Of a DNA stretch of 64,000 nucleotides, positions 1-64,000 are shown one piece after another. The notes under the pieces were generated by a model. That model was given only the letters and a program-made list of their open reading frames with translations. It ran no database searches and had not been told where the DNA came from. Origin of the DNA: Candidatus Desulfaltia sp. (GTDB taxonomy: Bacteria; Desulfobacterota; Desulfobacteria; Desulfobacterales; ETH-SRB1); NCBI GenBank assembly GCA_030656555.1, contig JAUSPN010000040.1, forward strand, positions 70,536-134,535. The letters run 5' to 3'. The translations under genes and the position numbers were made by a program. The number at the start of each line of letters is the position of its first letter. The stretch's first letter is position 1.

Positions 1-1
1 A

Positions 2-1174
2 AAGGTATCCCTTGCGTTTCAGCGGGAGGTTATCAATAATATTGTTCCACATGTGCGGCCCGACCTGATTCATTGCAACGACTGGATGACGGGTCTTATA
101 CCGGCAATGGCAAGGCAACTCAACATTCCCTGCCTCTTTACAATCCATAATATTCATACCGTCAAGAGCACACTGTCTTATGTCGAAGATAGAGGCATAG
201 ATGCGGCATACTTCTGGCAAAACCTTTATTACGAGAAAATGGCATATGAATACGAGGGAACCAGGGAATCGAATCCTGTGGATTTTCTGGTTAGCGGGGT
301 TTTTGCCGCCCACTTTGTAAATACAGTAAGCCCTACCTTTCTGATGGAACTGGTGGAAGGAAGACACAATTTTGTTGAACAACCATTAAGACAGGAGCTG
401 TCTAACAAATGGAATGCCGGATGTGCTGCAGGGATACTCAATGCTCCTGATCCTTCCTTTAATCCAGCCATTGACAGTAATATTAATTTTCAATACGGGC
501 CAAAGGATCATCTTAAAGGCAAAAGAAATAATAAGCTTTTTATACAACGGTCATTAGGGCTTATTCAGGATGAAAGGGCGCCTTTATTTTTCTGGCCTTC
601 CCGTCTTGATGTAATTCAAAAGGGTTCTCAGTTGCTGTCTGAAATTCTTTACGAGGTTGTTTCCCGATATTGGGACCAGAATCTGGAGATTGTTTTTGTA
701 GCCAATGGTGAATTTAAGAGACATTTTGAAGATATTGTAAGACATCATAATCTGTACAACAGGGTTGCCGTATGCGGCTTTGATGAGCGCATGGCGCGTC
801 TTGCCTATGGAGCATCGGATTTTGTGCTGATGCCCTCACGTTTTGAACCCTGCGGCCTTCCCCAGATGACAGGCCCGATCTACGGATCACTTCCGGTAGC
901 TCATGATACCGGGGGAATCCATGATACGATTACACACATAGATGTTGATAATAACAGGGGCAACGGCTTTCTTTTTAATGTGTTTGATTCAAGGGGGCTG
1001 CGATGGGCAATTGAACAGGCCATGCTTTTTTATAAACTTCCCCCAAAAATAAAAGAAATTCAGATAAAACGGATTATGAACCAGAGCCTTGCCAGTTTCA
1101 ACCATGCGGTTACTGCCAGGCGGTATATAGATCTGTATGAAAAGATGCTGCAGCGTCCGCTCATTAATCAGTAA
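2..1174 (+). CDS. glgA: Glycogen/starch synthase-like glycosyltransferase (GT5 type), 5' end cut by the window edge
   Basis: The frame is open from nt 2, with no stop upstream of the listed ATG at 53. Motifs HCNDWMTG, FTIHN and PSRFEPCGLPQ are typical of glycogen synthases. A branching-enzyme gene follows. Confidence 0.8.
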   Translation, partial: KVSLAFQREVINNIVPHVRPDLIHCNDWMTGLIPAMARQLNIPCLFTIHNIHTVKSTLSYVEDRGIDAAYFWQNLYYEKMAYEYEGTRESNPVDFLVSGVFAAHFVNTVSPTFLMELVEGRHNFVEQPLRQELSNKWNAGCAAGILNAPDPSFNPAIDSNINFQYGPKDHLKGKRNNKLFIQRSLGLIQDERAPLFFWPSRLDVIQKGSQLLSEILYEVVSRYWDQNLEIVFVANGEFKRHFEDIVRHHNLYNRVAVCGFDERMARLAYGASDFVLMPSRFEPCGLPQMTGPIYGSLPVAHDTGGIHDTITHIDVDNNRGNGFLFNVFDSRGLRWAIEQAMLFYKLPPKIKEIQIKRIMNQSLASFNHAVTARRYIDLYEKMLQRPLINQ

Positions 1175-1413
1175 AAGTGCCTAAAGTATATTAAAGTGAG
1201 CTAAAGTGCCTAAAGTTAAAGTATTCTGCCTATTTTAAAAACCGCTCTGTTGCACAGCCATAGCTCATTAATTGTTTTTGGCCGAAGATAGAGCGCATCT
1301 CTGTGTTTAGATCAAAGGGCACAAGAAACAATTATCAAAATGTAAGAATTTTAGATGGTTATAACTATCAAATTGGCAGTGCCGAAGGCGCATTCCTTAA
1401 CTTTAGGCACTTT
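1174..1413. repeat. Word-type repeat AAAGTGCCTAAAGT: two direct copies plus one inverted copy
   Basis: Direct copies lie at 1174-1187 and 1203-1217. The perfect 15-nt reverse complement AACTTTAGGCACTTT lies at 1399-1413 and encloses ~180 nt of non-coding DNA between glgA and glgB. Confidence 0.7.
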
Positions 1414-1429
1414 AATCCGGAGGATTAGC

Positions 1430-3511
1430 GTGACAACAGACAAAGGCTTGGTTTTGAAAGGACCAGATGATCTCTTGCAAAATCTTCTTGAAAGCGATCC
1501 ATATCTGCGGCCATACGAAAAGGTCCTTAGAAGGAGACAAAAGCGCATTCGTGAAACCGAGGAGAGGCTAACCGGTGGAAAAATGAGCCTGCCTGAATTT
1601 GCGTCAGGCCATGAATATTTTGGACTTCATTTAAAAAATAATCAATGGATTTTTAGGGAGTGGGCTCCGAATGCAACCGCAATTTATCTTATCGGAAGGA
1701 TGTCTGACTGGCATGAGAGAAAGATGTTTGCTCTTGACTCTGTTGCCGGCGACGGTGTGTGGGAAATACGGCTGCCTCAAGATGCTCTTAAACACGGCGA
1801 TCTTTACCGGCTTCGCATACACTGGCCCGGCGGAGAGGGAGATCGGATACCTGCCTATGCAAGACGGGTAGTTCAGGACCCTGAAACATTAATTTTTAAT
1901 GCTCAGGTCTGGCTGCCCCCTTCACCATATCAGTGGAAATGCAACGATTTTCAGCCTCCATCCGGTGCTTTGTTAATCTATGAAGCACATGTAGGCATGG
2001 CCCAGGAAGAGGAGAAGATCGGTTTATACCGGGAATTTACCAGGCATATCCTCCCGCGGATCGTTGATAGCGGTTATAATACACTACAACTAATGGCGAT
2101 CCCTGAGCATCCCTACTATGGGTCGTTTGGTTACCATGTGTCGAGCTTTTTTGCTGCTTCCTCCCGGTTCGGAACACCGGAGGAACTAAAGGAGTTGATC
2201 GACGCGGCCCACGCAGCAGGCCTAGCGGTTATAATGGATTTAGTCCATTCCCATGCCGTATCCAATGAAGTGGAAGGCCTCAGCCGCTTTGACGGTACTT
2301 ACTATCAATATTTCCACGAAGGCCCCCGCGGATTCCACAAAGCCTGGGATTCCAGATGTTTTGACTTTGTAAAGCATCAGGTTCTTCATTTTCTTCTTTC
2401 AAACTGTCGCTTCTGGCTCGACGAATACCGTGTTGACGGGTTTCGTTTTGACGGAATAACCAGTATGCTTTATTTTCACCACGGCCTGAGCAAGGCATTT
2501 ACTTCGTATGCCGAATACTTTGACGACAGCGTTGACGAGGAAGCCTTGGTTTATCTCGTAATTGCCAACCGACTCATTCATGATGTGCGTCCTGATGCAA
2601 TTACAATTGCGGAAGATATAAGCGGCATGCCTGGGCTGGCTGCACCGCTTTCAGTGGGTGGAGTTGGTTTTGACTACAGATTTGCAATGGGGGTCCCTGA
2701 TTACTGGATACGGCTGACCAAGGATACAGCAGATGAAAACTGGGACATGGGGAATCTCTGGTATGAGCTGACCAACCGGAGAGAGGATGAAAAAACCATC
2801 AGCTACGCGGAATCCCACGACCAGGCTCTCGTGGGAGACCAGACCCTTATATTCAGGCTTGTCGGCTCAGACATATACAATCATATGAGTATTCATGACA
2901 AAAATATCAGAGTGGACAGAGGCATGGCTCTGCACAAGCTCATCCGCCTGATAACTCTTGCTACTGCCGGGAACGGTTATCTTAACTTTATGGGCAATGA
3001 ATTCGGTCATCCTGAATGGATTGATTTCCCCCGCAAAGAGAACTCATGGTCATATCGCTATGCGCGTCGGCAATGGCATCTTGTTGATGATCTTGAGCTG
3101 AAGTATCATCTTCTATCCAGTTTTGACCGCGATATGATCTCTTTGGCACAACATTACCGGCTTTTAGAAATTCCAGGGCAGGCTCTCTTGTTTCAACATT
3201 TTAGTGATAAGGTAATAGCTTTTAAACGAGCAGGGCTATTGTTCGTGTTCAATTTCCATCCATCCAAATCTTATGTTGACTATCGATTCGAGGTGCCGTC
3301 AGGAAAATACCGTATGGTCCTTAACAGCGATGCCGAACAATACGGCGGCTACGGACGGTTGATTCCGGATCAACACCATGAAACATCCATTGATGTTTCA
3401 GACAGCAAAAAGCGGCATCTGATCAGTCTCTATCTTCCTGCACGCACAGCCATTGTTCTGGAGAAGGTTGCAAGCACTTCCTTTCCCTGCAATACATGTC
3501 CTGCTCAATAG
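1430..3511 (+). CDS. glgB: 1,4-alpha-glucan branching enzyme, GH13 (eukaryote-like subfamily-8 type motifs)
   Basis: GH13 conserved regions are present: DLVHSH, GFRFDGITSMLY, IAEDISGMP, YAESHDQALVGDQ. I prefer the GTG at 1430, preceded by GGAGGA at 1419-1424, over the ORF-track ATG at 1355, which lies inside the repeat element. Confidence 0.85.
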   Translation: MTTDKGLVLKGPDDLLQNLLESDPYLRPYEKVLRRRQKRIRETEERLTGGKMSLPEFASGHEYFGLHLKNNQWIFREWAPNATAIYLIGRMSDWHERKMFALDSVAGDGVWEIRLPQDALKHGDLYRLRIHWPGGEGDRIPAYARRVVQDPETLIFNAQVWLPPSPYQWKCNDFQPPSGALLIYEAHVGMAQEEEKIGLYREFTRHILPRIVDSGYNTLQLMAIPEHPYYGSFGYHVSSFFAASSRFGTPEELKELIDAAHAAGLAVIMDLVHSHAVSNEVEGLSRFDGTYYQYFHEGPRGFHKAWDSRCFDFVKHQVLHFLLSNCRFWLDEYRVDGFRFDGITSMLYFHHGLSKAFTSYAEYFDDSVDEEALVYLVIANRLIHDVRPDAITIAEDISGMPGLAAPLSVGGVGFDYRFAMGVPDYWIRLTKDTADENWDMGNLWYELTNRREDEKTISYAESHDQALVGDQTLIFRLVGSDIYNHMSIHDKNIRVDRGMALHKLIRLITLATAGNGYLNFMGNEFGHPEWIDFPRKENSWSYRYARRQWHLVDDLELKYHLLSSFDRDMISLAQHYRLLEIPGQALLFQHFSDKVIAFKRAGLLFVFNFHPSKSYVDYRFEVPSGKYRMVLNSDAEQYGGYGRLIPDQHHETSIDVSDSKKRHLISLYLPARTAIVLEKVASTSFPCNTCPAQ

Positions 3512-3657
3512 AGGTGATAAAGCCGTTGACATTTTATCGGCCATTTCATAGAATAATTGTAGCCGTTCACGGCTTGAAGCTTGAAATTGGAAAGTAGAAA
3601 TTTGGGAGAGATGAAACGAGTTTACGAGAACAGCACAAAAGCATGAAGGCCGAATTT

Positions 3658-3714
3658 GATGAACTCGTAAAAAGTCTCCTAAACTTGTCACTTCGAGCAA
3701 AGCGAGAAATCTTT
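3658..3714. repeat. Half copy of the nested-hairpin intergenic element (family also at 33047 and 48466)
   Basis: GATGAACTCGTAAAAAGT and GTCACTTCGAGCAAAGCGAGAAATCTTT match the left arm of the full element at 33047-33187. Confidence 0.6.
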
Positions 3715-3757
3715 AAGCTGTAACCAATTGAAAAGATAAGCAATCAGGAGGTTTGAC

Positions 3758-4210
3758 ATGAAGGAATTTAATAAAATTTTATTTCCTGTTGATCTTTCAG
3801 AATCATCACCCAAAATCGTTCCCTTTGTGACAACAATGGCCCGTAAATTTGGATCGGAAATTCATCTTTTATTTGTGGCCCGTGTTTTTGAATATTTTTC
3901 CGGTATTTACGTTCCTCATACTTCTATAAACCAGTTTGAAGATGAGGTGGTGAAAGGAGCAAAGAAACGGCTTGAAGAATTTACTGAAGAATGTTTTTCC
4001 GATTTTCCGGGGACCGAAGCGAAAGTGGTGCCAGGAGATATCTCGGAAGAAATTTTAAAATATACCGTATTTAATGGCATTGATTTACTTATCATGGGAA
4101 CCCATGGCAGGAAGGGGCTAGAAAAGGTGATTTTTGGCTCTGTAGCGGAAAGGGTGGCAAAAGCCTCTTCCGTGCCGGTTCTTCTTATAAACCCTTATAA
4201 AGCTTCCTGA
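3758..4210 (+). CDS. Universal stress protein (UspA family)
   Basis: 150 aa, with a C-terminal GTHGRKGLEKVIFGSVAERV motif typical of the Usp ATP-binding type. AGGAGG lies 7 nt upstream of the ATG. Confidence 0.85.
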   Translation: MKEFNKILFPVDLSESSPKIVPFVTTMARKFGSEIHLLFVARVFEYFSGIYVPHTSINQFEDEVVKGAKKRLEEFTEECFSDFPGTEAKVVPGDISEEILKYTVFNGIDLLIMGTHGRKGLEKVIFGSVAERVAKASSVPVLLINPYKAS

Positions 4211-4285
4211 TTATAAAGCAGGAAAGAAGGCAAAAGTGCCTTTTATAAAAACACAGGAACTTGCCCGTATGAAGGAGGTATAATT

Positions 4286-4963
4286 ATGTTGGTTAAAAAC
4301 TGGATGAGCAAAACCGTTGTAACTATTGAGGCTGAGGATTCAATACAAGCTGGTATTAAGTTGTTGAAGCAGCATAATATCCGTATGCTGCCGGTTACAA
4401 AAAAAGGCAAGCTCGTCGGTGTTATTACAGATCGTGATATAAAAAGGGCGTCAGCCTCTGATGCCACTACACTGTCGGTTCATGAGCTTAATTATATACT
4501 GTCGAAGGTTAAGGTCAAGGAGATCATGTCTGACAGGCTCATTACAGTCCCTTTTGATTATACCGTGGAAGAAACGGCCGATGTCCTCCTGAATAATAAA
4601 ATATCCGGGGTTCCTGTGGTCGATCATGAAGGAAAGATTGTCGGCACAATAACCCAGAGCGATCTGTTCAGAGTGATAATCTCCTTAACCGGTGTCGGGA
4701 AAAAGGGGGTTCAGTTTGCATTTCAGTTAAAAGATCAACCCGGTTCTATCAAGGAGGTTGCCGATATTATTCGGGGATATAGTGGACGTGTTGTAAGTAT
4801 TTTGAGTTCACATGAGCGGGTGCCGGAAGGTTATCACAATGTTTACCTCCGCATGTACGGCATTGACCGGTCAAAGCTTACTCAACTTATTGAAGCTTTA
4901 AAAGCAGAGGCAACCCTTCTTTATATGGTAGACCATGATCAAAACATAAGACAGATCTATTAA
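4286..4963 (+). CDS. CBS-pair domain protein with ACT-like C-terminal domain (AcuB-like architecture)
   Basis: Two CBS motifs are present (MLPVTKKGKLVGVITDRDI and GVPVVDHEGKIVGTITQSDL), followed by a ~80-aa C-terminal beta-alpha region. The RBS is GAAGGAGG. Confidence 0.8.
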   Translation: MLVKNWMSKTVVTIEAEDSIQAGIKLLKQHNIRMLPVTKKGKLVGVITDRDIKRASASDATTLSVHELNYILSKVKVKEIMSDRLITVPFDYTVEETADVLLNNKISGVPVVDHEGKIVGTITQSDLFRVIISLTGVGKKGVQFAFQLKDQPGSIKEVADIIRGYSGRVVSILSSHERVPEGYHNVYLRMYGIDRSKLTQLIEALKAEATLLYMVDHDQNIRQIY

Positions 4964-4984
4964 TATTAAGCACTAAAATAATTT

Positions 4985-6682
4985 ATGAGTAATGGCAGGC
5001 ACATAGAGAATTCGTATTACAGGTCTTTGACCAGAAAGATGATTTCCATCATTATTATTGTATCTTTTACGCCCTTGGTCCTGATCGGCGGCATTATTCT
5101 CAGTCAATTTGATAAATCATACCATGAAAAGACATACGCCCATCTGGGAACATTGGTTCAGCAGCACAAACAGAATATTGATACTTTCTTAAATGAAAAG
5201 TTGAGTGACATTAGGTTTTTTGCAACGAACTTTAGTTTTGAGAAATTGAGTGATAAATTTTTTCTTCAGCAAACCCTTTTCAGGCTTCAACAGGAATATG
5301 GATCGGTCTTTGTTGACCTGGGATTGGTCGATGAGGATGGGCTCCTGATCACCTATGCAGGACCGTTTAAACTGGAAGAAGCCAAGTATTCAGAAGCGGA
5401 ATGGTTTAAAAAAGCAATTAAAAAGCATTATTTTATCAGCGACGTTTTTCTGGGTCTTCGCGGTCTTCCTCACTTTATCATTACAGTAAAACAATACTAT
5501 GAGAAAAAACCTTATATATTGAGAGCAACCATAGATTTTGTTGCATTTAATAACCTTGTGGAAAATGTTCGTATCGGTGAAACCGGCTTTGCTTTTATCT
5601 TGAACAGGAAAGGAGAGTTCCAGACTAACCTGCCCCTCAACATTATCCCGGACAAAGGTCTTTATATGGCTTTTATCGAGAAAGCTGAGAAGGAGAGGAC
5701 CAGAAAAGGGGTACAGATTATTGAAAAGTATAACGGTTTTGGGAAAAAGCGTATATATGTGGCCGATTTCCTCAAGAAAGGAGAATGGCTGCTGGTATTT
5801 CAGCAGGATACGGCAGAGGTCTTTGCGGAACTGCATAGAGCTATGTATATTGCTGTTTTTATCATTCTTATGGGTGGGTTAGGCATTATCATCATGGCTT
5901 TTTTTCAGTCCAGGAGAATGGTTGGCCGCATTGCTGAAGCTGATAAAGAAAAAGAGATGATGAACCAGCAGGTGATTGAAACCGGAAAACTGGCGTCCAT
6001 AGGAGAACTGGCGTCCGGCATAGCGCATGAGATCAACAACCCGGTTGCTATTATGGTTGAAGAAGCGGGGTGGATACAGGATTTATTGGAGGAGGAGGAA
6101 TTCCAGAAAAGCGATAACCTCAATGAATTTGAAATGGCCACAAAGCAGATTCAGACCCAGGGACAACGATGTAAGGAAATCACCCATAAGTTGCTGAGTT
6201 TTGCCAGAAAAACAGATGCAAGGGTGTCGGATGTTCAGATAAACGATATGGTTAACGAACTGGTCGAACTCTCTTCGCAAAGAGCAAAGTATAGCAATGC
6301 CACCATCAAGACAAATCTTCAGAAAGACCTCCCCTTGATCAAAATTTCCGAGTCGGAAATGCAACAGGTCTTTTTTAATCTAATCAATAACGCCATTGAT
6401 GCTATAAATAGAAAAGACGGAATCATTGATATATCTACTCAATTGCAAGACGATAATATTATAATTACTGTGTCTGATAATGGTTCCGGAATCCCCAGGG
6501 ACAATCTTGCCAGAATATTCGATCCCTTTTTCACAACAAAGCCGGTCGGCAAGGGAACCGGCCTGGGATTGTCTATATGTTATGGTATTATCAAAAAACT
6601 GGGTGGGGAAATAGATGTTAAAAGCGTGCTGGACCTGGGGACTGTCTTCACTATTAGGATTCCTGTTTTTGCTAACAAATAG
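4985..6682 (+). CDS. Sensor histidine kinase with Cache-like extracytoplasmic domain (paralog family 1)
   Basis: Two TM segments flank a domain with [20 protein letters not shown]. The H-box is IAHEINNPV, the N-box is NLINNAIDA, and G-boxes are DNGSGI / GTGLGL. Confidence 0.9.
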
Positions 6683-6712
6683 TGTTATTAAAAGAAAAAG
6701 GAGGGTTTTGAT

Positions 6713-7144
6713 ATGGCTTTAGCAAACCTGCTTTTAGTTGATGATGAAGTGCCGTTTGTGGAAACTATGATCAAGCGTTTGACAAAAAGAGATCTCAATG
6801 TTGTTGCTGCTTTCAGCGGGCATGAGGCTTTAGAACAGCTTGAAAAACATCGTAATATCGAAGTCGTTATCCTCGATGTTAAGATGCCGGTAATGGATGG
6901 CCTTGAAACTCTCTATGAAATAAAAAAGAAATATCCTTTGACAGAGGTAATCATGCTGACAGGCCATGCCACAATTGAAACAGGAATTGAGGGAATGAAG
7001 CTTGGAGCTTTTGATTATCTTATGAAGCCCTGCGATATAGGGGTACTTATTTCCAAGGTAGATGAAGCTGCGACTAAAAAGAGAAAGCATGATGAAAAAA
7101 TTATGGAAGCTCGTATGAAAGAGATTATTTCCAGGCGCGTATAA
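6713..7144 (+). CDS. Single-domain response regulator (receiver only)
   Basis: LLVDDE, ILDVKMPVMDG and LMKPCDI receiver motifs; 143 aa. Confidence 0.9.
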   Translation: MALANLLLVDDEVPFVETMIKRLTKRDLNVVAAFSGHEALEQLEKHRNIEVVILDVKMPVMDGLETLYEIKKKYPLTEVIMLTGHATIETGIEGMKLGAFDYLMKPCDIGVLISKVDEAATKKRKHDEKIMEARMKEIISRRV

Positions 7145-7153
7145 GGAAAGGTC

Positions 7154-7561
7154 ATGCCAAAGGAAAAAAAAGTTCAGGAAAATAGCATCAGGGTTCTTCT
7201 TGTTGATGACGAGAAGGAATATGTAAAAGTCCTGTCAAACAGATTGACCCTTAGAAATATTGATGTGACAAAGACCTACAGCGGCTCCGAAGCGCTTCAG
7301 GTCCTTCGCAAGCAAGATTTTGACGTGGCGGTTCTGGATATTAAAATGGAAGACATGGATGGGCTTGAACTTCTCAAGATATTAAAGAAAATGGCTCCTC
7401 AAATAGAGGTTATCATGCTTACCGGCCATGGTTCGGCAGAAGAGTCAAAGCAGGGGATGAAACTCGGCGCCTATAATTATCTCATTAAGCCATGCGAGTT
7501 TGAAGATTTACTTGATAAAATCAAGGGTGCTTATCAAAAGTCTCACTTATTGAAGCTTTAA
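7154..7561 (+). CDS. Single-domain response regulator (receiver only)
   Basis: VLLVDDE, VLDIKMEDMDG and LIKPCEF motifs; 135 aa. Confidence 0.9.
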   Translation: MPKEKKVQENSIRVLLVDDEKEYVKVLSNRLTLRNIDVTKTYSGSEALQVLRKQDFDVAVLDIKMEDMDGLELLKILKKMAPQIEVIMLTGHGSAEESKQGMKLGAYNYLIKPCEFEDLLDKIKGAYQKSHLLKL

Positions 7562-7637
7562 AAGCAAAAGTTACCATTTCAATTCCTTTTCTAAAACCTT
7601 TATCTATATCAACAATCCACCATTGCAGTAGTTACAA

Positions 7638-8960
7638 ATGAATTTAGAAAACAAACTTAAGCTTAACAAAGCCACCATAATTATTTCCTGGTTTATAGCT
7701 TTTTTGTGTTTTATCTTAACGATTATTATGAGCATTCAAAAAACCTATGTCTTTGCTAACAGCCTGTTCTGGATTCAAGGTACAGGTGTTTTTGCTCTTC
7801 TAACAGGAATAGCCGGAACCCTGTTTTATGATCAATGGCGTTTCCGCATTCTTCAAAATCGGATTTCAGACCAATCCAAAGAACTCAAGCGATGCTATGA
7901 AAAGTACAGGAACCTGGTGGAAAGTGCGGAAGATTTTATATTTATAGTTGACGAATCAGGTCTTTTTCGATCGTTAAACACCTTTACGGCTGCTTTTTTC
8001 GGCGGCACCCCTTCCCAATTTATAGGTCAGCCATTGTCAAAGCTTTTTTCAAAAGAAGTTGCCGAAAAACAGATAGATATTATTAAACATGTTTTCCAGG
8101 TCGGTAAAAGCGTCCGCGATGACGTTATGGTAACGACAGGAAAGCATCAGGTTTTGCTTAACATCAACTTCATGCCTCACAAAGATGAAAAAGGAAATGT
8201 GCGATCTGTTATTTGCATTGCCAAAGATATAACTGAAAGTAAGAAATTAGAAAACCAGCTGGTTAATACTGAAAAACTCGCCTCGATAGGGACTTTAGCT
8301 GCAGGGGTTGCACACGAGATTAATAATCCGCTCGCTATTATCCTGGGTTTTGCCGACCTTCTCCTGGAAAAATGCGAAAAAAACAGCCGGCTTTATCAAG
8401 ACCTGAAAACAATTGAACGCCAAGGCCTTCATTGTAAGGCGGTAGTAGAAAATCTGCTGAAATTTGCCAGCCATGGCAAGGGCCTTTACGAATACTGTGA
8501 TATCAATGAGGCTATCAGAAATATCATGGACGTAGTTAAACACTCATTGGACATGAACAACATCGAGCTTCGATTAAGCCTCGCGCCGGATCTTCCTGAA
8601 GTTAAAGCTGATTTACGACAAATTCAACAGGTAATACTGAACCTGGTCAACAACGCAATAGCTGCAATGAAAAACGGAGGCGCCTTGTGGATAAGTTCAG
8701 CCCTTGATAAAAATAATGAAAAGGCAGTTATAATTGTCCGCGATAATGGACATGGTATCTTACCTGAAAACATGGATAAAATTTTTGATCCATTTTTTAC
8801 AACAAAGAGTGAAGGAGACGGCACTGGTTTGGGCCTCTCTGTAACTCATGGAATTATAACTAAATATGATGGGACTATTTCCTGCGAGAGTAATATAGCC
8901 GACTCCGGCAACAACCCCAAAGGAACTGCTTTTAAAATTACACTCAGGATTAGGGACTGA
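7638..8960 (+). CDS. Membrane PAS sensor histidine kinase (paralog family 2)
   Basis: Two N-terminal TM helices and a PAS region ([21 protein letters not shown]). The H-box is [11 protein letters not shown]; HATPase motifs are DNGHGI / GTGLGLS. Confidence 0.9.
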
Positions 8961-8962
8961 TT

Positions 8963-10354
8963 ATGGATGGAAGAATTTTAATAGTTGACGATGAAAAGGA
9001 TATGCTTGTCCTTTTAAAAAGAATAATTGAAGAAAAGACCAAACATGTTGTTGAGACAGAATACAATCCTTTAAAGGTAGTAGAACTGCTTAGAAAACAG
9101 CAGTTTGATATTATAATAACTGATTTGAAAATGCCGAAAATGGATGGGATAGCTATCCTTGATATGGTAAAAAATATTCAACCCTCTGCTATCGTGGTAA
9201 TTATGACAGCATATGCCACTATTGAAACCGCTGTAGAAGCAACCAGAAAGGGCGCTTTTGACTATATATCCAAGCCATTCCGTAAAGAACGGATACTTAT
9301 AACAATTGGCAAGGCCATGGAATGGCAAAAGCTTACCCGGGAAAATATAACTCTGAAAAATTCCCTTAAGCAAAAAAAAGAATTTCCCCCAATTATCGGT
9401 TCAAGCCCTTCTATTATATCAATTACAAAAATGATTGTTCAGGTAGCCAAATCAACAGCTACGATTCTTATAAGCGGAGAAAGCGGCACAGGAAAAGAGC
9501 TGGTAGCAAAAGCTATTCATTATCACAGCAACCGTAAAAACAAACCTTTTATAACGATCAACTGTACCGCCATGCCTGAACAAATAATAGAAAGCGAACT
9601 TTTTGGCCACGTCAAGGGCTCCTTTACCGGCGCATGGAAGGATAAGAAAGGGATTGTTGAAGAAGCGGACCAGGGCACTCTTTTCTTAGACGAAATAGGA
9701 GATCTGAACATGGCCATGCAGGCCAAATTGCTTCGACTCCTGCAGGAAGGGGAATACAAGCCGGTTGGAGGTTTGACAACAGAAAAAGCAGATATCCGTT
9801 TTGTAGCCGCTACCAATCAAGATCTTAAAAAACTCATAGCAGTAAAGCAGTTTCGAGAAGACCTTTACTACAGGCTTAATGTTATTAATTTACACCTGCC
9901 CCCTTTAAGGGATAGAAAAGAAGATATTCCAGTTTTGGCATACCATTTTTTTGAAAAATTCAATTTGTTAAATGATAAAAAAATAAGTGGTATCGACCCC
10001 GAGGGAATATCAGCGCTAATATCTAAAAGCTGGCCCGGAAATATCAGGGAGCTGGAAAATTGTATTGAGCGTGGAGTTATCCTCTGCCAATCCGATACTA
10101 TTAAAATATCAGATATCCTGCCACAAGAACCTGTAGCGCATACTTCGCCTCTTTTTGATCACAAGATTTATACACTTCCATTTAAAGAGGCAAAGGAAAT
10201 CATTGTAAAGGCTTTTCATCACAAATATATTAACTGGATCCTTCAACAAAACAATGGTAATATTTCCAAGGCCGCCCAGCAGGCTGAACTGCAAAGACAA
10301 TATCTCCACAGGCTCATAAAAGAAGAGAATATTAACACTGAAATATTTAAATAA
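8963..10354 (+). CDS. Sigma-54-dependent response regulator (NtrC family: REC + AAA+ + Fis-type HTH)
   Basis: The receiver has ITDLKMPKMDG. Walker A is GESGTGKE, the sigma-54 contact loop is GSFTGA, Walker B is LFLDEIG, and the C-terminal HTH is GNISKAAQQAELQRQYLHRLIK. Confidence 0.95.
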   Translation: MDGRILIVDDEKDMLVLLKRIIEEKTKHVVETEYNPLKVVELLRKQQFDIIITDLKMPKMDGIAILDMVKNIQPSAIVVIMTAYATIETAVEATRKGAFDYISKPFRKERILITIGKAMEWQKLTRENITLKNSLKQKKEFPPIIGSSPSIISITKMIVQVAKSTATILISGESGTGKELVAKAIHYHSNRKNKPFITINCTAMPEQIIESELFGHVKGSFTGAWKDKKGIVEEADQGTLFLDEIGDLNMAMQAKLLRLLQEGEYKPVGGLTTEKADIRFVAATNQDLKKLIAVKQFREDLYYRLNVINLHLPPLRDRKEDIPVLAYHFFEKFNLLNDKKISGIDPEGISALISKSWPGNIRELENCIERGVILCQSDTIKISDILPQEPVAHTSPLFDHKIYTLPFKEAKEIIVKAFHHKYINWILQQNNGNISKAAQQAELQRQYLHRLIKEENINTEIFK

Positions 10355-10769
10355 AGGGTTCACGGTTCAAGGTTAAGAGGTTCAAAGATTCATGATGCTT
10401 ACCCAGTGAAATCAGAGGCATCGGAAAAAATCGCGAAGCGATTAACCCTGAACCTGGAACCGTTAACCTTTGAACCCAGACCGACCCAATGTCCAATTTT
10501 TATCAGATCCGTTATGAATAAAGGGCTTGAAAACCATATAAAAATTATTTTTAACAAGGTCTGCTATTATTCACATGTAAACCAATTGTTTCACACATCC
10601 AACCTGTTGATATTTCATAATTTATTTATCAAATCTTTATCCTGATGCACCAATCACTGTAATCTAATAGTTTACAGAAAGTTTAAAGTCCAAACGCAAC
10701 CAATAAAATTAACAAGAAATTAATAATCATTACAAGCAATTAAGATTTTATTCTTGCTAACCTATTTTT

Positions 10770-10785
10770 TGGCATCCATATTGCT
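10770..10785 (+). promoter_or_regulatory. Sigma-54 (-24/-12) promoter
   Basis: TGGCAT-ccata-TTGCT matches TGGCAC-N5-TTGCW with GG and GC 10 nt apart. It lies 83 nt upstream of the 10868 ORF and downstream of a sigma-54 activator gene. Confidence 0.8.
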
Positions 10786-10867
10786 GTTATCTATAAATTG
10801 TAATAGTTAAGCCCTAAGACACAGAAAAACCGGAAAGAAGAGGCGGTCCTTTTAAAAAAGGAATATA

Positions 10868-11137
10868 ATGGAAAAACTAAAGGTTAAAGAAATCACACTC
10901 CTCATGGATGAAAATCTTTCTGCGGAACAATCTGTTTCTTTAGAGGACAAGATTACAGATGCAATTGAAGTCATGCTTAAAAACGACCTCGACCGCATTG
11001 CCGTGACAAGCAAAAATAAAATTCTCGGCATGATAAAGCTTGAAGATGCGCTTAAAGTCATTGGATTAAAAGACGACCTGAAAAAAAAGGCAGCAAAAAT
11101 TATTATCATACATGGACGCAAAATTGTAATAGAGTAA
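10868..11137 (+). CDS. Small protein with a single CBS-like motif
   Basis: 89 aa; DRIAVTSKNKILGMIKLEDAL resembles one CBS repeat. It is the first ORF after the sigma-54 promoter. Confidence 0.55.
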   Translation: MEKLKVKEITLLMDENLSAEQSVSLEDKITDAIEVMLKNDLDRIAVTSKNKILGMIKLEDALKVIGLKDDLKKKAAKIIIIHGRKIVIE

Positions 11138-11285
11138 TACCTATAATTAAGCGATTTTTTAGTGATTATTATCAAATTTAAACAACAAAGAAGGAAGGAA
11201 GTTGAACCGTTGCATTTAAAACTTTGAAGTAAACGGATTGATATTGAACATATTGTAAAATCAGAGGGAAAGGAGAAATATTATT

Positions 11286-12572
11286 ATGAGTTTCTTTAAA
11301 CAATTGGGCTGTTTTATGATGATGGGCGCAAGAGCCCACGCAAAATGGGAGCTTGATGTTTCCAATACAATACTTGGAGACAAAAAGCGGCTTATTATAC
11401 TGGGTTTGCTTACCATCCCTGTAGTGCTTGGTGGTATTGCTTTTGCGGATCAAATCACCGGAGCCCTTCCCGAACTGCTTGGAGGCAAAAAGGCTTACAG
11501 CCCTGCTTTTTACAGTACTGGTATTTTTATAGTATCAATCTTTATCGGAATGGGTGCCGGCCTGATTACCGGATGCATCGGAGCCGGCGGCGGATTTATT
11601 ATAGCACCTGCTCTTATGAGCGCAGGTATCAAAGGTATCCTGGCTGTTGGTACCGACCTTTTTCACATCTTTGCCAAGGCGATAATGGGAAGCGTAATTC
11701 ACAGAAAATTAGGAAACGTTTCAGTGCCGCTTGCCATAGTCTTCCTGATAGGTGCAATTATTGGCGCAACAATCGGCGGACTTGTTAACCGCATACTTTA
11801 TGAGATTAACCCTGTTTTGAGCGATGCGTTTATCACGACTGTATACTCCCTTATGCTTGGATTTTTGGGTTTTTACTCCTTGGCAGACTTCATCAGCGCC
11901 AGAAAAGCTAATGCTGCAGCAAATGAGGGTGTACATGGAGGAAAAAGCGAAGGCGTTGATATGAAGAATCTGCCTAAAAAACTTCAGGATCTTAAAATAC
12001 CTCCTATGATCAAATTTGATTTTAATCTTGTTCCGGGAGGCAGGAGCATTTCATGGGTATTTTTAGTGCTCAGCGGCGCTCTTGTTGGACTTGCAGCAGG
12101 TATTATGGGTGTGGGCGGCGGCTTTTTAACCTTTCCCATATTTGTGTATATCCTTGGCGTTTCATCAATGACCACGGTTGGAACCGACATTTTCCAGATC
12201 GTCTTTACAGCCGGTTATGCTTCAATAAGCCAGTATGCTATTTACGGCTTCATCTTCTATACCCTGGCAATGGGCATGCTCCTCGGCTCACTGCTTGGTA
12301 TTCAGATTGGTGCATTAGTAACAAAAGTCGTTCCAGGAATCACAATCCGCGGCTTTTACGCAACAGCGGTTCTGGCTGGTTTTGTTAACCGTATTTTTGC
12401 TTTGCCGGCCAAGCTGGGAGCAATGGATATAATTAAAATTGCTCCGGGAACCGCCTGCCTTCTTGAAAGTATAGGTGTGTGGGCATTCTTCATTGTAATA
12501 GGTATATTTTCGGTCTGGGTAATTGGAACGTTTCTGATCAATATTCCAAAACTTAAGGGAGAGGAGGTATAG
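11286..12572 (+). CDS. TSUP-family permease (TauE/SafE, DUF81), long form
   Basis: Polytopic membrane protein with two half-repeats, each carrying a glycine motif (GCIGAGGGFIIAP and MGVGGGFLTFP) and GTD(L/I)F. The RBS is AAAGGAG. Confidence 0.85.
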   Translation: MSFFKQLGCFMMMGARAHAKWELDVSNTILGDKKRLIILGLLTIPVVLGGIAFADQITGALPELLGGKKAYSPAFYSTGIFIVSIFIGMGAGLITGCIGAGGGFIIAPALMSAGIKGILAVGTDLFHIFAKAIMGSVIHRKLGNVSVPLAIVFLIGAIIGATIGGLVNRILYEINPVLSDAFITTVYSLMLGFLGFYSLADFISARKANAAANEGVHGGKSEGVDMKNLPKKLQDLKIPPMIKFDFNLVPGGRSISWVFLVLSGALVGLAAGIMGVGGGFLTFPIFVYILGVSSMTTVGTDIFQIVFTAGYASISQYAIYGFIFYTLAMGMLLGSLLGIQIGALVTKVVPGITIRGFYATAVLAGFVNRIFALPAKLGAMDIIKIAPGTACLLESIGVWAFFIVIGIFSVWVIGTFLINIPKLKGEEV

Positions 12573-12574
12573 TC

Positions 12575-13261
12575 ATGCTTGCTAATAAAAAAGAATTTTA
12601 CGGCGGCTTTGGATTATTGGTTGGTTTTTTTGTTGTCTTGTTTATAATATTTTTACCTGTTTTTAACGGTCAAAACGGCATGCAATATCTGGATGATCTG
12701 TATAACTCCATTTCCAAAGGTTCAGCCTACTATATCCCAAAGATAAAAGAAGAAACAGATCGGTTTGTTGGAAATACAGTAAGCATAACCCTGGAAACAA
12801 AAGATGAAAAGCAGGCGCAGCAGATAGCCATGCTGTTTACAAAAGGCGGGGCAACAGCAGATGTGTCAGGAGCCCAGCTTAATGTATCGGGCGACCTCGG
12901 CGAAATCCTTGCAAATTGCCTGGCAGATGCGGATTTGATGTATCATAATGATGGGGCAAAGGTCTCAGGCAAATATGGATATGATGAGAGACAGGTTCTT
13001 TATAACTGGTGGAACGCGCTTAAGGAGGCAGATAAGGACTTGAAAAAGCAGAAACTGTTCAAAGAAGCCAACACAGTTACATCGGTCGTGAAGAAGACCG
13101 TTGAAGCTTCCTACAACTACTATAAAATTGAGCCTCAAAAGATTTCTGATAAATTATGGGTTGTTATATTTTCTCTGGTTTTCTATGTGAGTTACACGAT
13201 GTGGTACGGCTTTGCCGTTCTTTTCATGTTTGAAGGATGGGGCCTGAAACTGGAACATTAG
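12575..13261 (+). CDS. Hypothetical membrane-anchored protein (N- and C-terminal TM segments, ~150-aa soluble middle)
   Basis: The start lies 3 nt after the TSUP stop and has RBS GAGGAGG. I recognise no family. Confidence 0.7.
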   Translation: MLANKKEFYGGFGLLVGFFVVLFIIFLPVFNGQNGMQYLDDLYNSISKGSAYYIPKIKEETDRFVGNTVSITLETKDEKQAQQIAMLFTKGGATADVSGAQLNVSGDLGEILANCLADADLMYHNDGAKVSGKYGYDERQVLYNWWNALKEADKDLKKQKLFKEANTVTSVVKKTVEASYNYYKIEPQKISDKLWVVIFSLVFYVSYTMWYGFAVLFMFEGWGLKLEH

Positions 13262-13265
13262 ACTA

Positions 13266-13307
13266 TTTGAGTAACAGTTAACGGTTCGTGGTTAACTGTT
13301 ACTCAAA
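13266..13307. terminator. Bidirectional hairpin between convergent genes
   Basis: Perfect 17-bp stem TTTGAGTAACAGTTAAC / GTTAACTGTTACTCAAA with an 8-nt loop, flanked by A/T runs on both sides. Confidence 0.7.
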
Positions 13308-13332
13308 ACATAAAAACAAGAGATTCGGTTTA

Positions 13333-13746
13333 CTATTGGTTCTTCTCTTTTAGCTCTTTAAGTTCCTTTTTCATACTCTTCCATTCCAAAGCTCTGTCAA
13401 TGGCAATCAATATCTGTTCTTTGCGAAAGGGTTTGGTGATGTAATCATAGGCACCTTTGTTTATTGCCTCTTCTGCTGATTCAATGGAACCATAGGCGGT
13501 AATAACCAATATGGGAATATATTGATCTATATTTCTAATCTTACCTATAAGTTCTATCCCATCCATGGTCGGCATCTTAAGGTCGGTTATAATCAGATCA
13601 TATCCTCCTTCCAGCACAAATTGAATGACCTCCAAAGGATTGTTTGTGGTGGTTACTTTGTGTTCAGTCTTTTCTGAAATAATCATGGCGAGAAGAGCAA
13701 GCATATCCAGCTCATCGTCCACAACTAAAATCCTTGCAGCCATCAT
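13333..13746 (-). CDS. Receiver-only response regulator, paralog of the NtrC-type receivers at 8963 and 46757
   Basis: ITDLKMPTMDGI and KGAYDYITKPFRKEQIL align by eye with both sigma-54 regulators. The protein stops in the linker, before any AAA+ domain. Confidence 0.9.
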   Translation of the reverse strand: MMAARILVVDDELDMLALLAMIISEKTEHKVTTTNNPLEVIQFVLEGGYDLIITDLKMPTMDGIELIGKIRNIDQYIPILVITAYGSIESAEEAINKGAYDYITKPFRKEQILIAIDRALEWKSMKKELKELKEKNQ

Positions 13747-13807
13747 ACCTCCTTTTCAGATAAAATGTTTGAACCGCAAAAGCGAGCGAATCCAAAAATA
13801 GGAATCT

Positions 13808-16069
13808 TCAATTAATTTGAGGTTGGGTTTTATCTGACATTTGCTTATTCCCAAGGGAAAGAACCGGTAAAGTTACAATAAAAGTTGTCCCCATACTCTC
13901 TCTGTCCTCTTCTTCAGCCACTGTCTCAAAATTTATGTTTCCCCCATACTTAGACACAATGCCATAGCTGACCGAAAGCCCCAGCCCCGTACCTTCGCCT
14001 CTCTTTTTTGTTGTAAAAAAAGCATTAAAAACTTTGTCTCTGTATTGTCTTTTAATACCATGTCCCGTATCTTTGAAAAGAATTTCCACCTTGTTGCCAA
14101 AAGAATTTAATCTGGTAGAAACAGTTAAAACGCCTCCACCTCGCATAGCAGCAACAGCGTTTATGATTAAATTCATGAAGACCTGCTGCAGATGGCCTGA
14201 ATCTCCTCTAACTTTGGGCAAATCTGTGGTAATATTCTTTTTTAAAACTATTTTTTCTGTAACCAGGATATTTTCAACAACAGCAAGTACTCTTTCAAGG
14301 CTTATGTTGACATCAGACGAATAGTCGGTTTTATCCGGATATCTGGCAAAACCGAGAATACTCTCGATAATCCTCTTGCAGTTTTGAGACTGCCTTTCTA
14401 TTGTTTCGAGAATCTCACGATTTTTGCCGGGCTCTATTCTTTCCAAAAGAATATCTGCAAAACCCGAAATCACTGCTATAGGCTGATTAAGTTCATGGAC
14501 AATGCCGGCAGTCAGTTTCCCAAGTGAAGCTAATTTTTCTGTATTATATATCTGTTCTTCCTCTAAATTTTTACGTTCTGTAATATCCCTTGAAATACCC
14601 AGAAAAGCATAAATTTTACCGGATTCATCTTTAAGAGGAACGAAGTTGCTGCTAAACCAATAATCGCTGTTGTCGACCTTAACAGGATATTTTACATTTA
14701 TATTGTTTCCGGTTTTGAGCGCCTCCGCAATAAAACCCATCTGTAATTTTGCGCTCTCTTCAGCAAAAAGATCGTACATGTTCTTTCCTGTTAAATTATC
14801 CGGGCTGTCCTTAAAAAAATTTGCCGAGGATCTATTCATTGAAAGAAACTTTCCGTTTTCATCAACCGTAAATATCAGGTCCTGCGCGCTTTCAACAAGG
14901 GTTTTGTATTTTTTCTCCGATTTTTCCAGCTTTTCTAAAAACTTCTCCAGATTTTTTGTTTTTTCTTTTACCTCTTCTTCCAGGGCGTTGGCCCAACGCC
15001 TCTCAAAGCCGATTACATACATGCAACCCAGAATAATGGCTAAGATCAGAGTTCCCTGGATATAAAACTGGCGTATATATACTGAATGAATAACACCCTC
15101 TACCTCGCTCATGGGTGCTACCACAGCCACTGACCATGACCAGTCACCGTGATAATAAACAGGTGCGTATGCAATTAATTTCTCCATCTCGATTTCTATG
15201 CCGCGGTGCCACCCTGAGACATACTGGCCTGTGCCTTCCTTGCCCTTAAGCATCCTTTCCTTTTGAATCATGTTTATTTTGGCAAAAGATATTTTAGGCT
15301 TTTTCATCTCACGGATTTTAAAGGCATCCTCTCCTATGAAGGCTCTTTGAGGATGATAGAGGAATATGCCTCTTTTATCTATAACCCATGCATATCCTGT
15401 TTTACCCATTTTTATTCCTTGAGTAGCGTTTCTAACCAAATATGTTATGTCAACGGTAAACATAAGCATTCCTGCGAGACGTCCCGTAGGTACCGGATGC
15501 GCCTCGTCAACTGATTCCTCATAGGTGGGTATAACCAAACGCATGATAAGTTCATCAGGGTGCTGCGGACTCGCCCTGTTGATTTCACAGCAATAAATTC
15601 TGTTTTTATTTTCCTTCCTGAGAGCCCATTTAAAATAGTCTGTATCCGTAAAATTATCGTGTATAATAAGTGGTGTTGCTCTATTATCGACAATATATGC
15701 TTTTTTTCCGCTTTGGTCTATAAACCTTATCTCAACCACCCCTTCTTCCTTGGCAGCGGATAATGTTATATTCATCCGCCTTGCCCAGGAGACCTTTTCA
15801 AGATATTGAATTGAAGGAGAAAGGTTTAAAAGTGAAAGTTCGCGCTGAATATAATCAAGGCTGTGTTCCATGCTGCTGGCGGCATACCTGGCTAATACCA
15901 ATTGCTGCTGATTAAAATCCTCACGGATAATCTCTTTCATCTGCTTGGAGCTGATCAGTCCAAGATATACGGCACCCATAAGAAGCACAATTATGAGAGT
16001 AACTACAACGATTATCGCTCTTCTTGTGTTAAAGTATTTTTCTTTATAAGATTCTTTTATTTTAAGCAC
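13808..16069 (-). CDS. Sensor histidine kinase (extracytoplasmic Cache-like domain + PAS + HisKA + HATPase; family 2)
   Basis: TM - ~300-aa periplasmic domain (GYAWVIDKRGIFLYHP) - TM - PAS (KKYKTLVESAQDLIFTVDENG). The H-box is IVHELNQPIAV, with GTGLGLS. Confidence 0.9.
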   Translation of the reverse strand: MLKIKESYKEKYFNTRRAIIVVVTLIIVLLMGAVYLGLISSKQMKEIIREDFNQQQLVLARYAASSMEHSLDYIQRELSLLNLSPSIQYLEKVSWARRMNITLSAAKEEGVVEIRFIDQSGKKAYIVDNRATPLIIHDNFTDTDYFKWALRKENKNRIYCCEINRASPQHPDELIMRLVIPTYEESVDEAHPVPTGRLAGMLMFTVDITYLVRNATQGIKMGKTGYAWVIDKRGIFLYHPQRAFIGEDAFKIREMKKPKISFAKINMIQKERMLKGKEGTGQYVSGWHRGIEIEMEKLIAYAPVYYHGDWSWSVAVVAPMSEVEGVIHSVYIRQFYIQGTLILAIILGCMYVIGFERRWANALEEEVKEKTKNLEKFLEKLEKSEKKYKTLVESAQDLIFTVDENGKFLSMNRSSANFFKDSPDNLTGKNMYDLFAEESAKLQMGFIAEALKTGNNINVKYPVKVDNSDYWFSSNFVPLKDESGKIYAFLGISRDITERKNLEEEQIYNTEKLASLGKLTAGIVHELNQPIAVISGFADILLERIEPGKNREILETIERQSQNCKRIIESILGFARYPDKTDYSSDVNISLERVLAVVENILVTEKIVLKKNITTDLPKVRGDSGHLQQVFMNLIINAVAAMRGGGVLTVSTRLNSFGNKVEILFKDTGHGIKRQYRDKVFNAFFTTKKRGEGTGLGLSVSYGIVSKYGGNINFETVAEEEDRESMGTTFIVTLPVLSLGNKQMSDKTQPQIN

Positions 16070-16090
16070 CTTATCCTTAAAAACAGTTTA

Positions 16091-17188
16091 TCATTTTTCA
16101 GATGAAACAACCGGCAAAGCAACAGTAAAAGTTGTGCCTTTTCTATCTTTGTCTTCTTCTTCGGTAACAGTTTCAAAGCTTATGTTGCCATCATACTTGG
16201 ATATCATATTATAACTGGCTGAAAGTCCCAACCCTGTCATATCTCCGACTTCTTTTGTAGTAAAAAAAGGATCGGATATCCTGTCTCTGTATTCTTTTTT
16301 AATACCGTGTCCTGTATCCTTGAAAAGTAGTTCTATTCTATCACCCGAGGTATCAAGTCTGGTAGAAATGGTCAGGGTCCCTCCTCCCTGCATGGCTGAA
16401 ACAGCATTTGTAATCAAATTGATAAATACCTGCTGGAGATGTTTTGAATCTCCCCTTACATTGGGAAGATCTTCTGTAAAGTTTTTTACTATGGTAATAT
16501 GCTTTTTAAGCAAAATATTTTCAACCAACGAAAGCACTCTGTCGATACTCGCATTCACGTCCGCAGAATAGTCGCTTGCTTCAGGATGCCTGGCAAAGCT
16601 CAGCAGATCTTCAACAATTCTTTTACAATTCAGCCCTTGTCTCTCTATGGTTTTGAGCATATTGTAATCCTTGCTCCCAGGTTCCATCTTTTCTAAAAGA
16701 AGATCCGCAAAACCTAATATTACTCCTAATGGATTATTAAGTTCATGAGCCAGATCAGCCGCCAGTTTACCTAAAAAGATTAATTTTTGCACATGGTAAA
16801 GATTGTCTCCGCTCTTTTTCCACTGGGTAATATCCCTGGACATTTCAATTACCCTTGTAACAACTCTATTTTCATCCAGCATTGGATATGCTATAATTCT
16901 AAAATATGAAACCTTGCGGCCATCATAACGGGGATGAAAAGCTTCGCCTGATTTCCCGCTATTGAATGCTTCCTGTACAGGACAGAAATGATTTGAAATT
17001 TTACAAGGTTTGGACTCATCGTGAAGGACTTGATAACAATGCCTGCCGATAACCTCTTTTTTTTGCTTACCAACTCTGTTTAAAAACGCTTTATTTACCT
17101 CTTCTATTCTGTAATCCCGATCAACAACCATAATCTGGTCTTTGATCCCATTTATAATGGCCTCTAAAAATTTTGCCTTTTCCAGCAT
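16091..17188 (-). CDS. Soluble PAS histidine kinase with Cys-rich PAS domain
   Basis: No TM segment. The PAS region contains GRHCYQVLHDESKPCKISNHFCPV. The H-box is LAHELNNPLGV; HATPase motifs are DTGHGI / MTGLGLS. Confidence 0.9.
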   Translation of the reverse strand: MLEKAKFLEAIINGIKDQIMVVDRDYRIEEVNKAFLNRVGKQKKEVIGRHCYQVLHDESKPCKISNHFCPVQEAFNSGKSGEAFHPRYDGRKVSYFRIIAYPMLDENRVVTRVIEMSRDITQWKKSGDNLYHVQKLIFLGKLAADLAHELNNPLGVILGFADLLLEKMEPGSKDYNMLKTIERQGLNCKRIVEDLLSFARHPEASDYSADVNASIDRVLSLVENILLKKHITIVKNFTEDLPNVRGDSKHLQQVFINLITNAVSAMQGGGTLTISTRLDTSGDRIELLFKDTGHGIKKEYRDRISDPFFTTKEVGDMTGLGLSASYNMISKYDGNISFETVTEEEDKDRKGTTFTVALPVVSSEK

Positions 17189-17200
17189 GCTATCTTACTT

Positions 17201-19750
17201 TCAGTTCTCTTTATAATATTTATCCACGAACTCTTTAACGTACCAGTCAACCATGGCATCATTAAAAAGAGTCATGTCTAATTGTTTTGTGTATGCTGTC
17301 ATACGCGCCAATATGTCAAGTTTTTTCAAAATAGTTGATTTATTATACTTGGTTATCCTTGCATCAAGTACGTCTCCAGTCCTTTTTACACTAAAATCCA
17401 TCATTTCTAAAATTTCTTTAATAAGTCTGGTTCTCCTGGTTCGTCTATCAAGAGAAGCGCCGCCGCCCTTAAATAAAAACCGGGCATAGTTATCGTTTAT
17501 ATTGTCGCCGGCATATGCCTCAATAGTCTGGATATGATAGCCAAGCATGATGTTAAAGTTCATGTATTCCCTGGAAATTATAGCAAAGCTGGGTTTCCAT
17601 AATAACTTCTCGGAGCGAGGCTGCATAGTAGTATCGGCAATAACGCTCAAAAACCCTTTTACGTTTATTGGCGGCGGGCCCGGCCATTCTATAGCCATCA
17701 TACCTTTCAGCAGAGCATTCATTGGTATGGATAGAATATGATCCGGCGTTATTTTTTTTGAATCACTTTTAATGCCGCCACCTAAATCTATAACATATAT
17801 TTCAAGTGGAATTTTGACCTCAAGTTTCACAGCCTCCCGTTTATTTATATCAGGGTTGTCAACTATTTTAAACATCTCTCTCATTGCCGCTTCATGAGAA
17901 AATCGTGTTATATCATGAAAGGTTTCACAATAATCCGGGCTGAATTTTTCATCTTCAGGATAAATTAGGTTTAAAGGGACTATGTTTTTTAACAGCTCAC
18001 GCAATACTTTAAAAACTGTAGTATCCTTGAAATGGTTTTCCCTTTTCCCAGCCTCAACAAGTTCATCTATGCGTCCTTCATAAATGTTCCCATTAAAAGC
18101 ATCAACAGTTACCTCTGTATCAGCCTTCAATGTCTTCATGGCTACTTCGGTATTAAGCAGAGTGGGAATCTTATATTCTCTTGCCAGTGTTGCCATATGA
18201 CCGGTAAGGCTTCCGACATCAATAACGATTGCACTGGTTTTATTCATGACAGTGACAAACTGGGGCGATGTGTGTTTAGCCACAAGAACGGCCCCTTCCG
18301 GGAACTTTTCAAGATCTTCTTCTTTATTAATAATAAAAACTTTTCCTGCCCCAACACCTTTGCATGCGATCTGTCCCTTATCTATAAGGATTTTATGGTT
18401 TTTTGTAATTGTCTGAATATTTTTGACAGGTTTTTCTTTTAAAATTCTTAGAGACCTGGTCTGTAAAATTAAAAAATTATTATTCTCATCAAGAGCCCAC
18501 TCTATATCTTGAGGTCTATCATAATGTTTTTCAAGTGCCAGCGCATAATCGGCAAGAAATTTTATTTGATCATCGGTCAAACATGAAGTTGCCCTTTTCT
18601 CCTCCGGGACATCAACTTCAACTGTACCTTCCTCGGAATTACATTTGAGCATAACCTTTTGTACGGGCGTAGTTTTTTCCAAAATTGTCTTTGATTCGTC
18701 CCTGGAAACTACATATATGTTTGGACTTACTGTCCCATCAACCGCATATTTACCCAGGCCCCAGACAGCGTTGATGATAATGTTATTCTTTTCAGCGTCG
18801 GTAGGATCGTGCGAATACATGACTCCGCTTGCCTTGGAATCTATCATTTCAACTACTCCAACCGCCATGACCATATCTTCCTCATCAAACCCCTTGCTCT
18901 TGTAGTAAAATATGGCTCTGGGGGTAAACAGACTCGCAATAACTTTTTTATACTGTTCTATGAGGTTATCCGTATTTACATTAAGTACGGTTTTATATTG
19001 ACCAGCGAAGGTAAACTCGGCATCTTCATATATAGCGGAACTTCTAACCGAGACTGTTGGTGAGCTGACTCCGCGAGAAATTTTCCTGGAAAGTTCTGAA
19101 AATGCATTCAGCATGCTGGTTTCAACATCGGAAGGAATTTGAGATTTCATAATCAAATTTTGCGCTTCCCTGCTAATTTGGTTTAATCCTTCTATATCAA
19201 CTATATCTACCGATTTTAAAACAATTTTATCTTTTAATTCATTATATTCAATAAACTTTTTAAAGGCATAGGCGCTTATGCAAAAGCCATCAGGAACAGG
19301 CAGGCCGACCTTGTTCTTGATCTCACCCAGGTTGGCATTTTTACCACCGACACTGTTAACCATCTCTTTTGTTGCTGATTCAAAAGGAATAGTAAAATCC
19401 GTTACCGGAATATCTGTTTTGTTAATAAGGACCGCCTCAATTTTTGAATTAATCTTTGCGAATGCAAAATAAAGATTAGGATATTTTCCTTTTGAGAGTT
19501 TATCAAGATTCACAATAATATTCTGAACACTGTCTACCAGTTTATTGCAACTGGACCTGACATAATTCATATCGAATATGTATTCGCCTGCAAGCTTATC
19601 CTCCATGTCTGCCATAATTTCCAAAACAGCGTTGTTTTCATTGAGAAGTTGTTTGAAGTAAAGATACCTCTCTTTGAATACCTGCCCGTTATCCAAGACA
19701 GGTTTTTGAGGAGCAATCTCTCTTCTGAATATTTTCAATAAACGACGCAT
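17201..19750 (-). CDS. PpsA-like PEP/pyruvate-dikinase-family protein (N-terminal ATP-grasp + swivel phosphohistidine domain + unknown C-terminal domain)
   Basis: VGGKNANLGE is the nucleotide-binding domain signature and GSLTGHMATLAREYKIPT is a swivel-His motif. The last ~280 aa lack the motifs of the PEP/pyruvate TIM-barrel domain. Confidence 0.85.
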   Translation of the reverse strand: MRRLLKIFRREIAPQKPVLDNGQVFKERYLYFKQLLNENNAVLEIMADMEDKLAGEYIFDMNYVRSSCNKLVDSVQNIIVNLDKLSKGKYPNLYFAFAKINSKIEAVLINKTDIPVTDFTIPFESATKEMVNSVGGKNANLGEIKNKVGLPVPDGFCISAYAFKKFIEYNELKDKIVLKSVDIVDIEGLNQISREAQNLIMKSQIPSDVETSMLNAFSELSRKISRGVSSPTVSVRSSAIYEDAEFTFAGQYKTVLNVNTDNLIEQYKKVIASLFTPRAIFYYKSKGFDEEDMVMAVGVVEMIDSKASGVMYSHDPTDAEKNNIIINAVWGLGKYAVDGTVSPNIYVVSRDESKTILEKTTPVQKVMLKCNSEEGTVEVDVPEEKRATSCLTDDQIKFLADYALALEKHYDRPQDIEWALDENNNFLILQTRSLRILKEKPVKNIQTITKNHKILIDKGQIACKGVGAGKVFIINKEEDLEKFPEGAVLVAKHTSPQFVTVMNKTSAIVIDVGSLTGHMATLAREYKIPTLLNTEVAMKTLKADTEVTVDAFNGNIYEGRIDELVEAGKRENHFKDTTVFKVLRELLKNIVPLNLIYPEDEKFSPDYCETFHDITRFSHEAAMREMFKIVDNPDINKREAVKLEVKIPLEIYVIDLGGGIKSDSKKITPDHILSIPMNALLKGMMAIEWPGPPPINVKGFLSVIADTTMQPRSEKLLWKPSFAIISREYMNFNIMLGYHIQTIEAYAGDNINDNYARFLFKGGGASLDRRTRRTRLIKEILEMMDFSVKRTGDVLDARITKYNKSTILKKLDILARMTAYTKQLDMTLFNDAMVDWYVKEFVDKYYKEN

Positions 19751-19961
19751 TCCAAACCTTTTTGAATCTTATGAATTGCCTTCTAATTTTGCCTGACACG
19801 TTGATAGCAAAGACCAAATTGAAGATTCCCTGTAGCTTGGCTACAGGGTTCTTCAAAAATCTTCTGGAAGAGGAAATCAGAAAGGGTGCTGAAAAAAAGC
19901 CCGGGGAAAGAAAAACCTCCCCTCGAACAAATTAATCATGAAATCCGGTTATTATACTTGC

Positions 19962-21494
19962 TCATGGTGCCGGCAAACTAACCGGCATTCCCATCATCGG
20001 CCAGATCACGGCAACGCATAGAGCCACTACGGCCATCAGAAGGATGCTGGCAGGAATACCGTACAGGAAGAACTCGGCTGTGGTAAACTGCTTTGAATCA
20101 TAAGCAATGGCATTAGGAGCCGCACCCACCAGGAGCAGAAAGGGCATGCCCGCTGTTACCAGTGATGCAAACAGAACCACCTCGCCGGCCACTCCCAGAT
20201 AAGGAGCAATAACCAGAGCCACCGGAAGTGAAATTGCGATGGCAGCCACATTCATGATAAAGTTTGTCATAATCATCACAAAAAAAGCAATCCCCAGAAT
20301 AAATACAAAACCAGGTGCATTCTGAAACATCACCAGCCAGTTTACCGCCATCCATTTAGCCGCGCCTGTTTCCCACAGGCAAAAACCGATGCTCATTGCT
20401 CCGCCGAAAAGGAGAATAATGTTCCAGGGCAGCTCCTCCAGGTCTTGACGATCAAGAACCTTTGCAATGAAAAAGATGACGGTTGCAAGCAATATAATAG
20501 CTGTCTTGTCATATGCTTTTAATGTTGGGATAAACGACCGCAGGCCGAGGGCGATGACCACCAGAGAGACAATGGTTATAGCGAGGATTTCACCTTTACT
20601 CATCTTCCCCAATTCAGCACACAGTTTTTTAGCTTTTTCCTTGAGACCGGGGATTACCTTTTTCTCCGGTTTAAAAAAGACCATGAAAAAACCCCACAAA
20701 GCAAAGACCATTATCCACCCGGGAACCATCATGTAATAGGTCAGTTGAAAAAAGGTTATATCCTTTCCCATGATATCGTTAAAGAAGCCGACGGCCACAG
20801 CGCCGCGTGCCGCGCCCAAAAGAGTAACAATGCTCGCTGCTCCTGCCACATAAGCCATACCTATAAAAAGTCCCTTGGCAAACCTGGTCGGCTTTTCCTC
20901 GTTGACTCCATACAATACATTTATAGACATAAGGAGGGGGAATATTGTTGCGGCTACTGCGGTGTGGGCCATGATATGGCAAAGAGCTGCCGTCACAAAA
21001 AACGAGCCGAGATAGATCATGCTGGTCTTTTCTCCAACAATACTCAGCATCTTGTATGCCATGCGTTTGGTAAGGCCCGTCTTCGTAAAGACCATGCCGA
21101 TAATAACCGAGCCAAAGATAAACCCAACCGAGGGATCCATGAAATCCCTAAAGGCTACTTTAGCTGGTCTGATCAGAAACAGGGCTTGTAATACGCCTAT
21201 CATAATGCTGGTTATACCAATCGGCACGACCTCAAATACCCACCAGGTACCGGCCAGCAAAAAGACAGCTATCGCCCCCTTGGCTGCTTTGTCCAGCTGG
21301 AAATGTGCTCCCACAGGGTCCACGGCATCCGGCCATTGCGGAGAATAATAGACAATTAGAAACAGAGCAATCCCTATCCCCATAAAAAGCAGACGCTGCC
21401 AGTCCAGCCTCGCCTTTTTTGGAGAAAGGACTATCTCGTCAGGCATCTCTGGGAGGCCCGGCCTTGTAGCAATAGGTTTCTTCTTCTCAACCAT
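19962..21494 (-). CDS. Anion permease of the ArsB/NhaD-DASS (SLC13-like) superfamily
   Basis: 510 aa with ~12 or more TM helices. A GAAPNAIAY hairpin-type motif lies near the C terminus. Confidence 0.7.
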   Translation of the reverse strand: MVEKKKPIATRPGLPEMPDEIVLSPKKARLDWQRLLFMGIGIALFLIVYYSPQWPDAVDPVGAHFQLDKAAKGAIAVFLLAGTWWVFEVVPIGITSIMIGVLQALFLIRPAKVAFRDFMDPSVGFIFGSVIIGMVFTKTGLTKRMAYKMLSIVGEKTSMIYLGSFFVTAALCHIMAHTAVAATIFPLLMSINVLYGVNEEKPTRFAKGLFIGMAYVAGAASIVTLLGAARGAVAVGFFNDIMGKDITFFQLTYYMMVPGWIMVFALWGFFMVFFKPEKKVIPGLKEKAKKLCAELGKMSKGEILAITIVSLVVIALGLRSFIPTLKAYDKTAIILLATVIFFIAKVLDRQDLEELPWNIILLFGGAMSIGFCLWETGAAKWMAVNWLVMFQNAPGFVFILGIAFFVMIMTNFIMNVAAIAISLPVALVIAPYLGVAGEVVLFASLVTAGMPFLLLVGAAPNAIAYDSKQFTTAEFFLYGIPASILLMAVVALCVAVIWPMMGMPVSLPAP

Positions 21495-21506
21495 TTCGCA
21501 CCCCCC

Positions 21507-22031
21507 TTACTCTACTATAATTTTGGTCAGCTCATTAAAAACGTCACTCATACGAAGAACTCCTCCAACATTCTCACCATCCATCACAGGGATCAGGTTG
21601 ACGTCTGCATGAAGCATGACAAAGGCTGCTTTGGCAACAGAATCATTAATGTCAACCGTAGCCCTAATCGGGATCATGACCTCACTTACCGGCCTTTTTG
21701 CCTCTTTTTTACACCCTTCAGAGAAAGCACCTTCAACAAGGGTCGCAAGACCTGCATAATCATCGTGTGCAATGCCCTGGTAAGAGGATTTTTCGTCCTT
21801 TCTAAGAAATCTTGGCTCAATCCCTGCGAGAAGTCTTTTGAGTGTCAAGACGCCCAGAAGTTGATACCTTTCATCAAACACCAAAACCATGCGGTGTACT
21901 ATCATGCCCGATGTTGCATTATAAGTACTGCGAATCAAGAAAATAGCATCCCTCATGCTCATCCAATACGGAATATGCGGATACTCGGTTATTTCAACCA
22001 TGAGATCCCTGACTTTCTTGGCATTTGACAT
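21507..22031 (-). CDS. CBS-pair domain protein
   Basis: 174 aa with two CBS motifs (LVFDERYQLLGVLTLKRLL and LIPVMDGENVGGVLRMSDV). The RBS is AAGGAGG. It ends 12 nt upstream of the permease gene. Confidence 0.8.
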   Translation of the reverse strand: MSNAKKVRDLMVEITEYPHIPYWMSMRDAIFLIRSTYNATSGMIVHRMVLVFDERYQLLGVLTLKRLLAGIEPRFLRKDEKSSYQGIAHDDYAGLATLVEGAFSEGCKKEAKRPVSEVMIPIRATVDINDSVAKAAFVMLHADVNLIPVMDGENVGGVLRMSDVFNELTKIIVE

Positions 22032-22517
22032 GTCGTACCTCCTTACTTTTAGCCTTAATTAATCTCACAAGCCTCAGAATCGGACAAGTGGTTTAAGATA
22101 TCACTTGCTGCGTTTACACATTGAGAGACCCTTGAAAAATGTTCGATTTTATGAAGCTCCCCTTGACCCCGCCCTAAAGGACGGGGCTTGCGGGGAGCAA
22201 TTGCGGCGGGGAGCTTCAATGTTTCGAGGATTAAAGTTTGAGCCTGACGCAGATTTTGGGCAAAAAAGGGTGTTTTGCAAAGGTCTCTCATTTAGGGTAT
22301 TGACAAGGTCTGTTAAATTCCAATCTCTACGAGAAGTTGCGATTTTTTTTAGTAACAAGAGGCATTTATAATGTCAAGACAAAAACTAAAGACATCAGGG
22401 AACCGTCAAGTCGATGCAGACACCAGCACATCACGATCCAAAGGGTCTGCTGAACGGGTTCTGGAAGGGTATTACAATGTTTACATTCGCGCGCATGGAA
22501 GTTACTGTCCATTTTTA

Positions 22518-22546
22518 TTGACATATTGTCCTGTTTTGCTAATAAT
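22518..22546 (+). promoter_or_regulatory. Candidate sigma-70 promoter for the 22586 kinase
   Basis: TTGACA (22518-22523), 17-nt spacer, AATAAT (22541-22546), 40 nt upstream of the ATG. Confidence 0.4.
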
Positions 22547-22585
22547 CTAAAAGAAAAAGGTTCAGGTTCCTGAGATAAATTTGAC

Positions 22586-24247
22586 ATGAAAAATGTACGT
22601 TATATAAAACTTCAAAGAAAAATTATTGCAATAACGCTGCTGGTTGCCCTTACCCCCCTTATCATTCTTGGCGCAACGATTTATTTCCAGTTTACCGTAA
22701 TGTATAAGGATAAAATCGAGGAACAGATAAAATACCGGTCGAGTGCTCACGCAAAATCAATCGGTCTTTTTTTAAAGGAACGAACCGCCATCTTATCTGC
22801 CATGGCCGACACCCATACCCTTCAAGAGCTGATGGATAAAAATAATTTGTTGCGCATATTTAAGATTATGAACACCAGAGCAGGAGCTTTTGTTGATCTG
22901 GGAGTCATTGATAATAAAGGTTTGCATCGTTCCTATGTGGGACCATATGAACTAACCGGCCTAAACTATTATAAGCAGCCATGGTTTGCGGAAGTTATGA
23001 ATAAGGATGTTTACATTAGCGATGTATATATGGGCTACAGACAACTTCCTCATTTTATTATTGCTGTTAGGCGACAGGAAGGTCTTAAAAGCTGGATCCT
23101 TAGAGCAACTATCGATTCCGATATTTTTGAAGGAATCGTACGCTCAGCCCAGGTCGGGAAAACAGGGGATGCTTATGTTATTAATAAGGATGGCTTGTTC
23201 CAAACGCGTCCGCGTTTTAAAGGAGGGATATTATCTGAATCGAATTTGGATACAACCCTGTTCGGAGGGACAACTACGGTTAACAAACCGATAAATGATA
23301 CTGGGATGAAACGTCTCTACGCCGGAAGCTGGTTGAAAAACGACAAATGGCTTTTCATCGTTAGTCAGGATGTGTCTGAGGAAATGAGTGGGCTGTTTGC
23401 AACCCGGAATTTGGAAATTACAATAATTGTTTTAGGTATATTGGGGATTGTCATTGCAACTGTTTTTACTACCCGTATGACAGTTACTCATTTAGAAGAA
23501 ACTGACGCAAAAATGAATGAACTCAATGCGCAGCTTAGTCATTCAGATAAATTAGCGGCATTGGGCAAATTATCGGCAAGCATAGCACATGAGATTAACA
23601 ACCCCCTGGCCGTTATTTTACAAAAAACCGGATGGATGGAAGACCTTTTGGATGAAGAAGAGTTTCGACAAAGCAAAAATTTTGAAGAATTCAAGATATC
23701 CATCAAAAAGATAGAGGAACATGTGGAACGGGCTCGAAGAGTTGTCCATAATATGCTCGGTTATGTACGCAAAATGGAGCCTTGCTTAGAAGATGTAGAC
23801 ATAAACAAGACTATTGAGCAAACCATTGTTATTTTAAAAAATTTTGCAGGTATTAACAATATCGAAATTAAGACGGATCTTTCCACTGATCTTCCAATCA
23901 TTTCCGGAGATCAGGCCCGGTTTCAGCAGGTGTTTTTGAACCTCATATCAAATGCCATAGATGCTATAGGCAAAGATGGTTTGATAGAGGTGAAAAGTCG
24001 AAAAGTTAATTCGCGCATTAACGTCAGCATAATGGATAATGGTCCGGGCATTGCCGAAGAAATGCAGAGCAAGATATTCGACCCTTTTATTACATCAAAA
24101 GAGCAGGGCAAGGGAACAGGCCTTGGATTGTGGGTCAGCTATAATATAATGGATAAATTGGGAGGAGCCATTACACTGGAAAGCAAGGTGGGGAAAGGAG
24201 CTGTTTTTACAGTGCAAATTCCGATCGTATATCCGGAGAAAAAATAG
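22586..24247 (+). CDS. Sensor histidine kinase with Cache-like domain (family 1)
   Basis: YISDVYMGYRQLPHFIIAV; H-box [11 protein letters not shown]; HATPase motifs DNGPGI / GTGLGLW. Confidence 0.9.
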   Translation: MKNVRYIKLQRKIIAITLLVALTPLIILGATIYFQFTVMYKDKIEEQIKYRSSAHAKSIGLFLKERTAILSAMADTHTLQELMDKNNLLRIFKIMNTRAGAFVDLGVIDNKGLHRSYVGPYELTGLNYYKQPWFAEVMNKDVYISDVYMGYRQLPHFIIAVRRQEGLKSWILRATIDSDIFEGIVRSAQVGKTGDAYVINKDGLFQTRPRFKGGILSESNLDTTLFGGTTTVNKPINDTGMKRLYAGSWLKNDKWLFIVSQDVSEEMSGLFATRNLEITIIVLGILGIVIATVFTTRMTVTHLEETDAKMNELNAQLSHSDKLAALGKLSASIAHEINNPLAVILQKTGWMEDLLDEEEFRQSKNFEEFKISIKKIEEHVERARRVVHNMLGYVRKMEPCLEDVDINKTIEQTIVILKNFAGINNIEIKTDLSTDLPIISGDQARFQQVFLNLISNAIDAIGKDGLIEVKSRKVNSRINVSIMDNGPGIAEEMQSKIFDPFITSKEQGKGTGLGLWVSYNIMDKLGGAITLESKVGKGAVFTVQIPIVYPEKK

Positions 24248-24278
24248 ATTTAGTTATAAAACGGAGGAAAATATATAA

Positions 24279-24710
24279 ATGCAACGCCCAAAAATATTAA
24301 TGGTGGATGACGAAGAAGATTTGATGAAGACATTAGTCAACCGACTTAATAAAAGAAACTTTAAAACAACCGGCGTTCTAAGCGGTGAAGAAGCCTTGGA
24401 AACCATTAAGAAAGATCCTTTTGATGTTGTTGTTTTAGATGTTAAGATGCGGGGAATAGACGGCATAGAAACCCTGCGGGAGCTGAAAAAGATCGATCCC
24501 GGAATTGAGGTTATTCTGCTTACCGGACATGCCTCTGTCGATGCAGCCCTGGATGGAATGAAATTGGGGGCATACGAGTTCCTCATGAAACCGTGTAAAA
24601 TTGAAGAATTGATTGAAAAAATCGACGGGGCATGGGAAGTTAAGACGGAAAGAGACAAAAGAATCCGTTTGGCTGAAATTAGAAAAACTAATGCGTCTGC
24701 AAAGCTATAA
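24279..24710 (+). CDS. Single-domain response regulator
   Basis: LMVDDEED, VLDVKMRGIDG and LMKPCKI motifs; 143 aa, the same length class as 6713. Confidence 0.9.
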   Translation: MQRPKILMVDDEEDLMKTLVNRLNKRNFKTTGVLSGEEALETIKKDPFDVVVLDVKMRGIDGIETLRELKKIDPGIEVILLTGHASVDAALDGMKLGAYEFLMKPCKIEELIEKIDGAWEVKTERDKRIRLAEIRKTNASAKL

Positions 24711-24768
24711 ACATGAGCCGCAAAAGCGAGCGCATTCCCCGCTGCTTGCGGCGGAGTGCTTCAATGCT

Positions 24769-27369
24769 TTATGAGACATGAAAATTGTAGTTTCTTTCCA
24801 GAAAAGCCTTTGCCATCTCCTCCACGCTGGCTTCGTTTCTCATAAGCATATCCATCTGTCGAGTAAATAAAAGCAACCGGCCGATCAGCTCCAGTTTTTC
24901 TTCAATCAAGGAAAGTTCCTGTTTTTGATAGCGGCTATTCACATTATCTCCCTTGACGTTTACAGAAAAGTCGAGTCCTTTAAGCATTACGGCTATTGAG
25001 CGCGCGCGCCGGTTTTTTCTGACATCATCTGCGGCGCCGCCCTTAAAGGAAAATGTAATATAATTTTTGGTAATACTCTCGCTGCAATATGAATCAAGAA
25101 CACTGTAATGGTATCCAACCCTGGAGCTGAAATTGATATACCTGTCTGAAATAATCGCGTAGCTCCTATCGCCGAATCTCTGCCCTGTATTCAATGGAGG
25201 CGCCAACATCTGCCGGCTCATTACCGACATAAGACCTTTAAAATGGACCGGCTTTGGCTCGCGCCAATCCAATTCTTTATGCGTCATCCCTTTAAGAAGA
25301 GCCTTAAGGGGGAGCGAGGAGATATTATCGATCGTAACCTTCTTTACACCTCTTGTTACCCCTGTAAGGCCTCCTTCCAGATCGATTATATGAAGGTCTA
25401 TAGGAATGCGCGCATCCAGCTTAACCGCGCCTTCTCCCTTGTCTGAAATCAGATCGCTGATCTGAAACATCTCGGTGTAGGATACTTCGTGGACGAGCCG
25501 CATGATGTCATGAAGAGAGGTGCACGACTGCGGAGTAAAGTCCGGCGACTTGGGATTCAGAAGATGAAGCGGCAGGATCAGTTCGGCAACATTTCTTAAA
25601 GTCTGATATACAGGCGTACCTTTCATGTGTGTATCCCTGCTCATCTGGATAGACAGTAATTCCTTAACCCTGCCCTCATACACCCTTCCGGAATAGGCAT
25701 CCACCGTGATCTCTATTCCTTCGGGAATGTTTGTGAAAGCCGTTTGAGTACCCAATATGGAAGGAACTGCAAATTCTCTGGTCAGAGACGCCATGTGCCC
25801 CAGAACACTGCCTGAATCTGTAATAATAGCCTGGGCCTTTTTCATGACGATTCCGAATTTCGGGGTCGAATGCCTGGCCACAAGAACAGCGCCTTCGGGA
25901 AAATTTAAGAGATCTTCTTCCGAGCGTATATGAAAGGCCGGGCCAAATCCCACGCCCGGAAAGGCCACCGACCCATTTTCTATCAACACATTATAACCGG
26001 TAAGCCTGGGTATGGACTTTTTGAAACTGTCTTTTTCAAGATGAAGCGGCCTGGTTTGCAGCATGATAAGCCGGCCATTGCCGTCGAGTGTCCATTCCAT
26101 ATCCTGGGGACACCCAAAGTGGGTTTCCAGTTTAACGGCATATCCGGCAAGGGTGCGGATATGCTCCGGCAAAAGACATGCTTTATCCTGTTTGTCTTTT
26201 GGCACAGAGATTTCAATAAGTCCGCCATCAGGATTGCTCACCAATTGAACAGGCTTATTGGAAATTCTGGTTTCAATAATATTAAGATCCTTGTCTTTGG
26301 AAACCGTGTAAGTATCCGGTGTTATTACTCCGTCAACTGCATACGGCCCCAGGCCCCATACAGCGCTGATGATGATATTGTTTTCCAGTATATTAAAGGG
26401 ATGCCGCGAGTACATAACGCCGCTGGCTATCGATTCAATCATTTGAAGACAGGCCACGCTCATTGCGGTGTCTTCATCCCGCATCCCTTTGTTAAGGCGA
26501 TACGATATAGCCCGTGGTGTATACAGGCTGGCAGCAATATATTGATAGGTTTTGACCAGCTTGTCAGGAGGAACGTTTAATGATGTTAAGTATTGACCGG
26601 CATAAGAAATTTCGCTGTCCTCTCCTATTGCGCTGCTTCGCATGCATACCCGTGGCAAAGATCCGTCATGCCCATCCTGCCTTATTTCTTCGGCTATTTT
26701 ATCGTAAGCCGACAGAATGCCCTTTTCTACCTCCGGAGGAACCTGCGACATGATAATCAGCTTTTCAATTTCCTCACTGACACTATTTACCGTTTCCTGG
26801 TCGTTTGGATCCAAACCCATTTGTCTCTTCTTGATCTTATCAACAAGATCATTATGGCTCAGGAAGGCTTCAAAAGCATATGTTGTTATGGCAAATCCTT
26901 TGGGTATGGGCAGGTTCACGCGATTGCACATCTCACCCAGGTTAGCGTTCTTCCCTCCTACCCAATCGACCATATCCTTGTTCACCTCAGTATAAAACAA
27001 GATCGGTTTGGCAGGGGCTATCTCCTTCTTTTTACCCAGCTCCTCTTTGATTTTTTCATTGATTTTTGTAAGTATATCGTACAACAGGGCATACCGGTTG
27101 TTTGAAAGGGCATTTAAACTCTTAACCATACGGTTGGTATGAAAGACAGCACGTGTGGAATTTGCCCTTATATAAGACATCCCAAAAACCTGCCGGCCTT
27201 CCATCTTTTCTTCAATATCCGAGATAATGTTTAATACTTCGCTGTTGGAAGCCAACAACTCCTTAAACATGGAATATTTAGTCCGAAAGATATCGGATAG
27301 TTCCTCTTCATTTTGAGTTTTCGACCTGCGAAACAGCCGGTTGCCGAATATTTTTAGCTTTTTAAACAT
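24769..27369 (-). CDS. PpsA-like protein, paralog of 17201..19750
   Basis: VGGKNANLGE and GSVLGHMASLTREFAVPS are present. The C-terminal ~280 aa align with the other copy (NY..F.FKGG.A....R..RAR). Confidence 0.85.
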   Translation of the reverse strand: MFKKLKIFGNRLFRRSKTQNEEELSDIFRTKYSMFKELLASNSEVLNIISDIEEKMEGRQVFGMSYIRANSTRAVFHTNRMVKSLNALSNNRYALLYDILTKINEKIKEELGKKKEIAPAKPILFYTEVNKDMVDWVGGKNANLGEMCNRVNLPIPKGFAITTYAFEAFLSHNDLVDKIKKRQMGLDPNDQETVNSVSEEIEKLIIMSQVPPEVEKGILSAYDKIAEEIRQDGHDGSLPRVCMRSSAIGEDSEISYAGQYLTSLNVPPDKLVKTYQYIAASLYTPRAISYRLNKGMRDEDTAMSVACLQMIESIASGVMYSRHPFNILENNIIISAVWGLGPYAVDGVITPDTYTVSKDKDLNIIETRISNKPVQLVSNPDGGLIEISVPKDKQDKACLLPEHIRTLAGYAVKLETHFGCPQDMEWTLDGNGRLIMLQTRPLHLEKDSFKKSIPRLTGYNVLIENGSVAFPGVGFGPAFHIRSEEDLLNFPEGAVLVARHSTPKFGIVMKKAQAIITDSGSVLGHMASLTREFAVPSILGTQTAFTNIPEGIEITVDAYSGRVYEGRVKELLSIQMSRDTHMKGTPVYQTLRNVAELILPLHLLNPKSPDFTPQSCTSLHDIMRLVHEVSYTEMFQISDLISDKGEGAVKLDARIPIDLHIIDLEGGLTGVTRGVKKVTIDNISSLPLKALLKGMTHKELDWREPKPVHFKGLMSVMSRQMLAPPLNTGQRFGDRSYAIISDRYINFSSRVGYHYSVLDSYCSESITKNYITFSFKGGAADDVRKNRRARSIAVMLKGLDFSVNVKGDNVNSRYQKQELSLIEEKLELIGRLLLFTRQMDMLMRNEASVEEMAKAFLERNYNFHVS

Positions 27370-27470
27370 AATTGATAATTATCCGGATTGGTTAGGTTCT
27401 GTGAACCCTTGAACCGTGAACATGGGTAGTTGAGTTTTCTGTTTTAATTTGTTGCGCAAAAACAGCGTTA

Positions 27471-29939
27471 TTATCCGGCTGAATCTCGCAATTTTGCGAG
27501 ACAATAGCGAGTAGCCGGACCACGCCCTGTTTTTTCCAGCAGGCCTCTGTTGGCCAGATCGTATAAATCATAAATAGCCGTACGTGATGGCAGATTTCCA
27601 ATAATTTCCTGGTATTGGGAACGGGTAATTTCACCCCTTTGCAGTATAAAAGGGAATGCCTTGGTCTGCCGCACATTCAAGCCGTGGGGAATTTGTTCAT
27701 TTTTAAGATTCTTTGTTTTAATATCGGTTTTTTGATATATTATATTATTTGATGAAAGCTTAACAGGTTCTTCCCCTCCTCCAAAATTTATATGATCCGC
27801 ATGTATAAGTTTTCCTTCAACCATAGCCACAGATCTGGTTACACAGTTCATTAGTTCACGGACATTGCCCGGCCAGTGATAGTTTTTCATCTTTTTCAAC
27901 GCCTCTTTGCTTAAACCAATATCCTCCTTGTTCATCAGACGGCCTGACTGCTTTAAAAAATAGTCTGTCAGAACAGGAATGTTTTCCTTGTGATCTCTTA
28001 AAGAGGGCGTATTAATTGTTAAGACCTCCAGTCGGTAGTACAAGTCTTTTCTGAAGAGGCCCTGCTCGATCAGTTCTTTTAAATCCACATTGGTTGCTGT
28101 GATCAGCCGAACGTTTACATCGATTTCATGATCGCTTCCAAGATGCCTGATCTTTCTAAGTGAAATCGCTCTCAAAAGAGACTGCTGGACCTTTGGCGAG
28201 GCTGATCCGATCTCGTCTAAAAAGAGTGTTCCGCCGTCGGCAGCCAAAAAAGCGCCTTTACGGTTTGATCTGGCTTCGGTAAAAGCTCCCTTTACATGCC
28301 CGAAAAGACTATCTGAAAGAAGGTTTTCATCCAGCGCCCCACAATTTATTGAAATAAAAGGTTTTTGACTGCGATGGCTGTGCCTGTGGATCGCCTCTGC
28401 AGTCAATTGTTTTCCGGTTCCGGTTTCCCCGACTATCAGGACATCGGCATCCACGGAAGCGGTCTTGATGATATTTGATTTCAGGGTTTCAATAGCGGTT
28501 CCAACACCTACAATCTCTTTGATCGCGTGAGACTGAAGACGTTTCTTAAGAGCATCAACCTCTTCTTCAAGCCTGGCTTTTTCTCTTTGTTTCTCTTTTT
28601 CAAGCATTTCGTCTTTAATGCGGATCTGCTTAATCTGGTTTCTTAAAGCACCAATCATTTTATTAATGGCATTTTTCAGGCTGATGGTTTCAACATCATA
28701 GTCCGGCAAATCGATTTCCTCTAATTTTCCTGTTTCCTCTATTTGACTTACCTTTGAAGCAAGATCAAGAATAGGTTTGGTAATAATGCGGCTCAAAATA
28801 AAGATCACTGTTGAGATGATAATAATGGTTGCAAGTGTCATGATAAGCATAACATCGATCTGTTTATATCCTGCCCAACGTGTAATATTGCTCATTTCTC
28901 TAAGAACAACCCCGCCGATTACAATGGAATTATAATTAGATGCAACATTGAAACGGATGGGGGCATAACCGTAGAAATGGAGATCGTTTGATGAATTGTT
29001 GTATTTTACAGGGCCGGTCATTTTTATCGTTCCAGGTTTTCCGTTGCCGACATCTTTTACCATTTTCCAGTAGTTTGTATGAGAAAATGCAGGTTTAAAT
29101 GGGGTTGCTGGAATATCGGCAGGCGGCTTTTTGACGGTATCCCGGGTGTCCTCAGAGTAAAACAGAATCAAACCGTTTTTATCAAATATATAAGCAAGTC
29201 TTGGTCTCTGTGTTCCGGTATGGCTGGGCATCAGGGACTCCGGAGAATTAATTGTGTATAATGTTTTCAGAAGACAATCAAAGTCTAAAGACAAAACAAT
29301 AAAACCTTTTGGTGAATTGTCTTTGTTAAAACATGGTGTTGCCAGTCTGATTATTCGGGTGATTCGGGCTGATTTGTTGCCGCTGCCCAAAACCGTTGCG
29401 CCCAAAGAATAATCTGCTTCTATGATGTTTGAAGTGCGGACCTCGTCTTTTTTTATCCTGCCGATACTGTTTAAAAAAATGAAAGGGTTTGGGCTGATTA
29501 AAGATATATGCTCGGCAGGGATAAGAGATATGTCGTTGTCAAAAGCCAGCGCAAAAATATGGTCTTTATCTTGTTGCGAGATATAAGCCAGTTCTTTATA
29601 TAAGCCCTTTCTTATATCTTTGCGAGATTTGAGAAAATCCAGGTATACCCTTTTTTCTATGGGACTTTGTGCCATGATCATAAGATCTTCTCTGCATTGC
29701 TTCAGCAAAACCTCAAACTCGCTTGCCATGGCAACCGTCTGGATGCGAATGTTTTCTTTGAGCGCTACATTTAAAAATTTGTTTGAAAACCAAGTGGTTA
29801 TATAACCAGTCAACAAAAGAATAATAACCACGCATGGAATCAATGTTATTAAAAGTTTTGTCCGCAACCGCCATGTTTGAAAAGCACGACGCACATGGGG
29901 AAGCTCGAACCTAAAGTATTCATGTTTGTAAATTCGCAT
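27471..29939 (-). CDS. Membrane-bound sigma-54 activator without receiver domain (TM - extracytoplasmic sensor - TM - HAMP/coiled coil - AAA+ - winged-helix-like C terminus)
   Basis: Walker A is GETGTGKQ, the loop is GAFTEA (variant of GAFTGA), and LFLDEIG is present. The C-terminal GEITRSQYQEII...RTAIYDLYDLANRGLLEKTGRGPATRYCL looks like a wHTH rather than a Fis-type HTH. Confidence 0.9.
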   Translation of the reverse strand: MRIYKHEYFRFELPHVRRAFQTWRLRTKLLITLIPCVVIILLLTGYITTWFSNKFLNVALKENIRIQTVAMASEFEVLLKQCREDLMIMAQSPIEKRVYLDFLKSRKDIRKGLYKELAYISQQDKDHIFALAFDNDISLIPAEHISLISPNPFIFLNSIGRIKKDEVRTSNIIEADYSLGATVLGSGNKSARITRIIRLATPCFNKDNSPKGFIVLSLDFDCLLKTLYTINSPESLMPSHTGTQRPRLAYIFDKNGLILFYSEDTRDTVKKPPADIPATPFKPAFSHTNYWKMVKDVGNGKPGTIKMTGPVKYNNSSNDLHFYGYAPIRFNVASNYNSIVIGGVVLREMSNITRWAGYKQIDVMLIMTLATIIIISTVIFILSRIITKPILDLASKVSQIEETGKLEEIDLPDYDVETISLKNAINKMIGALRNQIKQIRIKDEMLEKEKQREKARLEEEVDALKKRLQSHAIKEIVGVGTAIETLKSNIIKTASVDADVLIVGETGTGKQLTAEAIHRHSHRSQKPFISINCGALDENLLSDSLFGHVKGAFTEARSNRKGAFLAADGGTLFLDEIGSASPKVQQSLLRAISLRKIRHLGSDHEIDVNVRLITATNVDLKELIEQGLFRKDLYYRLEVLTINTPSLRDHKENIPVLTDYFLKQSGRLMNKEDIGLSKEALKKMKNYHWPGNVRELMNCVTRSVAMVEGKLIHADHINFGGGEEPVKLSSNNIIYQKTDIKTKNLKNEQIPHGLNVRQTKAFPFILQRGEITRSQYQEIIGNLPSRTAIYDLYDLANRGLLEKTGRGPATRYCLAKLRDSAG

Positions 29940-29964
29940 AGTATAAATCTTAAAAAAGATTAAG

Positions 29965-29980
29965 TGGCATACATTTTGCT
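29965..29980 (+). promoter_or_regulatory. Sigma-54 (-24/-12) promoter
   Basis: TGGCAT-acatt-TTGCT. It is divergent from the activator gene and starts only 25 nt from the activator's start codon. Confidence 0.8.
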
Positions 29981-30118
29981 GTTCTTAGGTTTAACATAAA
30001 TAATCGTGACTTAATCAATAATACATATATATCGCAAAATCAAGCAAAGAAAGGAGGAGATAATTTTTTTGTTCAACTTTTTATTATCAATTCATCAATT
30101 TTTAATGGAGGTATATTA

Positions 30119-30412
30119 ATGAAAACATTTCGTTATGGACTATTTGCCTTTATAACCATGGCCTGTCTGATGGTACCGGCTCTTGTCTTGGCCAGCGGAG
30201 CAAAGGCGGAAGCCCTGATCCATGTGGCGGATACCCGTCAACTTTCAGGTGCTTATCTATATTTTGCCAATCTGTATAATGAAAATCTGCTCATTTTTGG
30301 TGTATGGACGGTGGTGGTTATCACTGCCCTCGGTTCTGGTTTGGGATTTTTTATGGACATGCTCATGTCACATACAAGACTTGATCTTACAAGCCGCGAG
30401 ATAAGGGAATAA
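30119..30412 (+). CDS. Small exported/membrane protein
   Basis: 97 aa, with a signal-peptide-like N terminus (…LVLASGAKAEA) plus one TM segment. The RBS is GGAGG. Confidence 0.65.
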   Translation: MKTFRYGLFAFITMACLMVPALVLASGAKAEALIHVADTRQLSGAYLYFANLYNENLLIFGVWTVVVITALGSGLGFFMDMLMSHTRLDLTSREIRE

Positions 30413-30425
30413 GGAGGTCATTTTA

Positions 30426-31466
30426 ATGGAACTTTTACCTTGGTATATGATGTATATGCCTATTTCAGGCATTGAGATTTTTTGGCCTGGCCTCGTCCTT
30501 ATAGGATTTTCCGTGGGTGTTATCGGTGGGTTCTTTGGTATGGGCGGCGCATGGCTTGTAACCCCGGGTCTTAATATCCTGGGCTTTCCAATGGCATTCG
30601 CCATAGGAACAGATATTGCTCATATCGCCGGAAAATCGATGATCGCCACAATCCGGCATGCAAAATTCGGAAACGTGGATGTCAAGCTCGGGCTCGCCAT
30701 GCTTGTCTTTACCATGATCGGCATTGAGATCGGGGCAAGGCTTGTAATGTACCTCGAAGCGCTCGGCATTGTCGGGCCCGTGGTAAGATGGATATATGTC
30801 GGTTTCTTGTGCGTTATCTTTTTGATGATTCTTACCGATATACTCAAGAAGCTGAAGATGGAAAAAGAAGCAAAAGCCGGCGGGGTCGAAGTAGATAAAA
30901 AGAAACGAGGGCTCGACCTTTCCACTCCCCTTCACAAAATCAAGATACCCCCGATGATGCATTTCAAGGAAGCTGGGATATACTGTTCGTTATGGCTTCC
31001 GGGAATGGTCGGTTTGATCACGGGTGTTCTGGCAGGGTTCCTCGGTATAGGCGGCGGCATGCTCCGGATGCCGGCTCTGATCTATTTTGTCGGATGTCCC
31101 ACACATGTTGCAGTAGGAACAGACCTTTTTGAGGTGATGCTTTCAGGGCTTTACGGAGCTTTTACATTTACGTTAAAGGGTCGTATAGAGCTGATAGCGG
31201 TTGTTGTAATGCTATGCGGCGCGTCCATAGGAGCCCAGATAGGCACAGTAGCCACCAAGTATTCAAGGGGGCTTGGAATCCTGTTCTGGTTTATGGTCTG
31301 TATCGTTGTCTGCATGATCTCCATTATTTTAAAGCAGTACGGTTTTGTCACCATTGCCGGAGTTCTGATTCTCGGCGTGGTGTTTATTGTATGCGGGGTT
31401 ATTATTAGGATCATGCTTATCGGCGCATTAGCTGAACTCAGGGCAAAGAAGGCTGCCGGGAAATAG
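30426..31466 (+). CDS. TSUP-family permease (TauE/SafE, DUF81)
   Basis: FGMGGAWLVTP and LGIGGGMLRMP glycine motifs. GTDIAHIAGKSMIATIRHAKFGNV aligns with GTDLFHIFAKAIMGSVIHRKLGNV of 11286. The RBS is AAGGAGG. Confidence 0.85.
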   Translation: MELLPWYMMYMPISGIEIFWPGLVLIGFSVGVIGGFFGMGGAWLVTPGLNILGFPMAFAIGTDIAHIAGKSMIATIRHAKFGNVDVKLGLAMLVFTMIGIEIGARLVMYLEALGIVGPVVRWIYVGFLCVIFLMILTDILKKLKMEKEAKAGGVEVDKKKRGLDLSTPLHKIKIPPMMHFKEAGIYCSLWLPGMVGLITGVLAGFLGIGGGMLRMPALIYFVGCPTHVAVGTDLFEVMLSGLYGAFTFTLKGRIELIAVVVMLCGASIGAQIGTVATKYSRGLGILFWFMVCIVVCMISIILKQYGFVTIAGVLILGVVFIVCGVIIRIMLIGALAELRAKKAAGK

Positions 31467-31514
31467 AACAGCGTTCCGGTGCGCTATGTTGATGAAGAAA
31501 GGAGACAAACCAAG

Positions 31515-31859
31515 ATGTTAAAAAACAAGGTGTTAATTACAGCACTAATCATAGCCGCTGCAGTTGTCTTGATAGTGCCTGCGGCCATGGCAGGAGAAGT
31601 TGTTCAGGGCAAATGCGCGGCAATAGACCAGGCAAACCATACTTATACTATTGAAATATACGATACGACCAGTAGCAAGGAACATCCTTACGGCAAGTCA
31701 ATAAATAAAACCATTATTATCGACTATTCCAATGCCCTGATAGGCAAAACCCCGGAACCGGGAGATGTAGTCAGGATTGCTTATAAGGTAGAGGAAGGGG
31801 TTAACAATGCTATAAGGGTGATGAATATAACTAAACAGGCCGCAATGGGTGGTCATTAA
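31515..31859 (+). CDS. Small exported protein, unknown family
   Basis: I prefer the internal ATG at 31515, preceded by AAGGAG. The N terminus is signal-peptide-like (LIVPAAMAGE). Confidence 0.6.
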   Translation: MLKNKVLITALIIAAAVVLIVPAAMAGEVVQGKCAAIDQANHTYTIEIYDTTSSKEHPYGKSINKTIIIDYSNALIGKTPEPGDVVRIAYKVEEGVNNAIRVMNITKQAAMGGH

Positions 31860-31877
31860 ATAACGGAGATAGATAGC

Positions 31878-32111
31878 ATGAACGTAAACCAGAAGATAAT
31901 TGTTGTTATGGTCGATATTCTTATTTTAGCGGAACTTGCTTACTGTATTATGCAGGGCAAGAGCAATCCGGAATATATGACCCCGATTTTTTTCAAGAAT
32001 TTTATTCCGTTAATCATTGCAACATTGATTGGTTCCAAAATCCTTCTTAAAAGATTCAGGACGGAAGAAATCGTATCAGCAACAAATAATAAGGCTATTA
32101 ATCCTGGTTGA
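31878..32111 (+). CDS. Small two-TM membrane protein
   Basis: 77 aa with two hydrophobic helices; the RBS (GGAG) is weak. Confidence 0.5.
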   Translation: MNVNQKIIVVMVDILILAELAYCIMQGKSNPEYMTPIFFKNFIPLIIATLIGSKILLKRFRTEEIVSATNNKAINPG

Positions 32112-32214
32112 TAGCTGGCAGAAGTCGGGGGTCAGATATTTATACGTAATGTCAGACCCCCGTACCTGCACGAATCAGAGATTGAGCGTTGGGTATTAGG
32201 AATCTTATTTATAC

Positions 32215-32997
32215 ATGAAACTTCAAAGACTTTCGTTATGGATTAAAATAATTGGGAGACTGGCGGCCTTCTTGGGAGTGGTTGCCTTTGTGACGGCAAT
32301 TGACGCATTTATTGATGGGGCAGAGCGCTCAGTCAACACCTATCCCGGCTATCCGGCAATGAATCAGCCTATATCCGGAAAATCTTCCAAGCCTATAGAA
32401 TCGACGGAGAAACTTTCCTATACGATTTCAGCCAATGATATTGTATTGCATTTTACAGGAGCGGAAAGCAGTGTCTGGCACCACGCGTGGAGCGGCGCTC
32501 TAAAAATCGGCTCTTCAATAGAACCCGGCGAGTATGCTCTCTTTGTGAGCTGTGGGGCTGAAATTCCTGAAAAAAGGATTACCCAATACAAAATCGTAGT
32601 TTACAAAGATTTCTTAACATACAAAGATCATATCAAGTCGTATGTCCGGCGGTATCTGGGAGTCTGTCCCTGGTGGATTTTCCTTGGCATTCTGCCCTTT
32701 TTCGGGCTGTGCTTTGGAATCGTATATTATCTCTCAGGCCAAAAGGAAGCCATTATGGCGACCTCGGGTCGGTCGGAGATATCCAAACTCAAACTTTCAG
32801 AAGAAAACTGGTTGATCTCTTTTGGCCTGGGCAGCAAGCACGGCATTAAAGAAAATGATATAGTCTCTGTTTATACACCTGACGGAACCAAAATCGGGAC
32901 AGTTAAAGTAAAAGAGGTGTTTTCTGATATTTCAACAGCTACAGCTCCAAAATGGCAAAAGATAAAACCTGATTATGAAATCAGATTGCGATTATGA
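32215..32997 (+). CDS. Hypothetical bitopic membrane protein
   Basis: 260 aa, N-terminal TM, ~130-aa external segment, second TM, and a small C-terminal beta-rich domain. There is no clear RBS. Confidence 0.5.
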   Translation: MKLQRLSLWIKIIGRLAAFLGVVAFVTAIDAFIDGAERSVNTYPGYPAMNQPISGKSSKPIESTEKLSYTISANDIVLHFTGAESSVWHHAWSGALKIGSSIEPGEYALFVSCGAEIPEKRITQYKIVVYKDFLTYKDHIKSYVRRYLGVCPWWIFLGILPFFGLCFGIVYYLSGQKEAIMATSGRSEISKLKLSEENWLISFGLGSKHGIKENDIVSVYTPDGTKIGTVKVKEVFSDISTATAPKWQKIKPDYEIRLRL

Positions 32998-33046
32998 TTC
33001 TCCTAAAAACTCCTCCTTTAAGCTATTTTTATTCTCACCGGAATAT

Positions 33047-33187
33047 GATGAACTCGTAAAAAGTAAAATTCGTCGAATGTGTCATTTCGACCGTAGGGAG
33101 AAATCTTATCTTTTCAATAAGTTGCGGAATAAAGATTTCTCGTTTCACTCGAAATGACAAGTTTTTGTGACTTTTTACGAAGCCATC
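33047..33187. repeat. Full nested-hairpin intergenic element (MITE/REP-like)
   Basis: Three nested inverted-repeat pairs: GATGAACTCGTAAAAAGT / ACTTTTTACGAAGCCATC, GTCATTTCGA / TCGAAATGAC, and GAGAAATCTTAT / ATAAAGATTTCTC. Confidence 0.75.
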
Positions 33188-33350
33188 AAATATAACCCTC
33201 ATTAAAGTTTTAAATAAATACAGACTAAAACATGTTGAGTTAAAAATACCTTTCTGTTAATTAAAACAGATTAGGTATTAGGTAATAAGTATTTGATAAA
33301 ATAAATAGTTGGTTTAACTTAACACTTAACACCTATTCATGGAGGCGGAT

Positions 33351-33461
33351 ATGACCGCAATAGGAATCCTGAGCATGATATTGTGTACTTTTCTTGCCAT
33401 TATAATAGGGTTGTATCTTGGCAATATGATAAGAAATAGAAAACATGGAAAAAAGCAATAG
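33351..33461 (+). CDS. Candidate 36-aa single-TM small protein
   Basis: GGAGG lies 5 nt upstream of the ATG. The sequence is MTAIGILSMILCTFLAIIIGLYLGNMIRNRKHGKKQ (hydrophobic helix plus basic tail). It is below the ORF-track cutoff. Confidence 0.4.
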   Translation: MTAIGILSMILCTFLAIIIGLYLGNMIRNRKHGKKQ

Positions 33462-33509
33462 GATCAAAAACAGATGAGTTTCTTACGGGTATTTAAAGCA
33501 GGGGACTAA

Positions 33510-33959
33510 ATGGAACAATTAAAAATAATGCTTGTGGATGATGAGGAAAGGTTTCTTGCCACCACCAAAAAGCTGCTCGCAAAAAAGGGTCATGATATCC
33601 TGACGGCGACAAGCGGGTCTGAGGCATTAAATATACTAAAAACGAAAAAAGTTCATGTGGTTATTTTAGACGTTAAAATGCCCGGTATGAACGGTCTTGC
33701 AACCTTGAGGCAGATTAAAAAACTTTATCCCATGGTTGAGGTTATTATGTTGACAGGCCATGCAACCGGAGAAACAGCCGTGGATGTCTTGAATGCCGGC
33801 GCTACAGATTGTTTAATGAAACCTGTAGACATTGACGACCTTGTTCAAAAGGTGGAGGAAGCATCCGAGAAAAGACAAGGGCTGGAAGCAAAGATCCGTG
33901 CAGCTCAAACCGGGAGCACCGTGAAGCCTCCGAGATCTATTTCCGGTGAGACCAGATAA
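33510..33959 (+). CDS. Single-domain response regulator
   Basis: MLVDDEE, ILDVKMPGMNG and LMKPVDI motifs. Confidence 0.9.
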   Translation: MEQLKIMLVDDEERFLATTKKLLAKKGHDILTATSGSEALNILKTKKVHVVILDVKMPGMNGLATLRQIKKLYPMVEVIMLTGHATGETAVDVLNAGATDCLMKPVDIDDLVQKVEEASEKRQGLEAKIRAAQTGSTVKPPRSISGETR

Positions 33960-33997
33960 ATCTGAATGGCCGCGCTGCAATAAGGGAGTAAAATATC

Positions 33998-35698
33998 ATG
34001 GAACAGAAACATTTTTTTAAGGTGATAAGAAAAAAGATTCTGCTTAGCATGATATTGGTCCCTGTTATACCATTTATCCTGATACTCGGCATTGGTTATT
34101 ATTATTTTGTGACTTCTTTGGAGATCAATACCATTGCAAGCATGAAACGGATTAGCGCGGATCACAGGGAAATAATCGAGTCCTTTCTCACAGAACGCAG
34201 GAGCGACCTGGAATTTATTGCCGGCTCTTATACATTTCAAGAACTTAGCCGGCCAAAAGCACTTGCTGAAGTTTTTAATCGATTGCAGGGAAAATCTGAT
34301 ACATTTACCGATCTTGGGATATTTAATGACGCGGGTCTGCATGTGGCGTATCACGGTCCTTACAGGCTGACCGGTAAGATTTATAAGGATACCCAGTGGT
34401 TCCAGGAGGTAATGAAACACGGTTACTACATTAGTGATGTTTTTTTGGGTTACAGGAAGGTTCCGCACTTTGTTATCGCCGTTGCCCATGAGGAAAAGGG
34501 AAATAAATGGGTGATCCGTTCAACAATTGATACATTCAGATTTAATAATCTTGTAAGAAAAGTTCACATCGGAAAAACCGGCGAGGCTTATCTCCTTAAT
34601 GCTGAAGGCATGCTTCAGACAGAACGGCATTCTGGTGGGAACTTGATGGATAAGCCTTTGGATGGGATTCAATATCCGGAATCGCATAGAAGTACCAAAA
34701 GCTTCATAGATAAGGGCGTAAACGGAGTAAAATATCTATATGCTACAACCTGGATGAAGGATAAAAAATGGTTGCTGGTTATAAGGCAGGAAAAAGCAGA
34801 TGCATTCGAAGCGCTTACTTCGGCTGCTTACCTCATAATACTTATTGCGGTTATAGGCGGATCAGTCATTATTAGTGTTGCTTTTTATCTGACAAATGGA
34901 ATTGTTAAGCGTATGACACAAATGGATGAGGAAAAGGATCAGTTGGGTCAGCAACTAATCAGGGCAAGCCGGCTTGCGGAGATTGGTGAAATGGCTACAG
35001 GTTTTGCTCATGAAATCAACAATCCTCTTCAGATTATGAAAAGCGAGCAATCGCTTATAGAAATTTTCCTTTCAGAGCTAAAGGGAAATGGTCAGTTAAG
35101 TCAATCCGAAACATTGGTTGAGCTGGAGGATTCCCTTAATCAAATCGGACTTCAGATTAACCGTTGTGCCAAGATTACTCAAGCCATCCTTAAATTTGGC
35201 AGACAGAGCGACCCGGTGGCTGTAGATGTGGATTTTAAACAGTTTATCCCGGAAGTAACCGCCATGGTGGCAAAGAAAGCAAGTGTCAATGGTATTTCCT
35301 TAAAAGAGAACATATCGGAGGATACGCCTTTGATCCATGTGGATCCAGGGCAGTTGCAGCAGGTTTTTCTTAATCTTTTCAACAATGCTATTGATGCAAT
35401 TATCGAAAGACATGGATCTTCAGGGGGTGAGCTGGTTGTTGAATCAGGGCCGAAAGAGAACGGAAAGGTAGAAATTACGGTCAAAGATAATGGACAGGGC
35501 ATCAGCCCTGAAAACCTGAAAAAGATTTTCAGCCCGTTTTTTACCACCAAACCTGTAGGCAAAGGAACGGGATTGGGCCTTTCAGTGTGTTATGGTATTG
35601 TAGAGAGCATGGGTGGGGTAATGGATGTCAGCAGTGAAAAAGGTGTTGGCACTACTTTTACAATAACCCTGCCTGCTGCAATTTCGGCCGGTTTGTAA
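33998..35698 (+). CDS. Sensor histidine kinase with Cache-like domain (family 1)
   Basis: [19 protein letters not shown]; H-box [11 protein letters not shown]; HATPase motifs DNGQGI / GTGLGLS. Confidence 0.9.
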
Positions 35699-35730
35699 GC
35701 TGATGAAACCCGCAGGCTGAGGAGATTGGG

Positions 35731-36615
35731 ATGAATCAAGAAATAAAGGTTTTGCTGGTCGATGACGAAGATCAATTTCGATCGGTCACCAAAAAAATCC
35801 TGAATAAAAAAGGATTTGAAACCATTTTAGCAGGCTGCTGTGAAGAAGCTATCGATAAACTTAAAGAAAAACCGGATGTGGTAATTCTTGACATAAAGAT
35901 GCCTGGTGTAGATGGCCATCAAACTCTGAGAGAAATAAAGGAGCGTTATCCGGATCTTCCGGTAATTATGCTTTCAGGCCATGGGGTAATGCCTTCTGCC
36001 AGAGAATCTTTTGTTGAAGGGGCATTTGATTATCTTACAAAGCCGTGTGATATAGATATTCTGACGACTAAAATAATTGATGCCTGTAGTCGTGGAAAAG
36101 ATGAGCGGCACATGGAAGAAAAAAGGGTCATGGACATCATGGTTCCAATTCAGGATTACACTGCTTTAAGCATGGAAAGTACTGTCAGGGAAGCCATTGA
36201 TAAGCTGAAGGAGTCTTTTTCATCAAAGATATTGACCGGTAAAATTATGGGAAGAGAACACCACTTTCTTCTTGCATTGGATGATAGAGGAAAGGTGTCT
36301 GGAGTTTTAAGCATAACAGATCTGCTCAAAGCTGTTATCCCAGCCTACATTAGAAGTTCCGGCGCCGCTGTAACAGATAGTATCCGTTATTCATCCATGT
36401 TTTGGGCCGGTATGTTCAGCAGGGAAGTTAAACAACTGTCTGAAAAGAAAATCAAAGAGATCATGTCGCCCGCGCCGGTTACAATTGAAGGGGGGGCCAA
36501 TCTCATAGAAGCAGCCTATATGATGCTCAAAAATAAAGAGCACCTGCTTGTCGTCGTTACATTAGGAAAAGTTGAAGGTGTGATTCGAGAGCAGGATCTG
36601 TTTATTGAAATGTAG
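35731..36615 (+). CDS. Response regulator with CBS-pair output domain (REC-CBS)
   Basis: The receiver has ILDIKMPGVDG and LTKPCDI. Two CBS motifs follow in the C-terminal 150 aa. Confidence 0.9.
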   Translation: MNQEIKVLLVDDEDQFRSVTKKILNKKGFETILAGCCEEAIDKLKEKPDVVILDIKMPGVDGHQTLREIKERYPDLPVIMLSGHGVMPSARESFVEGAFDYLTKPCDIDILTTKIIDACSRGKDERHMEEKRVMDIMVPIQDYTALSMESTVREAIDKLKESFSSKILTGKIMGREHHFLLALDDRGKVSGVLSITDLLKAVIPAYIRSSGAAVTDSIRYSSMFWAGMFSREVKQLSEKKIKEIMSPAPVTIEGGANLIEAAYMMLKNKEHLLVVVTLGKVEGVIREQDLFIEM

Positions 36616-36632
36616 AGCACAAACAGAGTTTT

Positions 36633-37004
36633 TTACGCCTTTTTCTTCCATGCCTCTTCTATTTTAGATATCAGCGCATCTATGTCACATGGCTTTGTTA
36701 AATAATCATAAGCGCCCTGCCTGATCACTTCAAGAGCGTCATCAATTGTGCCGTGACCTGTCAGGACAAGCGTCCTGGTAGAAAGTCCGAGTTTCCTGAT
36801 TTCTTCAAGAGTGGCTATACCGTCCATACCAGGCATCTTTACGTCCAGCACTATAACATCAAAGCTTTCTTCTTTAAGGGTTTGTATGGCGCTATCACCA
36901 CTGTTAACCGCCTTAACGCGATGCCCTTTTATTGTCAAAAGCTTTGACAGGTTTCTTGTAAATATAACTTCATCATCTACCAGTAAAATTTTAGCTCCTG
37001 TCAT
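36633..37004 (-). CDS. Single-domain response regulator
   Basis: LLVDDE, VLDVKMPGMDG and LTKPCDI motifs; 123 aa. Confidence 0.9.
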   Translation of the reverse strand: MTGAKILLVDDEVIFTRNLSKLLTIKGHRVKAVNSGDSAIQTLKEESFDVIVLDVKMPGMDGIATLEEIRKLGLSTRTLVLTGHGTIDDALEVIRQGAYDYLTKPCDIDALISKIEEAWKKKA

Positions 37005-37068
37005 TTTAATTCTTCCTTTGCCCCGAAACAGTATAAGTAAACTACTTTTGAGGTTATACCTGAAATGA

Positions 37069-37136
37069 GCGATTAGCTATTAGCGGTTAGCTCTTAGCTA
37101 AAGGCTAACTGCTAATGGCCAACAGCTAATCGCTTA
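37069..37136. repeat. Word-type imperfect palindrome built from GCTAA/TTAGC units
   Basis: AGCGATTAGCT (37070-37080) is the reverse complement of AGCTAATCGCT (37125-37135). The interior consists of repeated TTAGC / GCTAA words. Confidence 0.65.
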
Positions 37137-37148
37137 ACTTGGATTATA

Positions 37149-38216
37149 TCAAATACGCGACATATAGTGTAGCTGTTTCCAGTATTTTTTCTGAATCTCG
37201 ATTACCTTATTTAATTCAGAGAATTTAAAAAAAGAAGGCCTTTTTGCCTTTTCTATTTTTTCCGCAGATAGCGTGGAAACATCACAAAGCTCCTGCATAA
37301 CCCGAAGACCGCATTGAGTGTTTCCCTTCACACTGTAACCTCCTTCCAGGATAAAAACAATGCGTCCATTACAGACCTCCTCTGCCGTTTCCAGCAAAAG
37401 ACGGGTTATCAGCCCATAGCCTTCCGGCGTTACCTGCATACCGCCAAGCCTGTCATACATGTAAAGATCAAAACCGCAGGACACCAGAATTATATAAGGC
37501 TGATATTCCCGTGCAAGGGGCTTTATCAACTGATGGATAATTCTGGCAAAATCTTTGTCGCCATAACCTTTCCCAAGAGGAACATTGACTGTAAATCCCC
37601 TTCCTCTTCCTGTTCCGACTTCGCCCATCTTTCCGGTTCCAGGATAACATGGAAACTGATGCATGGAAACAAACAGCACCTCGTCGGTATCATAAAATGC
37701 AGACTGGGTTCCATTTCCGTGATGAACATCTATATCCACAATCATGACCTTATTGACCGAGTAATGTTCTTTCAGATACCTGGCCCCCAGGGCTATATTG
37801 TTAAAAAGGCAAAATCCCATGGCTTTATCGGCTTCAGCATGATGACCCGGCGGCCGGATACAGGCAAAGGCTCTTTTTGCCGTATCATTTCTAATTTCAT
37901 CCAGAAGGCTAAACACCGCGCCTGCCGCCAACCGGGCCACGTCATAAGACTTTGCAGTGGCCTGAGTATCTAAATCAAAAGAGCTGAGAGGTTTACCCGC
38001 TGTTTGCGCTATACTCTGGATATATTCCGGTGTATGCACCCAGGCGAGTTCTTCAGGGCCGGCCATTCTCGGTACTACCTCCAGCCACCTTCCTTCAAGA
38101 GAAGGATGCTTCAATACTGCCTGAAAGGCTTTAACCCTTTTGGCATTCTCCAGATGAAAAACATTTTCGAGATGCTGTGTAAACCGATTGTCTCTAATAA
38201 CAAGTACTGGTTTCAT
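37149..38216 (-). CDS. Histone-deacetylase-family Zn-dependent deacetylase (AcuC / acetylpolyamine amidohydrolase-like)
   Basis: RPPGHHA, DIDVHHGNGTQ, SCGFD and EGGYS catalytic/zinc motifs are all present. Confidence 0.9.
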   Translation of the reverse strand: MKPVLVIRDNRFTQHLENVFHLENAKRVKAFQAVLKHPSLEGRWLEVVPRMAGPEELAWVHTPEYIQSIAQTAGKPLSSFDLDTQATAKSYDVARLAAGAVFSLLDEIRNDTAKRAFACIRPPGHHAEADKAMGFCLFNNIALGARYLKEHYSVNKVMIVDIDVHHGNGTQSAFYDTDEVLFVSMHQFPCYPGTGKMGEVGTGRGRGFTVNVPLGKGYGDKDFARIIHQLIKPLAREYQPYIILVSCGFDLYMYDRLGGMQVTPEGYGLITRLLLETAEEVCNGRIVFILEGGYSVKGNTQCGLRVMQELCDVSTLSAEKIEKAKRPSFFKFSELNKVIEIQKKYWKQLHYMSRI

Positions 38217-38298
38217 ATTAAATATCGTAACCGTTCATGCCTGAAACAGGCTTTTTTTAACCGCAAAAGCGAGCGAATATAAAAACAGCAATTTTTAC

Positions 38299-38405
38299 AC
38301 CCCCCTTGCCCCCCTCAAGGGGGGAATAAATCGGAGCCCCCCACCAAGGGAATAAATCGGAAAAATTTCTTTATATTCCCCCTTTGAAGGGGGTTAGGGG
38401 GATGT
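38299..38405. repeat. C-run/G-run hairpin element with internal direct repeat
   Basis: Hairpins CCCCCCTCAAGGGGGG and CCCCCTTTGAAGGGGG, plus GGGAATAAATCGGA repeated twice. Confidence 0.6.
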
Positions 38406-38473
38406 TAATAGTAGCTAAAAAATGACAAATTCTGCCAAAATTAAATTTTTCACACTAATCTACAAAGAACCAC

Positions 38474-39709
38474 TCATTTTTTTGAGTTTGTAAATTTCTG
38501 GATAAGGTTTTTTGATTCCGGTATCTTTTTTTTGTATTTGTTAAGCATGGTTATGGCTGTTTTGCTGAATTCAGGATGCGCTCCTGGACGCAGGCATTCT
38601 TTGACACAGTCGATTGCCACTTTTCTTGAGAGTTCCTGTTTTTTGTCTTTTGCCTGCCTGCGCAGTGATTTAATTTGCTTTTTTATTATCCTGGTTATGG
38701 TTTTAATAATGTCAGGTCTTAGATTTTTGCAGTTATTTGCCATAATAATAATGGATTTTACAAGATGTCCTTTTGGATTTTTAAACGTATATTGGTAGAA
38801 ATTCCTGGACGCAAAACCGATTGATTCATAAAACCGCTTTGCGCCTATCTCAGAATCCAGGAAAAATTCCTTTACATCTGTTATTTTGCATTTCCACAGC
38901 ATCCAGATACCTGCCACCAAAAAGGTCCCAATACCTTTTGGAACCGGCTGTGTTGACACTCCGCTTAATGTGGCGATATATTTAAGTTCCATGCCTTTGT
39001 AAAACATTTCTTTTCTGAATTTAACAAAGATGAACCCCACGATTTTTTGTTTAACAACGCACGCGAAAAGTTTCTTCTCTGTTCCCTGGACCAGGCAGTT
39101 CAAAAGAAATCTAACGTTGAAATATTCTAAATTAATGTCACCCGCCTGCATCAGACTGTCCATGCAAAAGGGAAACTGCACGAAAAGGGCCTGGGTGTCA
39201 ATGCCGACAAGACCCCGGTATAATACAGCAGGATCTGTAACCTCTTCAGGCAGTTTGAGGTTTTGGTTGTTTTTTTTGATTTTTTCGAGAAAGGATATAA
39301 GATGCTCATAGGACTCAATGTTGTCTTTCTTTAATTGTGCTATCAAACAATCGATTTCATAGACAACCATTAACCGGAGTCCGGCATCCCGAATCTCTAT
39401 GGCGGCCTGTATGTAATTCAGCGGACCCTGTCTGTTTAAAAGTTCCTGTTTTTTAGTAAGTTCACCATGTTTGATCAAAAGCTGCTGCTCAACAGGAGCG
39501 GTGCCGTAGTTAAAATATATAAATTTTCTTACAGGGATTTTTTGTTTATCAAAAAAAAAATAAAAATCTCCTCCTGGTTCTATTTCGCCGGGAGGGGAAG
39601 GCGTGTCAATGCGTCTGCCTCTAAACATCTCATTCAACGAGTACCCGATTTCAGGATCCCTTTTTGAGATGTTATCTATGGCCTGTTTTAAATTCTCTTT
39701 TTTAATCAT
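38474..39709 (-). CDS. Hypothetical protein with GNAT-like acetyltransferase C-terminal half
   Basis: The residue 210-330 region, IVGFIFVKF....LKYIATLSGVSTQPVPKGIGTFLV....GAKRFYESIGF, resembles GNAT motif A (R/Q-x-x-G-x-G/A) and the A..FYE..GF tail. I do not recognise the N-terminal 200 aa. Confidence 0.6.
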   Translation of the reverse strand: MIKKENLKQAIDNISKRDPEIGYSLNEMFRGRRIDTPSPPGEIEPGGDFYFFFDKQKIPVRKFIYFNYGTAPVEQQLLIKHGELTKKQELLNRQGPLNYIQAAIEIRDAGLRLMVVYEIDCLIAQLKKDNIESYEHLISFLEKIKKNNQNLKLPEEVTDPAVLYRGLVGIDTQALFVQFPFCMDSLMQAGDINLEYFNVRFLLNCLVQGTEKKLFACVVKQKIVGFIFVKFRKEMFYKGMELKYIATLSGVSTQPVPKGIGTFLVAGIWMLWKCKITDVKEFFLDSEIGAKRFYESIGFASRNFYQYTFKNPKGHLVKSIIIMANNCKNLRPDIIKTITRIIKKQIKSLRRQAKDKKQELSRKVAIDCVKECLRPGAHPEFSKTAITMLNKYKKKIPESKNLIQKFTNSKK

Positions 39710-39724
39710 TGGTAAGGACAGGGG

Positions 39725-41377
39725 TTATCCGAAAAAAAACGGGAGCTTGACAATAAAAGAAGCCCCTTTACCGAGCTCGCTCTCAACAGAGATGCTGCCG
39801 CCCAGTCTTTTTAAAATATTCAAACAGATGGAAAGTCCCAATCCGGTTCCCTGCGGCTTTGTTGTAAAGAGAGGGTCAAAGATATTTTTTAAGTTTTCCT
39901 CGGAAATGCCCTTGCCGTTGTCGGTAATAATTACAGTTACGCCGTCTTCCACAGAGCGGGTTATAAAAATGATTTCTCCATCTTGTTCAATGGCGGACAT
40001 TGCATTTAAAACCAGATTTTGAAAGAGGTGGCGCAGTTTTGAAGCATCACTTCTTACAGAAGGAAAATCATGTTGGAAATCTAATTTTACATTAATATTT
40101 TTAAAACTGAATTCTTCCTTTAAAATCTCTAATAAATCATTCAATATTCCATTAATATTCACTTCTGTAATTATTGGATCGCCGGGTTTTATAAAATTAA
40201 AGAATTTATCAATTGCTTTTTGGCCGCGCAGGGCCTCTGACTTGACCTGCTCTATATTTTTCTTTATATCATCCAAACGGTTTTCTCGGGTCAGTTCCCT
40301 GATCCATGCGGCAGCTACATCTATATTGGCCAGCGTATCTTTTATCTCGCGAAAGAAACCATAAGACAGCTCCATTGATGATGCCAGATAACTGGCACGG
40401 CGAAGCTGCTGATTCAGGACATGAATATTGCTTTTGTTATATTCCAGCATGGATACCAGGCGATTGGTTGTCAGAATGACCGTCCAAACAATCATGAAAG
40501 CTCCAAGAAGAAAAACAAGACCGCCTAACATATATATATGGTATAATTTTGAAAATATATCCCGGCGATTAATTTCAACCACATAAAGCCAGGGAACCTT
40601 TTCCAGCCATAGTGTCATACGGACTATTCCATCTTTTTCCTCCATCCTGATGCCTTTAAAATGCTCAAGCTGTTTAATATCCGACTGTTCCATCAGCTTT
40701 CCCGCCATTCGGGAACTGGTTTGAAAAATTCCGCTTTTGTTGACCAGATAAGAGTCTTGTTTCTTTTGACCCGAAAGTTCTGAAACAAGGTCATTAAAAT
40801 AGGCGGCATTTACAGTGGCGCGCAGTATCCATGGGCCATTGCCGGTTGTTTTTTTCACGGCAATAATAAAATGCGGCTCATTGCGGAAACCCGGAAACAC
40901 ATCGCTGATATATACATCATGCTTCATGGCCTGCTCGAACCACAATGCATTTTTATAGTTTTTTGAAATTAACTGATAAGGCCCGGCATAAGCCAGATGT
41001 CCGCCCTGGCCGTCAATAACACCCAAGTCAATAAAGGATGACAATTCCTGGTTTAGAGAATTATAAACGCTTTCAATAACACCGGGCTGAATCATTTGGC
41101 TAAGGCTCAAATTATTCGAAACCAGTTTAAGATCCATGGTTCGTTCAGCCAGAAACTGATCAATAGCTTTTTTGTGACTCAGAACTTCCGTGCGCAGGGA
41201 TGTCAGGGTGTTTTGTTTTAAAACAGAAGAAGCATAGTAATACATTCCGCCGCCTATAATAATGAGCGGTATTAAAGAAACCGCCAGCAGCGCTACTACA
41301 ATATTGTTCCTGATACGGCGGAAATAAGGGTAGTCTTGTTGCTGAAAATTACGAAATGTATTCAGAACTCCGGACAT
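39725..41377 (-). CDS. Cache-type sensor kinase paralog with degenerate H-box (phospho-acceptor His replaced by Arg)
   Basis: It shares YISDVFPGFRNEPHFIIAV with family 1. The HATPase N/G boxes are intact (NLVLNAMSA, DNGKGI, GTGLGLS). The H-box reads GFFREIKDT where paralogs have (I/F)AHEINNP. Confidence 0.85.
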   Translation of the reverse strand: MSGVLNTFRNFQQQDYPYFRRIRNNIVVALLAVSLIPLIIIGGGMYYYASSVLKQNTLTSLRTEVLSHKKAIDQFLAERTMDLKLVSNNLSLSQMIQPGVIESVYNSLNQELSSFIDLGVIDGQGGHLAYAGPYQLISKNYKNALWFEQAMKHDVYISDVFPGFRNEPHFIIAVKKTTGNGPWILRATVNAAYFNDLVSELSGQKKQDSYLVNKSGIFQTSSRMAGKLMEQSDIKQLEHFKGIRMEEKDGIVRMTLWLEKVPWLYVVEINRRDIFSKLYHIYMLGGLVFLLGAFMIVWTVILTTNRLVSMLEYNKSNIHVLNQQLRRASYLASSMELSYGFFREIKDTLANIDVAAAWIRELTRENRLDDIKKNIEQVKSEALRGQKAIDKFFNFIKPGDPIITEVNINGILNDLLEILKEEFSFKNINVKLDFQHDFPSVRSDASKLRHLFQNLVLNAMSAIEQDGEIIFITRSVEDGVTVIITDNGKGISEENLKNIFDPLFTTKPQGTGLGLSICLNILKRLGGSISVESELGKGASFIVKLPFFFG

Positions 41378-41403
41378 GACCTATAAGCTCTCCGTAAATG
41401 CTT

Positions 41404-41959
41404 GGTGCAATACAAAAAGTTGCATCATTGATGATAATATCTTTAGCTATTCAACATACTGATTTAATGTCGAATGTCGAACAGGAAATGTTAAATTATG
41501 AAGTTTTATTCTTGTTTTGTTTAGCAGTACCTACGCTTGTTACAAAAATCGAGATTAATTGATTATTTTCATCTATCAATACGTCAAGTTTTGACACTGG
41601 TTTTATCAATCCGGCCTTCACAATTATAAGCAGCCATATTCTGGTTTCCCTTAATTCTTTCAGCGCTAATCGCATCTTATGGATAAAATCAGCTCTTGAT
41701 TCAGCACTTTGTGCTTCACCATAATTTGGAGCTGGTGATGTCCCACTACGAATAAGCTGGCGGGAAATATGATTTCCAATTTTTGTTTTCGGTAATGACT
41801 CTGCTGTTCTGATAACACGTACAGCAAAATCGATCAGCCGTTCTTCAAGGTCAAATTCTCTGCATACCTTCGACATTCATTATTCCCTGTTCGACATTCG
41901 ATATTCAAAAAAGTTGCCCTTTTAATCTCTATACCTTATCACTTTTTTGTATTGCATCT
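41404..41959. mobile_element. Inverted-repeat cassette carrying a four-helix-bundle ORF, flanked by 10-bp direct repeats
   Basis: Direct repeat GTAAATGCTT at 41394-41403 and 41960-41969. Terminal inverted repeat TGCAATACAAAAAGT (41406-41420) / ACTTTTTTGTATTGCA (41941-41956). Inner inverted repeat AATGTCGAATGTCGAACAGG (41466-41485) / CCTGTTCGACATTCGATATT (41886-41905). Confidence 0.55.
41496..41876 (-). CDS. Four-helix-bundle protein (23S rRNA intervening-sequence protein / Avd-like family)
   Basis: 126 aa. Family-typical motifs are QLIRSGTSPAPNYGEAQSAESRADFIHKMRLALKELRET. Confidence 0.85.
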   Translation of the reverse strand: MSKVCREFDLEERLIDFAVRVIRTAESLPKTKIGNHISRQLIRSGTSPAPNYGEAQSAESRADFIHKMRLALKELRETRIWLLIIVKAGLIKPVSKLDVLIDENNQLISIFVTSVGTAKQNKNKTS

Positions 41960-42007
41960 GTAAATGCTTAAGTTTTATCGTATATTACTACCACTGATCC
42001 CTGTCCC

Positions 42008-42871
42008 TTACTCTGTTTCATGTTCAATATATTGAAAAATATCCTGTATTCTTATAATCCCGATTACCGTCTCATTTTTTACAACAGGCATTGTCCTGAA
42101 ATTATGGGTAATCATGCGGTGCGCTGCCTCTGTAAGGCGTTCATCGGGCCGGGCGGTTATTATTTCTGTTTGCATGACTTCAATTACGGTTTTATTGGAA
42201 AGCCAGTGGGGGCTTTTGCTGAGTTCCATCCACCTTAAAGAGAATTCAGGCTGCATTTTCTGTGCTTCATTTATCAGGTCCCGTTTGGTGATAAAGCCCT
42301 GAAGCCTGTCTTTATCATCTATAACAAACAGGGTTTCCGCCCCTGTTTCTCCTGTTTCCCTGTTAAACTTGTCCACTGCCTTTGCAAGTAAATCCTCTGG
42401 TCTGAGTTTTTTGAAATCATGGCACATGATTTCTTTAACCAGATTTCTGGGCCACAGCACTGGATTACGCTTGATTGCCTCTGCATCATTAGCCTCTCTT
42501 ATCTTTGCAGCCAAATCCTCTATGTTGCAGGGTTTCATCAGGTAATCATATGCCCCCTCTCGTATTGCCTGAATTCCGGTTTCCAGCGTGGCATGCCCTG
42601 TCAGTATAATAATTTCCGTGTCAGGAGCCAGCTCTTTAATTTTCCTGAGAGTTTCGATTCCGTCCATACCCGGCATTTTAATATCCAGAACCACCACGTC
42701 AAACTCATCTTCACGTTTAACCGCATCCAATGCATCAAACCCGTCAAATGCGGTAAACACTTCAAATTCTCTTATCCTTAATATCTTGGCCATGCTGAGC
42801 GTAAGCTGTTTTTCATCATCTACGATCAGGACGCGAATTTTTTTGTTCAAATCAAAAATCTCCAATACCAA
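42008..42871 (-). CDS. Response regulator with CBS-pair output domain (REC-CBS)
   Basis: The receiver has VLDIKMPGMDG and LMKPCNI, followed by two CBS motifs. The architecture matches 35731. Confidence 0.9.
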   Translation of the reverse strand: MVLEIFDLNKKIRVLIVDDEKQLTLSMAKILRIREFEVFTAFDGFDALDAVKREDEFDVVVLDIKMPGMDGIETLRKIKELAPDTEIIILTGHATLETGIQAIREGAYDYLMKPCNIEDLAAKIREANDAEAIKRNPVLWPRNLVKEIMCHDFKKLRPEDLLAKAVDKFNRETGETGAETLFVIDDKDRLQGFITKRDLINEAQKMQPEFSLRWMELSKSPHWLSNKTVIEVMQTEIITARPDERLTEAAHRMITHNFRTMPVVKNETVIGIIRIQDIFQYIEHETE

Positions 42872-43140
42872 CCGTCATTCCCGCGAATGCAGGGCACGTA
42901 GTGACACGCAGTGAAGCCAAAGCGCTAACCATTAGCGCTGTCCAGAGCTTTAAAGGTTCAGGATTCAGAGGTTCAATGTTTGCCGAAAACCTGTTTGCCG
43001 TAACTCCGGCACAGGCAGGTCTGAATCCCGCTCCAGCGGGAATTCGTGAGTTTTGAATAAAGAAGGCACAAAAGAATCAAACGATTTGAAAATGAAAATA
43101 TCGGCGCATAGCAGTTAGCCCTGCGCTCCAAGAAAAATAA

Positions 43141-43258
43141 CCCTGAACCTTTGAACCGTGAACCTGTGAACGGTTACGTAATAAGTAACCGTTCACGGTC
43201 GTCGGTTCATAGTTTTTTCAACCGTGAACCGATAACTGTAAACCGTGAACGGTTACTA
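43141..43258. repeat. GTGAACCG-word repeat array including an ORF-less miniature of the 49.9-kb four-helix-bundle cassette
   Basis: Perfect hairpin GTGAACGGTTAC-gtaataa-GTAACCGTTCAC (43166-43196). Blocks 43243-43256, 43213-43238 and 43185-43208 match, in inverted orientation and the same order, blocks 49864-49877, 49945-49971 and 50341-50364. Confidence 0.75.
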
Positions 43259-43282
43259 TAGTCTTTAGCGGGTTTTACCGCT

Positions 43283-44326
43283 TTATAATATATATATCAG
43301 GTATATGACGTAAAAAACATTTCCTATTAAGAGTATCCAGCACGATATCCCTTTCTTGATCAGATAATAGGTAAATATGATCCCGGCTGAACAGATGGCC
43401 AGGATGATGCTGATGGCAATATCCTTGGTCAGGACCCATGGTGTAAGAAAAAGTCCGATACAGACAGCGATCGAGGACTGGTAAACCATGGCGCCGGTGA
43501 TATTGCCAAGGGCCAGGGTATCTTTCTTTCTAAGCGTCCAGAATATGCTTGCCCCGCCCACCTCAGGCAGCTCGGTTGCAAGGGGCGCAACAATCAGGGA
43601 GAGAATAACGGCCGGAATGCCTAAAGCAATAGACAGATCGCCGAGTTTTCCCGCAAAAATAAAGATAATATACGCCATCATGACAAAACCGACAAGCAGT
43701 TGTAATATGGTGAGCCACAAAGGGGGTTCTTTGAACTTGAAGATCTTATTGAACCAGAGGCTTGCGTGTTCCTCCTCCTCTTCTTTTGCTTCTCCTCCTT
43801 CTGGTTCAGGCAGTGTTAATGTTTTCCACACATAAAAGGCATAGCCAAGCAAAAGGCCTATACCAAGAATGATGTTCAGCGTTCTGCTGTGGATCAGGCC
43901 CGCGATAATGGCAAGGGGATAAAAAGTGAAAAAGTATTTGAAGTTTCTGAGGATGCCCGGCTCTAACATGAGGTTAGGGCTTGTCCGGGACTTTGTAAAG
44001 ACTCCGATCGCGCCGGAAATGCCAACCACGCCGAGAGCTATGGTAGCAAGCATGAATGGAGCGCCCAGGATAGCTCCTATGCCGATCTCCTCTCCATGTC
44101 CCCCGCCGCCGCCAGCAGCACCGGAACCGACAAAGAGGATAGCTATCAGCGGCACCAGGGTTTCCGGTGTTGCGGTCCCGAATGAGGCCAGTATGCTGCC
44201 CGCTGCTGTGTCGCTCATGCCTATCTGACCCCCGAAATACTCAACTGCGTTAACAAAAACCAGGCAAAAACCCATAACCAGAAAACACAAAAAAACTACG
44301 TAAGTTAACAAAAGTCCAGTTCCCAT
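43283..44326 (-). CDS. Ca2+/cation antiporter (CaCA) family membrane protein (YrbG-like)
   Basis: ~10 TM helices with two alpha-repeat-like motifs (GSILASFGTATPE and GNITGAMVYQSS) and an acidic central loop (EEEEEH). Confidence 0.75.
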   Translation of the reverse strand: MGTGLLLTYVVFLCFLVMGFCLVFVNAVEYFGGQIGMSDTAAGSILASFGTATPETLVPLIAILFVGSGAAGGGGGHGEEIGIGAILGAPFMLATIALGVVGISGAIGVFTKSRTSPNLMLEPGILRNFKYFFTFYPLAIIAGLIHSRTLNIILGIGLLLGYAFYVWKTLTLPEPEGGEAKEEEEEHASLWFNKIFKFKEPPLWLTILQLLVGFVMMAYIIFIFAGKLGDLSIALGIPAVILSLIVAPLATELPEVGGASIFWTLRKKDTLALGNITGAMVYQSSIAVCIGLFLTPWVLTKDIAISIILAICSAGIIFTYYLIKKGISCWILLIGNVFYVIYLIYIL

Positions 44327-44588
44327 GATTCCCTCCGTATTCTGTCTTCCATTTATATTCTACAACTGTCAAAAATTGGTATATTCTTTAGTGGTCAAAA
44401 ATTAATTTTCTATATTAAAAACATTACTATTTGTCAAGAAGTTTCCTCGGCTTTATATGCGGCTTTAAAAGATCAAAAACCCCTTCCATGCTGGGTTCAT
44501 GCCGGTAAATACTTGACAGAAATTTTTTCAACTGATAGTTTTTGATAGTTTCTGAACCCTGAACCCTGAACCCTGAACGGAGACAGCC

Positions 44589-46721
44589 ATGGCTGTTGAT
44601 AAGACTTACAAAAGCAGAAGATGGGGCATTATTGTTGTGGTCATAGTTTCCATAGTTCCCATGGCAATTGCTTTGATTCTGGGGTTTTTGTCTATCAGGG
44701 ACATGAAAGGTGTGGTAGGCAGACAGTTTACCGAGGAACAACTGATCATTGCTCAGAATGTCTCCTATTTTATTGAAAGGCAAATCAACCTGTTAAAAGG
44801 AGAGATTATTCTTCTCAGCAAGAATGTTTCCGGAACATCCGGTGATAATCATGAATTTATCCGGAATGCAGCCATAGGTCTTTTTGATTCCGGTGTTTCA
44901 GAAATTGATGTTCTTAACCTGGATGAAAAGAATATCCATATATATAATTCTCATGGATATCGATCAGAAAAGCAGGCTATTGCTCCCGGGTGGTACAACG
45001 GACTTCATCCTGATAAAAGAAACGGCAGTGAAGTCATGGTTTCCATGCCACAGATCGAACCATCCGGCATAAGTGTAAAGCTGGCAAAATTTATGGATAC
45101 TGATTCCAGGAGACTGCTTGTTTTTACGGTCAATGTATCCGGGTTCGTCACACCCCTTTTGAAAAATATCCATCCCGGAGAAACAGGCTATGTGTGGATT
45201 ATTGACCAGAACGGAACTCTCCTTTTTCATCCTGAGCCTGAATCCGTGGGCAAAAATATTTTTGCGGAGCATGAAAACCAGGATATTTATGTTCCCCGTG
45301 AAAAGATCATTTTTGATCAAAGAAAAAAGATGTTAAACGGCCGGGAGGGCACAGGCTGGTATATTGCCGGCTGGCATCGTGGAGTTAGCGGAAAAACAAA
45401 GAAGCTGATAGCCTATTGCCCGATTGTTATATCCGGCAACCCGCCTCAAAACTGGTCAGCAGCCGTTGTAACACCCGCGTCTGAAATAGAAAAACCCATT
45501 CATTCCGGCTATTTGTGGCATTTCCTGTTACAGGTGGTAATGGTTGTTGTTGTTTTGTTGACCGCGGCGATCATGGTCATAATAGAAGTAAAACGGTCTC
45601 GTATCCTGCAGGAAAAGGTTGTCGTACAGAAACGCAAACTTACAATAACAGAAGAAAAATATCGTTTTCTGATTGAGAGCGCGGAAGACTTTATTTTTGC
45701 TGTTGATCAGGACGGCGTCTTTCAATCCATGAATAGCTTTACAGCCGGGTTTTTTGACGGTCAACCTGAAGATTTTGTCGGCAAAAACATCTCAGACCTG
45801 TTCCCCGCGAGAATCGCTGAAAAGCAGCTCGAACTGGTAAGGAAGGTTTATAAATTCGAAAAAAGCTTTAGCGGAGAGTTGGTGCTTAAAGAGAATGGCC
45901 GCCAGGCATGGATAAGCGCCGAGTTCATGCCTGTAAGAAACGAAGAGCGGGAAGTAACTTCAGTATTGTGCATCGGCAGAGATCTTACTGAAAAGAAAAA
46001 GATGGAGGCACAGCTTATCAATGCCGAAAAACTGGCTTCCGTAGGGACTCTCGCAGCGGGCGTGGCTCATGAAATTAATAACCCGATGGGGGTTATATTA
46101 GGCCTTTGCGATCTTTTGCTGGATAAAGCACCCCAAAAGAGTCAGTTGTATGAAGATATCAGGACAATACAGCGGCACAGCCTCCATTGCAAAGAAATCA
46201 TAGGGGATCTTTTAAGCTTTGCGCGCCCTGGTGGAGTGGAGCCGGGATATGCTGATTTAAATATCAGCCTTAAGGAAATAATCAGGGTGGTCGAGCCTGC
46301 ACTTAAGAAGCAAAATATCAATCTGATGCTGGATTTGGCCGAAGATATACCCCAGGTCAAGGGGAATTCACGCCAGTTGCAGCAGGTTTTCCTGAATTTA
46401 ATAAAAAACGGGGCTGGATCTATGATTGGCGGAGGCACGCTTACCATCCGTACAAGCATGGAAAACAGCAGACAAAACGCCGTCATTCAGTTCGAGGATA
46501 ATGGAGTTGGAATTAAAGAGGAACATATAAGCCATATATTTGAACCTTTTTTTACTACAAAGCCGGAAGGGGAAGGCACAGGTCTGGGTCTGTTCGTCAG
46601 CTATGGTATTGTTGCCGGGTATGGAGGGAGCCTGACATTTACCAGCCATGCTGCGGATTCCCATGGCAAAACAGGGACTACCTTTACCATAAAACTGCCT
46701 GTGAGGGTAGCTAATGGCTAA
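44589..46721 (+). CDS. Sensor histidine kinase (extracytoplasmic Cache-like + PAS + HisKA + HATPase; family 2)
   Basis: GYVWIIDQNGTLLFHP; PAS region [21 protein letters not shown]; H-box [11 protein letters not shown]; GTGLGLF. Confidence 0.9.
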   Translation: MAVDKTYKSRRWGIIVVVIVSIVPMAIALILGFLSIRDMKGVVGRQFTEEQLIIAQNVSYFIERQINLLKGEIILLSKNVSGTSGDNHEFIRNAAIGLFDSGVSEIDVLNLDEKNIHIYNSHGYRSEKQAIAPGWYNGLHPDKRNGSEVMVSMPQIEPSGISVKLAKFMDTDSRRLLVFTVNVSGFVTPLLKNIHPGETGYVWIIDQNGTLLFHPEPESVGKNIFAEHENQDIYVPREKIIFDQRKKMLNGREGTGWYIAGWHRGVSGKTKKLIAYCPIVISGNPPQNWSAAVVTPASEIEKPIHSGYLWHFLLQVVMVVVVLLTAAIMVIIEVKRSRILQEKVVVQKRKLTITEEKYRFLIESAEDFIFAVDQDGVFQSMNSFTAGFFDGQPEDFVGKNISDLFPARIAEKQLELVRKVYKFEKSFSGELVLKENGRQAWISAEFMPVRNEEREVTSVLCIGRDLTEKKKMEAQLINAEKLASVGTLAAGVAHEINNPMGVILGLCDLLLDKAPQKSQLYEDIRTIQRHSLHCKEIIGDLLSFARPGGVEPGYADLNISLKEIIRVVEPALKKQNINLMLDLAEDIPQVKGNSRQLQQVFLNLIKNGAGSMIGGGTLTIRTSMENSRQNAVIQFEDNGVGIKEEHISHIFEPFFTTKPEGEGTGLGLFVSYGIVAGYGGSLTFTSHAADSHGKTGTTFTIKLPVRVANG

Positions 46722-46756
46722 AAGCTAATTGCTCACGTCGAAATTCAGGAGAACCA

Positions 46757-48229
46757 ATGACTGCCAGAATACTCATAATAGATGACGAGAAAGATATGCT
46801 GAATGTTTTGAAGCGGATTATCTCCGAAAAGAGAAACTACAGCGTAACCATTGAACCTGATCCGATAATTGCCCTTGAATTGTTTATGAAAGATCCATTT
46901 GATCTGGTCATAACCGATTTAAAGATGCCCGGTATGGACGGTATCAAGCTCCTTGAAGAGGTCAAAAAGATCAGCCCCGGAACTTCGGTTTTTGTCATGA
47001 CCGCTTACGGCACAATTGAAACCGCAGTGGATGCGATTAAAAAAGGCGCCTATGATTACATAACCAAACCGTTTCTGTCGGAACATGTCCTGCTGACAAT
47101 AGACAAGGCTGTGAAATGGCGGCAGATGGTAAAGGAAAACCTTGCTCTCCGCCAGGCCCTGGAGGAAAAAGAGGGTTATCCGCCTATAATCGGGGCCAGC
47201 CCGGCTATAAGGGAGGTGTTTGAACATATCAGGCAGGTGGCCCCGAGCATGGCTACGGTTTTAATCACAGGCCCGAGCGGCACGGGCAAGGAACTGGTTG
47301 CCGGGGCTATTCACAGGAATAGCCGCAGAAGCTCCAAAGCAATGGTTACCATCAACTGTACGGCCTTACCTGAACAGATTATGGAAAGCGAGCTTTTTGG
47401 TCATGTAAAGGGCGCGTTCACGGGGGCCTGGCGAGATAAAAAGGGCCTGGTTGAGGAGGCGCACGAAGGAACCCTGTTTTTGGATGAAATCGCCGACCTG
47501 AGCCCTTTTATGCAAACCAAGCTGCTCAGGCTCCTGCAGGATGGTGAGTATAAGCCGGTTGGCGGCGTTTTTACCAAAAAAGCCGACATCCGAGTTATCG
47601 CCGCTACCAACCATGATATAACCCGGGATGTAAAGGAAAAACGTTTCAGAGAAGACCTTTATTATCGGTTAAACGTGGTGCATATTGAACTGCCTCCGCT
47701 TAGTGAAAGAAAAGAGGATATTCCGCTTATAGCTTATCATTTCATGGAAAAGTATGCCCGTATAAACCAGAAGGATATCCGGGAAATTTCCCCCCCGGCC
47801 ATGCAGGCGCTGCTTTTAAATGAGATGCCGGGCAATGTCAGGGAGCTGCAAAATATCATCGAGCGCGGGATTATTTTTTGCCAAAGTAATGTTATGGAAA
47901 TGAAAGACCTGTTTCCTAAAATAGAACTGAAACCCCCTTGTCTGAAATCAGATCAGGACATGTATATGTGTTGCATTCGCCTTAAAGACGCAAAGGACTT
48001 GGCGATAAAGGACTTTAAAAATGCAAGGGAAGAGATGATCCGTTTGTTTCATTCATGGTATGTAAAGCAGGTTCTCCTGGAAAGCAGGGGAAACATTACC
48101 AGAGCTGCTGATATGGCAGGCATTCAAAGGCAATATCTTTACCGGTTGATGAAAGAAGCAGGCATAAACCGCAAACAGTTTAAACCCGACCCCGACCCGA
48201 CCTCTACCCACCCCACACACAAACTGTAA
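46757..48229 (+). CDS. Sigma-54-dependent response regulator (NtrC family)
   Basis: ITDLKMPGMDG, GPSGTGKE, GAFTGA and LFLDEIA motifs; HTH GNITRAADMAGIQRQYLYRLMK. Confidence 0.95.
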   Translation: MTARILIIDDEKDMLNVLKRIISEKRNYSVTIEPDPIIALELFMKDPFDLVITDLKMPGMDGIKLLEEVKKISPGTSVFVMTAYGTIETAVDAIKKGAYDYITKPFLSEHVLLTIDKAVKWRQMVKENLALRQALEEKEGYPPIIGASPAIREVFEHIRQVAPSMATVLITGPSGTGKELVAGAIHRNSRRSSKAMVTINCTALPEQIMESELFGHVKGAFTGAWRDKKGLVEEAHEGTLFLDEIADLSPFMQTKLLRLLQDGEYKPVGGVFTKKADIRVIAATNHDITRDVKEKRFREDLYYRLNVVHIELPPLSERKEDIPLIAYHFMEKYARINQKDIREISPPAMQALLLNEMPGNVRELQNIIERGIIFCQSNVMEMKDLFPKIELKPPCLKSDQDMYMCCIRLKDAKDLAIKDFKNAREEMIRLFHSWYVKQVLLESRGNITRAADMAGIQRQYLYRLMKEAGINRKQFKPDPDPTSTHPTHKL

Positions 48230-48389
48230 CACAGATGTTACATTGCAGGTATTTATGTAACCCTGCAGGCTACAAATCGTCTGTTTCATAGAGCTTTTTT
48301 ATCCAACAAAAAGCATCTAAAAAAATGCAATTTTTAAAATTACCAGTGCTATTCACATGTTAGATGCCAGGGCTGTTTTTAATCCCTGA

Positions 48390-48405
48390 TGGCACATGTT
48401 TTGCT
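48390..48405 (+). promoter_or_regulatory. Sigma-54 (-24/-12) promoter
   Basis: TGGCAC-atgtt-TTGCT is an exact match to the consensus core. It lies 160 nt downstream of the activator gene. Confidence 0.85.
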
Positions 48406-48411
48406 ATAAAG

Positions 48412-48452
48412 AGGCTTTGATTAGCAGGCTTTGATTAGCAGGCTTTGATTAG
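48412..48452 (+). repeat. Tandem repeat, 3 x 14 nt (AGGCTTTGATTAGC)
   Basis: Three contiguous, nearly perfect units begin at about the predicted sigma-54 transcription start. The complementary CTAATCAAA lies at 48610-48618. Confidence 0.85.
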
Positions 48453-48465
48453 ATGTCTCAGAACT

Positions 48466-48587
48466 AAAACTGCAATTTTAGTCATTGCGAGTAGAACAAA
48501 GTAATCTCATAACACATTTATAATTCATGAGATTGCCACGGCATCCACCTGAGGCGGATTCCTCGCAATGACTAAAATTGCAGTTTT
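48466..48587. repeat. Perfect 26-bp inverted repeat enclosing 70 nt (nested-hairpin element family)
   Basis: AAAACTGCAATTTTAGTCATTGCGAG (48466-48491) pairs with CTCGCAATGACTAAAATTGCAGTTTT (48562-48587). The inner pair is AATCTCAT/ATGAGATT. Confidence 0.85.
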
Positions 48588-48733
48588 GCAAAGATCAAAC
48601 CAAAAAAGTCTAATCAAAAAAGGGGGTGGTGACAGGCAAAAAAGTGAAAAGCCGGTTTTGATATTACATAAAAGATTATAACCGGTCAATAGCAATTCGG
48701 TTAACTTAGTTATATTATTTAAGGAGGTCATAA

Positions 48734-49783
48734 ATGACTGAAGTAAAAGATGAAAAAAGGATGGGATGGGAGTCTGCTCGCGAGATCGAGGCAGAAAAAG
48801 CAACCATGGCCGAGAGAGCAATGCTGACCAAGGAAAATATTAAAACTTTGCTGATGTATTCGGTAGCCTTTGTCGGTCTTTTTGCTGTCGCCTGGTGGCT
48901 GGCTGGCTGTCCGTTTGAGTTTACACAGCGCCTTCCCTCGGAATATGTGGTAAAACATGGCTTGGTCGGCACAACCAACTGGACGATTGTATGGTATGTT
49001 GTTTTTATGTGCGCATTTTTTGAGTTTATGGATTCTGCCGGCGGCATGGGCTACGGCACAGCCCTGACACCGCTGATGCTTATAGCAGGCTTTGATCCAA
49101 AGCAGGTTGTGCCCTGCGTAATGATCACAGAGGCTTTCACAGGGCTGATAGCCGGGATGGTGCACAGTGAATTCGGCAATGTGGAGTGGAGTTTCAGCCC
49201 CTTAAACGAGACCACAAAGCTGACGGTATTAGTCTGCGCCGTCGGTATTGTGTGCGTCTGCTTCTCCATTACCGCGGCTTACAAGGTTTTAAAAGTCCAC
49301 AAGGTATGGATCAAGCTTTATGTGGCCGTCCTTCTGGTGGTAATGGGGATCTGCTCCCTCATGACGGCTAAGAAGTATACGACGTACAGGCCCAAGTGGA
49401 TGATTTTATTCGCGGGTCTTGGCGGCTTTAACAAGGGTGTTGGAGGCGGAGGCTACGGCCCGGTTATTACGGTCGGCGGCCTTCTTGCCGGTGTTCCCGT
49501 AAAGAGCATGGTGGCCATCACCTCCCTGGCAGAAGGCGTAACATGCGTGTTTGCCGTGGGTATGTGGTTTATCCTTCTTTCCACAGGGGTGGTCATCGAC
49601 TATATGCTCCTGCCGTCGTTTGTAATCGGCACGGTCATAGCTGCTGTTGCCGCGCCTTATGTAACGCGGATTTTTTCGGAAAAGTTCTGGAAGATCCTTG
49701 TTCCTACCTATTGCTGTATCCTGGCAGTTTACTGCTTCTATAAGATCATTCCAAGTGTTATAAAGAAGCTGAAAGCCGGCTGA
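48734..49783 (+). CDS. TSUP-family (TauE/SafE-like) permease, divergent member
   Basis: Polytopic, with glycine motifs DSAGGMGYGTALTP and GVGGGGYGPVITVGG. The RBS is AAGGAGG. Confidence 0.75.
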   Translation: MTEVKDEKRMGWESAREIEAEKATMAERAMLTKENIKTLLMYSVAFVGLFAVAWWLAGCPFEFTQRLPSEYVVKHGLVGTTNWTIVWYVVFMCAFFEFMDSAGGMGYGTALTPLMLIAGFDPKQVVPCVMITEAFTGLIAGMVHSEFGNVEWSFSPLNETTKLTVLVCAVGIVCVCFSITAAYKVLKVHKVWIKLYVAVLLVVMGICSLMTAKKYTTYRPKWMILFAGLGGFNKGVGGGGYGPVITVGGLLAGVPVKSMVAITSLAEGVTCVFAVGMWFILLSTGVVIDYMLLPSFVIGTVIAAVAAPYVTRIFSEKFWKILVPTYCCILAVYCFYKIIPSVIKKLKAG

Positions 49784-49829
49784 TCCGATCTGGTTGATTC
49801 GGCAACTTAACCGGCTTCATAAAGATAAC

Positions 49830-49862
49830 GGGGTCTCTGCATAAATGCAGGGGCCCCTTTTT
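49830..49862 (+). terminator. Rho-independent terminator
   Basis: 12-bp stem GGGGTCTCTGCA / TGCAGGGGCCCC (two G-U pairs), 4-nt loop, then TTTTT. It lies 47 nt after the TSUP stop codon. Confidence 0.8.
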
Positions 49863-49990
49863 CGTAACCGTTCACGGTTACCCCTGTTCTTAGTGCTTGA
49901 CCACGATATAAAACTCATGTAAGGAAAAAGAGGATAACATTTTACAGTTATCGTTTCACGGTTGAAAAAAATAAAAGGTAGAGGAAATTT

Positions 49991-50356
49991 ATGGGATCCT
50001 CTTTTGAAGATTTAGAAGTTTGGAAAAAATCTTGTAGATTGTCAGTGCGTTTTTATAAATTATTAAGAGATTGCCGGGATTATGGAATGAAAGATCAAAT
50101 GATGCGCTCATCTATATCTATTCCATCAAATATTGCAGAAGGAAGCGAAAGAAAGAGTGTTCCGGATTTCCAAAGGTTTATAAATATTGCACAGGGATCG
50201 GCTGCGGAGCTGAGAACACAGATTTATATTTCACGAGAGGTTAATATATTTTCTGATTCAGATGCGAAAGAATTGATTCAAGAGTTGAAATCAATATCCA
50301 AAATGCTTCAATCGTTGCATGGTTCGTTAAAAAAAACCGTGAACCGACAACCGTGA
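49991..50356 (+). CDS. Four-helix-bundle protein (23S rRNA intervening-sequence protein / Avd-like family)
   Basis: 121 aa with family-typical motifs FEDLEVWKKS, DQMMRSSISIPSNIAEGSER and FINIAQGSAAELRTQ. It is flanked by GTGAACCG-word inverted repeats. Confidence 0.85.
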   Translation: MGSSFEDLEVWKKSCRLSVRFYKLLRDCRDYGMKDQMMRSSISIPSNIAEGSERKSVPDFQRFINIAQGSAAELRTQIYISREVNIFSDSDAKELIQELKSISKMLQSLHGSLKKTVNRQP

Positions 50357-50414
50357 ACTGTTACGGATTGTCAATCTTTTAACACTTAACTGCTTAACAC
50401 ATTTCGAAAAAACT

Positions 50415-50957
50415 ATGACTATTCAAAAAACTGATCGATTTAAAAAAGAAAGCCTCTATGCCAGATGGTGGAACAGCCGTAACTTTATTCAGAAACGCGT
50501 GATTCGGTTCTGCATGATAATGATTGTGATGATTCTTTGTTTTCCGCTGTATTATCTTGGGTTTTTCGGTACAATGGAGGGTCCACTGGACCCTACGCAT
50601 TTAGGCGAACAACTCAGCAATATAGGCGTGACAAAGACCAGGATGCTGGTTTTTTTTATCTCTCTTGCGGCTATTTCAGTATCATGGAACTGGGTTTACA
50701 ACCTTATCAGCATTTTGATGGGCTCGCGTCTTACCTGCAAACGGGAAATAGATGATGAGGGGACAGTATGCGGCGCATCGGTTAAGCGAAATAAAATCGT
50801 TAATAAAAAAACAAAGCAGATGACCGCGCAATATGTGTGCATCCACGGCCACAAACGCCCGGATGCCCACTTCCACTCGTTAAAAAAGAGCGCCTTCAGC
50901 CATACATTATGGGTTCTTTCCGTGGTGTTTTCCCTGATCGTCTTTTTCGAGTCCTGA
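50415..50957 (+). CDS. Hypothetical membrane protein with Cys/His cluster
   Basis: 180 aa with three hydrophobic segments and a C-x10-C ... C-x-H-x-H cluster in a basic loop. There is no clear RBS. Confidence 0.45.
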   Translation: MTIQKTDRFKKESLYARWWNSRNFIQKRVIRFCMIMIVMILCFPLYYLGFFGTMEGPLDPTHLGEQLSNIGVTKTRMLVFFISLAAISVSWNWVYNLISILMGSRLTCKREIDDEGTVCGASVKRNKIVNKKTKQMTAQYVCIHGHKRPDAHFHSLKKSAFSHTLWVLSVVFSLIVFFES

Positions 50958-50994
50958 TTCGGACCTTTTACCTTAATACGCGGGAGTTTCGTAT

Positions 50995-52164
50995 ATGCAT
51001 AGTAAAAAACTTTTTCTGCTTATCTTCCTGAGCCTCGCGGGATTTGTTACCTCCTTTGGCGCTTACATTGTTGCCGCAAATCTGCCTTCCTATTCAAAGG
51101 AGACCGGAGCCGGTCTAATTACAATAGGGATTTTAATCGCCATTTATGATTTAGCAGAGATCATCTTGAAGCCCATGGCAGGGGTGTTGTCGAAAAAGAT
51201 AGGCGAGTGGGCGGTGCTTCGTTTAGGGCTTATGCTTTTTTTACTGGCTTCAGGGCTTTACCTGATAATTGACCCTTCATGGCTGTTTCTGATCCGCTGG
51301 CTCCAGGGCGCGGGAGCGGCCTTTTTTTCGGTTATGTCAACTACCCTGCTTGTCAGATATTTCATGGACAGAAAGGGAATGGCTCTCGGCCTTTATGGAG
51401 GCTTTAAAAGCAGCGGATATGTGCTGGCCCCCACTATCGGAGGTGTTTTTGTTTACTTTCACGGGTTTAAATCCATTTTTATCCTTTGCGCCTGTGTTGC
51501 ACTACTGATATTGATTCTAAGCTATATAGTCAGGCTGCCTGCCTTTGCTCTACATGCCCCTGAATTACAAAAACGGAACAAGAAAAAAGTCGGGTTTAAA
51601 AGCCTTGTGCATTCCATAAAAAACAGAGAAACTCTGCCGGCCTTTTTGATTATATTTTTCAACATGATTTTTCTGGGGGCATTTTTCGGGTTTGTTCCTG
51701 TTCTGCTTTCCAGTAAAGGGTTAGGCCCTGCGAAGGCCGGTATCATTCTTACTGTTAACGCCGTGGTGTTTCTGGCTGTCCAGCCGCTTTTGGGCCGGCT
51801 TTCGGATACAATGGGCCGGAAAAAACTGATTGCCACGGGCTTGATACTTTCCACCCTGTCCCTGTGCCTGCTTCCATTTCTTGGTTCTCCCTTTTATATT
51901 GTGGCCTGCCTGGTGCTGGCTGTCGGCATCGGCTGCGTATCTCCGCTGTGTGACGCCTTTATAGGGGATGTGAGCGATGAAGAGGATCTGGCCGTAAATT
52001 TAGGAATATCCGGCGCTTATCGGGAATTAGGGGAGATGGTGGGGCCTGTTTCCATGGGGTTTATAGGCCAGACCGTGGGCCTTGGCACGGCCTTTCTGTT
52101 TGTGGGGATAATAGGCGCCGGCAGTCTGCTGTGTCTCAGGTTTTTAAAGGAAAAAAACAGATGA
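50995..52164 (+). CDS. MFS transporter
   Basis: 389 aa with ~12 TM helices and an MFS-like loop motif [11 protein letters not shown] between TM8 and TM9. Confidence 0.85.
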
Positions 52165-54206
52165 ACGAAGCAGGAATGACGGATAACTGGTCTGAAGCAG
52201 ATGAACTTTGCGTAAATACGATACGCACACTTTCAATGGATGCTGTTCAAAAGGCCAATTCCGGACATCCGGGCGCGCCAATGGGACTTGCGCCGGCGGC
52301 ATATATCCTGTGGACGCGTATTTTAAAACATAACCCGAAAAACCCTGACTGGCTGGACAGAGACAGATTTGTTCTTTCCGGAGGCCATGCATCCATGCTT
52401 TTATACAGCCTTCTTTATCTTTGCGGGTATGATTTAAGCTTAGAGGATATAAAAAATTTCAGACAAATGGGCGGCAAAACCCCGGGACATCCTGAATTCA
52501 GGCATACTCCGGGTGTTGAAACAACAACCGGCCCCCTTGGGCAGGGCTTTGCCAATGCAGTCGGCATGGCAATGGCTGAAAGGCACCTTGCGGCAACATA
52601 TAACCGCCCTAATTGTGATATTGTGGATCACCATACATTTGTAATGTGCGGCGACGGGGACATGATGGAAGGGATTACATCTGAAGCCGCATCCCTTGCC
52701 GGCCACCTTGGTCTTTCCAGGTTGATCTGTATTTATGATGATAACAAAATTTCTATTGAAGGGGGCACGGATATATCCTTTACGGAAGATGTCGCCCAAA
52801 GATTCAAGGCATATAACTGGCATGTCCTACAGGTTGATAACGGAAACGATCTAAATGCGATTTATAAGGCTGTCATTGAGGCAAAGAAGGAAACAGATAA
52901 GCCCTCCCTGATTATGCTGCGCACACATATTGCATTTGGCAGCCCAAACAAGCAGGACACATCCGATGCTCACGGAGCGCCTCTTGGCGAAGAAGAAATC
53001 CGTCTTACAAAGAGAAACCTGGGGTGTCCTGAAGACATCTCTTTCTGGGTGCCTGAGCAAGCTCTTGAAATATTTAGAAAATGTGTCGACATGGGAAAAG
53101 AAGCTGAATCAGTGTGGCAGGAAAAGTTTAAGGCTTATGCTGATAAATATCCTGATCCGGCAAAAAAATGGATTGATGCCATAAGCGGAGGATTAAAGGA
53201 TGGATGGGATGCGGATATCCCGCATTTCGAAGGCTCCGTTGCAACGCGGGCAGCATCCGGCAAGGTGCTCAATGCTATTGCAGGAAAGGTTCCCGCTCTT
53301 GTCGGAGGTTCTGCTGATCTGGCTCCTTCAAACAATACAATTATCAAATCTTCCCATGATTTTCAAAAAAATATGTATGACGGCAGGAATATCCGCTTCG
53401 GAGTCAGGGAACATGCAATGGGAGGGATTCTGTCCGGCATGGCCCTTCATAAGGGCATCAGGCCTTACGGGGGAACATTCCTTGTGTTTGCAGACTATAT
53501 GCGGCCGTCAATACGTCTTGCCTGTTTGATGAAATTACCGGTAATATATGTTTTTACTCATGACAGTATTGCGGTCGGCGAAGATGGGCCGACACACCAG
53601 CCTGTCGAACACCTGGCCGGTTTAAGGGCCATTCCCGGGCTGACCTTAATCCGTCCCGCAGATGCCGTGGAGACAGCAGAAGCATGGCGTATTGCAATAA
53701 AGAGTGTTGATAGTCCTGTTGCCCTGATTCTGAGCCGCCAGAAGCTTCCTGTATTGGACAGGTCAAGATATGGTCCGGCAGAAGGGCTTGCAAACGGCGC
53801 TTATATCCTGTCTGATTCAGAGGGGTCTGATTCAGAGGGCAAACCGGATATTATCCTGATAGCCTCGGGCTCGGAGGTTCATATAGCTCTAACAGCCGCC
53901 GGAATTCTTGCGGATCAAGGCGTTTCAGTCAGGGTAGTCAATATGCCGAGCTGGGAACTTTTTGAAAAAATGCCGCAGGAATATAAGGATAAAGTACTGT
54001 TGCCGGATGTGAAAAAGCGCGTTGCAGTTGAAGCTGGCATTCCAATGGGATGGGAACGATATGTTGGAAACAGCGGCGTAATAATCGGTATAACCGGCTT
54101 TGGAGTTTCAGCGCCCGGCAGGCTTGTCATGGAGAAATTCGGATTTACACCCGAAAATATAGTTCAAAAGGTAATTAAAAAATGGGGATTCCGCAGTTTA
54201 CCGTAA
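52161..54206 (+). CDS. tkt: Transketolase
   Basis: [15 protein letters not shown] and GDGDMMEG (TPP-binding motif), plus [17 protein letters not shown] prefer the ATG at 52161, which overlaps the MFS stop as ATGA. Confidence 0.95.
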
Positions 54207-54481
54207 ATCAGGATGCCGAAGGTGTTTTCCGGTTTAAGGGAGAGCTGAACATACATGGCATTGAATACCTGAAAGAGTTTGTTGATACTTCTTTTGCTGA
54301 AGCAAAGGAAATTTCTCTTTGTCTGGCAGAGGTAACATTTGCAGACACGGCATCGCTGCAGTTTCTTATCGCTTTGAGGAGGTCGCTGGAACCGAAGATT
54401 AAATGGAGGTTGCTGGAATTGTCTCCTGAATTGGAAAAAATTTTGGGAATAAGTGCTCTTAAAACAGCCCTTGTGGATTAG
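54182..54481 (+). CDS. STAS-domain protein (anti-sigma-factor antagonist-like)
   Basis: 99 aa. The pattern F.GEL.......L........L.L..V.F.DS...Q.L reads here as [13 protein letters not shown]. Confidence 0.7.
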
Positions 54482-54495
54482 TTGATTGGAGGAAC

Positions 54496-54885
54496 ATGAA
54501 AAAACTTATCCTGGTGGTAGATGATTCTCCTACTATTCGATCGTCGATTTCCTTTTGCCTTGGTAATGCCGGATATAAGGTATCAGAGGCTAAAGATGGA
54601 AAAGACGCCCTTGAAAAGCTGGCGAACATGAAGGAAGAAGGGCAAATTCCTTCCCTGATTGTCACCGACGTCAATATGCCTCAAATGGATGGTATTACTT
54701 TCATAGAAATGGTCAAGAAAGGCGATTTTCGCTTTCTTCCCATACTTGTTCTTACCACGGAATCGGAAGAGTCAATGATAGAAAAGGGAAGAGCTGCCGG
54801 GGCTTCAGGATGGCTGGTAAAGCCTTTCCGCCCTGAGCAATTTTTGTGGACAATAAAGAAACTGGTCTGGACTGTTAATGAATGA
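54496..54885 (+). CDS. cheY: CheY-like response regulator
   Basis: VVDDS, VTDVNMPQMDG and LVKPF motifs; 129 aa; directly upstream of cheA. Confidence 0.9.
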   Translation: MKKLILVVDDSPTIRSSISFCLGNAGYKVSEAKDGKDALEKLANMKEEGQIPSLIVTDVNMPQMDGITFIEMVKKGDFRFLPILVLTTESEESMIEKGRAAGASGWLVKPFRPEQFLWTIKKLVWTVNE

Positions 54886-57001
54886 ACATGAAGAAACCTT
54901 GCAGGTCTTTTTTGCTGAAACAGAAGACCTGCTCAGAAGATCGGAAGAGAGCCTGCTGCACATGGAGGCTGCTCCCGGACCCGGGCCTGACCTGGAAGAA
55001 CTTTTTAGAGCAATTCACACCCTAAAGAGTGGTTCTGCCATGGTAGGGTTTAATACTCTTTCCAAACATGTTCACCTTATCGAAAACCTTCTGGACCGGA
55101 TCAGAAACAATCAGCTTCCAATAACCAGGCCGCTTATCTCCTTTCTTCTGGAGGATGTTGATTTTATCCGCGCCATGGTGGACAGGTGCGCCAATGGTGA
55201 GGATATTGATCCTGATATTTTAACTGCTCGCAAGTCACAGTTAGACCGTTTTCTGGGCATAGCAGGGGCTTCAGAAAAAGAGGAGGCGACCCGGGAAACA
55301 GCCGCTGATTCCGCTAAAGCCAAGCAATGGTATTATTACCACATTGATCTTAAGTTTAGAGAAAACCTTTTCAATTCCGGTCATGATCCGCTTCTTATGC
55401 TGCTGAATCTAACAGATCTGGGAGAATGTGTGGAAGTTGTAGCGGATACTTCCGAGCTTCCCTGCTATAAAGAGATGGATTTTTATAAACTTTATATTTC
55501 ATGGCGGCTCATTCTGAAGACTACTGCATCTATTCGGGAAATCGAAGATGTCTTTATGTTTGTCAAAGATGAACATAATATCGTAATTGATGAGATAACC
55601 GACCGCTACATTGAAGGAGTCGATCTTCAATTAGGAGCAATACCTCTGGGTGAAGCCCTTGTCAAAAGAGGCGGTATTACCAAAGAAGATTTGAAAAGCG
55701 CTCTTGACAAGCAGAAGAAGCTTGGAGAGATTCTGGTAGATGAAGGAAAAATTAATAAGGAAGCGATTCAGAAGGTGGTTTCCCTGCAGCAGGAAAGCCG
55801 TTATGTCTATAGAAAAACAAGCTTGCGGATAGATGTAAAAAAGATAGACCATCTGGTCAACCTTGCCGAGGAAATCGGAATCAATCTCTCCAGGGTGCAG
55901 AGCCTCCTTATCAGAGAAGGGGATCTTTCCAGGAATGAAATCGAACAAGAGACAGAAAACCTGCTCAAGATAAATCGTGAATTTCAGGGGCAGGTAGCCG
56001 GCATACGGATGTTTTCTCTGAAAGGAACTTTCCAGCGGTTTCAGCGGATTGTTAGAGACGCCGCCTATGATCAAAAAAAACAGATAAAGGTTATTCTGTC
56101 CGGCATTGATACGGAACTGGATAAAGAGGTAATCGAATATATAGCAGACCCATTAAAGCATCTGGTTCGGAACTGTGTGGATCATGGTATAGAGCTACCT
56201 GAAGAGCGGGTGGCGGCAGGAAAACCCGCGGAAGGAACAATCGAGTTTAAGGCATACCAGAAGGGTGGGAAGATATTCATACAAATTTGTGACGATGGTA
56301 ACGGTCTTGATATAGAAAAGATACATCGCCGTGCTCTGGAAATGGGGCTCAATACAGCAGGTGAAAAATTAGACGATGACAGACTTGTGGAGATCCTCTG
56401 CCACCCTGGTTTTTCTACTGCATCAAGCGTAACCGAACTCTCTGGAAGAGGGGTTGGCCTGAATGTCGTCAAGACAGAAGTTGAGCGGGTTGGAGGGTTA
56501 ATGCAAATTGAGACGAAAAAGGGAAAGGGAACCGTATTCACTCTGGTTCTTCCTCTGACCTTTGCCCTCACCGAGGCTCTGCACGTACGGGATCAGGGCA
56601 GATCTTATCTGGTGCCTCTCTGGGGAATAACAGGAGTAGAAAAGTTTGAACCGGAACGTGTGCGAACCTTTGGCGCAAATGAAAAAGTTTATAGGTTCAT
56701 GGGAGAATATCTTCCTCTTATGAATTTATGTCGTATTTACAAAACGATGACATCGGAGAACGACCGCGATGGGACGATTACGGTCTTTCTTGATACTGGA
56801 AAACAAAGATTCGGAATCCTTGTTGACGAAGCGCTTGATCCCTATAAGGTGGTAATCAAAACTATTGAATCAAACTATCGGAGTGTCAGAGGAGTAAGTG
56901 GCGCAACTATCATGGGAGATGGTTCTGCGGCGATAGTTCTTGATCTGCTTGGGCTCGAGGAAATTTTTTTCAAACACTCATCACCGGGAGGTGAAGTATG
57001 A
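54878..57001 (+). CDS. cheA: Chemotaxis histidine kinase CheA
   Basis: The Hpt domain has FRAIHTLKSGS. The HATPase has DDGNGLD and GRGVGLNVV. A CheW-like C-terminal domain is present and there is no receiver domain. Confidence 0.95.
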   Translation: MNEHEETLQVFFAETEDLLRRSEESLLHMEAAPGPGPDLEELFRAIHTLKSGSAMVGFNTLSKHVHLIENLLDRIRNNQLPITRPLISFLLEDVDFIRAMVDRCANGEDIDPDILTARKSQLDRFLGIAGASEKEEATRETAADSAKAKQWYYYHIDLKFRENLFNSGHDPLLMLLNLTDLGECVEVVADTSELPCYKEMDFYKLYISWRLILKTTASIREIEDVFMFVKDEHNIVIDEITDRYIEGVDLQLGAIPLGEALVKRGGITKEDLKSALDKQKKLGEILVDEGKINKEAIQKVVSLQQESRYVYRKTSLRIDVKKIDHLVNLAEEIGINLSRVQSLLIREGDLSRNEIEQETENLLKINREFQGQVAGIRMFSLKGTFQRFQRIVRDAAYDQKKQIKVILSGIDTELDKEVIEYIADPLKHLVRNCVDHGIELPEERVAAGKPAEGTIEFKAYQKGGKIFIQICDDGNGLDIEKIHRRALEMGLNTAGEKLDDDRLVEILCHPGFSTASSVTELSGRGVGLNVVKTEVERVGGLMQIETKKGKGTVFTLVLPLTFALTEALHVRDQGRSYLVPLWGITGVEKFEPERVRTFGANEKVYRFMGEYLPLMNLCRIYKTMTSENDRDGTITVFLDTGKQRFGILVDEALDPYKVVIKTIESNYRSVRGVSGATIMGDGSAAIVLDLLGLEEIFFKHSSPGGEV

Positions 57002-57459
57002 AAATAAAGAAATGGCACGGTATTTTGCTGATTTTTCTTCTTTCATGGCCTGCAGGAGCACAGCAACAGAAAACAAATAGTTATGTTGGGTCTGCAGCAT
57101 GCCAATCCTGCCACGAAACAGAATATAGGGCTTTTTTGAATCATGCCAGGAAAAGCCGCTCCTTTGAGAGCGTAGAAAAGATGAAAAAGGGTCTTACTGA
57201 TGACGAAACCAGGGGGTGCTATAGCTGTCATACTACTGCCTATGGTAAACCAGGCGGTTTTACAAATCCGGAACAGACGCCTGAACTCAAAAATGCAGGA
57301 TGTGAGGTCTGTCATGGTCCAGGCAAACTCCACGTCGATACGCAAGACCCGGCTCAAATCATAAGGAACGTGACCATAGATATTTGCCGGAATTGTCATA
57401 CCGAGGACAGGGTAAGCGCTTTTCGTTACAAACCAACAATCTATGCCGGTTCCCATTGA
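56998..57459 (+). CDS. Periplasmic tetraheme c-type cytochrome
   Basis: A signal peptide precedes four CxxCH motifs (CQSCH, CYSCH, CEVCH, CRNCH). The start overlaps the cheA stop (ATGA). Confidence 0.85.
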   Translation: MKIKKWHGILLIFLLSWPAGAQQQKTNSYVGSAACQSCHETEYRAFLNHARKSRSFESVEKMKKGLTDDETRGCYSCHTTAYGKPGGFTNPEQTPELKNAGCEVCHGPGKLHVDTQDPAQIIRNVTIDICRNCHTEDRVSAFRYKPTIYAGSH

Positions 57460-57475
57460 ACTGGAGGTAAGATCA

Positions 57476-59796
57476 ATGAAAAATCCTGTTTATGCACTTT
57501 TAATAAGCATGAAGTTGCGAGCTAAGATATTGGTTGCGACTATCGTGGTTGTATCTGTTTTTATGGGGCTTAGTCTCTATCAAAGCCTTGTAATCAACAA
57601 AAAGACCGCCATGAACCAGGCGTCGGAGTTTTCAAATCACATGCTGGATAACATTTACAGCGCCATCAGGTTTCCCATGTCGGTTGGGGATGAAAAAACA
57701 GTAAAAGAGCAGATGAAGGACGTAAAAGAGCACATGGATGGCGTTCAGGTTTATATCGCGGACTTTGACCGGAATATAACCTATGCATCGGAAAAGGAAC
57801 GTATTGACCTCAGCTTAGAAAAGTGTCTCCAGAAAGATGACTCGCGCAACGCCCTGGTCAAAGCGCTGGCAACAGGCAAAACTCCGGGAATATCATTTCT
57901 CGAAACAGAGAGTAAAGATCCTTTCCTGGTAACCATTAAGCCGATTCTTAATGAATCATCCTGCCACCACTGTCATGGAGCCAGCAGAAATGTCCTCGGC
58001 GCAATGGTCATGAAGCAGCCTGTCAAGAATCTGTTTGCTACTATCAATTACACCAGAAACAGGCTTTTTGTCTATTTTGCGGCTGCCCTCGTAGGAATGG
58101 TGGTCTTTATCAATTTCTTCTTTTCCAAGCTTGTTTCGCGGCGGATTAATCTGCTGAAAGAAAAAACCAGCCTGGTAGCTGCCGGAGATGTTACGGTGGA
58201 AACTGTCGATGATCATCAAATTCGATCGGGGGCATGTCCCGCAACTTCAACCAGATGGTCAAGAACATACGCGACCGGATGGAATATGCCAACAGCCTGA
58301 AACTTGGGATCATCGATCCGTTTTTCATGGTCGATCCGGAACTGAACGTGACCTTTATCAACGAAAATGCAGCACGCATGTCCGGTGTGTCACCGGATAA
58401 TGCTATAGGAAAGCCATGCCATGAAGTGTTTAATAGCTCGGTCTGCGACAAGAACTGTCCCGTAAAGAAGGCCCTGGAAACCGGTAAGGCTGCGAAAGCC
58501 GAACGCATGACTCTGACGGATCAGAAGGGAAATAAAATCCCGGCAATGTCCATCTCTTCCGTTCTAAAGGATTCTTCAGGAAAGATACTGGGAGCGTTTG
58601 AGATCATCCGCGATCTGACTGTCGAGGTGGAAGCCGAAAAGAGCCTTCACGAAGCATATCTCCGGGAAGGCAACGCAAAACAGGAGCTGGAAAAGAAGGT
58701 AGAGGATCTTTCCGGAATGCTCAAGCAGGTGGCCATGGGCGATTTTACCATGCGTGGAACTCTCTCAGGAACAGAAGATGCTATGGATATTATGACCAAA
58801 AGGATCAATGAGACGCTCGACGGTATAGTGAATTTGATCTCACAGGTCAAGAATCACATTGTTCCGGTAATCAGGGAAGTTGCGCAGATATCTAAGGGAA
58901 ATCAGAGTCTCTCCCAGCGGACAGAGCAGCAGGCATCAGCTATGGAGGAGATAAGCGCCACTCTGGAACAGCTTGTCTCAAACACTACTGAAAATCTGAC
59001 AAATACCCGCCATGCGGATTCTCTTTCCAAAGATGCCGTGAAAGTAGCTCAGACTGGGGTAGAGGAGGTGGGAAAGACATCTCATGCAATGATTGAGATG
59101 TCAAATGCGAGCCTGAAAATCGTTGAGATGGTGGAGCTTATCAATGAAATTACATTCCAGACGAATCTGCTATCCATCAATGCGGCTATTGAGGCTGCTC
59201 GTGCAGGAGAACAAGGGCGCGGATTTGCGGTTGTAGCCACCGAGATACGGGATCTTGCGAAAAGAAGCGGGTCTGCATCCAAGGATATTCAAACACTGGT
59301 CCGGGAGATTATGAGCAAGGTGACCGCAACAGGGCAGTGGGTGGACAAACTGAAAGAATGTTTTACCGAGATCGTGCAAACATCAAAGCAGGTCTCAGAT
59401 GCATTGGGAGAGGTCACCATGGGGAACGAGGAAAGCTCGAAGGCGATCGAACAGATCAGCCATGGAACCCAGGAGCTTAGTGATGTGAACGAAAAAAATG
59501 CCTATTTTGTGGAAGAGATTTCGCAAGAGACCCAAAAGCTTGCGGAAAAAGCACAGCAGCTTCATAATATAACCGGGGTATTTATTCTGGGGGATAAGGA
59601 GGGTGGAGGCAAGGAGGAGCAAAAGGAAGAGGATCTGAAAATTGAAAAGGACCCGCTGCCGGCCCGCAAGAATCGCCGGAAGTCTGAAGCTCTTTCCACC
59701 CCGCTGCATGAGGATATGCTGACCAAATCACCTTTGGATGACATAAATGAAGATTTGTTGGAAAAAGAGTTTGAAGGAGGATTTGAGGAATTCTGA
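57476..59796 (+). pseudogene. Methyl-accepting chemotaxis protein with periplasmic CxxCH heme motif and cytoplasmic Cys-PAS, interrupted by a 1-nt frameshift inside the HAMP domain
   Basis: ORF 57443..58300 carries TM1, a periplasmic domain with CHHCH, TM2 and the first half of a HAMP. ORF 58234..59796 carries IGGMSRNFNQM (second HAMP half), a PAS and the MCP signalling domain ([25 protein letters not shown]). The frames overlap at 58213-58300. Confidence 0.7.
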
Positions 59797-60245
59797 TGCC
59801 AGGAACCCAATACGTTGTCTTTTCAATAAACCAGCAGATTTTCGGGATTGAAATATTCAAAATAAAAGAGGTCTTAAGCTACCGGAAGGTCACCCCTCTG
59901 CCGCAAGTGGAAGAGTTTGTCAAGGGAATCATCAACTTACGTGGCGCTGTCATTCCTGTTTTTGACTTGAGGGAAAAGTTCAATCTTCCTGTAAAGGAAT
60001 ATACAAGGTTTCATGTGATTATTGTTGTTGAAATTGCGGGGCGGATTATGGGCGTCATAGTTGACGAAATTTCGGATGTAGTGGAGATTCTCCCCGAAGA
60101 GTTTCAAACAACAGGAAACCTTCCATCGAACCTCCAGCGGAAGTACTTGAAGGGGGTCGGGAAAAAGCAAGACGAAATGATAATTCTCCTGGACATAGAA
60201 CGTCTGTTAAGTCGTGAAGAGCTCGAATTGGTAGATGCGGCATAG
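59796..60245 (+). CDS. cheW: CheW coupling protein
   Basis: 149 aa. YVVFSINQQIFGIEI and INLRGAVIPVFDLR are typical CheW motifs. Confidence 0.9.
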   Translation: MPGTQYVVFSINQQIFGIEIFKIKEVLSYRKVTPLPQVEEFVKGIINLRGAVIPVFDLREKFNLPVKEYTRFHVIIVVEIAGRIMGVIVDEISDVVEILPEEFQTTGNLPSNLQRKYLKGVGKKQDEMIILLDIERLLSREELELVDAA

Positions 60246-61095
60246 AACCATGCCCAGGCATAAAATACTCCCGGAAATATCTGAAAAAGATTTTAATCTG
60301 TTCCGCAACCTTGTGAAGAAGGAGGTGGGAATCTACATCCGGCAAGGGGGGAGGAAAATGCTTGGCCTGAAGCTGTCTCGCCGGTTGCAACATATTGGCT
60401 TTTCATCTTATTCTGATTACTACCGCTATCTCCTTGAGCCCGAACAGAAGAAAGAGTTGCGGCATCTGATCAACATTGTTACTATTGACCAGACCAGCTT
60501 TTTCAGGGGAAAGCAACAGCTTGAGATTTTATCCAAGCGCATTCTTCCGGAGATAGTTTTGCGAAAAATAGAAAAAAAACATATCCGGATATGGTCTTCC
60601 GGGTGTTCCACCGGCCAGGAACCTTACAGCCTGATAATGCTTGTTTATGAAATGGATAATGTGGATACATCCTGGGATATCAAGATTCTGGCCACTGATG
60701 TAAATACGTATTCTCTTAAGATCGCTTACCTTGGGGAATATAGGGCCGATCAGGTTACCGAAATTCCGCCTGCTTATCTTGCAAAATACTTTCGCAGGGA
60801 GAGCATGGGGGGTGAGGAGATCTTTTGGATCAAGGAGAGCTTGAAAGAAAGATTGATTTTCAGGCGGCTCAATCTTTTGATGCCTGGAAACCGGCTTAAA
60901 GGGCTCATAGACCTGATTTTTTGTCGCAATGTAATGATATACTTTGATTCTGCGACAAAGAAGAAAATTATTGATCAATTCTACCGCCTTCTTGAACCAA
61001 AAGGATACTTGTGTCTCGGTCTTTCCGAATCGCTTTTGGGAATTGATGATCGCTTTGAACTAATAGGAAGAGCTATCTATCGTAAAAAGGAATAA
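60235..61095 (+). CDS. cheR: Chemotaxis protein methyltransferase CheR
   Basis: IWSSGCSTGQEPYSL SAM-binding motif. The start could be 60235 or 60250. Confidence 0.9.
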   Translation: MRHRTMPRHKILPEISEKDFNLFRNLVKKEVGIYIRQGGRKMLGLKLSRRLQHIGFSSYSDYYRYLLEPEQKKELRHLINIVTIDQTSFFRGKQQLEILSKRILPEIVLRKIEKKHIRIWSSGCSTGQEPYSLIMLVYEMDNVDTSWDIKILATDVNTYSLKIAYLGEYRADQVTEIPPAYLAKYFRRESMGGEEIFWIKESLKERLIFRRLNLLMPGNRLKGLIDLIFCRNVMIYFDSATKKKIIDQFYRLLEPKGYLCLGLSESLLGIDDRFELIGRAIYRKKE

Positions 61096-61099
61096 TGTT

Positions 61100-61690
61100 G
61101 TGAAGCGATTTTACAGTCAACAATTTAAAAAAAATGTGATTATGCTCGGCTCAGGAGAATATTTTGTTTCAAAGAATGGAGAAATCCTTTATACGGTTTT
61201 AGGGTCGTGCATTGCCGTATGTATTTACGATATTGAAAAAAAGATCGGGGGAATGAATCACTACATGTTGCCTGGTATGCTCCATCCGGATGAAATCCTT
61301 ACATCAGAAGCAGGACGATACGGCATGTATGCGATGGAGCTTCTCATCGGAGAGTTTATTAAATACGGGACAAGAAGAGAGAATCTTATAGCCAAGATAT
61401 TTGGCGGGGGAAATGTTTTAAAATTCCGAGGAAGTGACGGCGATGTAACAGGCTCGAATATCCGTTTTGCAAAAAAGTTCCTCGAACTGGAGGGGATACC
61501 TGTACAAAGTGAAGATTCCGGTGGATATAGCGGCAGAAAAATCCTCTTTTTTACAGACACGGCAAAAGTTTTGTTGAAACGGTTAGATGCAGAAAAAAAT
61601 CAGAAAATTTTTGATAAGGAGAGGACTTATAAGGGCATGGTCTTACACAAAAGACAGACCGTGTCATCAGGGTCCGTTGTTTTGTTTTAG
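61100..61690 (+). CDS. cheD: Chemoreceptor glutamine deamidase CheD
   Basis: LGSCIAVCIYD (catalytic Cys) and NHYMLPG motifs; GTG start. Confidence 0.85.
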   Translation: MKRFYSQQFKKNVIMLGSGEYFVSKNGEILYTVLGSCIAVCIYDIEKKIGGMNHYMLPGMLHPDEILTSEAGRYGMYAMELLIGEFIKYGTRRENLIAKIFGGGNVLKFRGSDGDVTGSNIRFAKKFLELEGIPVQSEDSGGYSGRKILFFTDTAKVLLKRLDAEKNQKIFDKERTYKGMVLHKRQTVSSGSVVLF

Positions 61691-61693
61691 CAT

Positions 61694-62737
61694 ATGAAAC
61701 CAATACGCGTACTTATTGTAGATGACTCTCCTATAGTCCAGTTGGTTCTTAGACGTATCCTTTCCGAAGAGCCCGATATAGACGTAGTGGGAGTTGCATC
61801 CGATCCGTTTGAAGCCAAAGATTTAATTATTGAAGATAAGCCTGATGTCATTACTCTCGATATTGAAATGCCTCGTATGAACGGTATCACCTTTTTAAAA
61901 CGCCTTATGAGCTACTCCCCCATTCCGGTGATCATGATCAGCTCTTATACCCGCAAGAACAGCATGCGAACCATGGAAGCCCTTGAAGCGGGAGCTGTTG
62001 ATTTTGCAACCAAACCGTCTCAGGACTTAGAAAAAGGTTTTGCGTCATTGCGCGACGAAATAGTCAACAAGATCCGGGCCGCAAGCCAGGCTCGGGTCAA
62101 ACCCTTTTTTTTGTTGGGTAAGACGCCGATAAAGATAGGAAAAACGCCGGATACAATTGCAAACAAGCTCATTGCTATAGGGGCTTCTATTGGGGGGCCC
62201 AAGGCCATTCAGAAGCTTCTTTGCAGTATCTCTTTTCAGCCACAGGGTATCGTGATTGCGCAACATATGGCTGCACAATACACACGGTCCTTTGCTGAAA
62301 GGCTCAACAACCTCCTCGCTTTTGAGGTGCGGGAAGCCCGTGACATGGACATCGTAAATCAGGGCAGGGTCTTAATTATGCCCGGAGGGAAACATATGCG
62401 AGTTGTCCGTAATGGAGCTGATTATATGGTTCGGCTCGACGGGACATCGTCCATACAACATCCTTTGGCAGGTGTAAACTGCTCGATAGATGTGCTGTTC
62501 CACTCGGTTGCAAAAAGCGCCGGTCCAAATGCAATTGGCATAATATTGACTGGAATGGGAAAAGATGGAGCTGACGGACTGGCTGCAATGAAAGAGGCGG
62601 GAGCTTATACTATTGCCCAGGACGAGGCAAGCTGTGTTGTTTTCGGGATGCCGCGAGCAGCCATCGAGAAGGGCATTGTGGATGCAGTTGCCTCTCCGGA
62701 AGATATCCCGGCTATTCTTCTCAACAATGTCAAGTAG
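61694..62737 (+). CDS. cheB: Chemotaxis response regulator protein-glutamate methylesterase CheB
   Basis: The receiver has TLDIEMPRMNG. Esterase motifs are GASIGGP, QHM and GMGKDGA. Confidence 0.95.
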   Translation: MKPIRVLIVDDSPIVQLVLRRILSEEPDIDVVGVASDPFEAKDLIIEDKPDVITLDIEMPRMNGITFLKRLMSYSPIPVIMISSYTRKNSMRTMEALEAGAVDFATKPSQDLEKGFASLRDEIVNKIRAASQARVKPFFLLGKTPIKIGKTPDTIANKLIAIGASIGGPKAIQKLLCSISFQPQGIVIAQHMAAQYTRSFAERLNNLLAFEVREARDMDIVNQGRVLIMPGGKHMRVVRNGADYMVRLDGTSSIQHPLAGVNCSIDVLFHSVAKSAGPNAIGIILTGMGKDGADGLAAMKEAGAYTIAQDEASCVVFGMPRAAIEKGIVDAVASPEDIPAILLNNVK

Positions 62738-62790
62738 TCGAGTAGTTGAGTGGTTAACCACTTGACTAATTTCCTGCTCGACAACTCGAC
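62737..62790. repeat. Word-type imperfect palindrome (GTCGAG / GTTGAG units around GGTTAACC)
   Basis: AGTTGAGTGGTTAACCACTTGACT is centred on GGTTAACC. Outer arms are GTCGAGTAGTTGAG / CTCGACAACTCGAC. Confidence 0.6.
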
Positions 62791-62813
62791 CAAATGCAAA
62801 GCGAAGCGGAGCT

Positions 62814-63719
62814 ATGGCCAGAATTCTGATAATTGATGACAGTAAACTTATATTGCATGTAGCAAAGACTATCCTGAGCAAGCAGGGCCATCAGGTCCTT
62901 TTAGCTGAGGATGGAAAAACCGGATTGCAGGAGGCTGCGATAGAACATCCTGATTTGATTCTTCTGGATCTGATTTTACCAGGGATGGATGGATACCAGG
63001 TTTGTCAACAAATCAAGAAAGAGGCTCTCACGTCGGACATACCTGTCATTATGCTTACCTCCAAGTCTGAACCATCGGACAAGGTGCGCGGTCTGGAGAT
63101 GGGAGCTTCGGATTACGTTACCAAGCCCTTTGACGAAGGGGAGCTGATGGCCAGAGTTAATATCCATCTGCAGATCAGGAAGCTCCATGAAAGCCTGAAA
63201 GAGAAGAATCGGCAGCTCAAAGAATTGGCCAATCGTGATGGTTTGACGGGCCTGCACAACCACCGGTATTTTCAAGAGACGATCTCCAGGGATTTTCAAA
63301 AAGCTTTCCGTTACCACGAATCACTTTCATGTGTTATGTTAGATATAGATCACTTCAAGAGATTCAATGATACTTACGGTCACCAGACAGGAGATGTGGT
63401 CCTTAAAACACTTGGTGGTTTGATCGATAAATTAACACGGGATAGCGATCTGTCGGCCAGATATGGGGGAGAGGAGTTCGCTTTGCTTATGTATCATACG
63501 GCATCGCAAGAAGCCTTTATGGTTGCGGAACGGCTGTGGAAGGCTGTGGAGCAGCATAAGTTTCAGGCAGATAATCAGGTTCTGACGGTGACCATCAGCC
63601 TCGGGGTTGTCAGCTTTCCACATCCGGAGATTGCCGATGCCAAGGCCCTGATCGAATGCGCTGATAAGGCATTGTACCGGGCAAAAGAAGAGGGAAGAAA
63701 TCGGGTCGTAGTTTTCTGA
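62814..63719 (+). CDS. Response regulator-diguanylate cyclase (REC-GGDEF, WspR/PleD-like)
   Basis: The receiver has LLDLILPGMDG and VTKPF. The GGDEF domain has the active site RYGGEEF, preceded by an RDSD (RxxD) I-site. Confidence 0.95.
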   Translation: MARILIIDDSKLILHVAKTILSKQGHQVLLAEDGKTGLQEAAIEHPDLILLDLILPGMDGYQVCQQIKKEALTSDIPVIMLTSKSEPSDKVRGLEMGASDYVTKPFDEGELMARVNIHLQIRKLHESLKEKNRQLKELANRDGLTGLHNHRYFQETISRDFQKAFRYHESLSCVMLDIDHFKRFNDTYGHQTGDVVLKTLGGLIDKLTRDSDLSARYGGEEFALLMYHTASQEAFMVAERLWKAVEQHKFQADNQVLTVTISLGVVSFPHPEIADAKALIECADKALYRAKEEGRNRVVVF

Positions 63720-63726
63720 AAAGCTT

Positions 63727-64000
63727 TCAAGCGTCTTTGAGCGCATTCAATACAAGTGTTATAGGCCTGTCTTCTTCGCTTTTGCCGGTAAAACGTATTG
63801 GCCCCGGCCTTCTATAGTGATCTTCGCCTGGTTCTGCTGCCAGCCATTTTTCTTCAAATGCCTTTACAACCTTAAATGCCGTGGAGTTTACATTAACCAC
63901 GCTTTTTTCAAGCACTAAGGCCAGCTTCCCTTTTCTTTCTTCAAGATGCATAAGAGGCGCAATCGGAATCCCGACAGGCTCCCATCTGGAAAAATCCATT
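63727..64000 (-). CDS. Hypothetical protein, N terminus possibly beyond the window edge
   Basis: Open frame to the end of the window, convergent with the GGDEF gene. I recognise no family. Confidence 0.35.
   Translation of the reverse strand, partial: MDFSRWEPVGIPIAPLMHLEERKGKLALVLEKSVVNVNSTAFKVVKAFEEKWLAAEPGEDHYRRPGPIRFTGKSEEDRPITLVLNALKDA

Follow-up and report, generated by a model that had tools for sequence, protein, structure and literature searches.

What does a protein do that carries the ATP-grasp and swivel phosphohistidine domains of PEP synthase without its PEP/pyruvate barrel, and that is encoded next to two histidine kinases and a receiver? We addressed this question at a locus of Candidatus Desulfaltia sp. 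(assembly GCA_030656555.1, contig JAUSPN010000040.1), analysing the 64,000-nt stretch from position 70,536 to 134,535, hereafter the window (Table 1). The ORF coordinates of the four minus-strand genes in the initial annotation and the gaps of 12, 21 and 61 nt between them were all reproduced, and both motifs reported for the 849-aa protein, VGGKNANLGE and TGHMATLAREYKIPT, were found in it.

Table 1. Features of the dikinase-like locus, numbered from the first nucleotide of the window.
Feature	Position	Strand	Basis or remark
REC-AAA+ sigma-54 activator	8963..10354	+	Pfam
Sigma-54-like -24/-12 element	10770-10785		motif
TauE/TSUP permease (428 aa) and 228-aa membrane protein	11286..13261	+	Pfam; recurrence
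Stand-alone receiver, 137 aa, REC1 type, NtrC-like	13333..13746	-	Pfam, family models
Membrane dCache-PAS-HisKA-HATPase histidine kinase, 753 aa, HK1 type	13808..16069	-	Pfam
Soluble PAS histidine kinase, 365 aa, Cys/His-rich PAS domain	16091..17188	-	Pfam
Dikinase-like protein, type 1, 849 aa	17201..19750	-	ORF; Pfam; homologues; AlphaFold model
C-terminal domain, aa 575-849, mixed α/β, ~280 aa	17204..18028	-	no Pfam/PDB/PpsA similarity; conservation
Swivel phosphohistidine domain (PEP-utilizers, PF00391), aa 483-554	18089..18304	-	Pfam, E = 1.5e-19
ATP-grasp nucleotide-binding domain (PPDK_N, PF01326), aa 132-450	18401..19357	-	Pfam, E = 9.6e-100
N-terminal three-helix domain (modelled), aa 20-118, motif MADMEDKLAGE, family-specific	19397..19693	-	AlphaFold model
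Perfect 9-bp inverted repeat CCCTGTAGC-N3-GCTACAGGG	19828..19848	.	78 nt upstream of start codon
Terminator-like hairpin with T-run, between DASS gene and dikinase-like gene	19904..19922	-	
DASS-family anion:Na+ symporter, 510 aa, putative sulfate transporter	19962..21494	-	Pfam, family models
CBS-domain protein, 174 aa	21507..22031	-	Pfam
dCache histidine kinase, 553 aa, HK2 type, beside second paralogue	22586..24247	+	Pfam
Stand-alone receiver, 143 aa, REC2 type, beside second paralogue	24279..24710	+	
Second dikinase-like paralogue, 866 aa, type 2	24769..27369	-	41% identical to type 1, full length

Within the 849-aa protein, an N-terminal helical domain is followed by the ATP-grasp domain, the swivel His domain and a C-terminal family-specific domain. 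Pfam returned PF01326 and PF00391 and no PF02896, in agreement with the hmmscan outcome that had been forecast. The catalytic His is H518; in the hhalign alignment it falls on the His of the GGRTCHAA catalytic loop in E. coli PpsA. Full-length homologues with at least 50% identity number more than 120, and across 94 diverse family representatives (29-45% identity to the window protein) K137, R236, E242, E417, Q430, R432 and H518 were kept in at least 97%. With both domains and the conserved catalytic residues present, the protein is a member of the ATP-grasp/swivel-His dikinase superfamily, and conservation of the catalytic residues predicts that it is competent. Residues 1-118 were modelled by AlphaFold as a three-helix bundle (helices 21-52, 61-86 and 92-109), for which neither a Pfam nor a PDB match was found, and a profile search with this domain returned fragments of the same family only. 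In the model, this bundle of ~110 aa is a second family-specific domain, added at the N-terminus of the dikinase.

The region that follows the His domain was analysed by profile and structure searches. PF02896 gave no match at E ≤ 10 in the window protein or in any of 18 aligned members, and PDB sequence and profile searches with the C-terminal domain found nothing similar. Alignment of the full-length profile with E. coli PpsA by hhalign gave a probability of 100% for residues 122-571 only, and the C-terminal profile aligned with the PpsA barrel at a probability of 0.8%. In the AlphaFold models, the C-terminal domain is a β-meander with helices, containing four consecutive antiparallel strands, and not a (βα)8 fold. 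Foldseek with this domain found no barrel and no significant match (best E = 0.012, TM about 0.2). Because the models are only moderately confident (pLDDT 77 and 72, with values below 50 at the His loop, residues 512-532, and at residues 693-717), the Foldseek blank is weaker support for a new fold, and at a pTM of 0.54 the arrangement of domains in the model is uncertain. Pfam, PDB, hhalign, AlphaFold secondary structure and Foldseek all agree with the initial annotation in finding the last ~280 residues free of the PEP/pyruvate barrel; the divergent barrel, which had been named as the outcome that would overturn that view, received no support from any of them, the proposed Foldseek search included. 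The PEP/pyruvate TIM barrel is replaced by a family-specific α/β domain, a candidate new fold.

A profile search found this domain in 1,424 clusters (50% identity) at E ≤ 0.001, and in the best 150 of these it was always C-terminal, in full-length matches of ~830-900 aa and one of 1078 aa. Mean column conservation was 0.70 in the C-terminal domain against 0.67 in the ATP-grasp domain (family-wide, 0.50 against 0.47). Near-invariant positions across the family were C608, H612, D613, R616, H619, H739, R773, D793 and D825, with N754, Y755 and G762-G763 also conserved. Nearly all of the near-invariant residues are potential metal, anion or acid-base groups, and beside them lie a loop rich in Gly (KGGGA) and a helix rich in Arg. 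Judged from these sequence patterns, the conserved His/Asp/Cys/Arg set looks like a metal/anion site.

Pfam confirmed the identities given for the three downstream products, a soluble Cys-PAS kinase, a Cache-PAS kinase and a receiver-only protein. The 365-aa kinase has the architecture PAS-HisKA-HATPase without a hydrophobic N-terminus and shares 39% identity with the PAS kinase encoded at 7638-8960; it is present in a Desulfobacterota relative (L001) and missing from the Nitrospirota loci inspected. Both kinases contain HisKA and HATPase_c, and REC1 has the acidic pocket, Thr and Lys of a receiver, its phospho-acceptor set (D10, D11, D55, T83, K105) being intact and an output domain absent. 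Within the window, REC1 is most closely related to the receiver of the sigma-54 activator (54% identity). The dikinase-like gene plausibly heads this operon, because a terminator-like hairpin separates it from the upstream DASS gene; the hairpin comes after the DASS gene and leaves ~150 nt before the dikinase start codon. The 9-bp inverted repeat, found once where chance would give 0.01 copies, is a possible operator or hairpin. In L001, CBS and DASS genes are co-directional and lie directly upstream of the family gene.

The window holds two enzyme-kinase-receiver modules, the second of which lies 5 kb away. The initial annotation was silent on the second paralogue, on the N-terminal domain and on the surrounding transporter/CBS cluster.

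Gene linkage was assessed for 49 family genes flanked on either side by 4 kb or more, counting neighbours within 6 kb. The results showed a receiver near 78% of the genes, a kinase near 71% and a homologous dCache domain near 61%, while about a fifth had no receiver within this distance. A CBS protein was found near 78%, DASS near 49% and GntR/UTRA near 45%; TauE was also recurrent, and the TauE/TSUP permease together with the 228-aa membrane protein, which has no Pfam match, recurs as a pair near the module in other loci. Of 58 type-1 genes, 52 have a REC1-type protein as their closest receiver; a kinase lies within 6 kb of 48 type-1 genes, and for 46 of these the closest one is of the HK1 type. 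A distance of 0-75 nt separates the end of the receiver gene from the enzyme gene in many loci, and this adjacency is kept despite a switch in orientation, from co-directional in Desulfobacterota to convergent in Nitrospirota. Some loci, such as L045, contain as many as three family genes, with kinase and receiver genes in between. The association with two-component genes, whose absence from other genomes had been offered as grounds for dismissing the initial reading, is therefore conserved in Desulfobacterota and Nitrospirota in any orientation. Adjacency fits equally well a receiver that regulates the enzyme, an enzyme that phosphorylates the receiver, and plain co-regulation.

A publication of 2025 (PMC11887813, Sci Adv) describes a cluster of this type in sulfate reducers and assigns it a putative role in regulating sulfate uptake. 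Matched by gene inventory to the published Desulfosarcina cluster, the window shares with it DASS, several dCache kinases, response regulators, Usp, CBS and a REC-CBS regulator; by its homologues, the window also comes from a Desulfobacteraceae-like lineage. In the accessible portions of that publication, the description and colour legend contain no PEP-synthase-like gene, and the terms 'dikinase' and 'phosphoenolpyruvate synthase' are absent from the text and supplementary files; because the published description omits such a gene, the enzyme appears to be an uninterpreted part of a known cluster. Support for DASS as a sulfate transporter comes from family membership, proteomics and expression that depends on sulfate (PMC11887813, PMC5840216), and clustered DASS genes of Desulfobacterium autotrophicum respond to the sulfate level (PMC5840216). 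Following these papers, the DASS protein of the window is a putative sulfate transporter; bicarbonate would fit equally well, given the LCIB-type carbonic anhydrase that the Nitrospirota clusters carry.

We propose, at a probability of about 0.45, that the 849-aa protein is an ATP-dependent dikinase that acts on a small anionic acceptor and is wired to the kinase-receiver pair. ATP would be bound by the ATP-grasp domain and His518 pyrophosphorylated, after which the γ-phosphate would be given up to water, as PEP synthase does. The swivel domain would then bring the β-phosphate to the C-terminal domain, where a probably metal-binding site (H612-D613, R616, H619, H739, R773, D793, D825 and C608) would position the small anionic acceptor for phosphorylation, with the net reaction ATP + X + H2O -> AMP + X-P + Pi. 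The enzyme, the periplasm-sensing dCache-PAS kinase and the NtrC-like output-less receiver form a conserved three-gene module, in which the phosphorylated receiver would control the enzyme through direct binding. The dikinase would thereby serve as a non-transcriptional output of a two-component system, inside the DASS/TauE/CBS (putative sulfate) uptake cluster. In a narrower form that we regard as doubtful, the phosphorylated NtrC-like receiver would switch the dikinase on, and either the product would be a new small-molecule signal or an imported oxyanion or transport regulator would be phosphorylated. In Nitrospirota, the adjacent GntR/UTRA protein could read the dikinase product and control the CBS-DASS-carbonic-anhydrase operon.

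Other roles were weighed against this reading. The protein might be a co-regulated metabolic dikinase that activates a compound imported by DASS/TauE or a downstream metabolite, the two-component genes steering expression only and having no coupling at the protein level, analogous to phenylphosphate synthase and PEP synthase. Such a role would suit a superfamily that has repeatedly recruited small-molecule acceptor modules (rifampin phosphotransferase, PigC/RedH and HpeI are among the matches), as well as the transporter genes that recur beside the enzyme gene and the sigma-54-like promoters and sigma-54 activators in the cluster. It is nonetheless unlikely: no other pathway enzymes are conserved beside the enzyme gene, and within single loci (L045, L052 and the window) enzyme, kinase and receiver have multiplied together one to one, which suggests signalling rather than a step in a pathway. 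In Nitrospirota, moreover, the two-component pair comes without a DNA-binding regulator and GntR/UTRA is the sole nearby transcription factor, so that a link from kinase to enzyme through transcription alone is not evident. An improbable role is that of a phosphorelay input: ATP would load His518, and the phosphate would pass to Asp55 of REC1 or to the receiver of the sigma-54 activator, so that the protein would report the ATP/energy state, with its C-terminal domain serving for receiver docking or ligand sensing. The step from phospho-His to Asp is well established in two-component systems. The specific pairing of the enzyme with one receiver subfamily (52/58) and the lack of an output domain in the adjacent receiver would be in line with this, and the 54% identity between REC1 and the activator's receiver in the same cluster makes a shared phosphodonor conceivable. 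However, with a cognate HisKA/HATPase kinase already adjacent in most loci (71%), a second phosphodonor would be superfluous, we know of no swivel-domain protein that phosphorylates a receiver, and the three His, three Asp, Cys, several Arg and Gly-rich loop resemble a small-molecule/metal site and not a docking surface.

A dikinase-type protein kinase, whose C-terminal domain would bind the CBS protein, DASS or the sigma-54 activator and so tune transport, would fit the CBS protein being linked as tightly as the receiver (78%) and the putative regulatory phosphorylation sites reported for DASS proteins (PMC5840216). Against it, Foldseek matches to arginine kinase and McsB were insignificant (E 0.03-0.17, TM about 0.2), and a search for informative fusions of family proteins found none. 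To our knowledge, no ATP-grasp/swivel-His dikinase phosphorylates another protein, and we consider this role very unlikely. In automatic annotation, proteins of this family are named PEP synthase or pyruvate, water dikinase, and models and structures of PEP synthase are the best matches to the first 450 residues, as would be expected of an ordinary PEP synthase whose barrel has diverged beyond recognition. The matches to the PEP synthase equivalog models (TIGR01418 / NF005057), however, reached 402.1 and 389.5 bits, where the cut-offs are 598 and 739.75, respectively, and covered profile positions 6-479 and 5-475 only. With PpsA homology ending at residue 571, four predicted antiparallel strands that a (βα)8 barrel could not accommodate, and no Foldseek barrel, this identity is largely refuted and has almost no chance of being correct.

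If the reading of an ATP-dependent dikinase wired to a kinase-receiver pair is true, the dikinase superfamily would gain a new acceptor domain; no structural relative of it was detected in the PDB, which would imply new phosphoryl-acceptor chemistry or a new substrate. The family comprises ~1,400 clusters (50% identity), is often duplicated per genome, and forms a conserved, unaddressed part of the only cluster so far proposed to control sulfate uptake. Its strict pairing with an output-less receiver provides a testable candidate for the target of stand-alone receivers, and a receiver-switched dikinase would represent a new signalling logic for sulfate/inorganic-anion uptake in sulfate-reducing lineages, executed by a domain with a new fold. 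Much of the organic carbon in marine sediments is oxidised by sulfate-reducing Desulfobacterota and Thermodesulfovibrionia (PMC11887813).

Among known systems, Enzyme I and EI-Ntr (PtsP) also possess a swivel phosphohistidine domain, and they embody the idea of a phospho-His carrier that informs two-component systems. Unlike the window enzyme, Enzyme I takes its phosphate from PEP in a TIM barrel and has no ATP-grasp domain; an HPr/NPr-binding subdomain is a further mark of the Enzyme I group, and EI-Ntr has an N-terminal GAF domain. Pfam found neither GAF nor PF02896 in the 849-aa protein, and the EI-Ntr and EI models matched its His domain only, with 26 bits (cut-off 824) and 25 bits (cut-off 342), respectively. 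Of the two roles suggested in the initial annotation, a small-molecule kinase under sensory control and a phosphorelay input resembling EI-Ntr, the second would thus have a likeness in the swivel His domain only. PpsA (EC 2.7.9.2) shares the succession of ATP-grasp and swivel His domains (33% identity over 446 aligned columns), and its catalytic His and ATP-grasp residues are conserved in the dikinase-like protein; the two-step pyrophosphoryl-His chemistry is probably common to both. The window enzyme differs from PpsA in having an unrelated ~280-aa domain in place of the PF02896 barrel and an additional ~110 aa at the N-terminus, and in a gene context of signalling and transport instead of gluconeogenesis or ppsR. 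Its ATP-grasp domain is structurally similar to those of rifampin phosphotransferase-type enzymes (Foldseek E = 1e-23 to 1e-24), whereas the match to the rifampin phosphotransferase model NF041857 reached 233 bits, far short of the cut-off (999), and Foldseek found no structural similarity between the C-terminal domain and the rifampin-binding domain. Those enzymes have their substrate domain in the middle and the His domain at the C-terminal end, while in the window enzyme, as in PpsA, the acceptor domain comes after the His domain. The His domain of the window enzyme is followed by ~290 residues, which bears out the difference in domain order from rifampicin phosphotransferase that had been pointed out at the start. 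Rifampin phosphotransferase, PigC/RedH and HpeI nevertheless resemble the window enzyme in that the barrel has been swapped for another substrate module, which in the window enzyme, too, would serve a small molecule other than pyruvate.

The four minus-strand ORFs of the dikinase-like operon were found at exactly the positions given in the initial annotation, with intergenic gaps of 12, 21 and 61 nt. Pfam assigned PPDK_N (residues 132-450, E = 1e-99) and PEP-utilizers (483-554, E = 1.5e-19) to the 849-aa protein and no further domain. Its last 284 residues gave zero Pfam matches at E ≤ 10, as did the C-terminal region in 18 aligned family members, and neither the single sequence nor the profile of this region found a match in the PDB. 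The nearest NCBIfam models were PEP synthase equivalogs, but the scores fell far short of the cut-offs (402 vs 598 bits and 389 vs 740) and the matches spanned only the first ~475 profile positions. When E. coli PpsA was compared by hhalign with a 33-member full-length profile, it aligned with a probability of 100% over residues 122-571 only (PpsA 12-474), the homology stopping exactly where the swivel domain ends; the PpsA barrel matched the C-terminal profile with a probability of 0.8%.

Features of the dikinase-like modules and of the neighbouring TauE operons (window coordinates)
Feature	Position	Strand	Remarks
Sigma-54-like -24/-12 element TGGCAT-N5-TTGCT	10770-10785	+	One mismatch from consensus; upstream of TauE operon 10868-13261
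Receiver-domain-only protein, 137 aa (REC1)	13333-13746	-	ORF, Pfam
dCache-PAS-HisKA-HATPase kinase, 753 aa (HK1)	13808-16069	-	ORF, Pfam
PAS-HisKA-HATPase kinase, 365 aa	16091-17188	-	ORF, Pfam
Dikinase-like protein, 849 aa (type 1)	17201-19750	-	ORF; Pfam PPDK_N and PEP-utilizers mobile domain
Terminator-like hairpin after upstream DASS gene	19904-19922		
dCache kinase of second module (HK2)	22586-24247	+	
Stand-alone receiver of second module (REC2)	24279-24710	+	
Second dikinase-like paralogue, 866 aa (type 2)	24769-27369	-	41% identical full-length; same N- and C-terminal domains
Sigma-54-like -24/-12 element TGGCAT-N5-TTGCT	29965-29980	+	One mismatch from consensus; upstream of TauE operon 30426-31859

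AlphaFold2 modelled the C-terminal domain as helices, then four antiparallel strands in a meander (721-761), one long helix, a hairpin and a final pair of helices (pLDDT 77 full-length, 72 domain-only), a predicted secondary structure that is not the (beta-alpha)8 pattern. In Foldseek searches with the full model, only the ATP-grasp and His parts aligned, with PEP synthase 2ols over 466 columns and with rifampin phosphotransferase over about 320 columns. The C-terminal model alone reached a best E of 0.012 against the PDB (TM about 0.2), with none below 0.01 and no barrel. Foldseek similarities of this domain to arginine kinase, McsB and C-Ala were weak (TM about 0.2) and were dismissed as noise. 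A divergent TIM barrel was ruled out by the Pfam and PDB searches, hhalign, secondary structure and Foldseek, and the earlier claim that the enzyme has no PEP/pyruvate barrel held up. The N-terminal 118 residues were modelled by AlphaFold2 as a three-helix bundle; they had no Pfam match, a PDB profile search returned coiled-coil noise only, and a profile search of the protein database recovered only fragments of the dikinase-like family itself.

Homologues of the full-length protein at ≥50% identity numbered >120 among the matches listed, all of ~850 aa with the same two Pfam domains and with automatic names only (e.g. PEP synthase, PEP/pyruvate-binding domain protein). An exhaustive profile search (E ≤ 0.001) detected the C-terminal domain in 1,424 clusters at 50% identity. 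Among the best 150 of these, the domain always lay at the C-terminal end. Full-length matches measured about 830-900 aa; the one exception, of 1078 aa, has an unassigned extension, and shorter matches were apparent fragments. The longest representatives (≤1078 aa) carried no additional Pfam domain that would mark a Rosetta-stone fusion. A scan of species-representative genomes revealed at least 550 relatives, and almost all of them belong to Nitrospirota (Thermodesulfovibrionales and others) or Desulfobacterota. Among the genomes with a relative are that of the cultured Desulfobulbus elongatus DSM 2908 and the complete one of ORM2a. No literature on the family was found.

Conservation was assessed in 94 full-length sequences, comprising 92 representatives (each 29-45% identical to the window protein) and the two paralogues of the window. 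The ATP-grasp and swivel-His machinery was intact, with K137, R236, E242, E417, Q430 and R432 of the ATP-grasp domain and H518 of the swivel domain kept in ≥97% of sequences. In the new domain that replaces the barrel, H612, D613, R616, H619, H739, G763, R773, D793 and D825 were kept in ≥97%, and C608, N754, Y755 and G762 in 90-97%. In a separate comparison, conservation of this domain equalled that of the ATP-grasp domain (0.70 vs 0.67). The conserved His, Asp, Cys and Arg residues adjoin a Gly-rich loop and an Arg-rich helix. Judged from the alignment, this mix would fit a metal- and anion-binding catalytic site and would not fit a decayed or purely structural appendage.

The linkage of the enzyme to two-component genes, proposed initially from a single operon, proved to be conserved across Desulfobacterota and Nitrospirota. 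An Eth-SRB1 Desulfobacterota relative with 65% identity retained the whole array (CBS, CBS, DASS, CBS, enzyme, PAS kinase, dCache-PAS kinase, receiver). In Nitrospirota relatives (about 50% identity), one flank of the enzyme gene was occupied by a divergent GntR-CBS-DASS-LCIB carbonic anhydrase operon and the opposite flank by a convergent dCache-PAS kinase and receiver pair. We counted neighbours within 6 kb of the 49 family genes with at least 4 kb on each side in the fetched loci. A receiver was present for 38 (78%), a histidine kinase for 35 (71%), a dCache domain homologous to that of the window for 30 (61%), a CBS protein for 38 (78%), a DASS transporter for 24 (49%), GntR for 22 (45%), an LCIB-like carbonic anhydrase for 17 (35%) and TauE for 15 (31%).

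The nearest stand-alone receiver belonged to the REC1 subfamily for 52 of 58 type-1 genes (130-219 bits to REC1 vs 50-90 to the three other stand-alone receivers of the window), and the nearest kinase was HK1-type for 46 of 48; in many loci the enzyme gene lay only 0-75 nt from the end of the receiver gene. By these scores, the receiver paired with the type-1 enzyme is not generic. REC1 shared 54% identity with the receiver domain of the sigma-54 activator encoded at 8963-10354, compared with only 27-31% for the remaining stand-alone receivers, which identifies it as an NtrC-type receiver without output domain, and the kinase may serve both REC1 and the activator. The conserved triad consists of the enzyme, a dCache-PAS kinase and an NtrC-like receiver without output domain. 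In some loci, kinase and receiver genes were interspersed with as many as three family genes (three copies in L045). Tandem pairs were observed in L013, L021, L022, L028, L039 and L046; duplication was frequent in Thermodesulfovibrionales genomes, where the copies often share one downstream receiver and kinase pair.

Within the window, the second paralogue comes right after a dCache-sigma-54 activator gene (27471-29939) and departs from type 1 at several 'invariant' C-terminal residues (N752T, D753K, G764A, D768V). Only six type-2 genes had a receiver nearby, and they were split 3 vs 3 for REC2/HK2-type pairing. The exact sequence of this paralogue had no match in the public assemblies searched.

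Between the start of the type-1 gene and the terminator-like hairpin of the upstream DASS gene lies a perfect 9-bp inverted repeat (CCCTGTAGC-N3-GCTACAGGG, 19828-19848), which is unique (0.01 expected by chance) and could be an operator or an RNA hairpin. Given the terminator-like hairpin and the unique repeat in the remaining gap, it is plausible that the dikinase-like gene heads its own transcription unit. No sigma-54 promoter with ≤2 mismatches was found on the correct strand of the 211-nt upstream gap, and Rfam returned zero matches to riboswitches or other structured RNAs across the entire window. In the soluble PAS kinase of the operon, residues ~50-75 of the PAS domain form a Cys/His-rich stretch (HCYQVLHDESKPCKISNHFCP), which suggests a metal, Fe-S or redox-sensing cofactor; a related PAS kinase (7638-8960, 39% identical) was without these cysteines.

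The triad is embedded in an anion-transport regulatory cluster. At ~3.7-41 kb, the window encodes Usp and CBS proteins, several receivers, a REC-CBS regulator, two sigma-54 activators, one dCache-PAS and four dCache kinases, the dCache-sigma-54 activator, one DASS transporter and two TauE/TSUP permeases. A 30.5-kb 'DASS-type sulfate transporter' cluster with a matching inventory was published in 2025 for Desulfosarcina variabilis and 26 sulfate reducers. Its legend names DASS transporters, sensor kinases, response regulators, Usp, CBS proteins and REC-CBS regulators, and it was proposed that external sulfate is sensed by Cache kinases and the internal state by CBS (PMC11887813). That paper has no category for PEP-synthase-like genes, and the words 'dikinase' and 'phosphoenolpyruvate synthase' are absent from it. 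In Desulfobacterium autotrophicum, clustered DASS genes respond to sulfate concentration (PMC5840216). The assignment of sulfate transport to the cluster is indirect, and bicarbonate or other anions are possible, given that the neighbours in Nitrospirota include carbonic-anhydrase and Mrp-like genes. In 35% of neighbourhoods, DASS was followed by an LCIB-type (theta) carbonic-anhydrase-like gene (L002, L004, L005 and many Nitrospirota; 6302-7042 in L005); farther along in L004 and L005 come antiporter-type gene sets (Mrp-like or Proton_antipo_M). The 'sulfate' DASS cluster could handle bicarbonate/CO2 in these lineages, or couple both.

The sigma-54 activators of the cluster may act on the sigma-54-like elements that precede the two TauE operons, but these elements are suggestive only, since sites with ≤2 mismatches are barely above chance across the window. 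The first ORF of the operon at 10868-13261 encodes 89 aa with a single CBS. A 228-aa membrane protein (12575-13261, +) without Pfam match directly follows TauE in many loci (L004, L009, L011 and others) and may work together with the TSUP permease as a partner not yet characterised; in L002 this position is taken by a PF27327 (AF_1016) protein. The REC-CBS regulator (294 aa, 35731-36615, +), a receiver domain fused to a CBS pair, adjoins a stand-alone receiver (33510-33959) and a dCache kinase (33998-35698). On the margin of the signalling cluster, the stretch 37149-39709 (-) holds a 355-aa histone-deacetylase-family gene and, beside it, a 411-aa protein that weakly matches GNAT acetyltransferase; these may form a protein acetylation/deacetylation pair.

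We propose that H518 would be pyrophosphorylated by ATP and that the swivel domain would then pass the beta-phosphate on to its acceptor, a small anion bound at the His/Asp/Cys/Arg site. Control of the enzyme would come from binding of the phosphorylated receiver, for which no other target is obvious; in Nitrospirota loci, the kinase-receiver pair had no accompanying DNA-binding response regulator. More speculatively, the adjacent GntR/UTRA regulator in Nitrospirota could bind the product as its ligand. Among other explanations, a co-regulated metabolic kinase for the imported compound is possible but doubtful. Phosphotransfer from H518 to the receiver, serving as an energy-state input, seems unlikely, and a protein kinase acting on the CBS protein or the transporter is improbable. 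An ordinary PEP synthase is now essentially excluded.

The initial observation was confirmed and is more general than could be seen from one operon. Its interpretation, a small-molecule kinase under sensory control or a phosphorelay input, was supported in part; of the two outcomes that would have refuted it, a divergent barrel and a linkage that is not conserved, neither was observed. The family is widespread and uncharacterised. It combines two unannotated domains with a signalling partnership that is conserved, and it occurs in organisms that matter to biogeochemistry. Its closest known relatives are PEP synthase, whose chemistry would be expected here too and from which the enzyme is set apart by its lack of the barrel and by its score below the cut-off, and substrate-swapped enzymes such as rifampin phosphotransferase, which differ from it in domain order.

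Follow-up and report, generated by a model that had tools for sequence, protein, structure and literature searches.

Why should genes for two-component signalling lie in a row with those for a GNAT-like protein and an HDAC-family deacetylase, as they do at positions 36,633-42,871 of a 64,000-nt stretch of Candidatus Desulfaltia sp. (GCA_030656555.1, contig JAUSPN010000040.1, positions 70,536-134,535; hereafter the window)? An earlier note on this DNA had proposed that a kinase paralog without its phospho-acceptor His gates the acetylation or deacetylation of neighbouring receiver proteins. We consider here the genes of the cluster, their relatives in other genomes and the known systems that they resemble.

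Gene content of the cluster

The six minus-strand ORFs of the earlier description are all present at the coordinates given there, with two receiver domains in the range rather than the three then counted; two further receiver domains lie just outside it on the plus strand (35731-36615 and 33510-33959). One of the two belongs to REC-CBS (42008-42871, minus strand; Pfam Response_reg E 8.5e-31, CBS E 2.8e-24), which joins a receiver to a Bateman module, or CBS pair. Its true start is probably at 42850: alignments with orthologs begin at residue 8, and at locus L042 the identical gene is annotated with 280 aa. The DD/D/T/K phospho-pocket of the receiver is conserved in 30 orthologs.

The sensor kinase paralog (39725-41377, minus strand) has matches to dCache_1 and HATPase_c and none to HisKA. 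Its predicted layout runs from a transmembrane segment through a periplasmic dCache domain and a second transmembrane segment to a DHp domain without acceptor His and a CA domain whose ATP-binding boxes are intact. The reported loss of the His is borne out: Arg takes the place of the His that a plus-strand paralog (33998-35698; 32% identity) carries in its H-box, as seen when the pseudokinase's 'GFFREIKDTL' is set against the corresponding ten residues. The acceptor His is absent in 25/25 pseudokinase orthologs, whose N, G1, F and G2 boxes show conservation of 90% or more.

The second receiver in the range is a REC-only protein (36633-37004, minus strand; Response_reg E 2.4e-31), whose family conserves the phospho-pocket as REC-CBS does. 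Its orthologs (61-71% identity) follow a His-containing kinase, HK2, in 19 loci, and the window's copy is shorter at the C-terminus (123 versus about 155 aa). HK2 is encoded within the cluster in most relatives and is missing from that of the window; HK2 and HKp orthologs retain the H-box 'AHEINNPL'. Convergent to the cluster, on the plus strand, is a paralogous two-component set recognized from Pfam matches and the H-box 'AHEINNPL': a REC (33510-33959), a second REC-CBS (35731-36615) and, between them, a His-containing dCache kinase (33998-35698). Orthologs of this set lie after the module, on the same strand as it, in L027, L035, L039 and L043, and in this genome the set is the module's likely phosphodonor.

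What had been described as an inserted repeat cassette between REC-CBS and the pseudokinase (41378-42007) turns out to be a single-copy gene of the four-helix-bundle/23S-rRNA-IVP family (41496-41876, minus strand, 126 aa; PF05635 E 2.5e-14, TIGR02436 E 3.9e-23), with no second copy elsewhere in the window. Of the loci fetched, the window, L001 and L042 alone have it; it is a lineage-specific insertion outside the conserved module. Short G/C-rich repeats do fill the 257-nt spacer between the GNAT-like and HDAC genes (38217-38473, minus strand), a 20-nt piece of which recurs exactly at 13772-13791. No convincing minus-strand terminator was found between the window's cluster genes. Comparison with L001 gave dN/dS of 0.15-0.22 across REC-CBS (0.15), the pseudokinase (0.19) and the HDAC (0.22); to judge from their sequences, the module genes in this lineage are intact and under purifying selection. 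Around the cluster lie transporter genes (TauE, MFS, CitMHS and Na_Ca_ex).

Recurrence of the arrangement in Desulfobacterota

Relatives of the 411-aa GNAT-like protein are encoded at 41 genomic loci, all of them in Desulfobacterota MAGs; every family member comes from an uncultured MAG and is annotated as hypothetical. Co-directional genes for REC-CBS, the His-less kinase, the GNAT-like protein and the HDAC recur in about 30 independent loci, which places the arrangement far beyond chance. The survey that the earlier note had called for thus finds the kinase-GNAT-HDAC-REC neighbourhood strongly conserved in related genomes. An ortholog of REC-CBS lies upstream of the GNAT/HDAC pair in about 30 loci and is the first gene of the module wherever the module is seen. 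The wiring around the pair is variable: the His-less kinase is full-length in 25 loci, truncated in two and entirely missing from three, and a four-gene form of the cluster, found at nine loci, has no His-kinase within it. Nearly always, however, one or more dCache sensor-kinase-like proteins go with the pair, most often one that has lost the His and kept its ATP-binding domain.

The HDAC adjoins the GNAT-like protein or is fused to it in 35 of the 36 assessable loci, the exception being L036. In 14 loci the two form a single ORF of 750-860 aa, and among the full-length representative clusters drawn from 1.84 billion proteins about 22 are such fusions. Unfused relatives mostly have the two genes overlapping, abutting or within about 150 nt of each other, with gaps of 147-393 nt in four unfused loci. 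Adjacent in every informative locus but L036 and one polypeptide in many, the GNAT-fold protein and the HDAC6-like deacetylase behave as an obligate pair.

The paired enzymes and an acs gene beside them in relatives

The eraser half of the pair is a predicted Zn-dependent class-II, HDAC6-like deacetylase (37149-38216, minus strand; PF00850 E 3e-93). The catalytic and zinc motifs reported earlier are indeed intact (PGHH, DxDxHHGNG, GFD and EGGY), so that the protein retains its catalytic His-His, Zn ligands and Tyr. Its closest PDB relatives are HDAC6, HDAC15 and bacterial HDAH, with dimethoate and propanil hydrolases also among them, and its gatekeeper residue is Leu, as in HDAC6 CD2.

The 411-aa partner, which we call X411 (38474-39709, minus strand), is a divergent GNAT-fold protein by AF2 model, Foldseek and motifs, and its gene starts 15 nt past the kinase stop. 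Residues 1-150 comprise a conserved N-terminal segment and helices; the GNAT core follows at about 160-312, and residues 315-411 form a helical domain at the C-terminus. Pfam matches to GNAT domains fall below threshold (residues 208-300, Acetyltransf_10 E 4e-4), with Acetyltransf_10 matched in 12/21 family members. The AF2 model (pLDDT 81, pTM 0.78) nevertheless supports the GNAT-like C-terminal half that the earlier note had suspected: the top 50 Foldseek matches in the PDB are all GNATs (best E 1.5e-4), protein N-acetyltransferases being the closest, and a domain profile searched against the PDB returned GNATs only. Residues G259, G261, E287, Y294, G298 and F299, in motifs A and B, are invariant in the family, and fused and unfused forms alike have the fold and the conserved acetyl-CoA motifs. 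We propose that X411 may be the acetyl-CoA-dependent lysine acetyltransferase half of a switch, its catalysis being putative because the domain lies below Pfam gathering thresholds and the motif A R/Q is not conserved.

These same features (strong divergence, sub-threshold Pfam scores, lack of the motif A R/Q and a Foldseek E of about 1e-4) would also suit a domain that senses acetyl-CoA or CoA, or docks substrates for the HDAC, leaving only deacetylation under signal control and acetylation to acetyl-phosphate or another KAT. The family-specific helical domains that enclose this domain at the N- and C-terminus and the risk of a futile cycle when writer is fused to eraser lend this idea some weight, as do ligand-binding folds known to regulate deacetylases, AcuB among them (PMC13039410). 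We nonetheless consider it unlikely: the motif-A glycines, E287/Y294 and the GF that follows occupy positions typical of catalytic GNATs and are invariant across fused and unfused sequences only 29-55% identical. The fusion itself also follows a common bacterial signalling logic, in which writer and eraser are joined, as in GGDEF-EAL proteins, GlnE and bifunctional histidine kinases.

In 12 related loci the module has an acetate--CoA ligase gene at its side (TIGR02188, 997 bits; cutoff 725), whose product carries a C-terminal PKTRSGKIMRR, the canonical acetyl-lysine motif; this points to a metabolic enzyme as the target. This acs gene is directly downstream and co-directional in 11 of them (L004, L005, L008, L009, L010, L012, L017, L019, L020, L024 and L029, where a contig end cuts it); in L038 it is upstream of the module and on the other strand. 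Three of these loci, L004, L005 and L008, belong to the closest relatives that the window has beyond its own lineage. The 64-kb window has no acs gene, and acs adjacency is limited to the clade with unfused genes (0/14 fusion loci).

Precedents and a proposed acetylation switch

The closest known system is acuABC-acsA of Bacillus subtilis and Geobacillus, in which AcuA (GNAT), AcuB (CBS) and AcuC (HDAC-like) control AcsA, AcuB binding and inhibiting AcuC under nucleotide control (PMC13121692, PMC13039410); the earlier statement that no dedicated operon had been described overlooked it. There too a GNAT, a Bateman protein and a Zn-dependent HDAC-family enzyme are encoded in one operon, as known here from the genes, and an AMP-forming acetyl-CoA synthetase gene adjoins, as it does beside the cluster in 12 related loci; if the analogy holds, the CBS protein would tune the deacetylase and the pair would toggle the catalytic Lys of Acs (PMC13121692, PMC13039410, PMC6640162). 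None of the three parts is orthologous, however. The GNAT represents a new and very divergent family, with additional domains at both N- and C-terminus, and the deacetylase appears class II/HDAC6-like rather than AcuC-like, which speaks against the likeness. The cluster also adds membrane dCache kinase-like sensors, fuses writer and eraser in many genomes and, in the window, lacks an adjacent acs. Its CBS protein has a receiver where AcuB has an ACT domain, AcuB's contact to AcuC (PMC13039410), so the analogy to AcuB is functional only.

In the Pat/CobB and RpPat-KatA/LdaA systems, likewise, a GNAT acetylates the A10-motif lysine of Acs and a deacetylase removes the mark, the HDAC-type LdaA reactivating Acs in R. 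palustris (PMC6640162), while acs is regulated by CrbS/R, a two-component system devoted to acetate utilisation (PMC5715377). In these systems, by contrast, writer and eraser genes are unlinked, the input is acetyl-CoA, cAMP, NAD+ or transcriptional control, and the enzymes are not encoded alongside any sensor-kinase-like protein or receiver.

Our favoured reading, which we put a little short of even, is that the cluster is an AcuABC-like reversible lysine-acetylation switch, built of non-orthologous parts and wired into a two-component network; a switch of this make-up appears to be undescribed. The GNAT/HDAC pair would be its enzymatic output, the GNAT writing with acetyl-CoA and the HDAC erasing. 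REC-CBS would set the balance between them as a phospho- and nucleotide-controlled adaptor, its receiver phosphorylated by neighbouring His-containing kinases (HK2 in relatives, 33998-35698 in the window) and its Bateman module reporting adenine-nucleotide status, by analogy with AcuB's inhibition of AcuC. The membrane pseudokinase would bring in a periplasmic ligand signal, either by docking the GNAT protein encoded 15 nt downstream or by sensing REC~P.

The latter route has a precedent in Caulobacter DivL, a pseudokinase that reads a phosphorylated receiver and passes its state on in reverse signalling (PMC4211667). As in the DivL/DivK/CckA system, a kinase paralog has lost the acceptor His, keeps the DHp-CA fold and is encoded alongside a single-domain receiver and genuine kinases; in DivL, however, the His is replaced by Tyr and the sensors are cytoplasmic PAS domains, whereas the cluster's protein has Arg, Gln or another residue there and a periplasmic dCache, and its proposed downstream partner is an acetylation enzyme pair rather than another kinase.

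The earlier hypothesis survives in part. The GNAT fold and the conserved neighbourhood, neither of which proved absent, together with the GNAT-HDAC fusions, make a functional link between the two-component parts and a writer/eraser pair well founded. Its further claim, that REC-CBS and REC are the substrates and that the pseudokinase gates their (de)acetylation on ligand, modulating or replacing Asp phosphorylation, is unsupported and seems to us improbable. REC-CBS is inseparable from the pair in about 30 loci, but adjacency is no guide to whether a protein is regulator or substrate. Lysine acetylation can regulate receiver-containing proteins: it is established for RcsB and for CheY, which Acs or acetyl-CoA modifies at K92/K109 and CobB deacetylates (PMC6640162). 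The REC gene directly adjoins acs in L004, L005 and L008, and Acs is known to acetylate CheY (PMC6640162). Yet those modifications are the work of general enzymes encoded elsewhere (Acs, Pat/YfiQ, acetyl-phosphate, CobB), with no dedicated operon. The four-gene form, with no His-kinase nearby, might favour acetylation of receivers, but it also lacks the stand-alone REC, which is thus not a universal substrate. No distinctive conserved lysine was identified. Acetylation 'instead of' phosphotransfer fits poorly, since both receiver families keep a complete phospho-acceptor pocket and most loci encode a bona fide kinase such as HK2. In the sole characterized GNAT+CBS+HDAC operon, moreover, the CBS protein is a regulator (PMC13121692, PMC13039410), which suggests that REC-CBS regulates the deacetylase rather than serving as its substrate.

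A small-molecule substrate (an acetylpolyamine, or some other amine or amide), with the two-component genes regulating or answering its metabolism, is very unlikely. In its favour, many of the PF00850 proteins of bacteria act as amidohydrolases, on acetylpolyamines or other substrates (PMC11532494), and small molecules are what many GNATs acetylate; the HDAC also has dimethoate and propanil hydrolases among its PDB relatives, and TauE, MFS, CitMHS and Na_Ca_ex transporter genes flank the cluster. Against this stand the HDAC6 domains as nearest solved relatives, protein N-acetyltransferases as the best structural matches of the GNAT, and the adjacency of acs with its classic acetyl-lysine motif, which favours a protein target. 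The Leu gatekeeper, too, is that of the protein deacetylase HDAC6 CD2; in the polyamine deacetylase HDAC10 the gatekeeper is Glu. Least credible is inherited synteny with no functional coupling: all loci do fall within one phylum, in a rearrangement-prone region (HK2 loss, inversion, insertion of the four-helix-bundle gene and of repeats), but the order REC-CBS, (pseudokinase), GNAT, HDAC persists down to 29-40% protein identity and across three locus forms, gene fusion and changing flanks, the genes often overlap or are separated by less than 30 nt, and the His-less kinase paralog is confined to this position among the loci examined.

For the switch that we favour, the likeliest target would be AMP-forming acetyl-CoA synthetase, at the Lys of PKTRSGKIMRR, and possibly other enzymes. 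Against it count the window's lack of acs and the restriction of acs adjacency to the unfused clade; against a single transcript in the window count the 257-nt and 144-nt gaps and the extra inserted gene. In the window lineage, a rearrangement may have taken away HK2 and the acs adjacency and left the module genes intact. If the proposal is right, acetate activation would be coupled to external and energetic signals; the cluster most likely lets this sulfate reducer turn an enzyme of its metabolism, for instance acetyl-CoA synthetase, on and off by acetylation in answer to environmental signals.

Cluster anatomy and recurrence

The six minus-strand open reading frames picked out in the earlier note were all found where it had placed them: a receiver domain followed by a CBS pair (Pfam; REC-CBS, 42008-42871); a four-helix-bundle/23S-rRNA-IVP gene (41496-41876; Pfam PF05635, also TIGR02436); a kinase paralog with Pfam dCache_1 and HATPase_c domains and without a HisKA match, hereafter the pseudokinase (39725-41377); a 411-aa protein with sub-threshold GNAT matches (38474-39709; Acetyltransf_10, E 4e-4, residues 208-300); a deacetylase with a full Hist_deacetyl domain (HDAC, 37149-38216; Pfam E 3e-93); and a stand-alone Pfam receiver, the REC-only protein (36633-37004). 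Two details changed. Rather than three receivers in this range we count two, with two more sitting in a convergent plus-strand set that consists of a REC (33510-33959), a His-containing dCache kinase (33998-35698) and a second REC-CBS (35731-36615); and the supposed repeat cassette between REC-CBS and the pseudokinase is a single-copy gene, the one at 41496-41876, with no repeat. This gene, whose PF05635/TIGR02436 family includes the Avd proteins of DGRs, has no reverse transcriptase gene near it, and its insertion between the REC-CBS and pseudokinase genes is seen only in the window, in its sister locus L001 and in one other related locus, L042.

A genome scan returned 41 loci with relatives of the 411-aa protein, all from Desulfobacterota MAGs (Desulfobacterales, Desulfatiglandales, Desulfosarcina, Desulfatitalea and Desulfococcaceae). 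When the window's proteins were mapped onto these loci to score the neighbourhood, HDAC lay beside the GNAT-like gene, or formed one gene with it, in 35 of the 36 assessable loci, REC-CBS lay upstream in about 30, and the pseudokinase stood between REC-CBS and the GNAT-like gene at full length in 25 and truncated in 2; the kinase–GNAT–HDAC–REC neighbourhood that the earlier note had singled out in one genome thus recurs across related ones. The cluster takes three forms: four genes (REC-CBS, pseudokinase, GNAT, HDAC); an extended form that adds HK2, a second, His-containing kinase, and the REC-only gene downstream; and a form without the pseudokinase (REC-CBS, a GNAT-HDAC fusion, HK2, REC). 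Judged by sequence comparison, the window and L001, which are 92-97% identical, represent a derived version of the extended form, in which HK2 is lost, REC is shortened and the four-helix-bundle gene is inserted. Two further loci carry decayed modules: in L036 (7371-9392) the pseudokinase is fragmented and no HDAC follows the GNAT-like gene, and in L039 (6628-9152) the pseudokinase and GNAT-like gene are frameshifted, with HDAC, HK2 and REC intact.

A single GNAT-HDAC open reading frame of 750-860 aa occurs in 14 loci, and such fusions make up about 22 of the full-length representative clusters drawn from 1.84 billion proteins; because fusions of this kind are Rosetta-stone evidence, the sequences point to the GNAT-like protein and HDAC as an obligate functional pair. 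Searching for homologs of HDAC brought up orthologs only, in none of which a REC or CBS domain was fused to the deacetylase. The HDAC and HK2 genes of one lineage have a gene for a 576-aa VWA and FHA protein between them (L043, 12740-14470; L044, 2940-4670), so that some versions of the module may include a part that binds phospho-threonine.

The GNAT-like and HDAC genes of most relatives overlap, touch end to end or form a single gene; in the window and L001 they are separated by a 257-nt gap filled by short G/C-rich repeats. The window's spacer (38217-38473) holds palindromic or direct repeats, such as CCCCCTTCAAAGGGGG and a duplicated CCGATTTATTCCC, and 20 nt of it recur exactly at 13772-13791; a small repeat element seems to have been inserted here, splitting the two genes. 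The HDAC–REC spacer (37005-37148) consists largely of iterated TTAGC/TAGCT-like units and may be the scar of a deletion that removed HK2, which is found there in relatives.

Sigma-54 activators surround the cluster, which prompted a search for a sigma-54 promoter ahead of the REC-CBS gene; it gave no convincing site. The sole perfect -24/-12 consensus (TGGCACATGTTTTGCT, 48390-48405, plus strand) belongs to another operon, directly behind the gene of a sigma-54-dependent response regulator (46757-48229) and ahead of one for a TauE-family permease (48734-49783); that regulator, together with a dCache-PAS kinase (44589-46721), probably controls the TauE transporter operon. Scans for consensus promoters and terminators gave counts close to those of shuffles and were uninformative, and an Rfam search of the window returned no match. 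Also upstream of REC-CBS, an array of GTTCACGGTT-type direct and inverted repeats (43150-43260, minus strand) has near-identical 30-nt copies at 49941-49970 and 50331-50364, near TauE and downstream genes, and could serve as a common operator or represent a small dispersed repeat. Elsewhere, 27471-29939 (minus strand) encodes an 822-aa protein with a weak N-terminal dCache_1 match (71-276) and a sigma-54 activator AAA+ domain, and no receiver, which may be a membrane-anchored one-component enhancer-binding protein of unusual architecture.

The GNAT-like protein

An identical 411-aa protein is recorded, as hypothetical, from a Candidatus Desulfaltia MAG, and its 123 close homologs are all unannotated and without Pfam domains. 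The family comprises 106 representative clusters among 1.84 billion proteins, its members all annotated as hypothetical, and an exhaustive profile search of the 1.84 billion representatives found no remote relatives outside it; by these searches the protein appears to define a small, closed family. NCBIfam gave no match, a full-length profile run against PDB sequences matched solely a spurious designed protein, and the Acetyltransf_10 scores of 20.7-23.3 bits fell below the Pfam gathering cutoff of 23.6, with 12 of 21 family members matching at E<0.01. As sequence alone had not identified the protein, we turned to fold prediction and to a profile of the core domain by itself.

From an alignment of 40 sequences, AlphaFold2 gave a model (pLDDT 81, pTM 0.78) in which a poorly ordered yet highly conserved N terminus and three long helices are followed by a beta-rich core (162-310) and, at the C-terminal end, by a helical domain. 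Searched against the PDB with Foldseek, this model returned GNATs throughout its top 50 matches (probability 1.00, target TM 0.5-0.66), among them archaeal Ard1, Naa50/NatC and the AtaT/TacT toxins, so that the 411-aa protein, called GNAT-like in the earlier note, does have a predicted GNAT fold; the lack of one, which that note named as refuting its hypothesis, is not what the model shows. The C-terminal divergence of the L001 ortholog is apparent only, and reflects masked bases or a frameshift in that assembly.

We compared the family with the two GNAT motifs, taking motif A as the Q/R-x-x-G-x-G/A pyrophosphate loop and motif B as ..A..FY...GF. The first reads K-G-[VI]-G-T-F-L, with G259 and G261 invariant, and the second Glu-x6-Tyr...Gly-Phe, with E287, Y294, G298 and F299 invariant; in the alignment, fused and unfused members share these invariant residues. 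The leading Q/R of motif A is not conserved in the family, and a domain that serves in sensing and is non-catalytic is an alternative that we consider unlikely; a core-only profile retrieves GNATs alone from PDB sequences and aligns motifs A and B. By predicted fold and motifs we assign the 411-aa protein to the GNAT superfamily, as a putative acetyltransferase.

The His-less kinase and the receivers

Along its whole length the pseudokinase shares 32% identity with the plus-strand His-containing kinase, and its 'GFFREIKDTL' stretch aligns with the H-box of that paralog, Arg replacing His. The loss of the phospho-acceptor His, already remarked in the earlier note, extends to the family: among kinases taken from the 41 related loci for H-box comparison, all 25 full-length pseudokinase orthologs lack it, carrying Arg, Gln, Tyr, Glu, Leu or Ile at the position, and neither the pseudokinase nor these orthologs have another conserved His near the H-box position. 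The 'AHEINNPL' motif is kept in 19 HK2 orthologs and in 4 orthologs of the plus-strand kinase.

The GHKL ATP-binding domain of the pseudokinase matches HATPase_c at E 6.8e-25, and among the 25 His-less orthologs conservation of the N, G1, F and G2 boxes is 90% or higher; ATP binding is probably still retained. Because dN/dS between the window and its sister MAG L001 is 0.19, the pseudokinase is not decaying, and these comparisons mark it as old and selected. Two loci (L030, 6853-7947; L032, 6873-7958) encode truncated His-less paralogs of 361-364 aa that keep HATPase_c and lack the dCache sensor, and that may be cytoplasmic versions of the pseudokinase. A parallel is offered by DivL, which lacks the His as well and reads the phosphorylated state of a single-domain receiver (PMC4211667): the pseudokinase shares the loss of His and has a REC-only gene in its neighbourhood, and may have a role of that kind.

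The receivers at 42008-42871 and 36633-37004 match Pfam at E about 1e-31, and their acidic pocket, acceptor Asp, Thr and Lys are invariant or nearly so among 30 REC-CBS and 20 REC orthologs; in REC-CBS Pfam finds Response_reg and two CBS domains, with no match to an ACT domain. Starting from the known acetylation of the receivers CheY and RcsB (PMC6640162), the earlier note had proposed that the receivers themselves are the acetylation substrates. Nothing singles them out as such, however: each receiver family retains its full phospho-pocket, and four-gene clusters have no REC-only gene. We consider that proposal distinctly improbable.

Deacetylase, acs neighbours and the AcuABC comparison

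The deacetylase scores 312.8 bits against PF00850 (cutoff 27.9). The window's HDAC and 31 of 33 orthologs have the tandem catalytic His, the Asp, His and Asp that bind zinc, and the catalytic Tyr, and a residue-by-residue alignment to HDAC6 CD1 and CD2 includes GFD...LGG and EGGY; with all four motifs present, the intact catalytic and zinc sites described in the earlier note hold good. In the PDB it comes closest to the catalytic domains of HDAC6, to HDAC15 of plants and to bacterial HDAH-type enzymes; of the 60 top-ranked matches, 59 are class II enzymes or bacterial HDAH-type amidohydrolases, and class I HDAC8 ranks last (60th; E 3.7e-36). Seven positions past the zinc-binding Asp, HDAC and HDAC6 CD2 alike carry Leu; at that gatekeeper position polyamine deacetylases carry Glu, as in HDAC10 structures. 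Having Leu rather than Glu there favours acetyl-lysine as the predicted substrate. Action of the GNAT/HDAC pair on a small molecule is considered very unlikely.

Beside the module, 12 loci carry orthologs of acs (76-100% identity). One is L012, where HDAC is immediately followed by a gene for an AMP-forming acetate--CoA ligase (TIGR02188, 997 bits against a cutoff of 725), and acs takes the same place in L009, L010, L017, L019, L020 and L024; it follows HK2 and REC in L004, L005 and L008, three of the loci most closely related to the window once its own lineage is set aside, stands at the contig end in L029, and lies upstream on the opposite strand in L038. All 10 full-length copies examined carry a C-terminal PKTRSGKIMRR, and the lysine of this type of motif is the classic Acs acetylation site (PMC6640162). 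Because no acs gene lies within the 64-kb window and none of the 14 fusion loci adjoins one, the link between acs and the module holds for the window's clade and not for the whole family. Downstream of acs, L010, L012, L019 and L024 (for example L012, 12885-15735) carry an MFS transporter gene and, on the opposite strand, a second PF00850 deacetylase gene, about 30% identical.

The nearest described system is Bacillus acuABC, in which AcuA, a GNAT, acetylates and inactivates AcsA, AcuC, an HDAC-like enzyme, reactivates it, and AcuB, a CBS protein controlled by AMP or Ap4A on its Bateman domain, binds and inhibits AcuC (PMC13121692, PMC13039410), which its ACT domain contacts (PMC13039410). Both systems encode a GNAT, a CBS protein and an HDAC-family enzyme together (composition as in PMC13121692); an acs neighbour like that of acuABC is seen in 12 related loci and not in the 64-kb window. 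By contrast, the module's deacetylase is class II-like where AcuC is class I-like, as judged from PDB matches; its GNAT is a new family, with AcuA not among the best profile or model matches; and its CBS protein has a receiver where AcuB has the ACT domain. As orthology fails on every count, the module stands outside that system, and plausibly works like AcuABC, by analogy, without being a member of it.

That the two-component genes and the GNAT/HDAC pair merely keep company, their synteny uncoupled from function, is the least probable reading of all. Working from the observed anatomy, fold, motif conservation, fusions, synteny and acs adjacency, and solely through comparative genomics of uncultured organisms, we infer the interactions and activities of the module as follows. 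A two-component network with several kinases would have the GNAT/HDAC pair as its enzymatic output; the His-containing dCache kinases would phosphorylate REC-CBS, which would also respond to adenine nucleotides and set the balance of writer and eraser; a ligand signal from the periplasm would come in through the membrane pseudokinase, which would either dock the GNAT protein or sense phosphorylated REC; and Acs, perhaps with other enzymes, would be the target. Taken jointly, these steps form the most likely mechanism, held tentatively and credited almost as readily as it is doubted. It is possible, if doubtful, that the whole forms a two-component pathway which, in place of transcription, has a bifunctional lysine acetyltransferase/deacetylase as its output, a natural fusion of writer and eraser with its direction set by the ligand-binding pseudokinase and by REC-CBS as a phosphorylatable, nucleotide-sensing adaptor; if true, this would be a dedicated bacterial converter of phosphorylation into acetylation signals, with possible feedback acetylation of its own receivers.

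Literature searches on GNAT-HDAC fusions and REC-CBS regulators returned nothing relevant and no description of such a module or of a natural KAT-KDAC fusion, and a survey of bacterial classical deacylases mentions neither GNAT fusions nor a two-component context. What appears to be new here is a proposed AcuABC-like acetylation switch wired to two-component sensors and often fused as a writer-eraser protein. Control of bacterial protein acetylation is largely an open question, the action of AcuB on AcuC (2026) being the only mechanistically understood control of an HDAC-type deacetylase. To this the cluster would add a new, unannotated GNAT family that is the obligate, often fused partner of an HDAC6-like enzyme, genomic evidence that sensors of extracellular signals and phospho-receivers are hard-wired to an acetylation writer and eraser, and a conserved histidine pseudokinase with a testable partner. 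Because all parts are expressible small soluble proteins or domains, the module's predictions are directly testable, and they are of real interest to the signalling and acetylation fields; for the organisms themselves, the cluster suggests a way in which acetate-oxidising sulfate reducers gate acetate activation.

Follow-up and report, generated by a model that had tools for sequence, protein, structure and literature searches.

MIC231 is a mobile insertion cassette derived from IS231. On cassettes of this kind and on MITEs, see the ISsaga paper (PMC3129680) and the work on qnrD 'mic' elements (PMC3913671). In the prokaryotic Mutator-like group of transposable elements, the inverted repeats are 18-39 bp long with a terminal C, and the direct repeats are 8 or 9 bp (PMC3942029). 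A further kind of insertion is the intervening sequence (IVS) of 23S rRNA. That of Coxiella has a 28-bp terminal stem, with a Shine-Dalgarno sequence and then tandem heptameric repeats before the S23p ORF; RNase III cleaves within the stem and the IVS is excised, and the ORF is reported to be decaying and probably untranslated (PMC4990558). Leptospira also has S23p-ORF-bearing 23S rRNA intervening sequences, as far as the citation in the same paper goes, and the origin and mobility of rRNA intervening sequences were there called unclear in 2016 (PMC4990558).

The four-helix-bundle 'IVS proteins' are among the commonest uncharacterised small proteins of bacteria. In diversity-generating retroelements, Avd binds both nucleic acid and a reverse transcriptase. 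It is essential to retrohoming in these elements (PMC10053308). In the literature searched, no paper connected four-helix-bundle IVS proteins with MITEs. The stretch of DNA analysed here, 64 kb from Candidatus Desulfaltia sp. and called the window below, contains a cassette that shows one concrete, ordinary route by which members of this gene family move. Judged from its sequence, the segment 41403-41959 is a non-autonomous DNA transposon, and very probably a MITE-like 'mobile insertion cassette' made from the ends of a Mutator-like insertion sequence, moved in trans and carrying an IVS-type passenger (Table 1). This passenger is a module in which the four-helix-bundle gene lies inside a heptamer-repeat stem.

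Table 1. Features of the cassette and of the operon genes on either side of it (positions in the window)
Feature	Position	Strand	Remarks
Downstream operon gene, dCache sensor histidine kinase	39725..41377	-	In L003 and L004 begins 22 nt past the REC-CBS stop
Target-site duplication, kinase-proximal	41394..41402	.	GTAAATGCT; counting the terminal T at 41403 makes it a 10-mer
Terminal inverted repeat, IRR-like	41403..41423	.	T-GGTGCAATACAAAAAGTTGC; consensus minus one A
Spacer, transposon end to inner stem	41424..41462	-	Kept in related cassettes and short derivatives (e.g. L204, L149, L100)
Inner stem 3' arm	41463..41503	-	AUUUCCUGUUCGACAUUCGACAUU on the transcript; starts 7 nt past the stop codon; heptamer units
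Four-helix-bundle ORF (23S rRNA IVS protein / S23p / Avd-like), 126 aa, intact	41496..41876	-	
Inner stem 5' arm	41868..41908	-	GAAUAUCGAAUGUCGAACAGGGAAU...; holds the Shine-Dalgarno-like AGGGAA and reaches into the start codon
Spacer, inner stem to transposon end	41909..41938	-	
Terminal inverted repeat, IRL-like	41939..41959	.	Reverse complement A-GATGCAATACAAAAAAGTGA; consensus GGTGC with one G-to-A change
Target-site duplication, REC-CBS-proximal	41960..41968	.	GTAAATGCT
Upstream operon gene, response-regulator receiver + CBS pair (REC-CBS)	42008..42871	-	L001 calls a 280-aa form from an internal ATG

Two copies of the 10-mer GTAAATGCTT, and no more, are present in the window (41394-41403 and 41960-41969), against a chance expectation of 0.17. 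An earlier reading of the sequence alone had taken the two copies for a 10-bp target-site duplication around a cassette of ~556 bp with terminal inverted repeats just inside it. Both the duplication and the inverted repeats are real. The outer inverted repeat is perfect over 13 nt (41406-41418 / 41944-41956) and extends to a 20-mer, GGTGCAATACAAAAAGTTGC (41404-41423) facing GATGCAATACAAAAAAGTGA (41939-41958, minus strand); these 20-nt terminal repeats (GGTGCAATACAAAAAAGTGA) agree with the family consensus at 17/20 and 19/20 positions, respectively. The duplication itself is best read as 9 bp, GTAAATGCT, rather than 10, one terminal base of the element lying on each side; this geometry is taken from 22 other elements with equal offsets, among the matches listed. 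The element measures 557 bp. Were it excised, 64 nt would separate the REC-CBS stop from the kinase ATG, in place of the ~55 nt first estimated. A 20-nt inverted pair that had been noticed around the ORF is likewise present, with a core of 17/18 matches, but it is part of an IVS-type stem that stands apart from the transposon ends, and the sequence-only reading had not separated these two layers. No second copy of the cassette or of its ends was found in the window, nor a copy of the transposase described below.

The 126-aa protein is the sole credible ORF of the element, and there is no transposase inside. Its assignment to the four-helix-bundle (IVS-protein/Avd-like) proteins is borne out by matches to PF05635 (E 2.5e-14, 53.8 bits with a cut-off of 33.8), to TIGR02436 'four helix bundle protein' (E 3.9e-23, 81.7 bits with a cut-off of 24) and to PDB 2RLD (E 7e-16). 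The ORF is under purifying selection, with dN/dS of 0.08-0.15 against other cassette-borne copies. The protein had no match among defence-system models. A search of viral contigs gave no transposon end and no relative of the protein.

The same termini surround the same gene at a minimum of four other sites, each with its own duplication of 8-10 bp: CCTTTCCACC at L070, AGATTTGAGG at L059, GTCGTATC at L006 and another at L133. Further ORF-bearing copies are L114, L195, L165 and L169, and a metagenome scan for the terminus recovered at least 120 stretches. Exact flanking repeats of 7-10 nt accompany 40 of the 64 paired ends among the matches listed, mostly of 8 (15 cases) or 9 nt (14 cases); the chance of a flanking repeat of at least 8 nt is ~2e-4 per element. 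Dozens of derivatives of 220-290 bp share the termini and have no ORF, although they retain its N- and C-terminal codons; ~35 of them, among the matches listed, have duplications of their own, and the arm motif is found on both strands in 43 of 48 short derivatives among the matches listed. The module has also been the source of a large MITE family without the ORF. Flanking duplications at other copies were the point on which the sequence-only reading had staked its proposal of a transposition-like insertion, with target-site duplication and without a transposase, inside an operon; such duplications are present at L070, L059, L006 and the short derivatives just counted, and the proposal is supported.

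These ends also bound autonomous elements of ~2.43 kb, in L105 (duplication TCTCGATAT), L199, L163, L120, L148, L115, L166 and L112, which encode a DUF4338 protein (PF14236 DruA/DUF4338, E 2e-38) and a 465-aa Mutator-like DDE transposase of ISKra4/ISLre2 type. The 'AAGTTG/AAGTTA' end type is the right end of the autonomous element as well as of many short derivatives. The consensus ends of the family are GGGTGCAATACAAAAAAGTGA ... CCC, and its duplications are mostly 8 or 9 bp. The transposase matches the ISKra4-family model NF033572 over profile positions 66-421 of 422 (E 9.5e-36) with 123.8 bits, below the curated NCBIfam equivalog cut-off of 205 bits, and its nearest annotated relatives are ISLre2-family transposases, to which it is 27-31% identical. 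Because the cut-off is missed and the relatives are labelled ISLre2, the name 'ISKra4 family' was dropped and the transposase is placed only in the wider Mutator-like group. The autonomous elements lack both the inner stem arms and the four-helix-bundle gene. The 64-kb window itself has no such transposase; the contigs that bear the autonomous copies are metagenomic and without taxonomy.

Since its termini recur with duplications of their own and bound autonomous transposase elements, the cassette is to be regarded as non-autonomous. Because they are the termini of an autonomous Mutator-like DDE transposase element, mobilisation in trans suffices for it, and the 465-aa transposase would have been the enzyme that moved it. 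The earlier remark that no known mechanism explains the movement of this protein family is therefore overturned for the cassette; it stands for modules without transposon ends. The window copy itself is probably immobile at present, to judge from the mutations in its own ends and in those of the orthologous copies. In the window, the terminal bases deviate from the family consensus and the terminal base is mutated; an unmutated GGTGCAATAC occupies the position orthologous to the IRL-like end in L002 and L005.

The cassette appears to have inserted in a signalling operon, in the short gap that separates the REC-CBS regulator gene from that of the kinase. Two related operons, L003 and L004, have the same gene order, REC-CBS proteins 64% and 60% identical to that of the window, and 22 nt between the two genes. 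The orthologous site is occupied in L005, with 94% nucleotide identity over 1.4 kb, and in L002, the contig of which stops within the cassette. As both carry the cassette, the insertion would predate the divergence of the window organism and the two organisms behind L005 and L002. No close relative with an empty site was found; the nearest two are these occupied ones, and empty junctions appear only at 60-64% REC-CBS protein identity. An alignment of the window, L002 and L005 over the intergenic region from the Na/Ca exchanger to REC-CBS was too diverged to give insertion boundaries. The empty allele of the REC-CBS/kinase junction would read ...AAACTTAAGCATTTACGGAGAGC... with a single AGCATTTAC.

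The inner inverted repeat does not belong to the transposon ends; it forms a stem of its own, found throughout the family, that encloses the ORF. Each arm is 41 nt long; the two are 78% complementary, around the 17/18 core TGTCGAATGTCGAACAGG, and the repeat is absent elsewhere in the window. The ORF is closed by a heptamer-repeat stem of 24-30 bp that includes the Shine-Dalgarno sequence and the start codon. The minimum-free-energy fold contains the stem (z = -4.8). When 29 loci are compared, 92% of cells are paired and both sides have changed in 12 of 25 pairs, values reached by 0 of 500 shuffles; the stem recurs, conserved and co-varying, in ~75 loci of many phyla. What the window has in common with unrelated loci is the unit ~41462-41908. 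As a test of RNA versus DNA pairing, the G-U and A-C mismatches of the stem were compared; the excess (27 vs 19) is not significant (p = 0.30). No Rfam family matched within 41300-42100. L002 holds, in addition, an ORF-less hairpin built from the same arms.

In 55 of 61 loci (90%, p = 5e-11), the gene follows another that is read in the same direction. Scans for promoters and terminators gave no more promoter-like sites than expected by chance and no terminator-like site, and an internal promoter is therefore not claimed. The module would have no promoter of its own and would be transcribed by read-through from the host operon. By analogy with the IVS of Coxiella 23S rRNA, which has the same layout, RNase III would cut the stem, and such cleavage would free the module from the host transcript and divide the operon mRNA. 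No rRNA was found beside 20 related loci tested, chosen for large gene-free flanks. That test gave a single match, at L019, to a group II intron that is unrelated.

The relation of the module to the transposon ends admits a second reading, which adds to the mobile-cassette explanation and does not exclude it. The inner IVS-type module may be a mobile unit with a mechanism of its own, for which the transposon ends are one lodging place or vehicle among several; the window cassette would then have formed when the module entered between insertion-sequence ends or was captured by them. As the autonomous elements have no arms, capture and insertion of the module are indistinguishable. This is a possibility that we hold only tentatively. 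In its favour, ~60 of 80 genome loci, in at least 10 phylum-level groups and at 65-90% amino-acid identity, have the module without these transposon ends, and the arm heptamers follow the ORF subclade rather than the host. A second, unrelated type of end, CATAAGCGCTAACTTAAG, with duplications of 11-13 bp, surrounds the same module in five loci (L022, L032, L074, L011 and L033); the module probably also rides between the ends of a second element. It further sits within tight operon junctions, hypD-hypE in L047 and cheR-cheB in L063; at L047 it is flanked by a duplication of host sequence of 21-33 bp, perfect over 21 bp. The ORF-less hairpin in L002 agrees with an independent unit. Against this, modules without transposon ends show no consistent flanking duplication or end structure. 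A clear host duplication is found at L047 only, the one locus for which an empty site was compared, and most apparent direct repeats at the others are heptamer arms or whole hairpins duplicated on both sides. The autonomous elements without arms also speak against it, and the transposon ends and the duplication wholly explain the insertion of the window copy.

Taken further, the ~445-bp module of stem and S23p/Avd-like ORF could be a selfish unit, promoterless and able to spread between phyla, that needs its own protein for propagation or retention, a proposal that we consider rather doubtful. Such a unit may lodge 3' of genes with the same orientation, at operon junctions, in the middle of two or more unrelated transposon families and, from the literature, in rRNA helices, and it may be cut from host transcripts through its stem. 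Were this true, the host duplication of 21-33 bp at hypD-hypE in L047 would be the footprint of an undescribed mechanism, and the abundant ORF-less MITE family would be the decayed offspring of the module.

It is highly unlikely that the four-helix-bundle protein itself catalyses or directs the movement of the cassette, as a new transposase or homing factor acting on the inverted repeats. The protein is the only one that the element encodes, it is under purifying selection, and its relative Avd binds nucleic acid and reverse transcriptase. An idea of this kind was put forward for rRNA intervening sequences by Ralph and McClelland, as far as their citation in PMC4990558 conveys it. For the outer layer, movement by the protein is largely refuted by the ORF-less derivatives, dozens of which have reached new sites and carry normal duplications there. 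The ends and the length of the duplication fit a known group of DDE transposases, the autonomous members of which do without the gene, and searches of the protein gave no catalytic motif and neither a nuclease nor a recombinase family.

Scarcely credible, too, is the proposal that the ORF is the Avd accessory protein of a diversity-generating retroelement and the repeats are part of that system, even though PF05635 is a family resembling Avd (PMC10053308). Over ~4.5 kb in either direction, the gene is surrounded by those of a response regulator, histidine kinases, a GNAT-like protein, a deacetylase and a cation exchanger, with no reverse transcriptase among them; the repeats detected belong to the transposon ends and the stem arms, no template/variable pair is present, and the gene is solitary in a 557-bp transposon. 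That the repeats arose by chance, or belong to a conserved regulatory region of the operon without any insertion, has a negligible probability: the 10-mer pair and the 13-nt inverted pair within 600 bp are each, taken singly, not very improbable, but the reading is refuted by 20-nt ends that recur in at least 120 stretches of metagenome sequence and, with differing duplications, at unrelated sites in genomes, and by related operons (L003, L004) from which the whole segment is missing.

With the mobile cassette as the preferred explanation, the locus offers a concrete, testable vehicle for the module, which is carried there between Mutator-like insertion-sequence ends. The heptamer-repeat stem is not peculiar to rRNA and goes with the gene in operons of many phyla, oriented so that read-through is possible, and the roles of stem and protein are now open to experiment. 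For annotation, such insertions account for IVS-protein genes that break tight operons such as hypD-hypE and cheR-cheB, and for assembly breaks at these places.

Among known systems, Avd is a homologous small four-helix-bundle protein; the gene in the window differs in being solitary, without a nearby reverse transcriptase or template/variable repeats. Integron gene cassettes are promoterless, as the module would be, and like it have a single ORF and an imperfect palindrome and lie co-directionally 3' of a host promoter or gene. The window module, however, has arms on both sides of its ORF, whereas an integron cassette has one attC at the 3' end; there is no integrase or attI near the locus, and the duplication and terminal repeats point to DDE transposition. 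The 23S rRNA IVS of Coxiella burnetii is closer, with a homologous four-helix-bundle ORF in the loop of a long stem, a 5' arm of heptameric repeats with a Shine-Dalgarno-like element just ahead of the start codon, and, as predicted for the module, transcription provided by the host. Unlike it, the module lies in a protein-coding operon within a transposon, not in 23S rRNA helix 45, and its ORF is intact, with a good Shine-Dalgarno sequence and under purifying selection; excision by RNase III, shown for Coxiella, is predicted for the module.

In its outer layer, the element resembles the ISKra4/ISLre2/TnGBS group (PMC3942029) in the range of its inverted repeats, in the terminal C of its family consensus and in direct repeats of 8 or 9 bp. 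The cognate DDE transposase matches ISKra4 and ISLre2 models, and some members of the group bear extra ORFs of unknown function. Differences from the group are that the window element lacks a transposase, that the cognate enzyme scores under the curated ISKra4 cut-off and that the autonomous form bears a DUF4338/DruA-like ORF. Compared with MICs, the ends of which come from the IS4 family, the window element has ends from a Mutator-like (ISKra4/ISLre2-type) element, its passenger is an IVS-type module with a long stem rather than a resistance or metabolic gene, and nearly all of the short derivatives keep the stem. With MICs and MITEs it shares two insertion-sequence ends around a passenger gene, without a transposase but with a target-site duplication and at many sites; a cognate transposase would mobilise it in trans, as it does these, and its deletion derivatives behave as plain MITEs.

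The cassette stands in an operon transcribed in the order REC-CBS regulator, cassette, dCache histidine kinase, GNAT-like protein and deacetylase, all neighbouring genes being on the - strand (see the table). Its flanking repeat has no third occurrence in the whole window, and inverted 20-mers lie directly inside the two copies, so the flanking repeat, inverted repeats and ORF described by the sequence-only reading are all confirmed. That reading rightly took the arrangement for a transposition-like insertion, and related operons, retrieved through homologues of the REC-CBS protein, agree. In two of these (L003 and L004, with REC-CBS identities of 64% and 60%), the gene order is as in the window, but only 22 nt separate the regulator stop from the kinase ATG, versus 630 nt in the window. 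Junctions without the cassette are thus seen in these more distant relatives, and no close empty allele was found: in the nearest relatives, L005 (from a Desulfobacterales MAG; 94% identical to the window in nucleotide sequence over 1.4 kb) and L002 (REC-CBS protein 96% identical), the corresponding junction is occupied by the cassette. As these two and the window share the site, the insertion predates the split of the three organisms. The flanking repeats have diverged in L005 (AAGCAATTAC versus CAGCATTTAC) and read AAGCAGTTAC in L002; decay of the repeat has begun in both.

Coordinates and sequences of the cassette and of related features (positions without a locus handle are those of the window)
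Feature	Position	Strand	Sequence or description
Flanking repeat	41394-41403; 41960-41969	+	GTAAATGCTT
Outer inverted 20-mer	41404-41423	+	GGTGCAATACAAAAAGTTGC
Outer inverted 20-mer	41939-41958	-	GATGCAATACAAAAAAGTGA
Inner inverted pair	41463-41503 / 41868-41908		core TGTCGAATGTCGAACAGG, 17/18; encloses the ORF
126-aa ORF	41496-41876	-	four-helix-bundle / 23S rRNA IVS protein: PF05635, TIGR02436, PDB 2RLD
REC-CBS regulator	42008-42871	-	
dCache histidine kinase	39725-41377	-	
Heptamer arrays	10357-10385; 33270-33332; 37068-37130; 43139-43171; 44552-44578		7-nt units GGTTCAA, ATTAGGT, AGCTATT, CTGAACC
Palindrome	43166-43257		GGTTCAC-like units, between REC-CBS and cation-exchanger genes
ORF-less hairpin	L002:1836-1938		cassette-type heptamer arms, cation exchanger/REC-CBS spacer
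Element copy	L070		Desulfobulbaceae, duplication CCTTTCCACC
Element copy	L059		Desulfobacterota M19, duplication AGATTTGAGG
Element copy	L006		Desulfobacteraceae, duplication GTCGTATC
289-aa ORF	L105:953-1822		upstream of transposase; DruA/DUF4338 (Druantia defence protein A), Mom family weakly
Second end type	L022:2925-2942/3434-3451		
Second end type	L032:2900-2917/3479-3496		
21-bp duplication	L047:1208-1228; 1745-1765		perfect, host sequence
Tandem modules	L015:3001-3381; 3467-3847		466-bp period, Desulfocapsaceae MAG

The same 20-nt ends enclose the same gene at unrelated sites of other genomes; two further loci (L064 and L065) show one transposon end each. A metagenome scan found the terminus GGTGCAATACAAAAAARTGA in at least 120 stretches. 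Among the matches listed, paired ends fall into size classes of ~220-295 bp, ~400-450 bp, ~550-610 bp and ~2.43 kb, and of the 64 end pairs, which include some false pairings, 40 are bordered by identical direct repeats 7-10 nt long; fifteen of these 40 repeats are 8 nt long and fourteen are 9 nt. Duplications at other copies, which the sequence-only reading had suggested as a check, are therefore present both here and at the three genomic sites, each of which has its own. The dominant geometry has one extra element base beyond GGTGC per side, giving the ends GGGTGC...GCACCC. Read in this way, the window duplication is the 9-mer GTAAATGCT, and the ends of the window copy show one G-to-A change and the loss of one A. 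These end mutations, together with repeat decay in the relatives, suggest that the window copy has probably lost its mobility by now.

The ~2.43-kb elements among the matches listed (L105, L163, L120, L148, L115, L166, L199 and L112; L105 and L199 with their own duplications) encode two proteins, one DruA/DUF4338-like of 289 aa and one of 465 aa. The 465-aa protein aligns with the ISKra4-family transposase model over nearly its full length (E 9.5e-36, but with a score below the curated cut-off) and, less strongly, with the ISLre2 model; among annotated plasmid proteins, its nearest relatives are labelled ‘ISLre2 family transposases’ (27-31% identity). The 289-aa ORF also occurs in L163, L120, L148, L199, L112, L137 and L142. 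No transposase of this kind is encoded in the 64-kb window. Autonomous and short elements have only the terminal 21-31 bp in common, as is usual for MITEs and the insertion sequences from which they derive. The Mutator-like group of Guérillot et al. has inverted repeats of 18-39 bp, a terminal C and direct repeats 8 or 9 bp long (PMC3942029), and the elements here agree in repeat length, terminal C and 8/9-bp duplications. The window cassette is a non-autonomous element that, we infer, a Mutator-like DDE transposase mobilised in trans.

The ORF is present in at least 10 paired-end elements (the window copy, which was also retrieved as L001, L005, L006, L070, L059, L133, L114, L195, L165 and L169, in the last of which it is disrupted). 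Its first and/or last 17-29 codons remain in short elements (L100, L204, L149, L191, L139, L188 and L173), and its stop-codon context is still present in the 220-245-bp class. The arm motif occurs on both strands in 43/48 short elements among the matches listed, and in none of the autonomous elements. These retained remnants and arms indicate that the MITE family arose from the ORF-bearing cassette by internal deletions. The ORF-less derivatives went on transposing, so the four-helix-bundle protein cannot be a factor that transposition requires in cis.

Inside the transposon ends lies a module with a wider distribution. Homology of 80 genome loci, retrieved with the 126-aa protein at 65-98% identity, ends at window positions ~41462 and ~41908, taking in the ORF and both arms. 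Hosts include Desulfobacterota, Planctomycetota/Brocadiaceae, Nitrospirota, Verrucomicrobia, Acidobacteriota, Chlamydiae, Kiritimatiellae, Cloacimonadota and others; proteins that share 65-80% identity with that of the window come from at least 10 phylum-level groups (loci L005-L084). The arm consensus is [GAACCGCAG](GAATATC)n GAACAAGGAAT-5nt-ATGTCGAAG...TAA TTCGAAATTCCTTGTTC(GATATTC)n[CTGCGGTTC]. The 5' arm contains the Shine-Dalgarno sequence and extends into the start codon, and the 3' arm starts directly past the stop codon. The heptamer varies by lineage (GAATATC, GAATGTC, GAATGTA, GACGAGT, CAATATC), both arms changing together. When 29 loci are aligned, 92% of cells are paired and double-sided changes occur in 12 of 25 pairs, values not approached by any shuffle or slid register. 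Computing the minimum-free-energy structure of the window transcript also yields the stem (z = -4.8). G-U mismatches do not significantly outnumber A-C mismatches, and selection at the RNA and DNA levels is not separable from sequence. Heptamer type tracks protein subclade rather than host, the GAATGTA type being shared by a Nitrospira MAG (L026) and ‘bacterium Yes70-31’ (L046, L047); taken with the wide phylum spread, this speaks for frequent horizontal transfer. No copies were found on viral contigs.

Several variants were seen. Both members of the L015 tandem pair are equally like the window copy, which suggests duplication via recombination between arms. In L045, L079 and L025, the ORF lies between direct copies of a complete 100-190-bp hairpin, with the same heptamers and GAACCGCAG motif, rather than within one split stem. 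The window genome as a whole, and not just the cassette, seems to be characterised by heptamer-based hairpins; the last three arrays in the table, those checked, lie between called ORFs. The L002 hairpin is absent from the window, and the intergenic region that holds it differs along its whole length between the two organisms and is crowded with other repeats. The L002 contig ends at 3061, inside the cassette and immediately ahead of the 5' stem arm; that of L116 (1228-1329) ends within the ORF, 34 codons in. Both contig ends fit an assembly break caused by a repeat present in many copies, and where this happens short-read MAGs will conceal these elements.

Most modules lack ISKra4-type ends. 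A second, unrelated terminal inverted repeat, CATAAGCGCTAACTTAAG, lies on both sides of the module in L022, L032, L074, L011 and L033, with duplications of 11-13 bp (GGTATCGGCAG and GTGGGTACCCT(C)), and is found at one end only in L010, L012, L019, L036 and L066; we take it to resemble the ends of IS231/IS4-family elements. With two unrelated end types, the association with transposon ends arose at least twice. For modules without such ends, an empty-site comparison was made at one locus, L047 (MAG ‘bacterium Yes70-31’). Here, the module separates hypD and hypE; the overlap of these genes is 4 nt in L205 and 32 nt in L208, which share 86% and 83% HypD identity with L047. The duplication flanking this insertion, ~33 bp if one indel and one mismatch are allowed, recreates the hypD stop and hypE start. 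It is far longer than usual transposase footprints, and nothing comparable was found at the other junctions examined. The sequence-only reading had called the movement of these genes unexplained. For the window cassette, though not for the bare module, the autonomous element with the same ends removes the difficulty.

Between cassette-borne copies dN/dS is 0.08-0.15, with dS of 0.6-0.8 between diverged copies. The upstream gene is co-directional in 55/61 loci with callable neighbours (p = 5e-11), and in 35 of the 55 both sides are. Besides hypD/hypE, insertions part cheR from cheB (L063) and a dehydratase gene from that of its activator (L038). Within the window cassette, neither a promoter nor a terminator is convincingly predicted. 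The low dN/dS and co-directional neighbours are signs that the module is functional and host-dependent for transcription, which would occur by read-through from the host operon.

The cassette itself thus has an ordinary answer to the puzzle of its movement; the novelty lies in the cargo and in what follows from it. Transposon ends carry an IVS-type module, from which an abundant family of MITEs has arisen and which occurs in operons of different phyla, its stem strongly conserved and the upstream gene mostly co-directional. No published description of this link between IVS module, transposon ends and MITEs was found in the available literature. The module resembles the Coxiella 23S rRNA IVS, in which a homologous S23p ORF lies inside terminal inverted repeats forming a 28-bp stem, a Shine-Dalgarno-like element and then tandem heptameric repeats precede the start codon, and RNase III cuts within the stem; the origin of such elements is still unclear [Warrier et al., PMC4990558]. 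The window module has the same layout, but lies in an mRNA operon, whereas that of Coxiella lies in rRNA. Because of this setting, the absence of rRNA beside the module at 20 related loci and the lack of a match to Rfam families, it is not classed as an IVS, yet on our analysis it would work like one, its transcript probably being processed at the stem.
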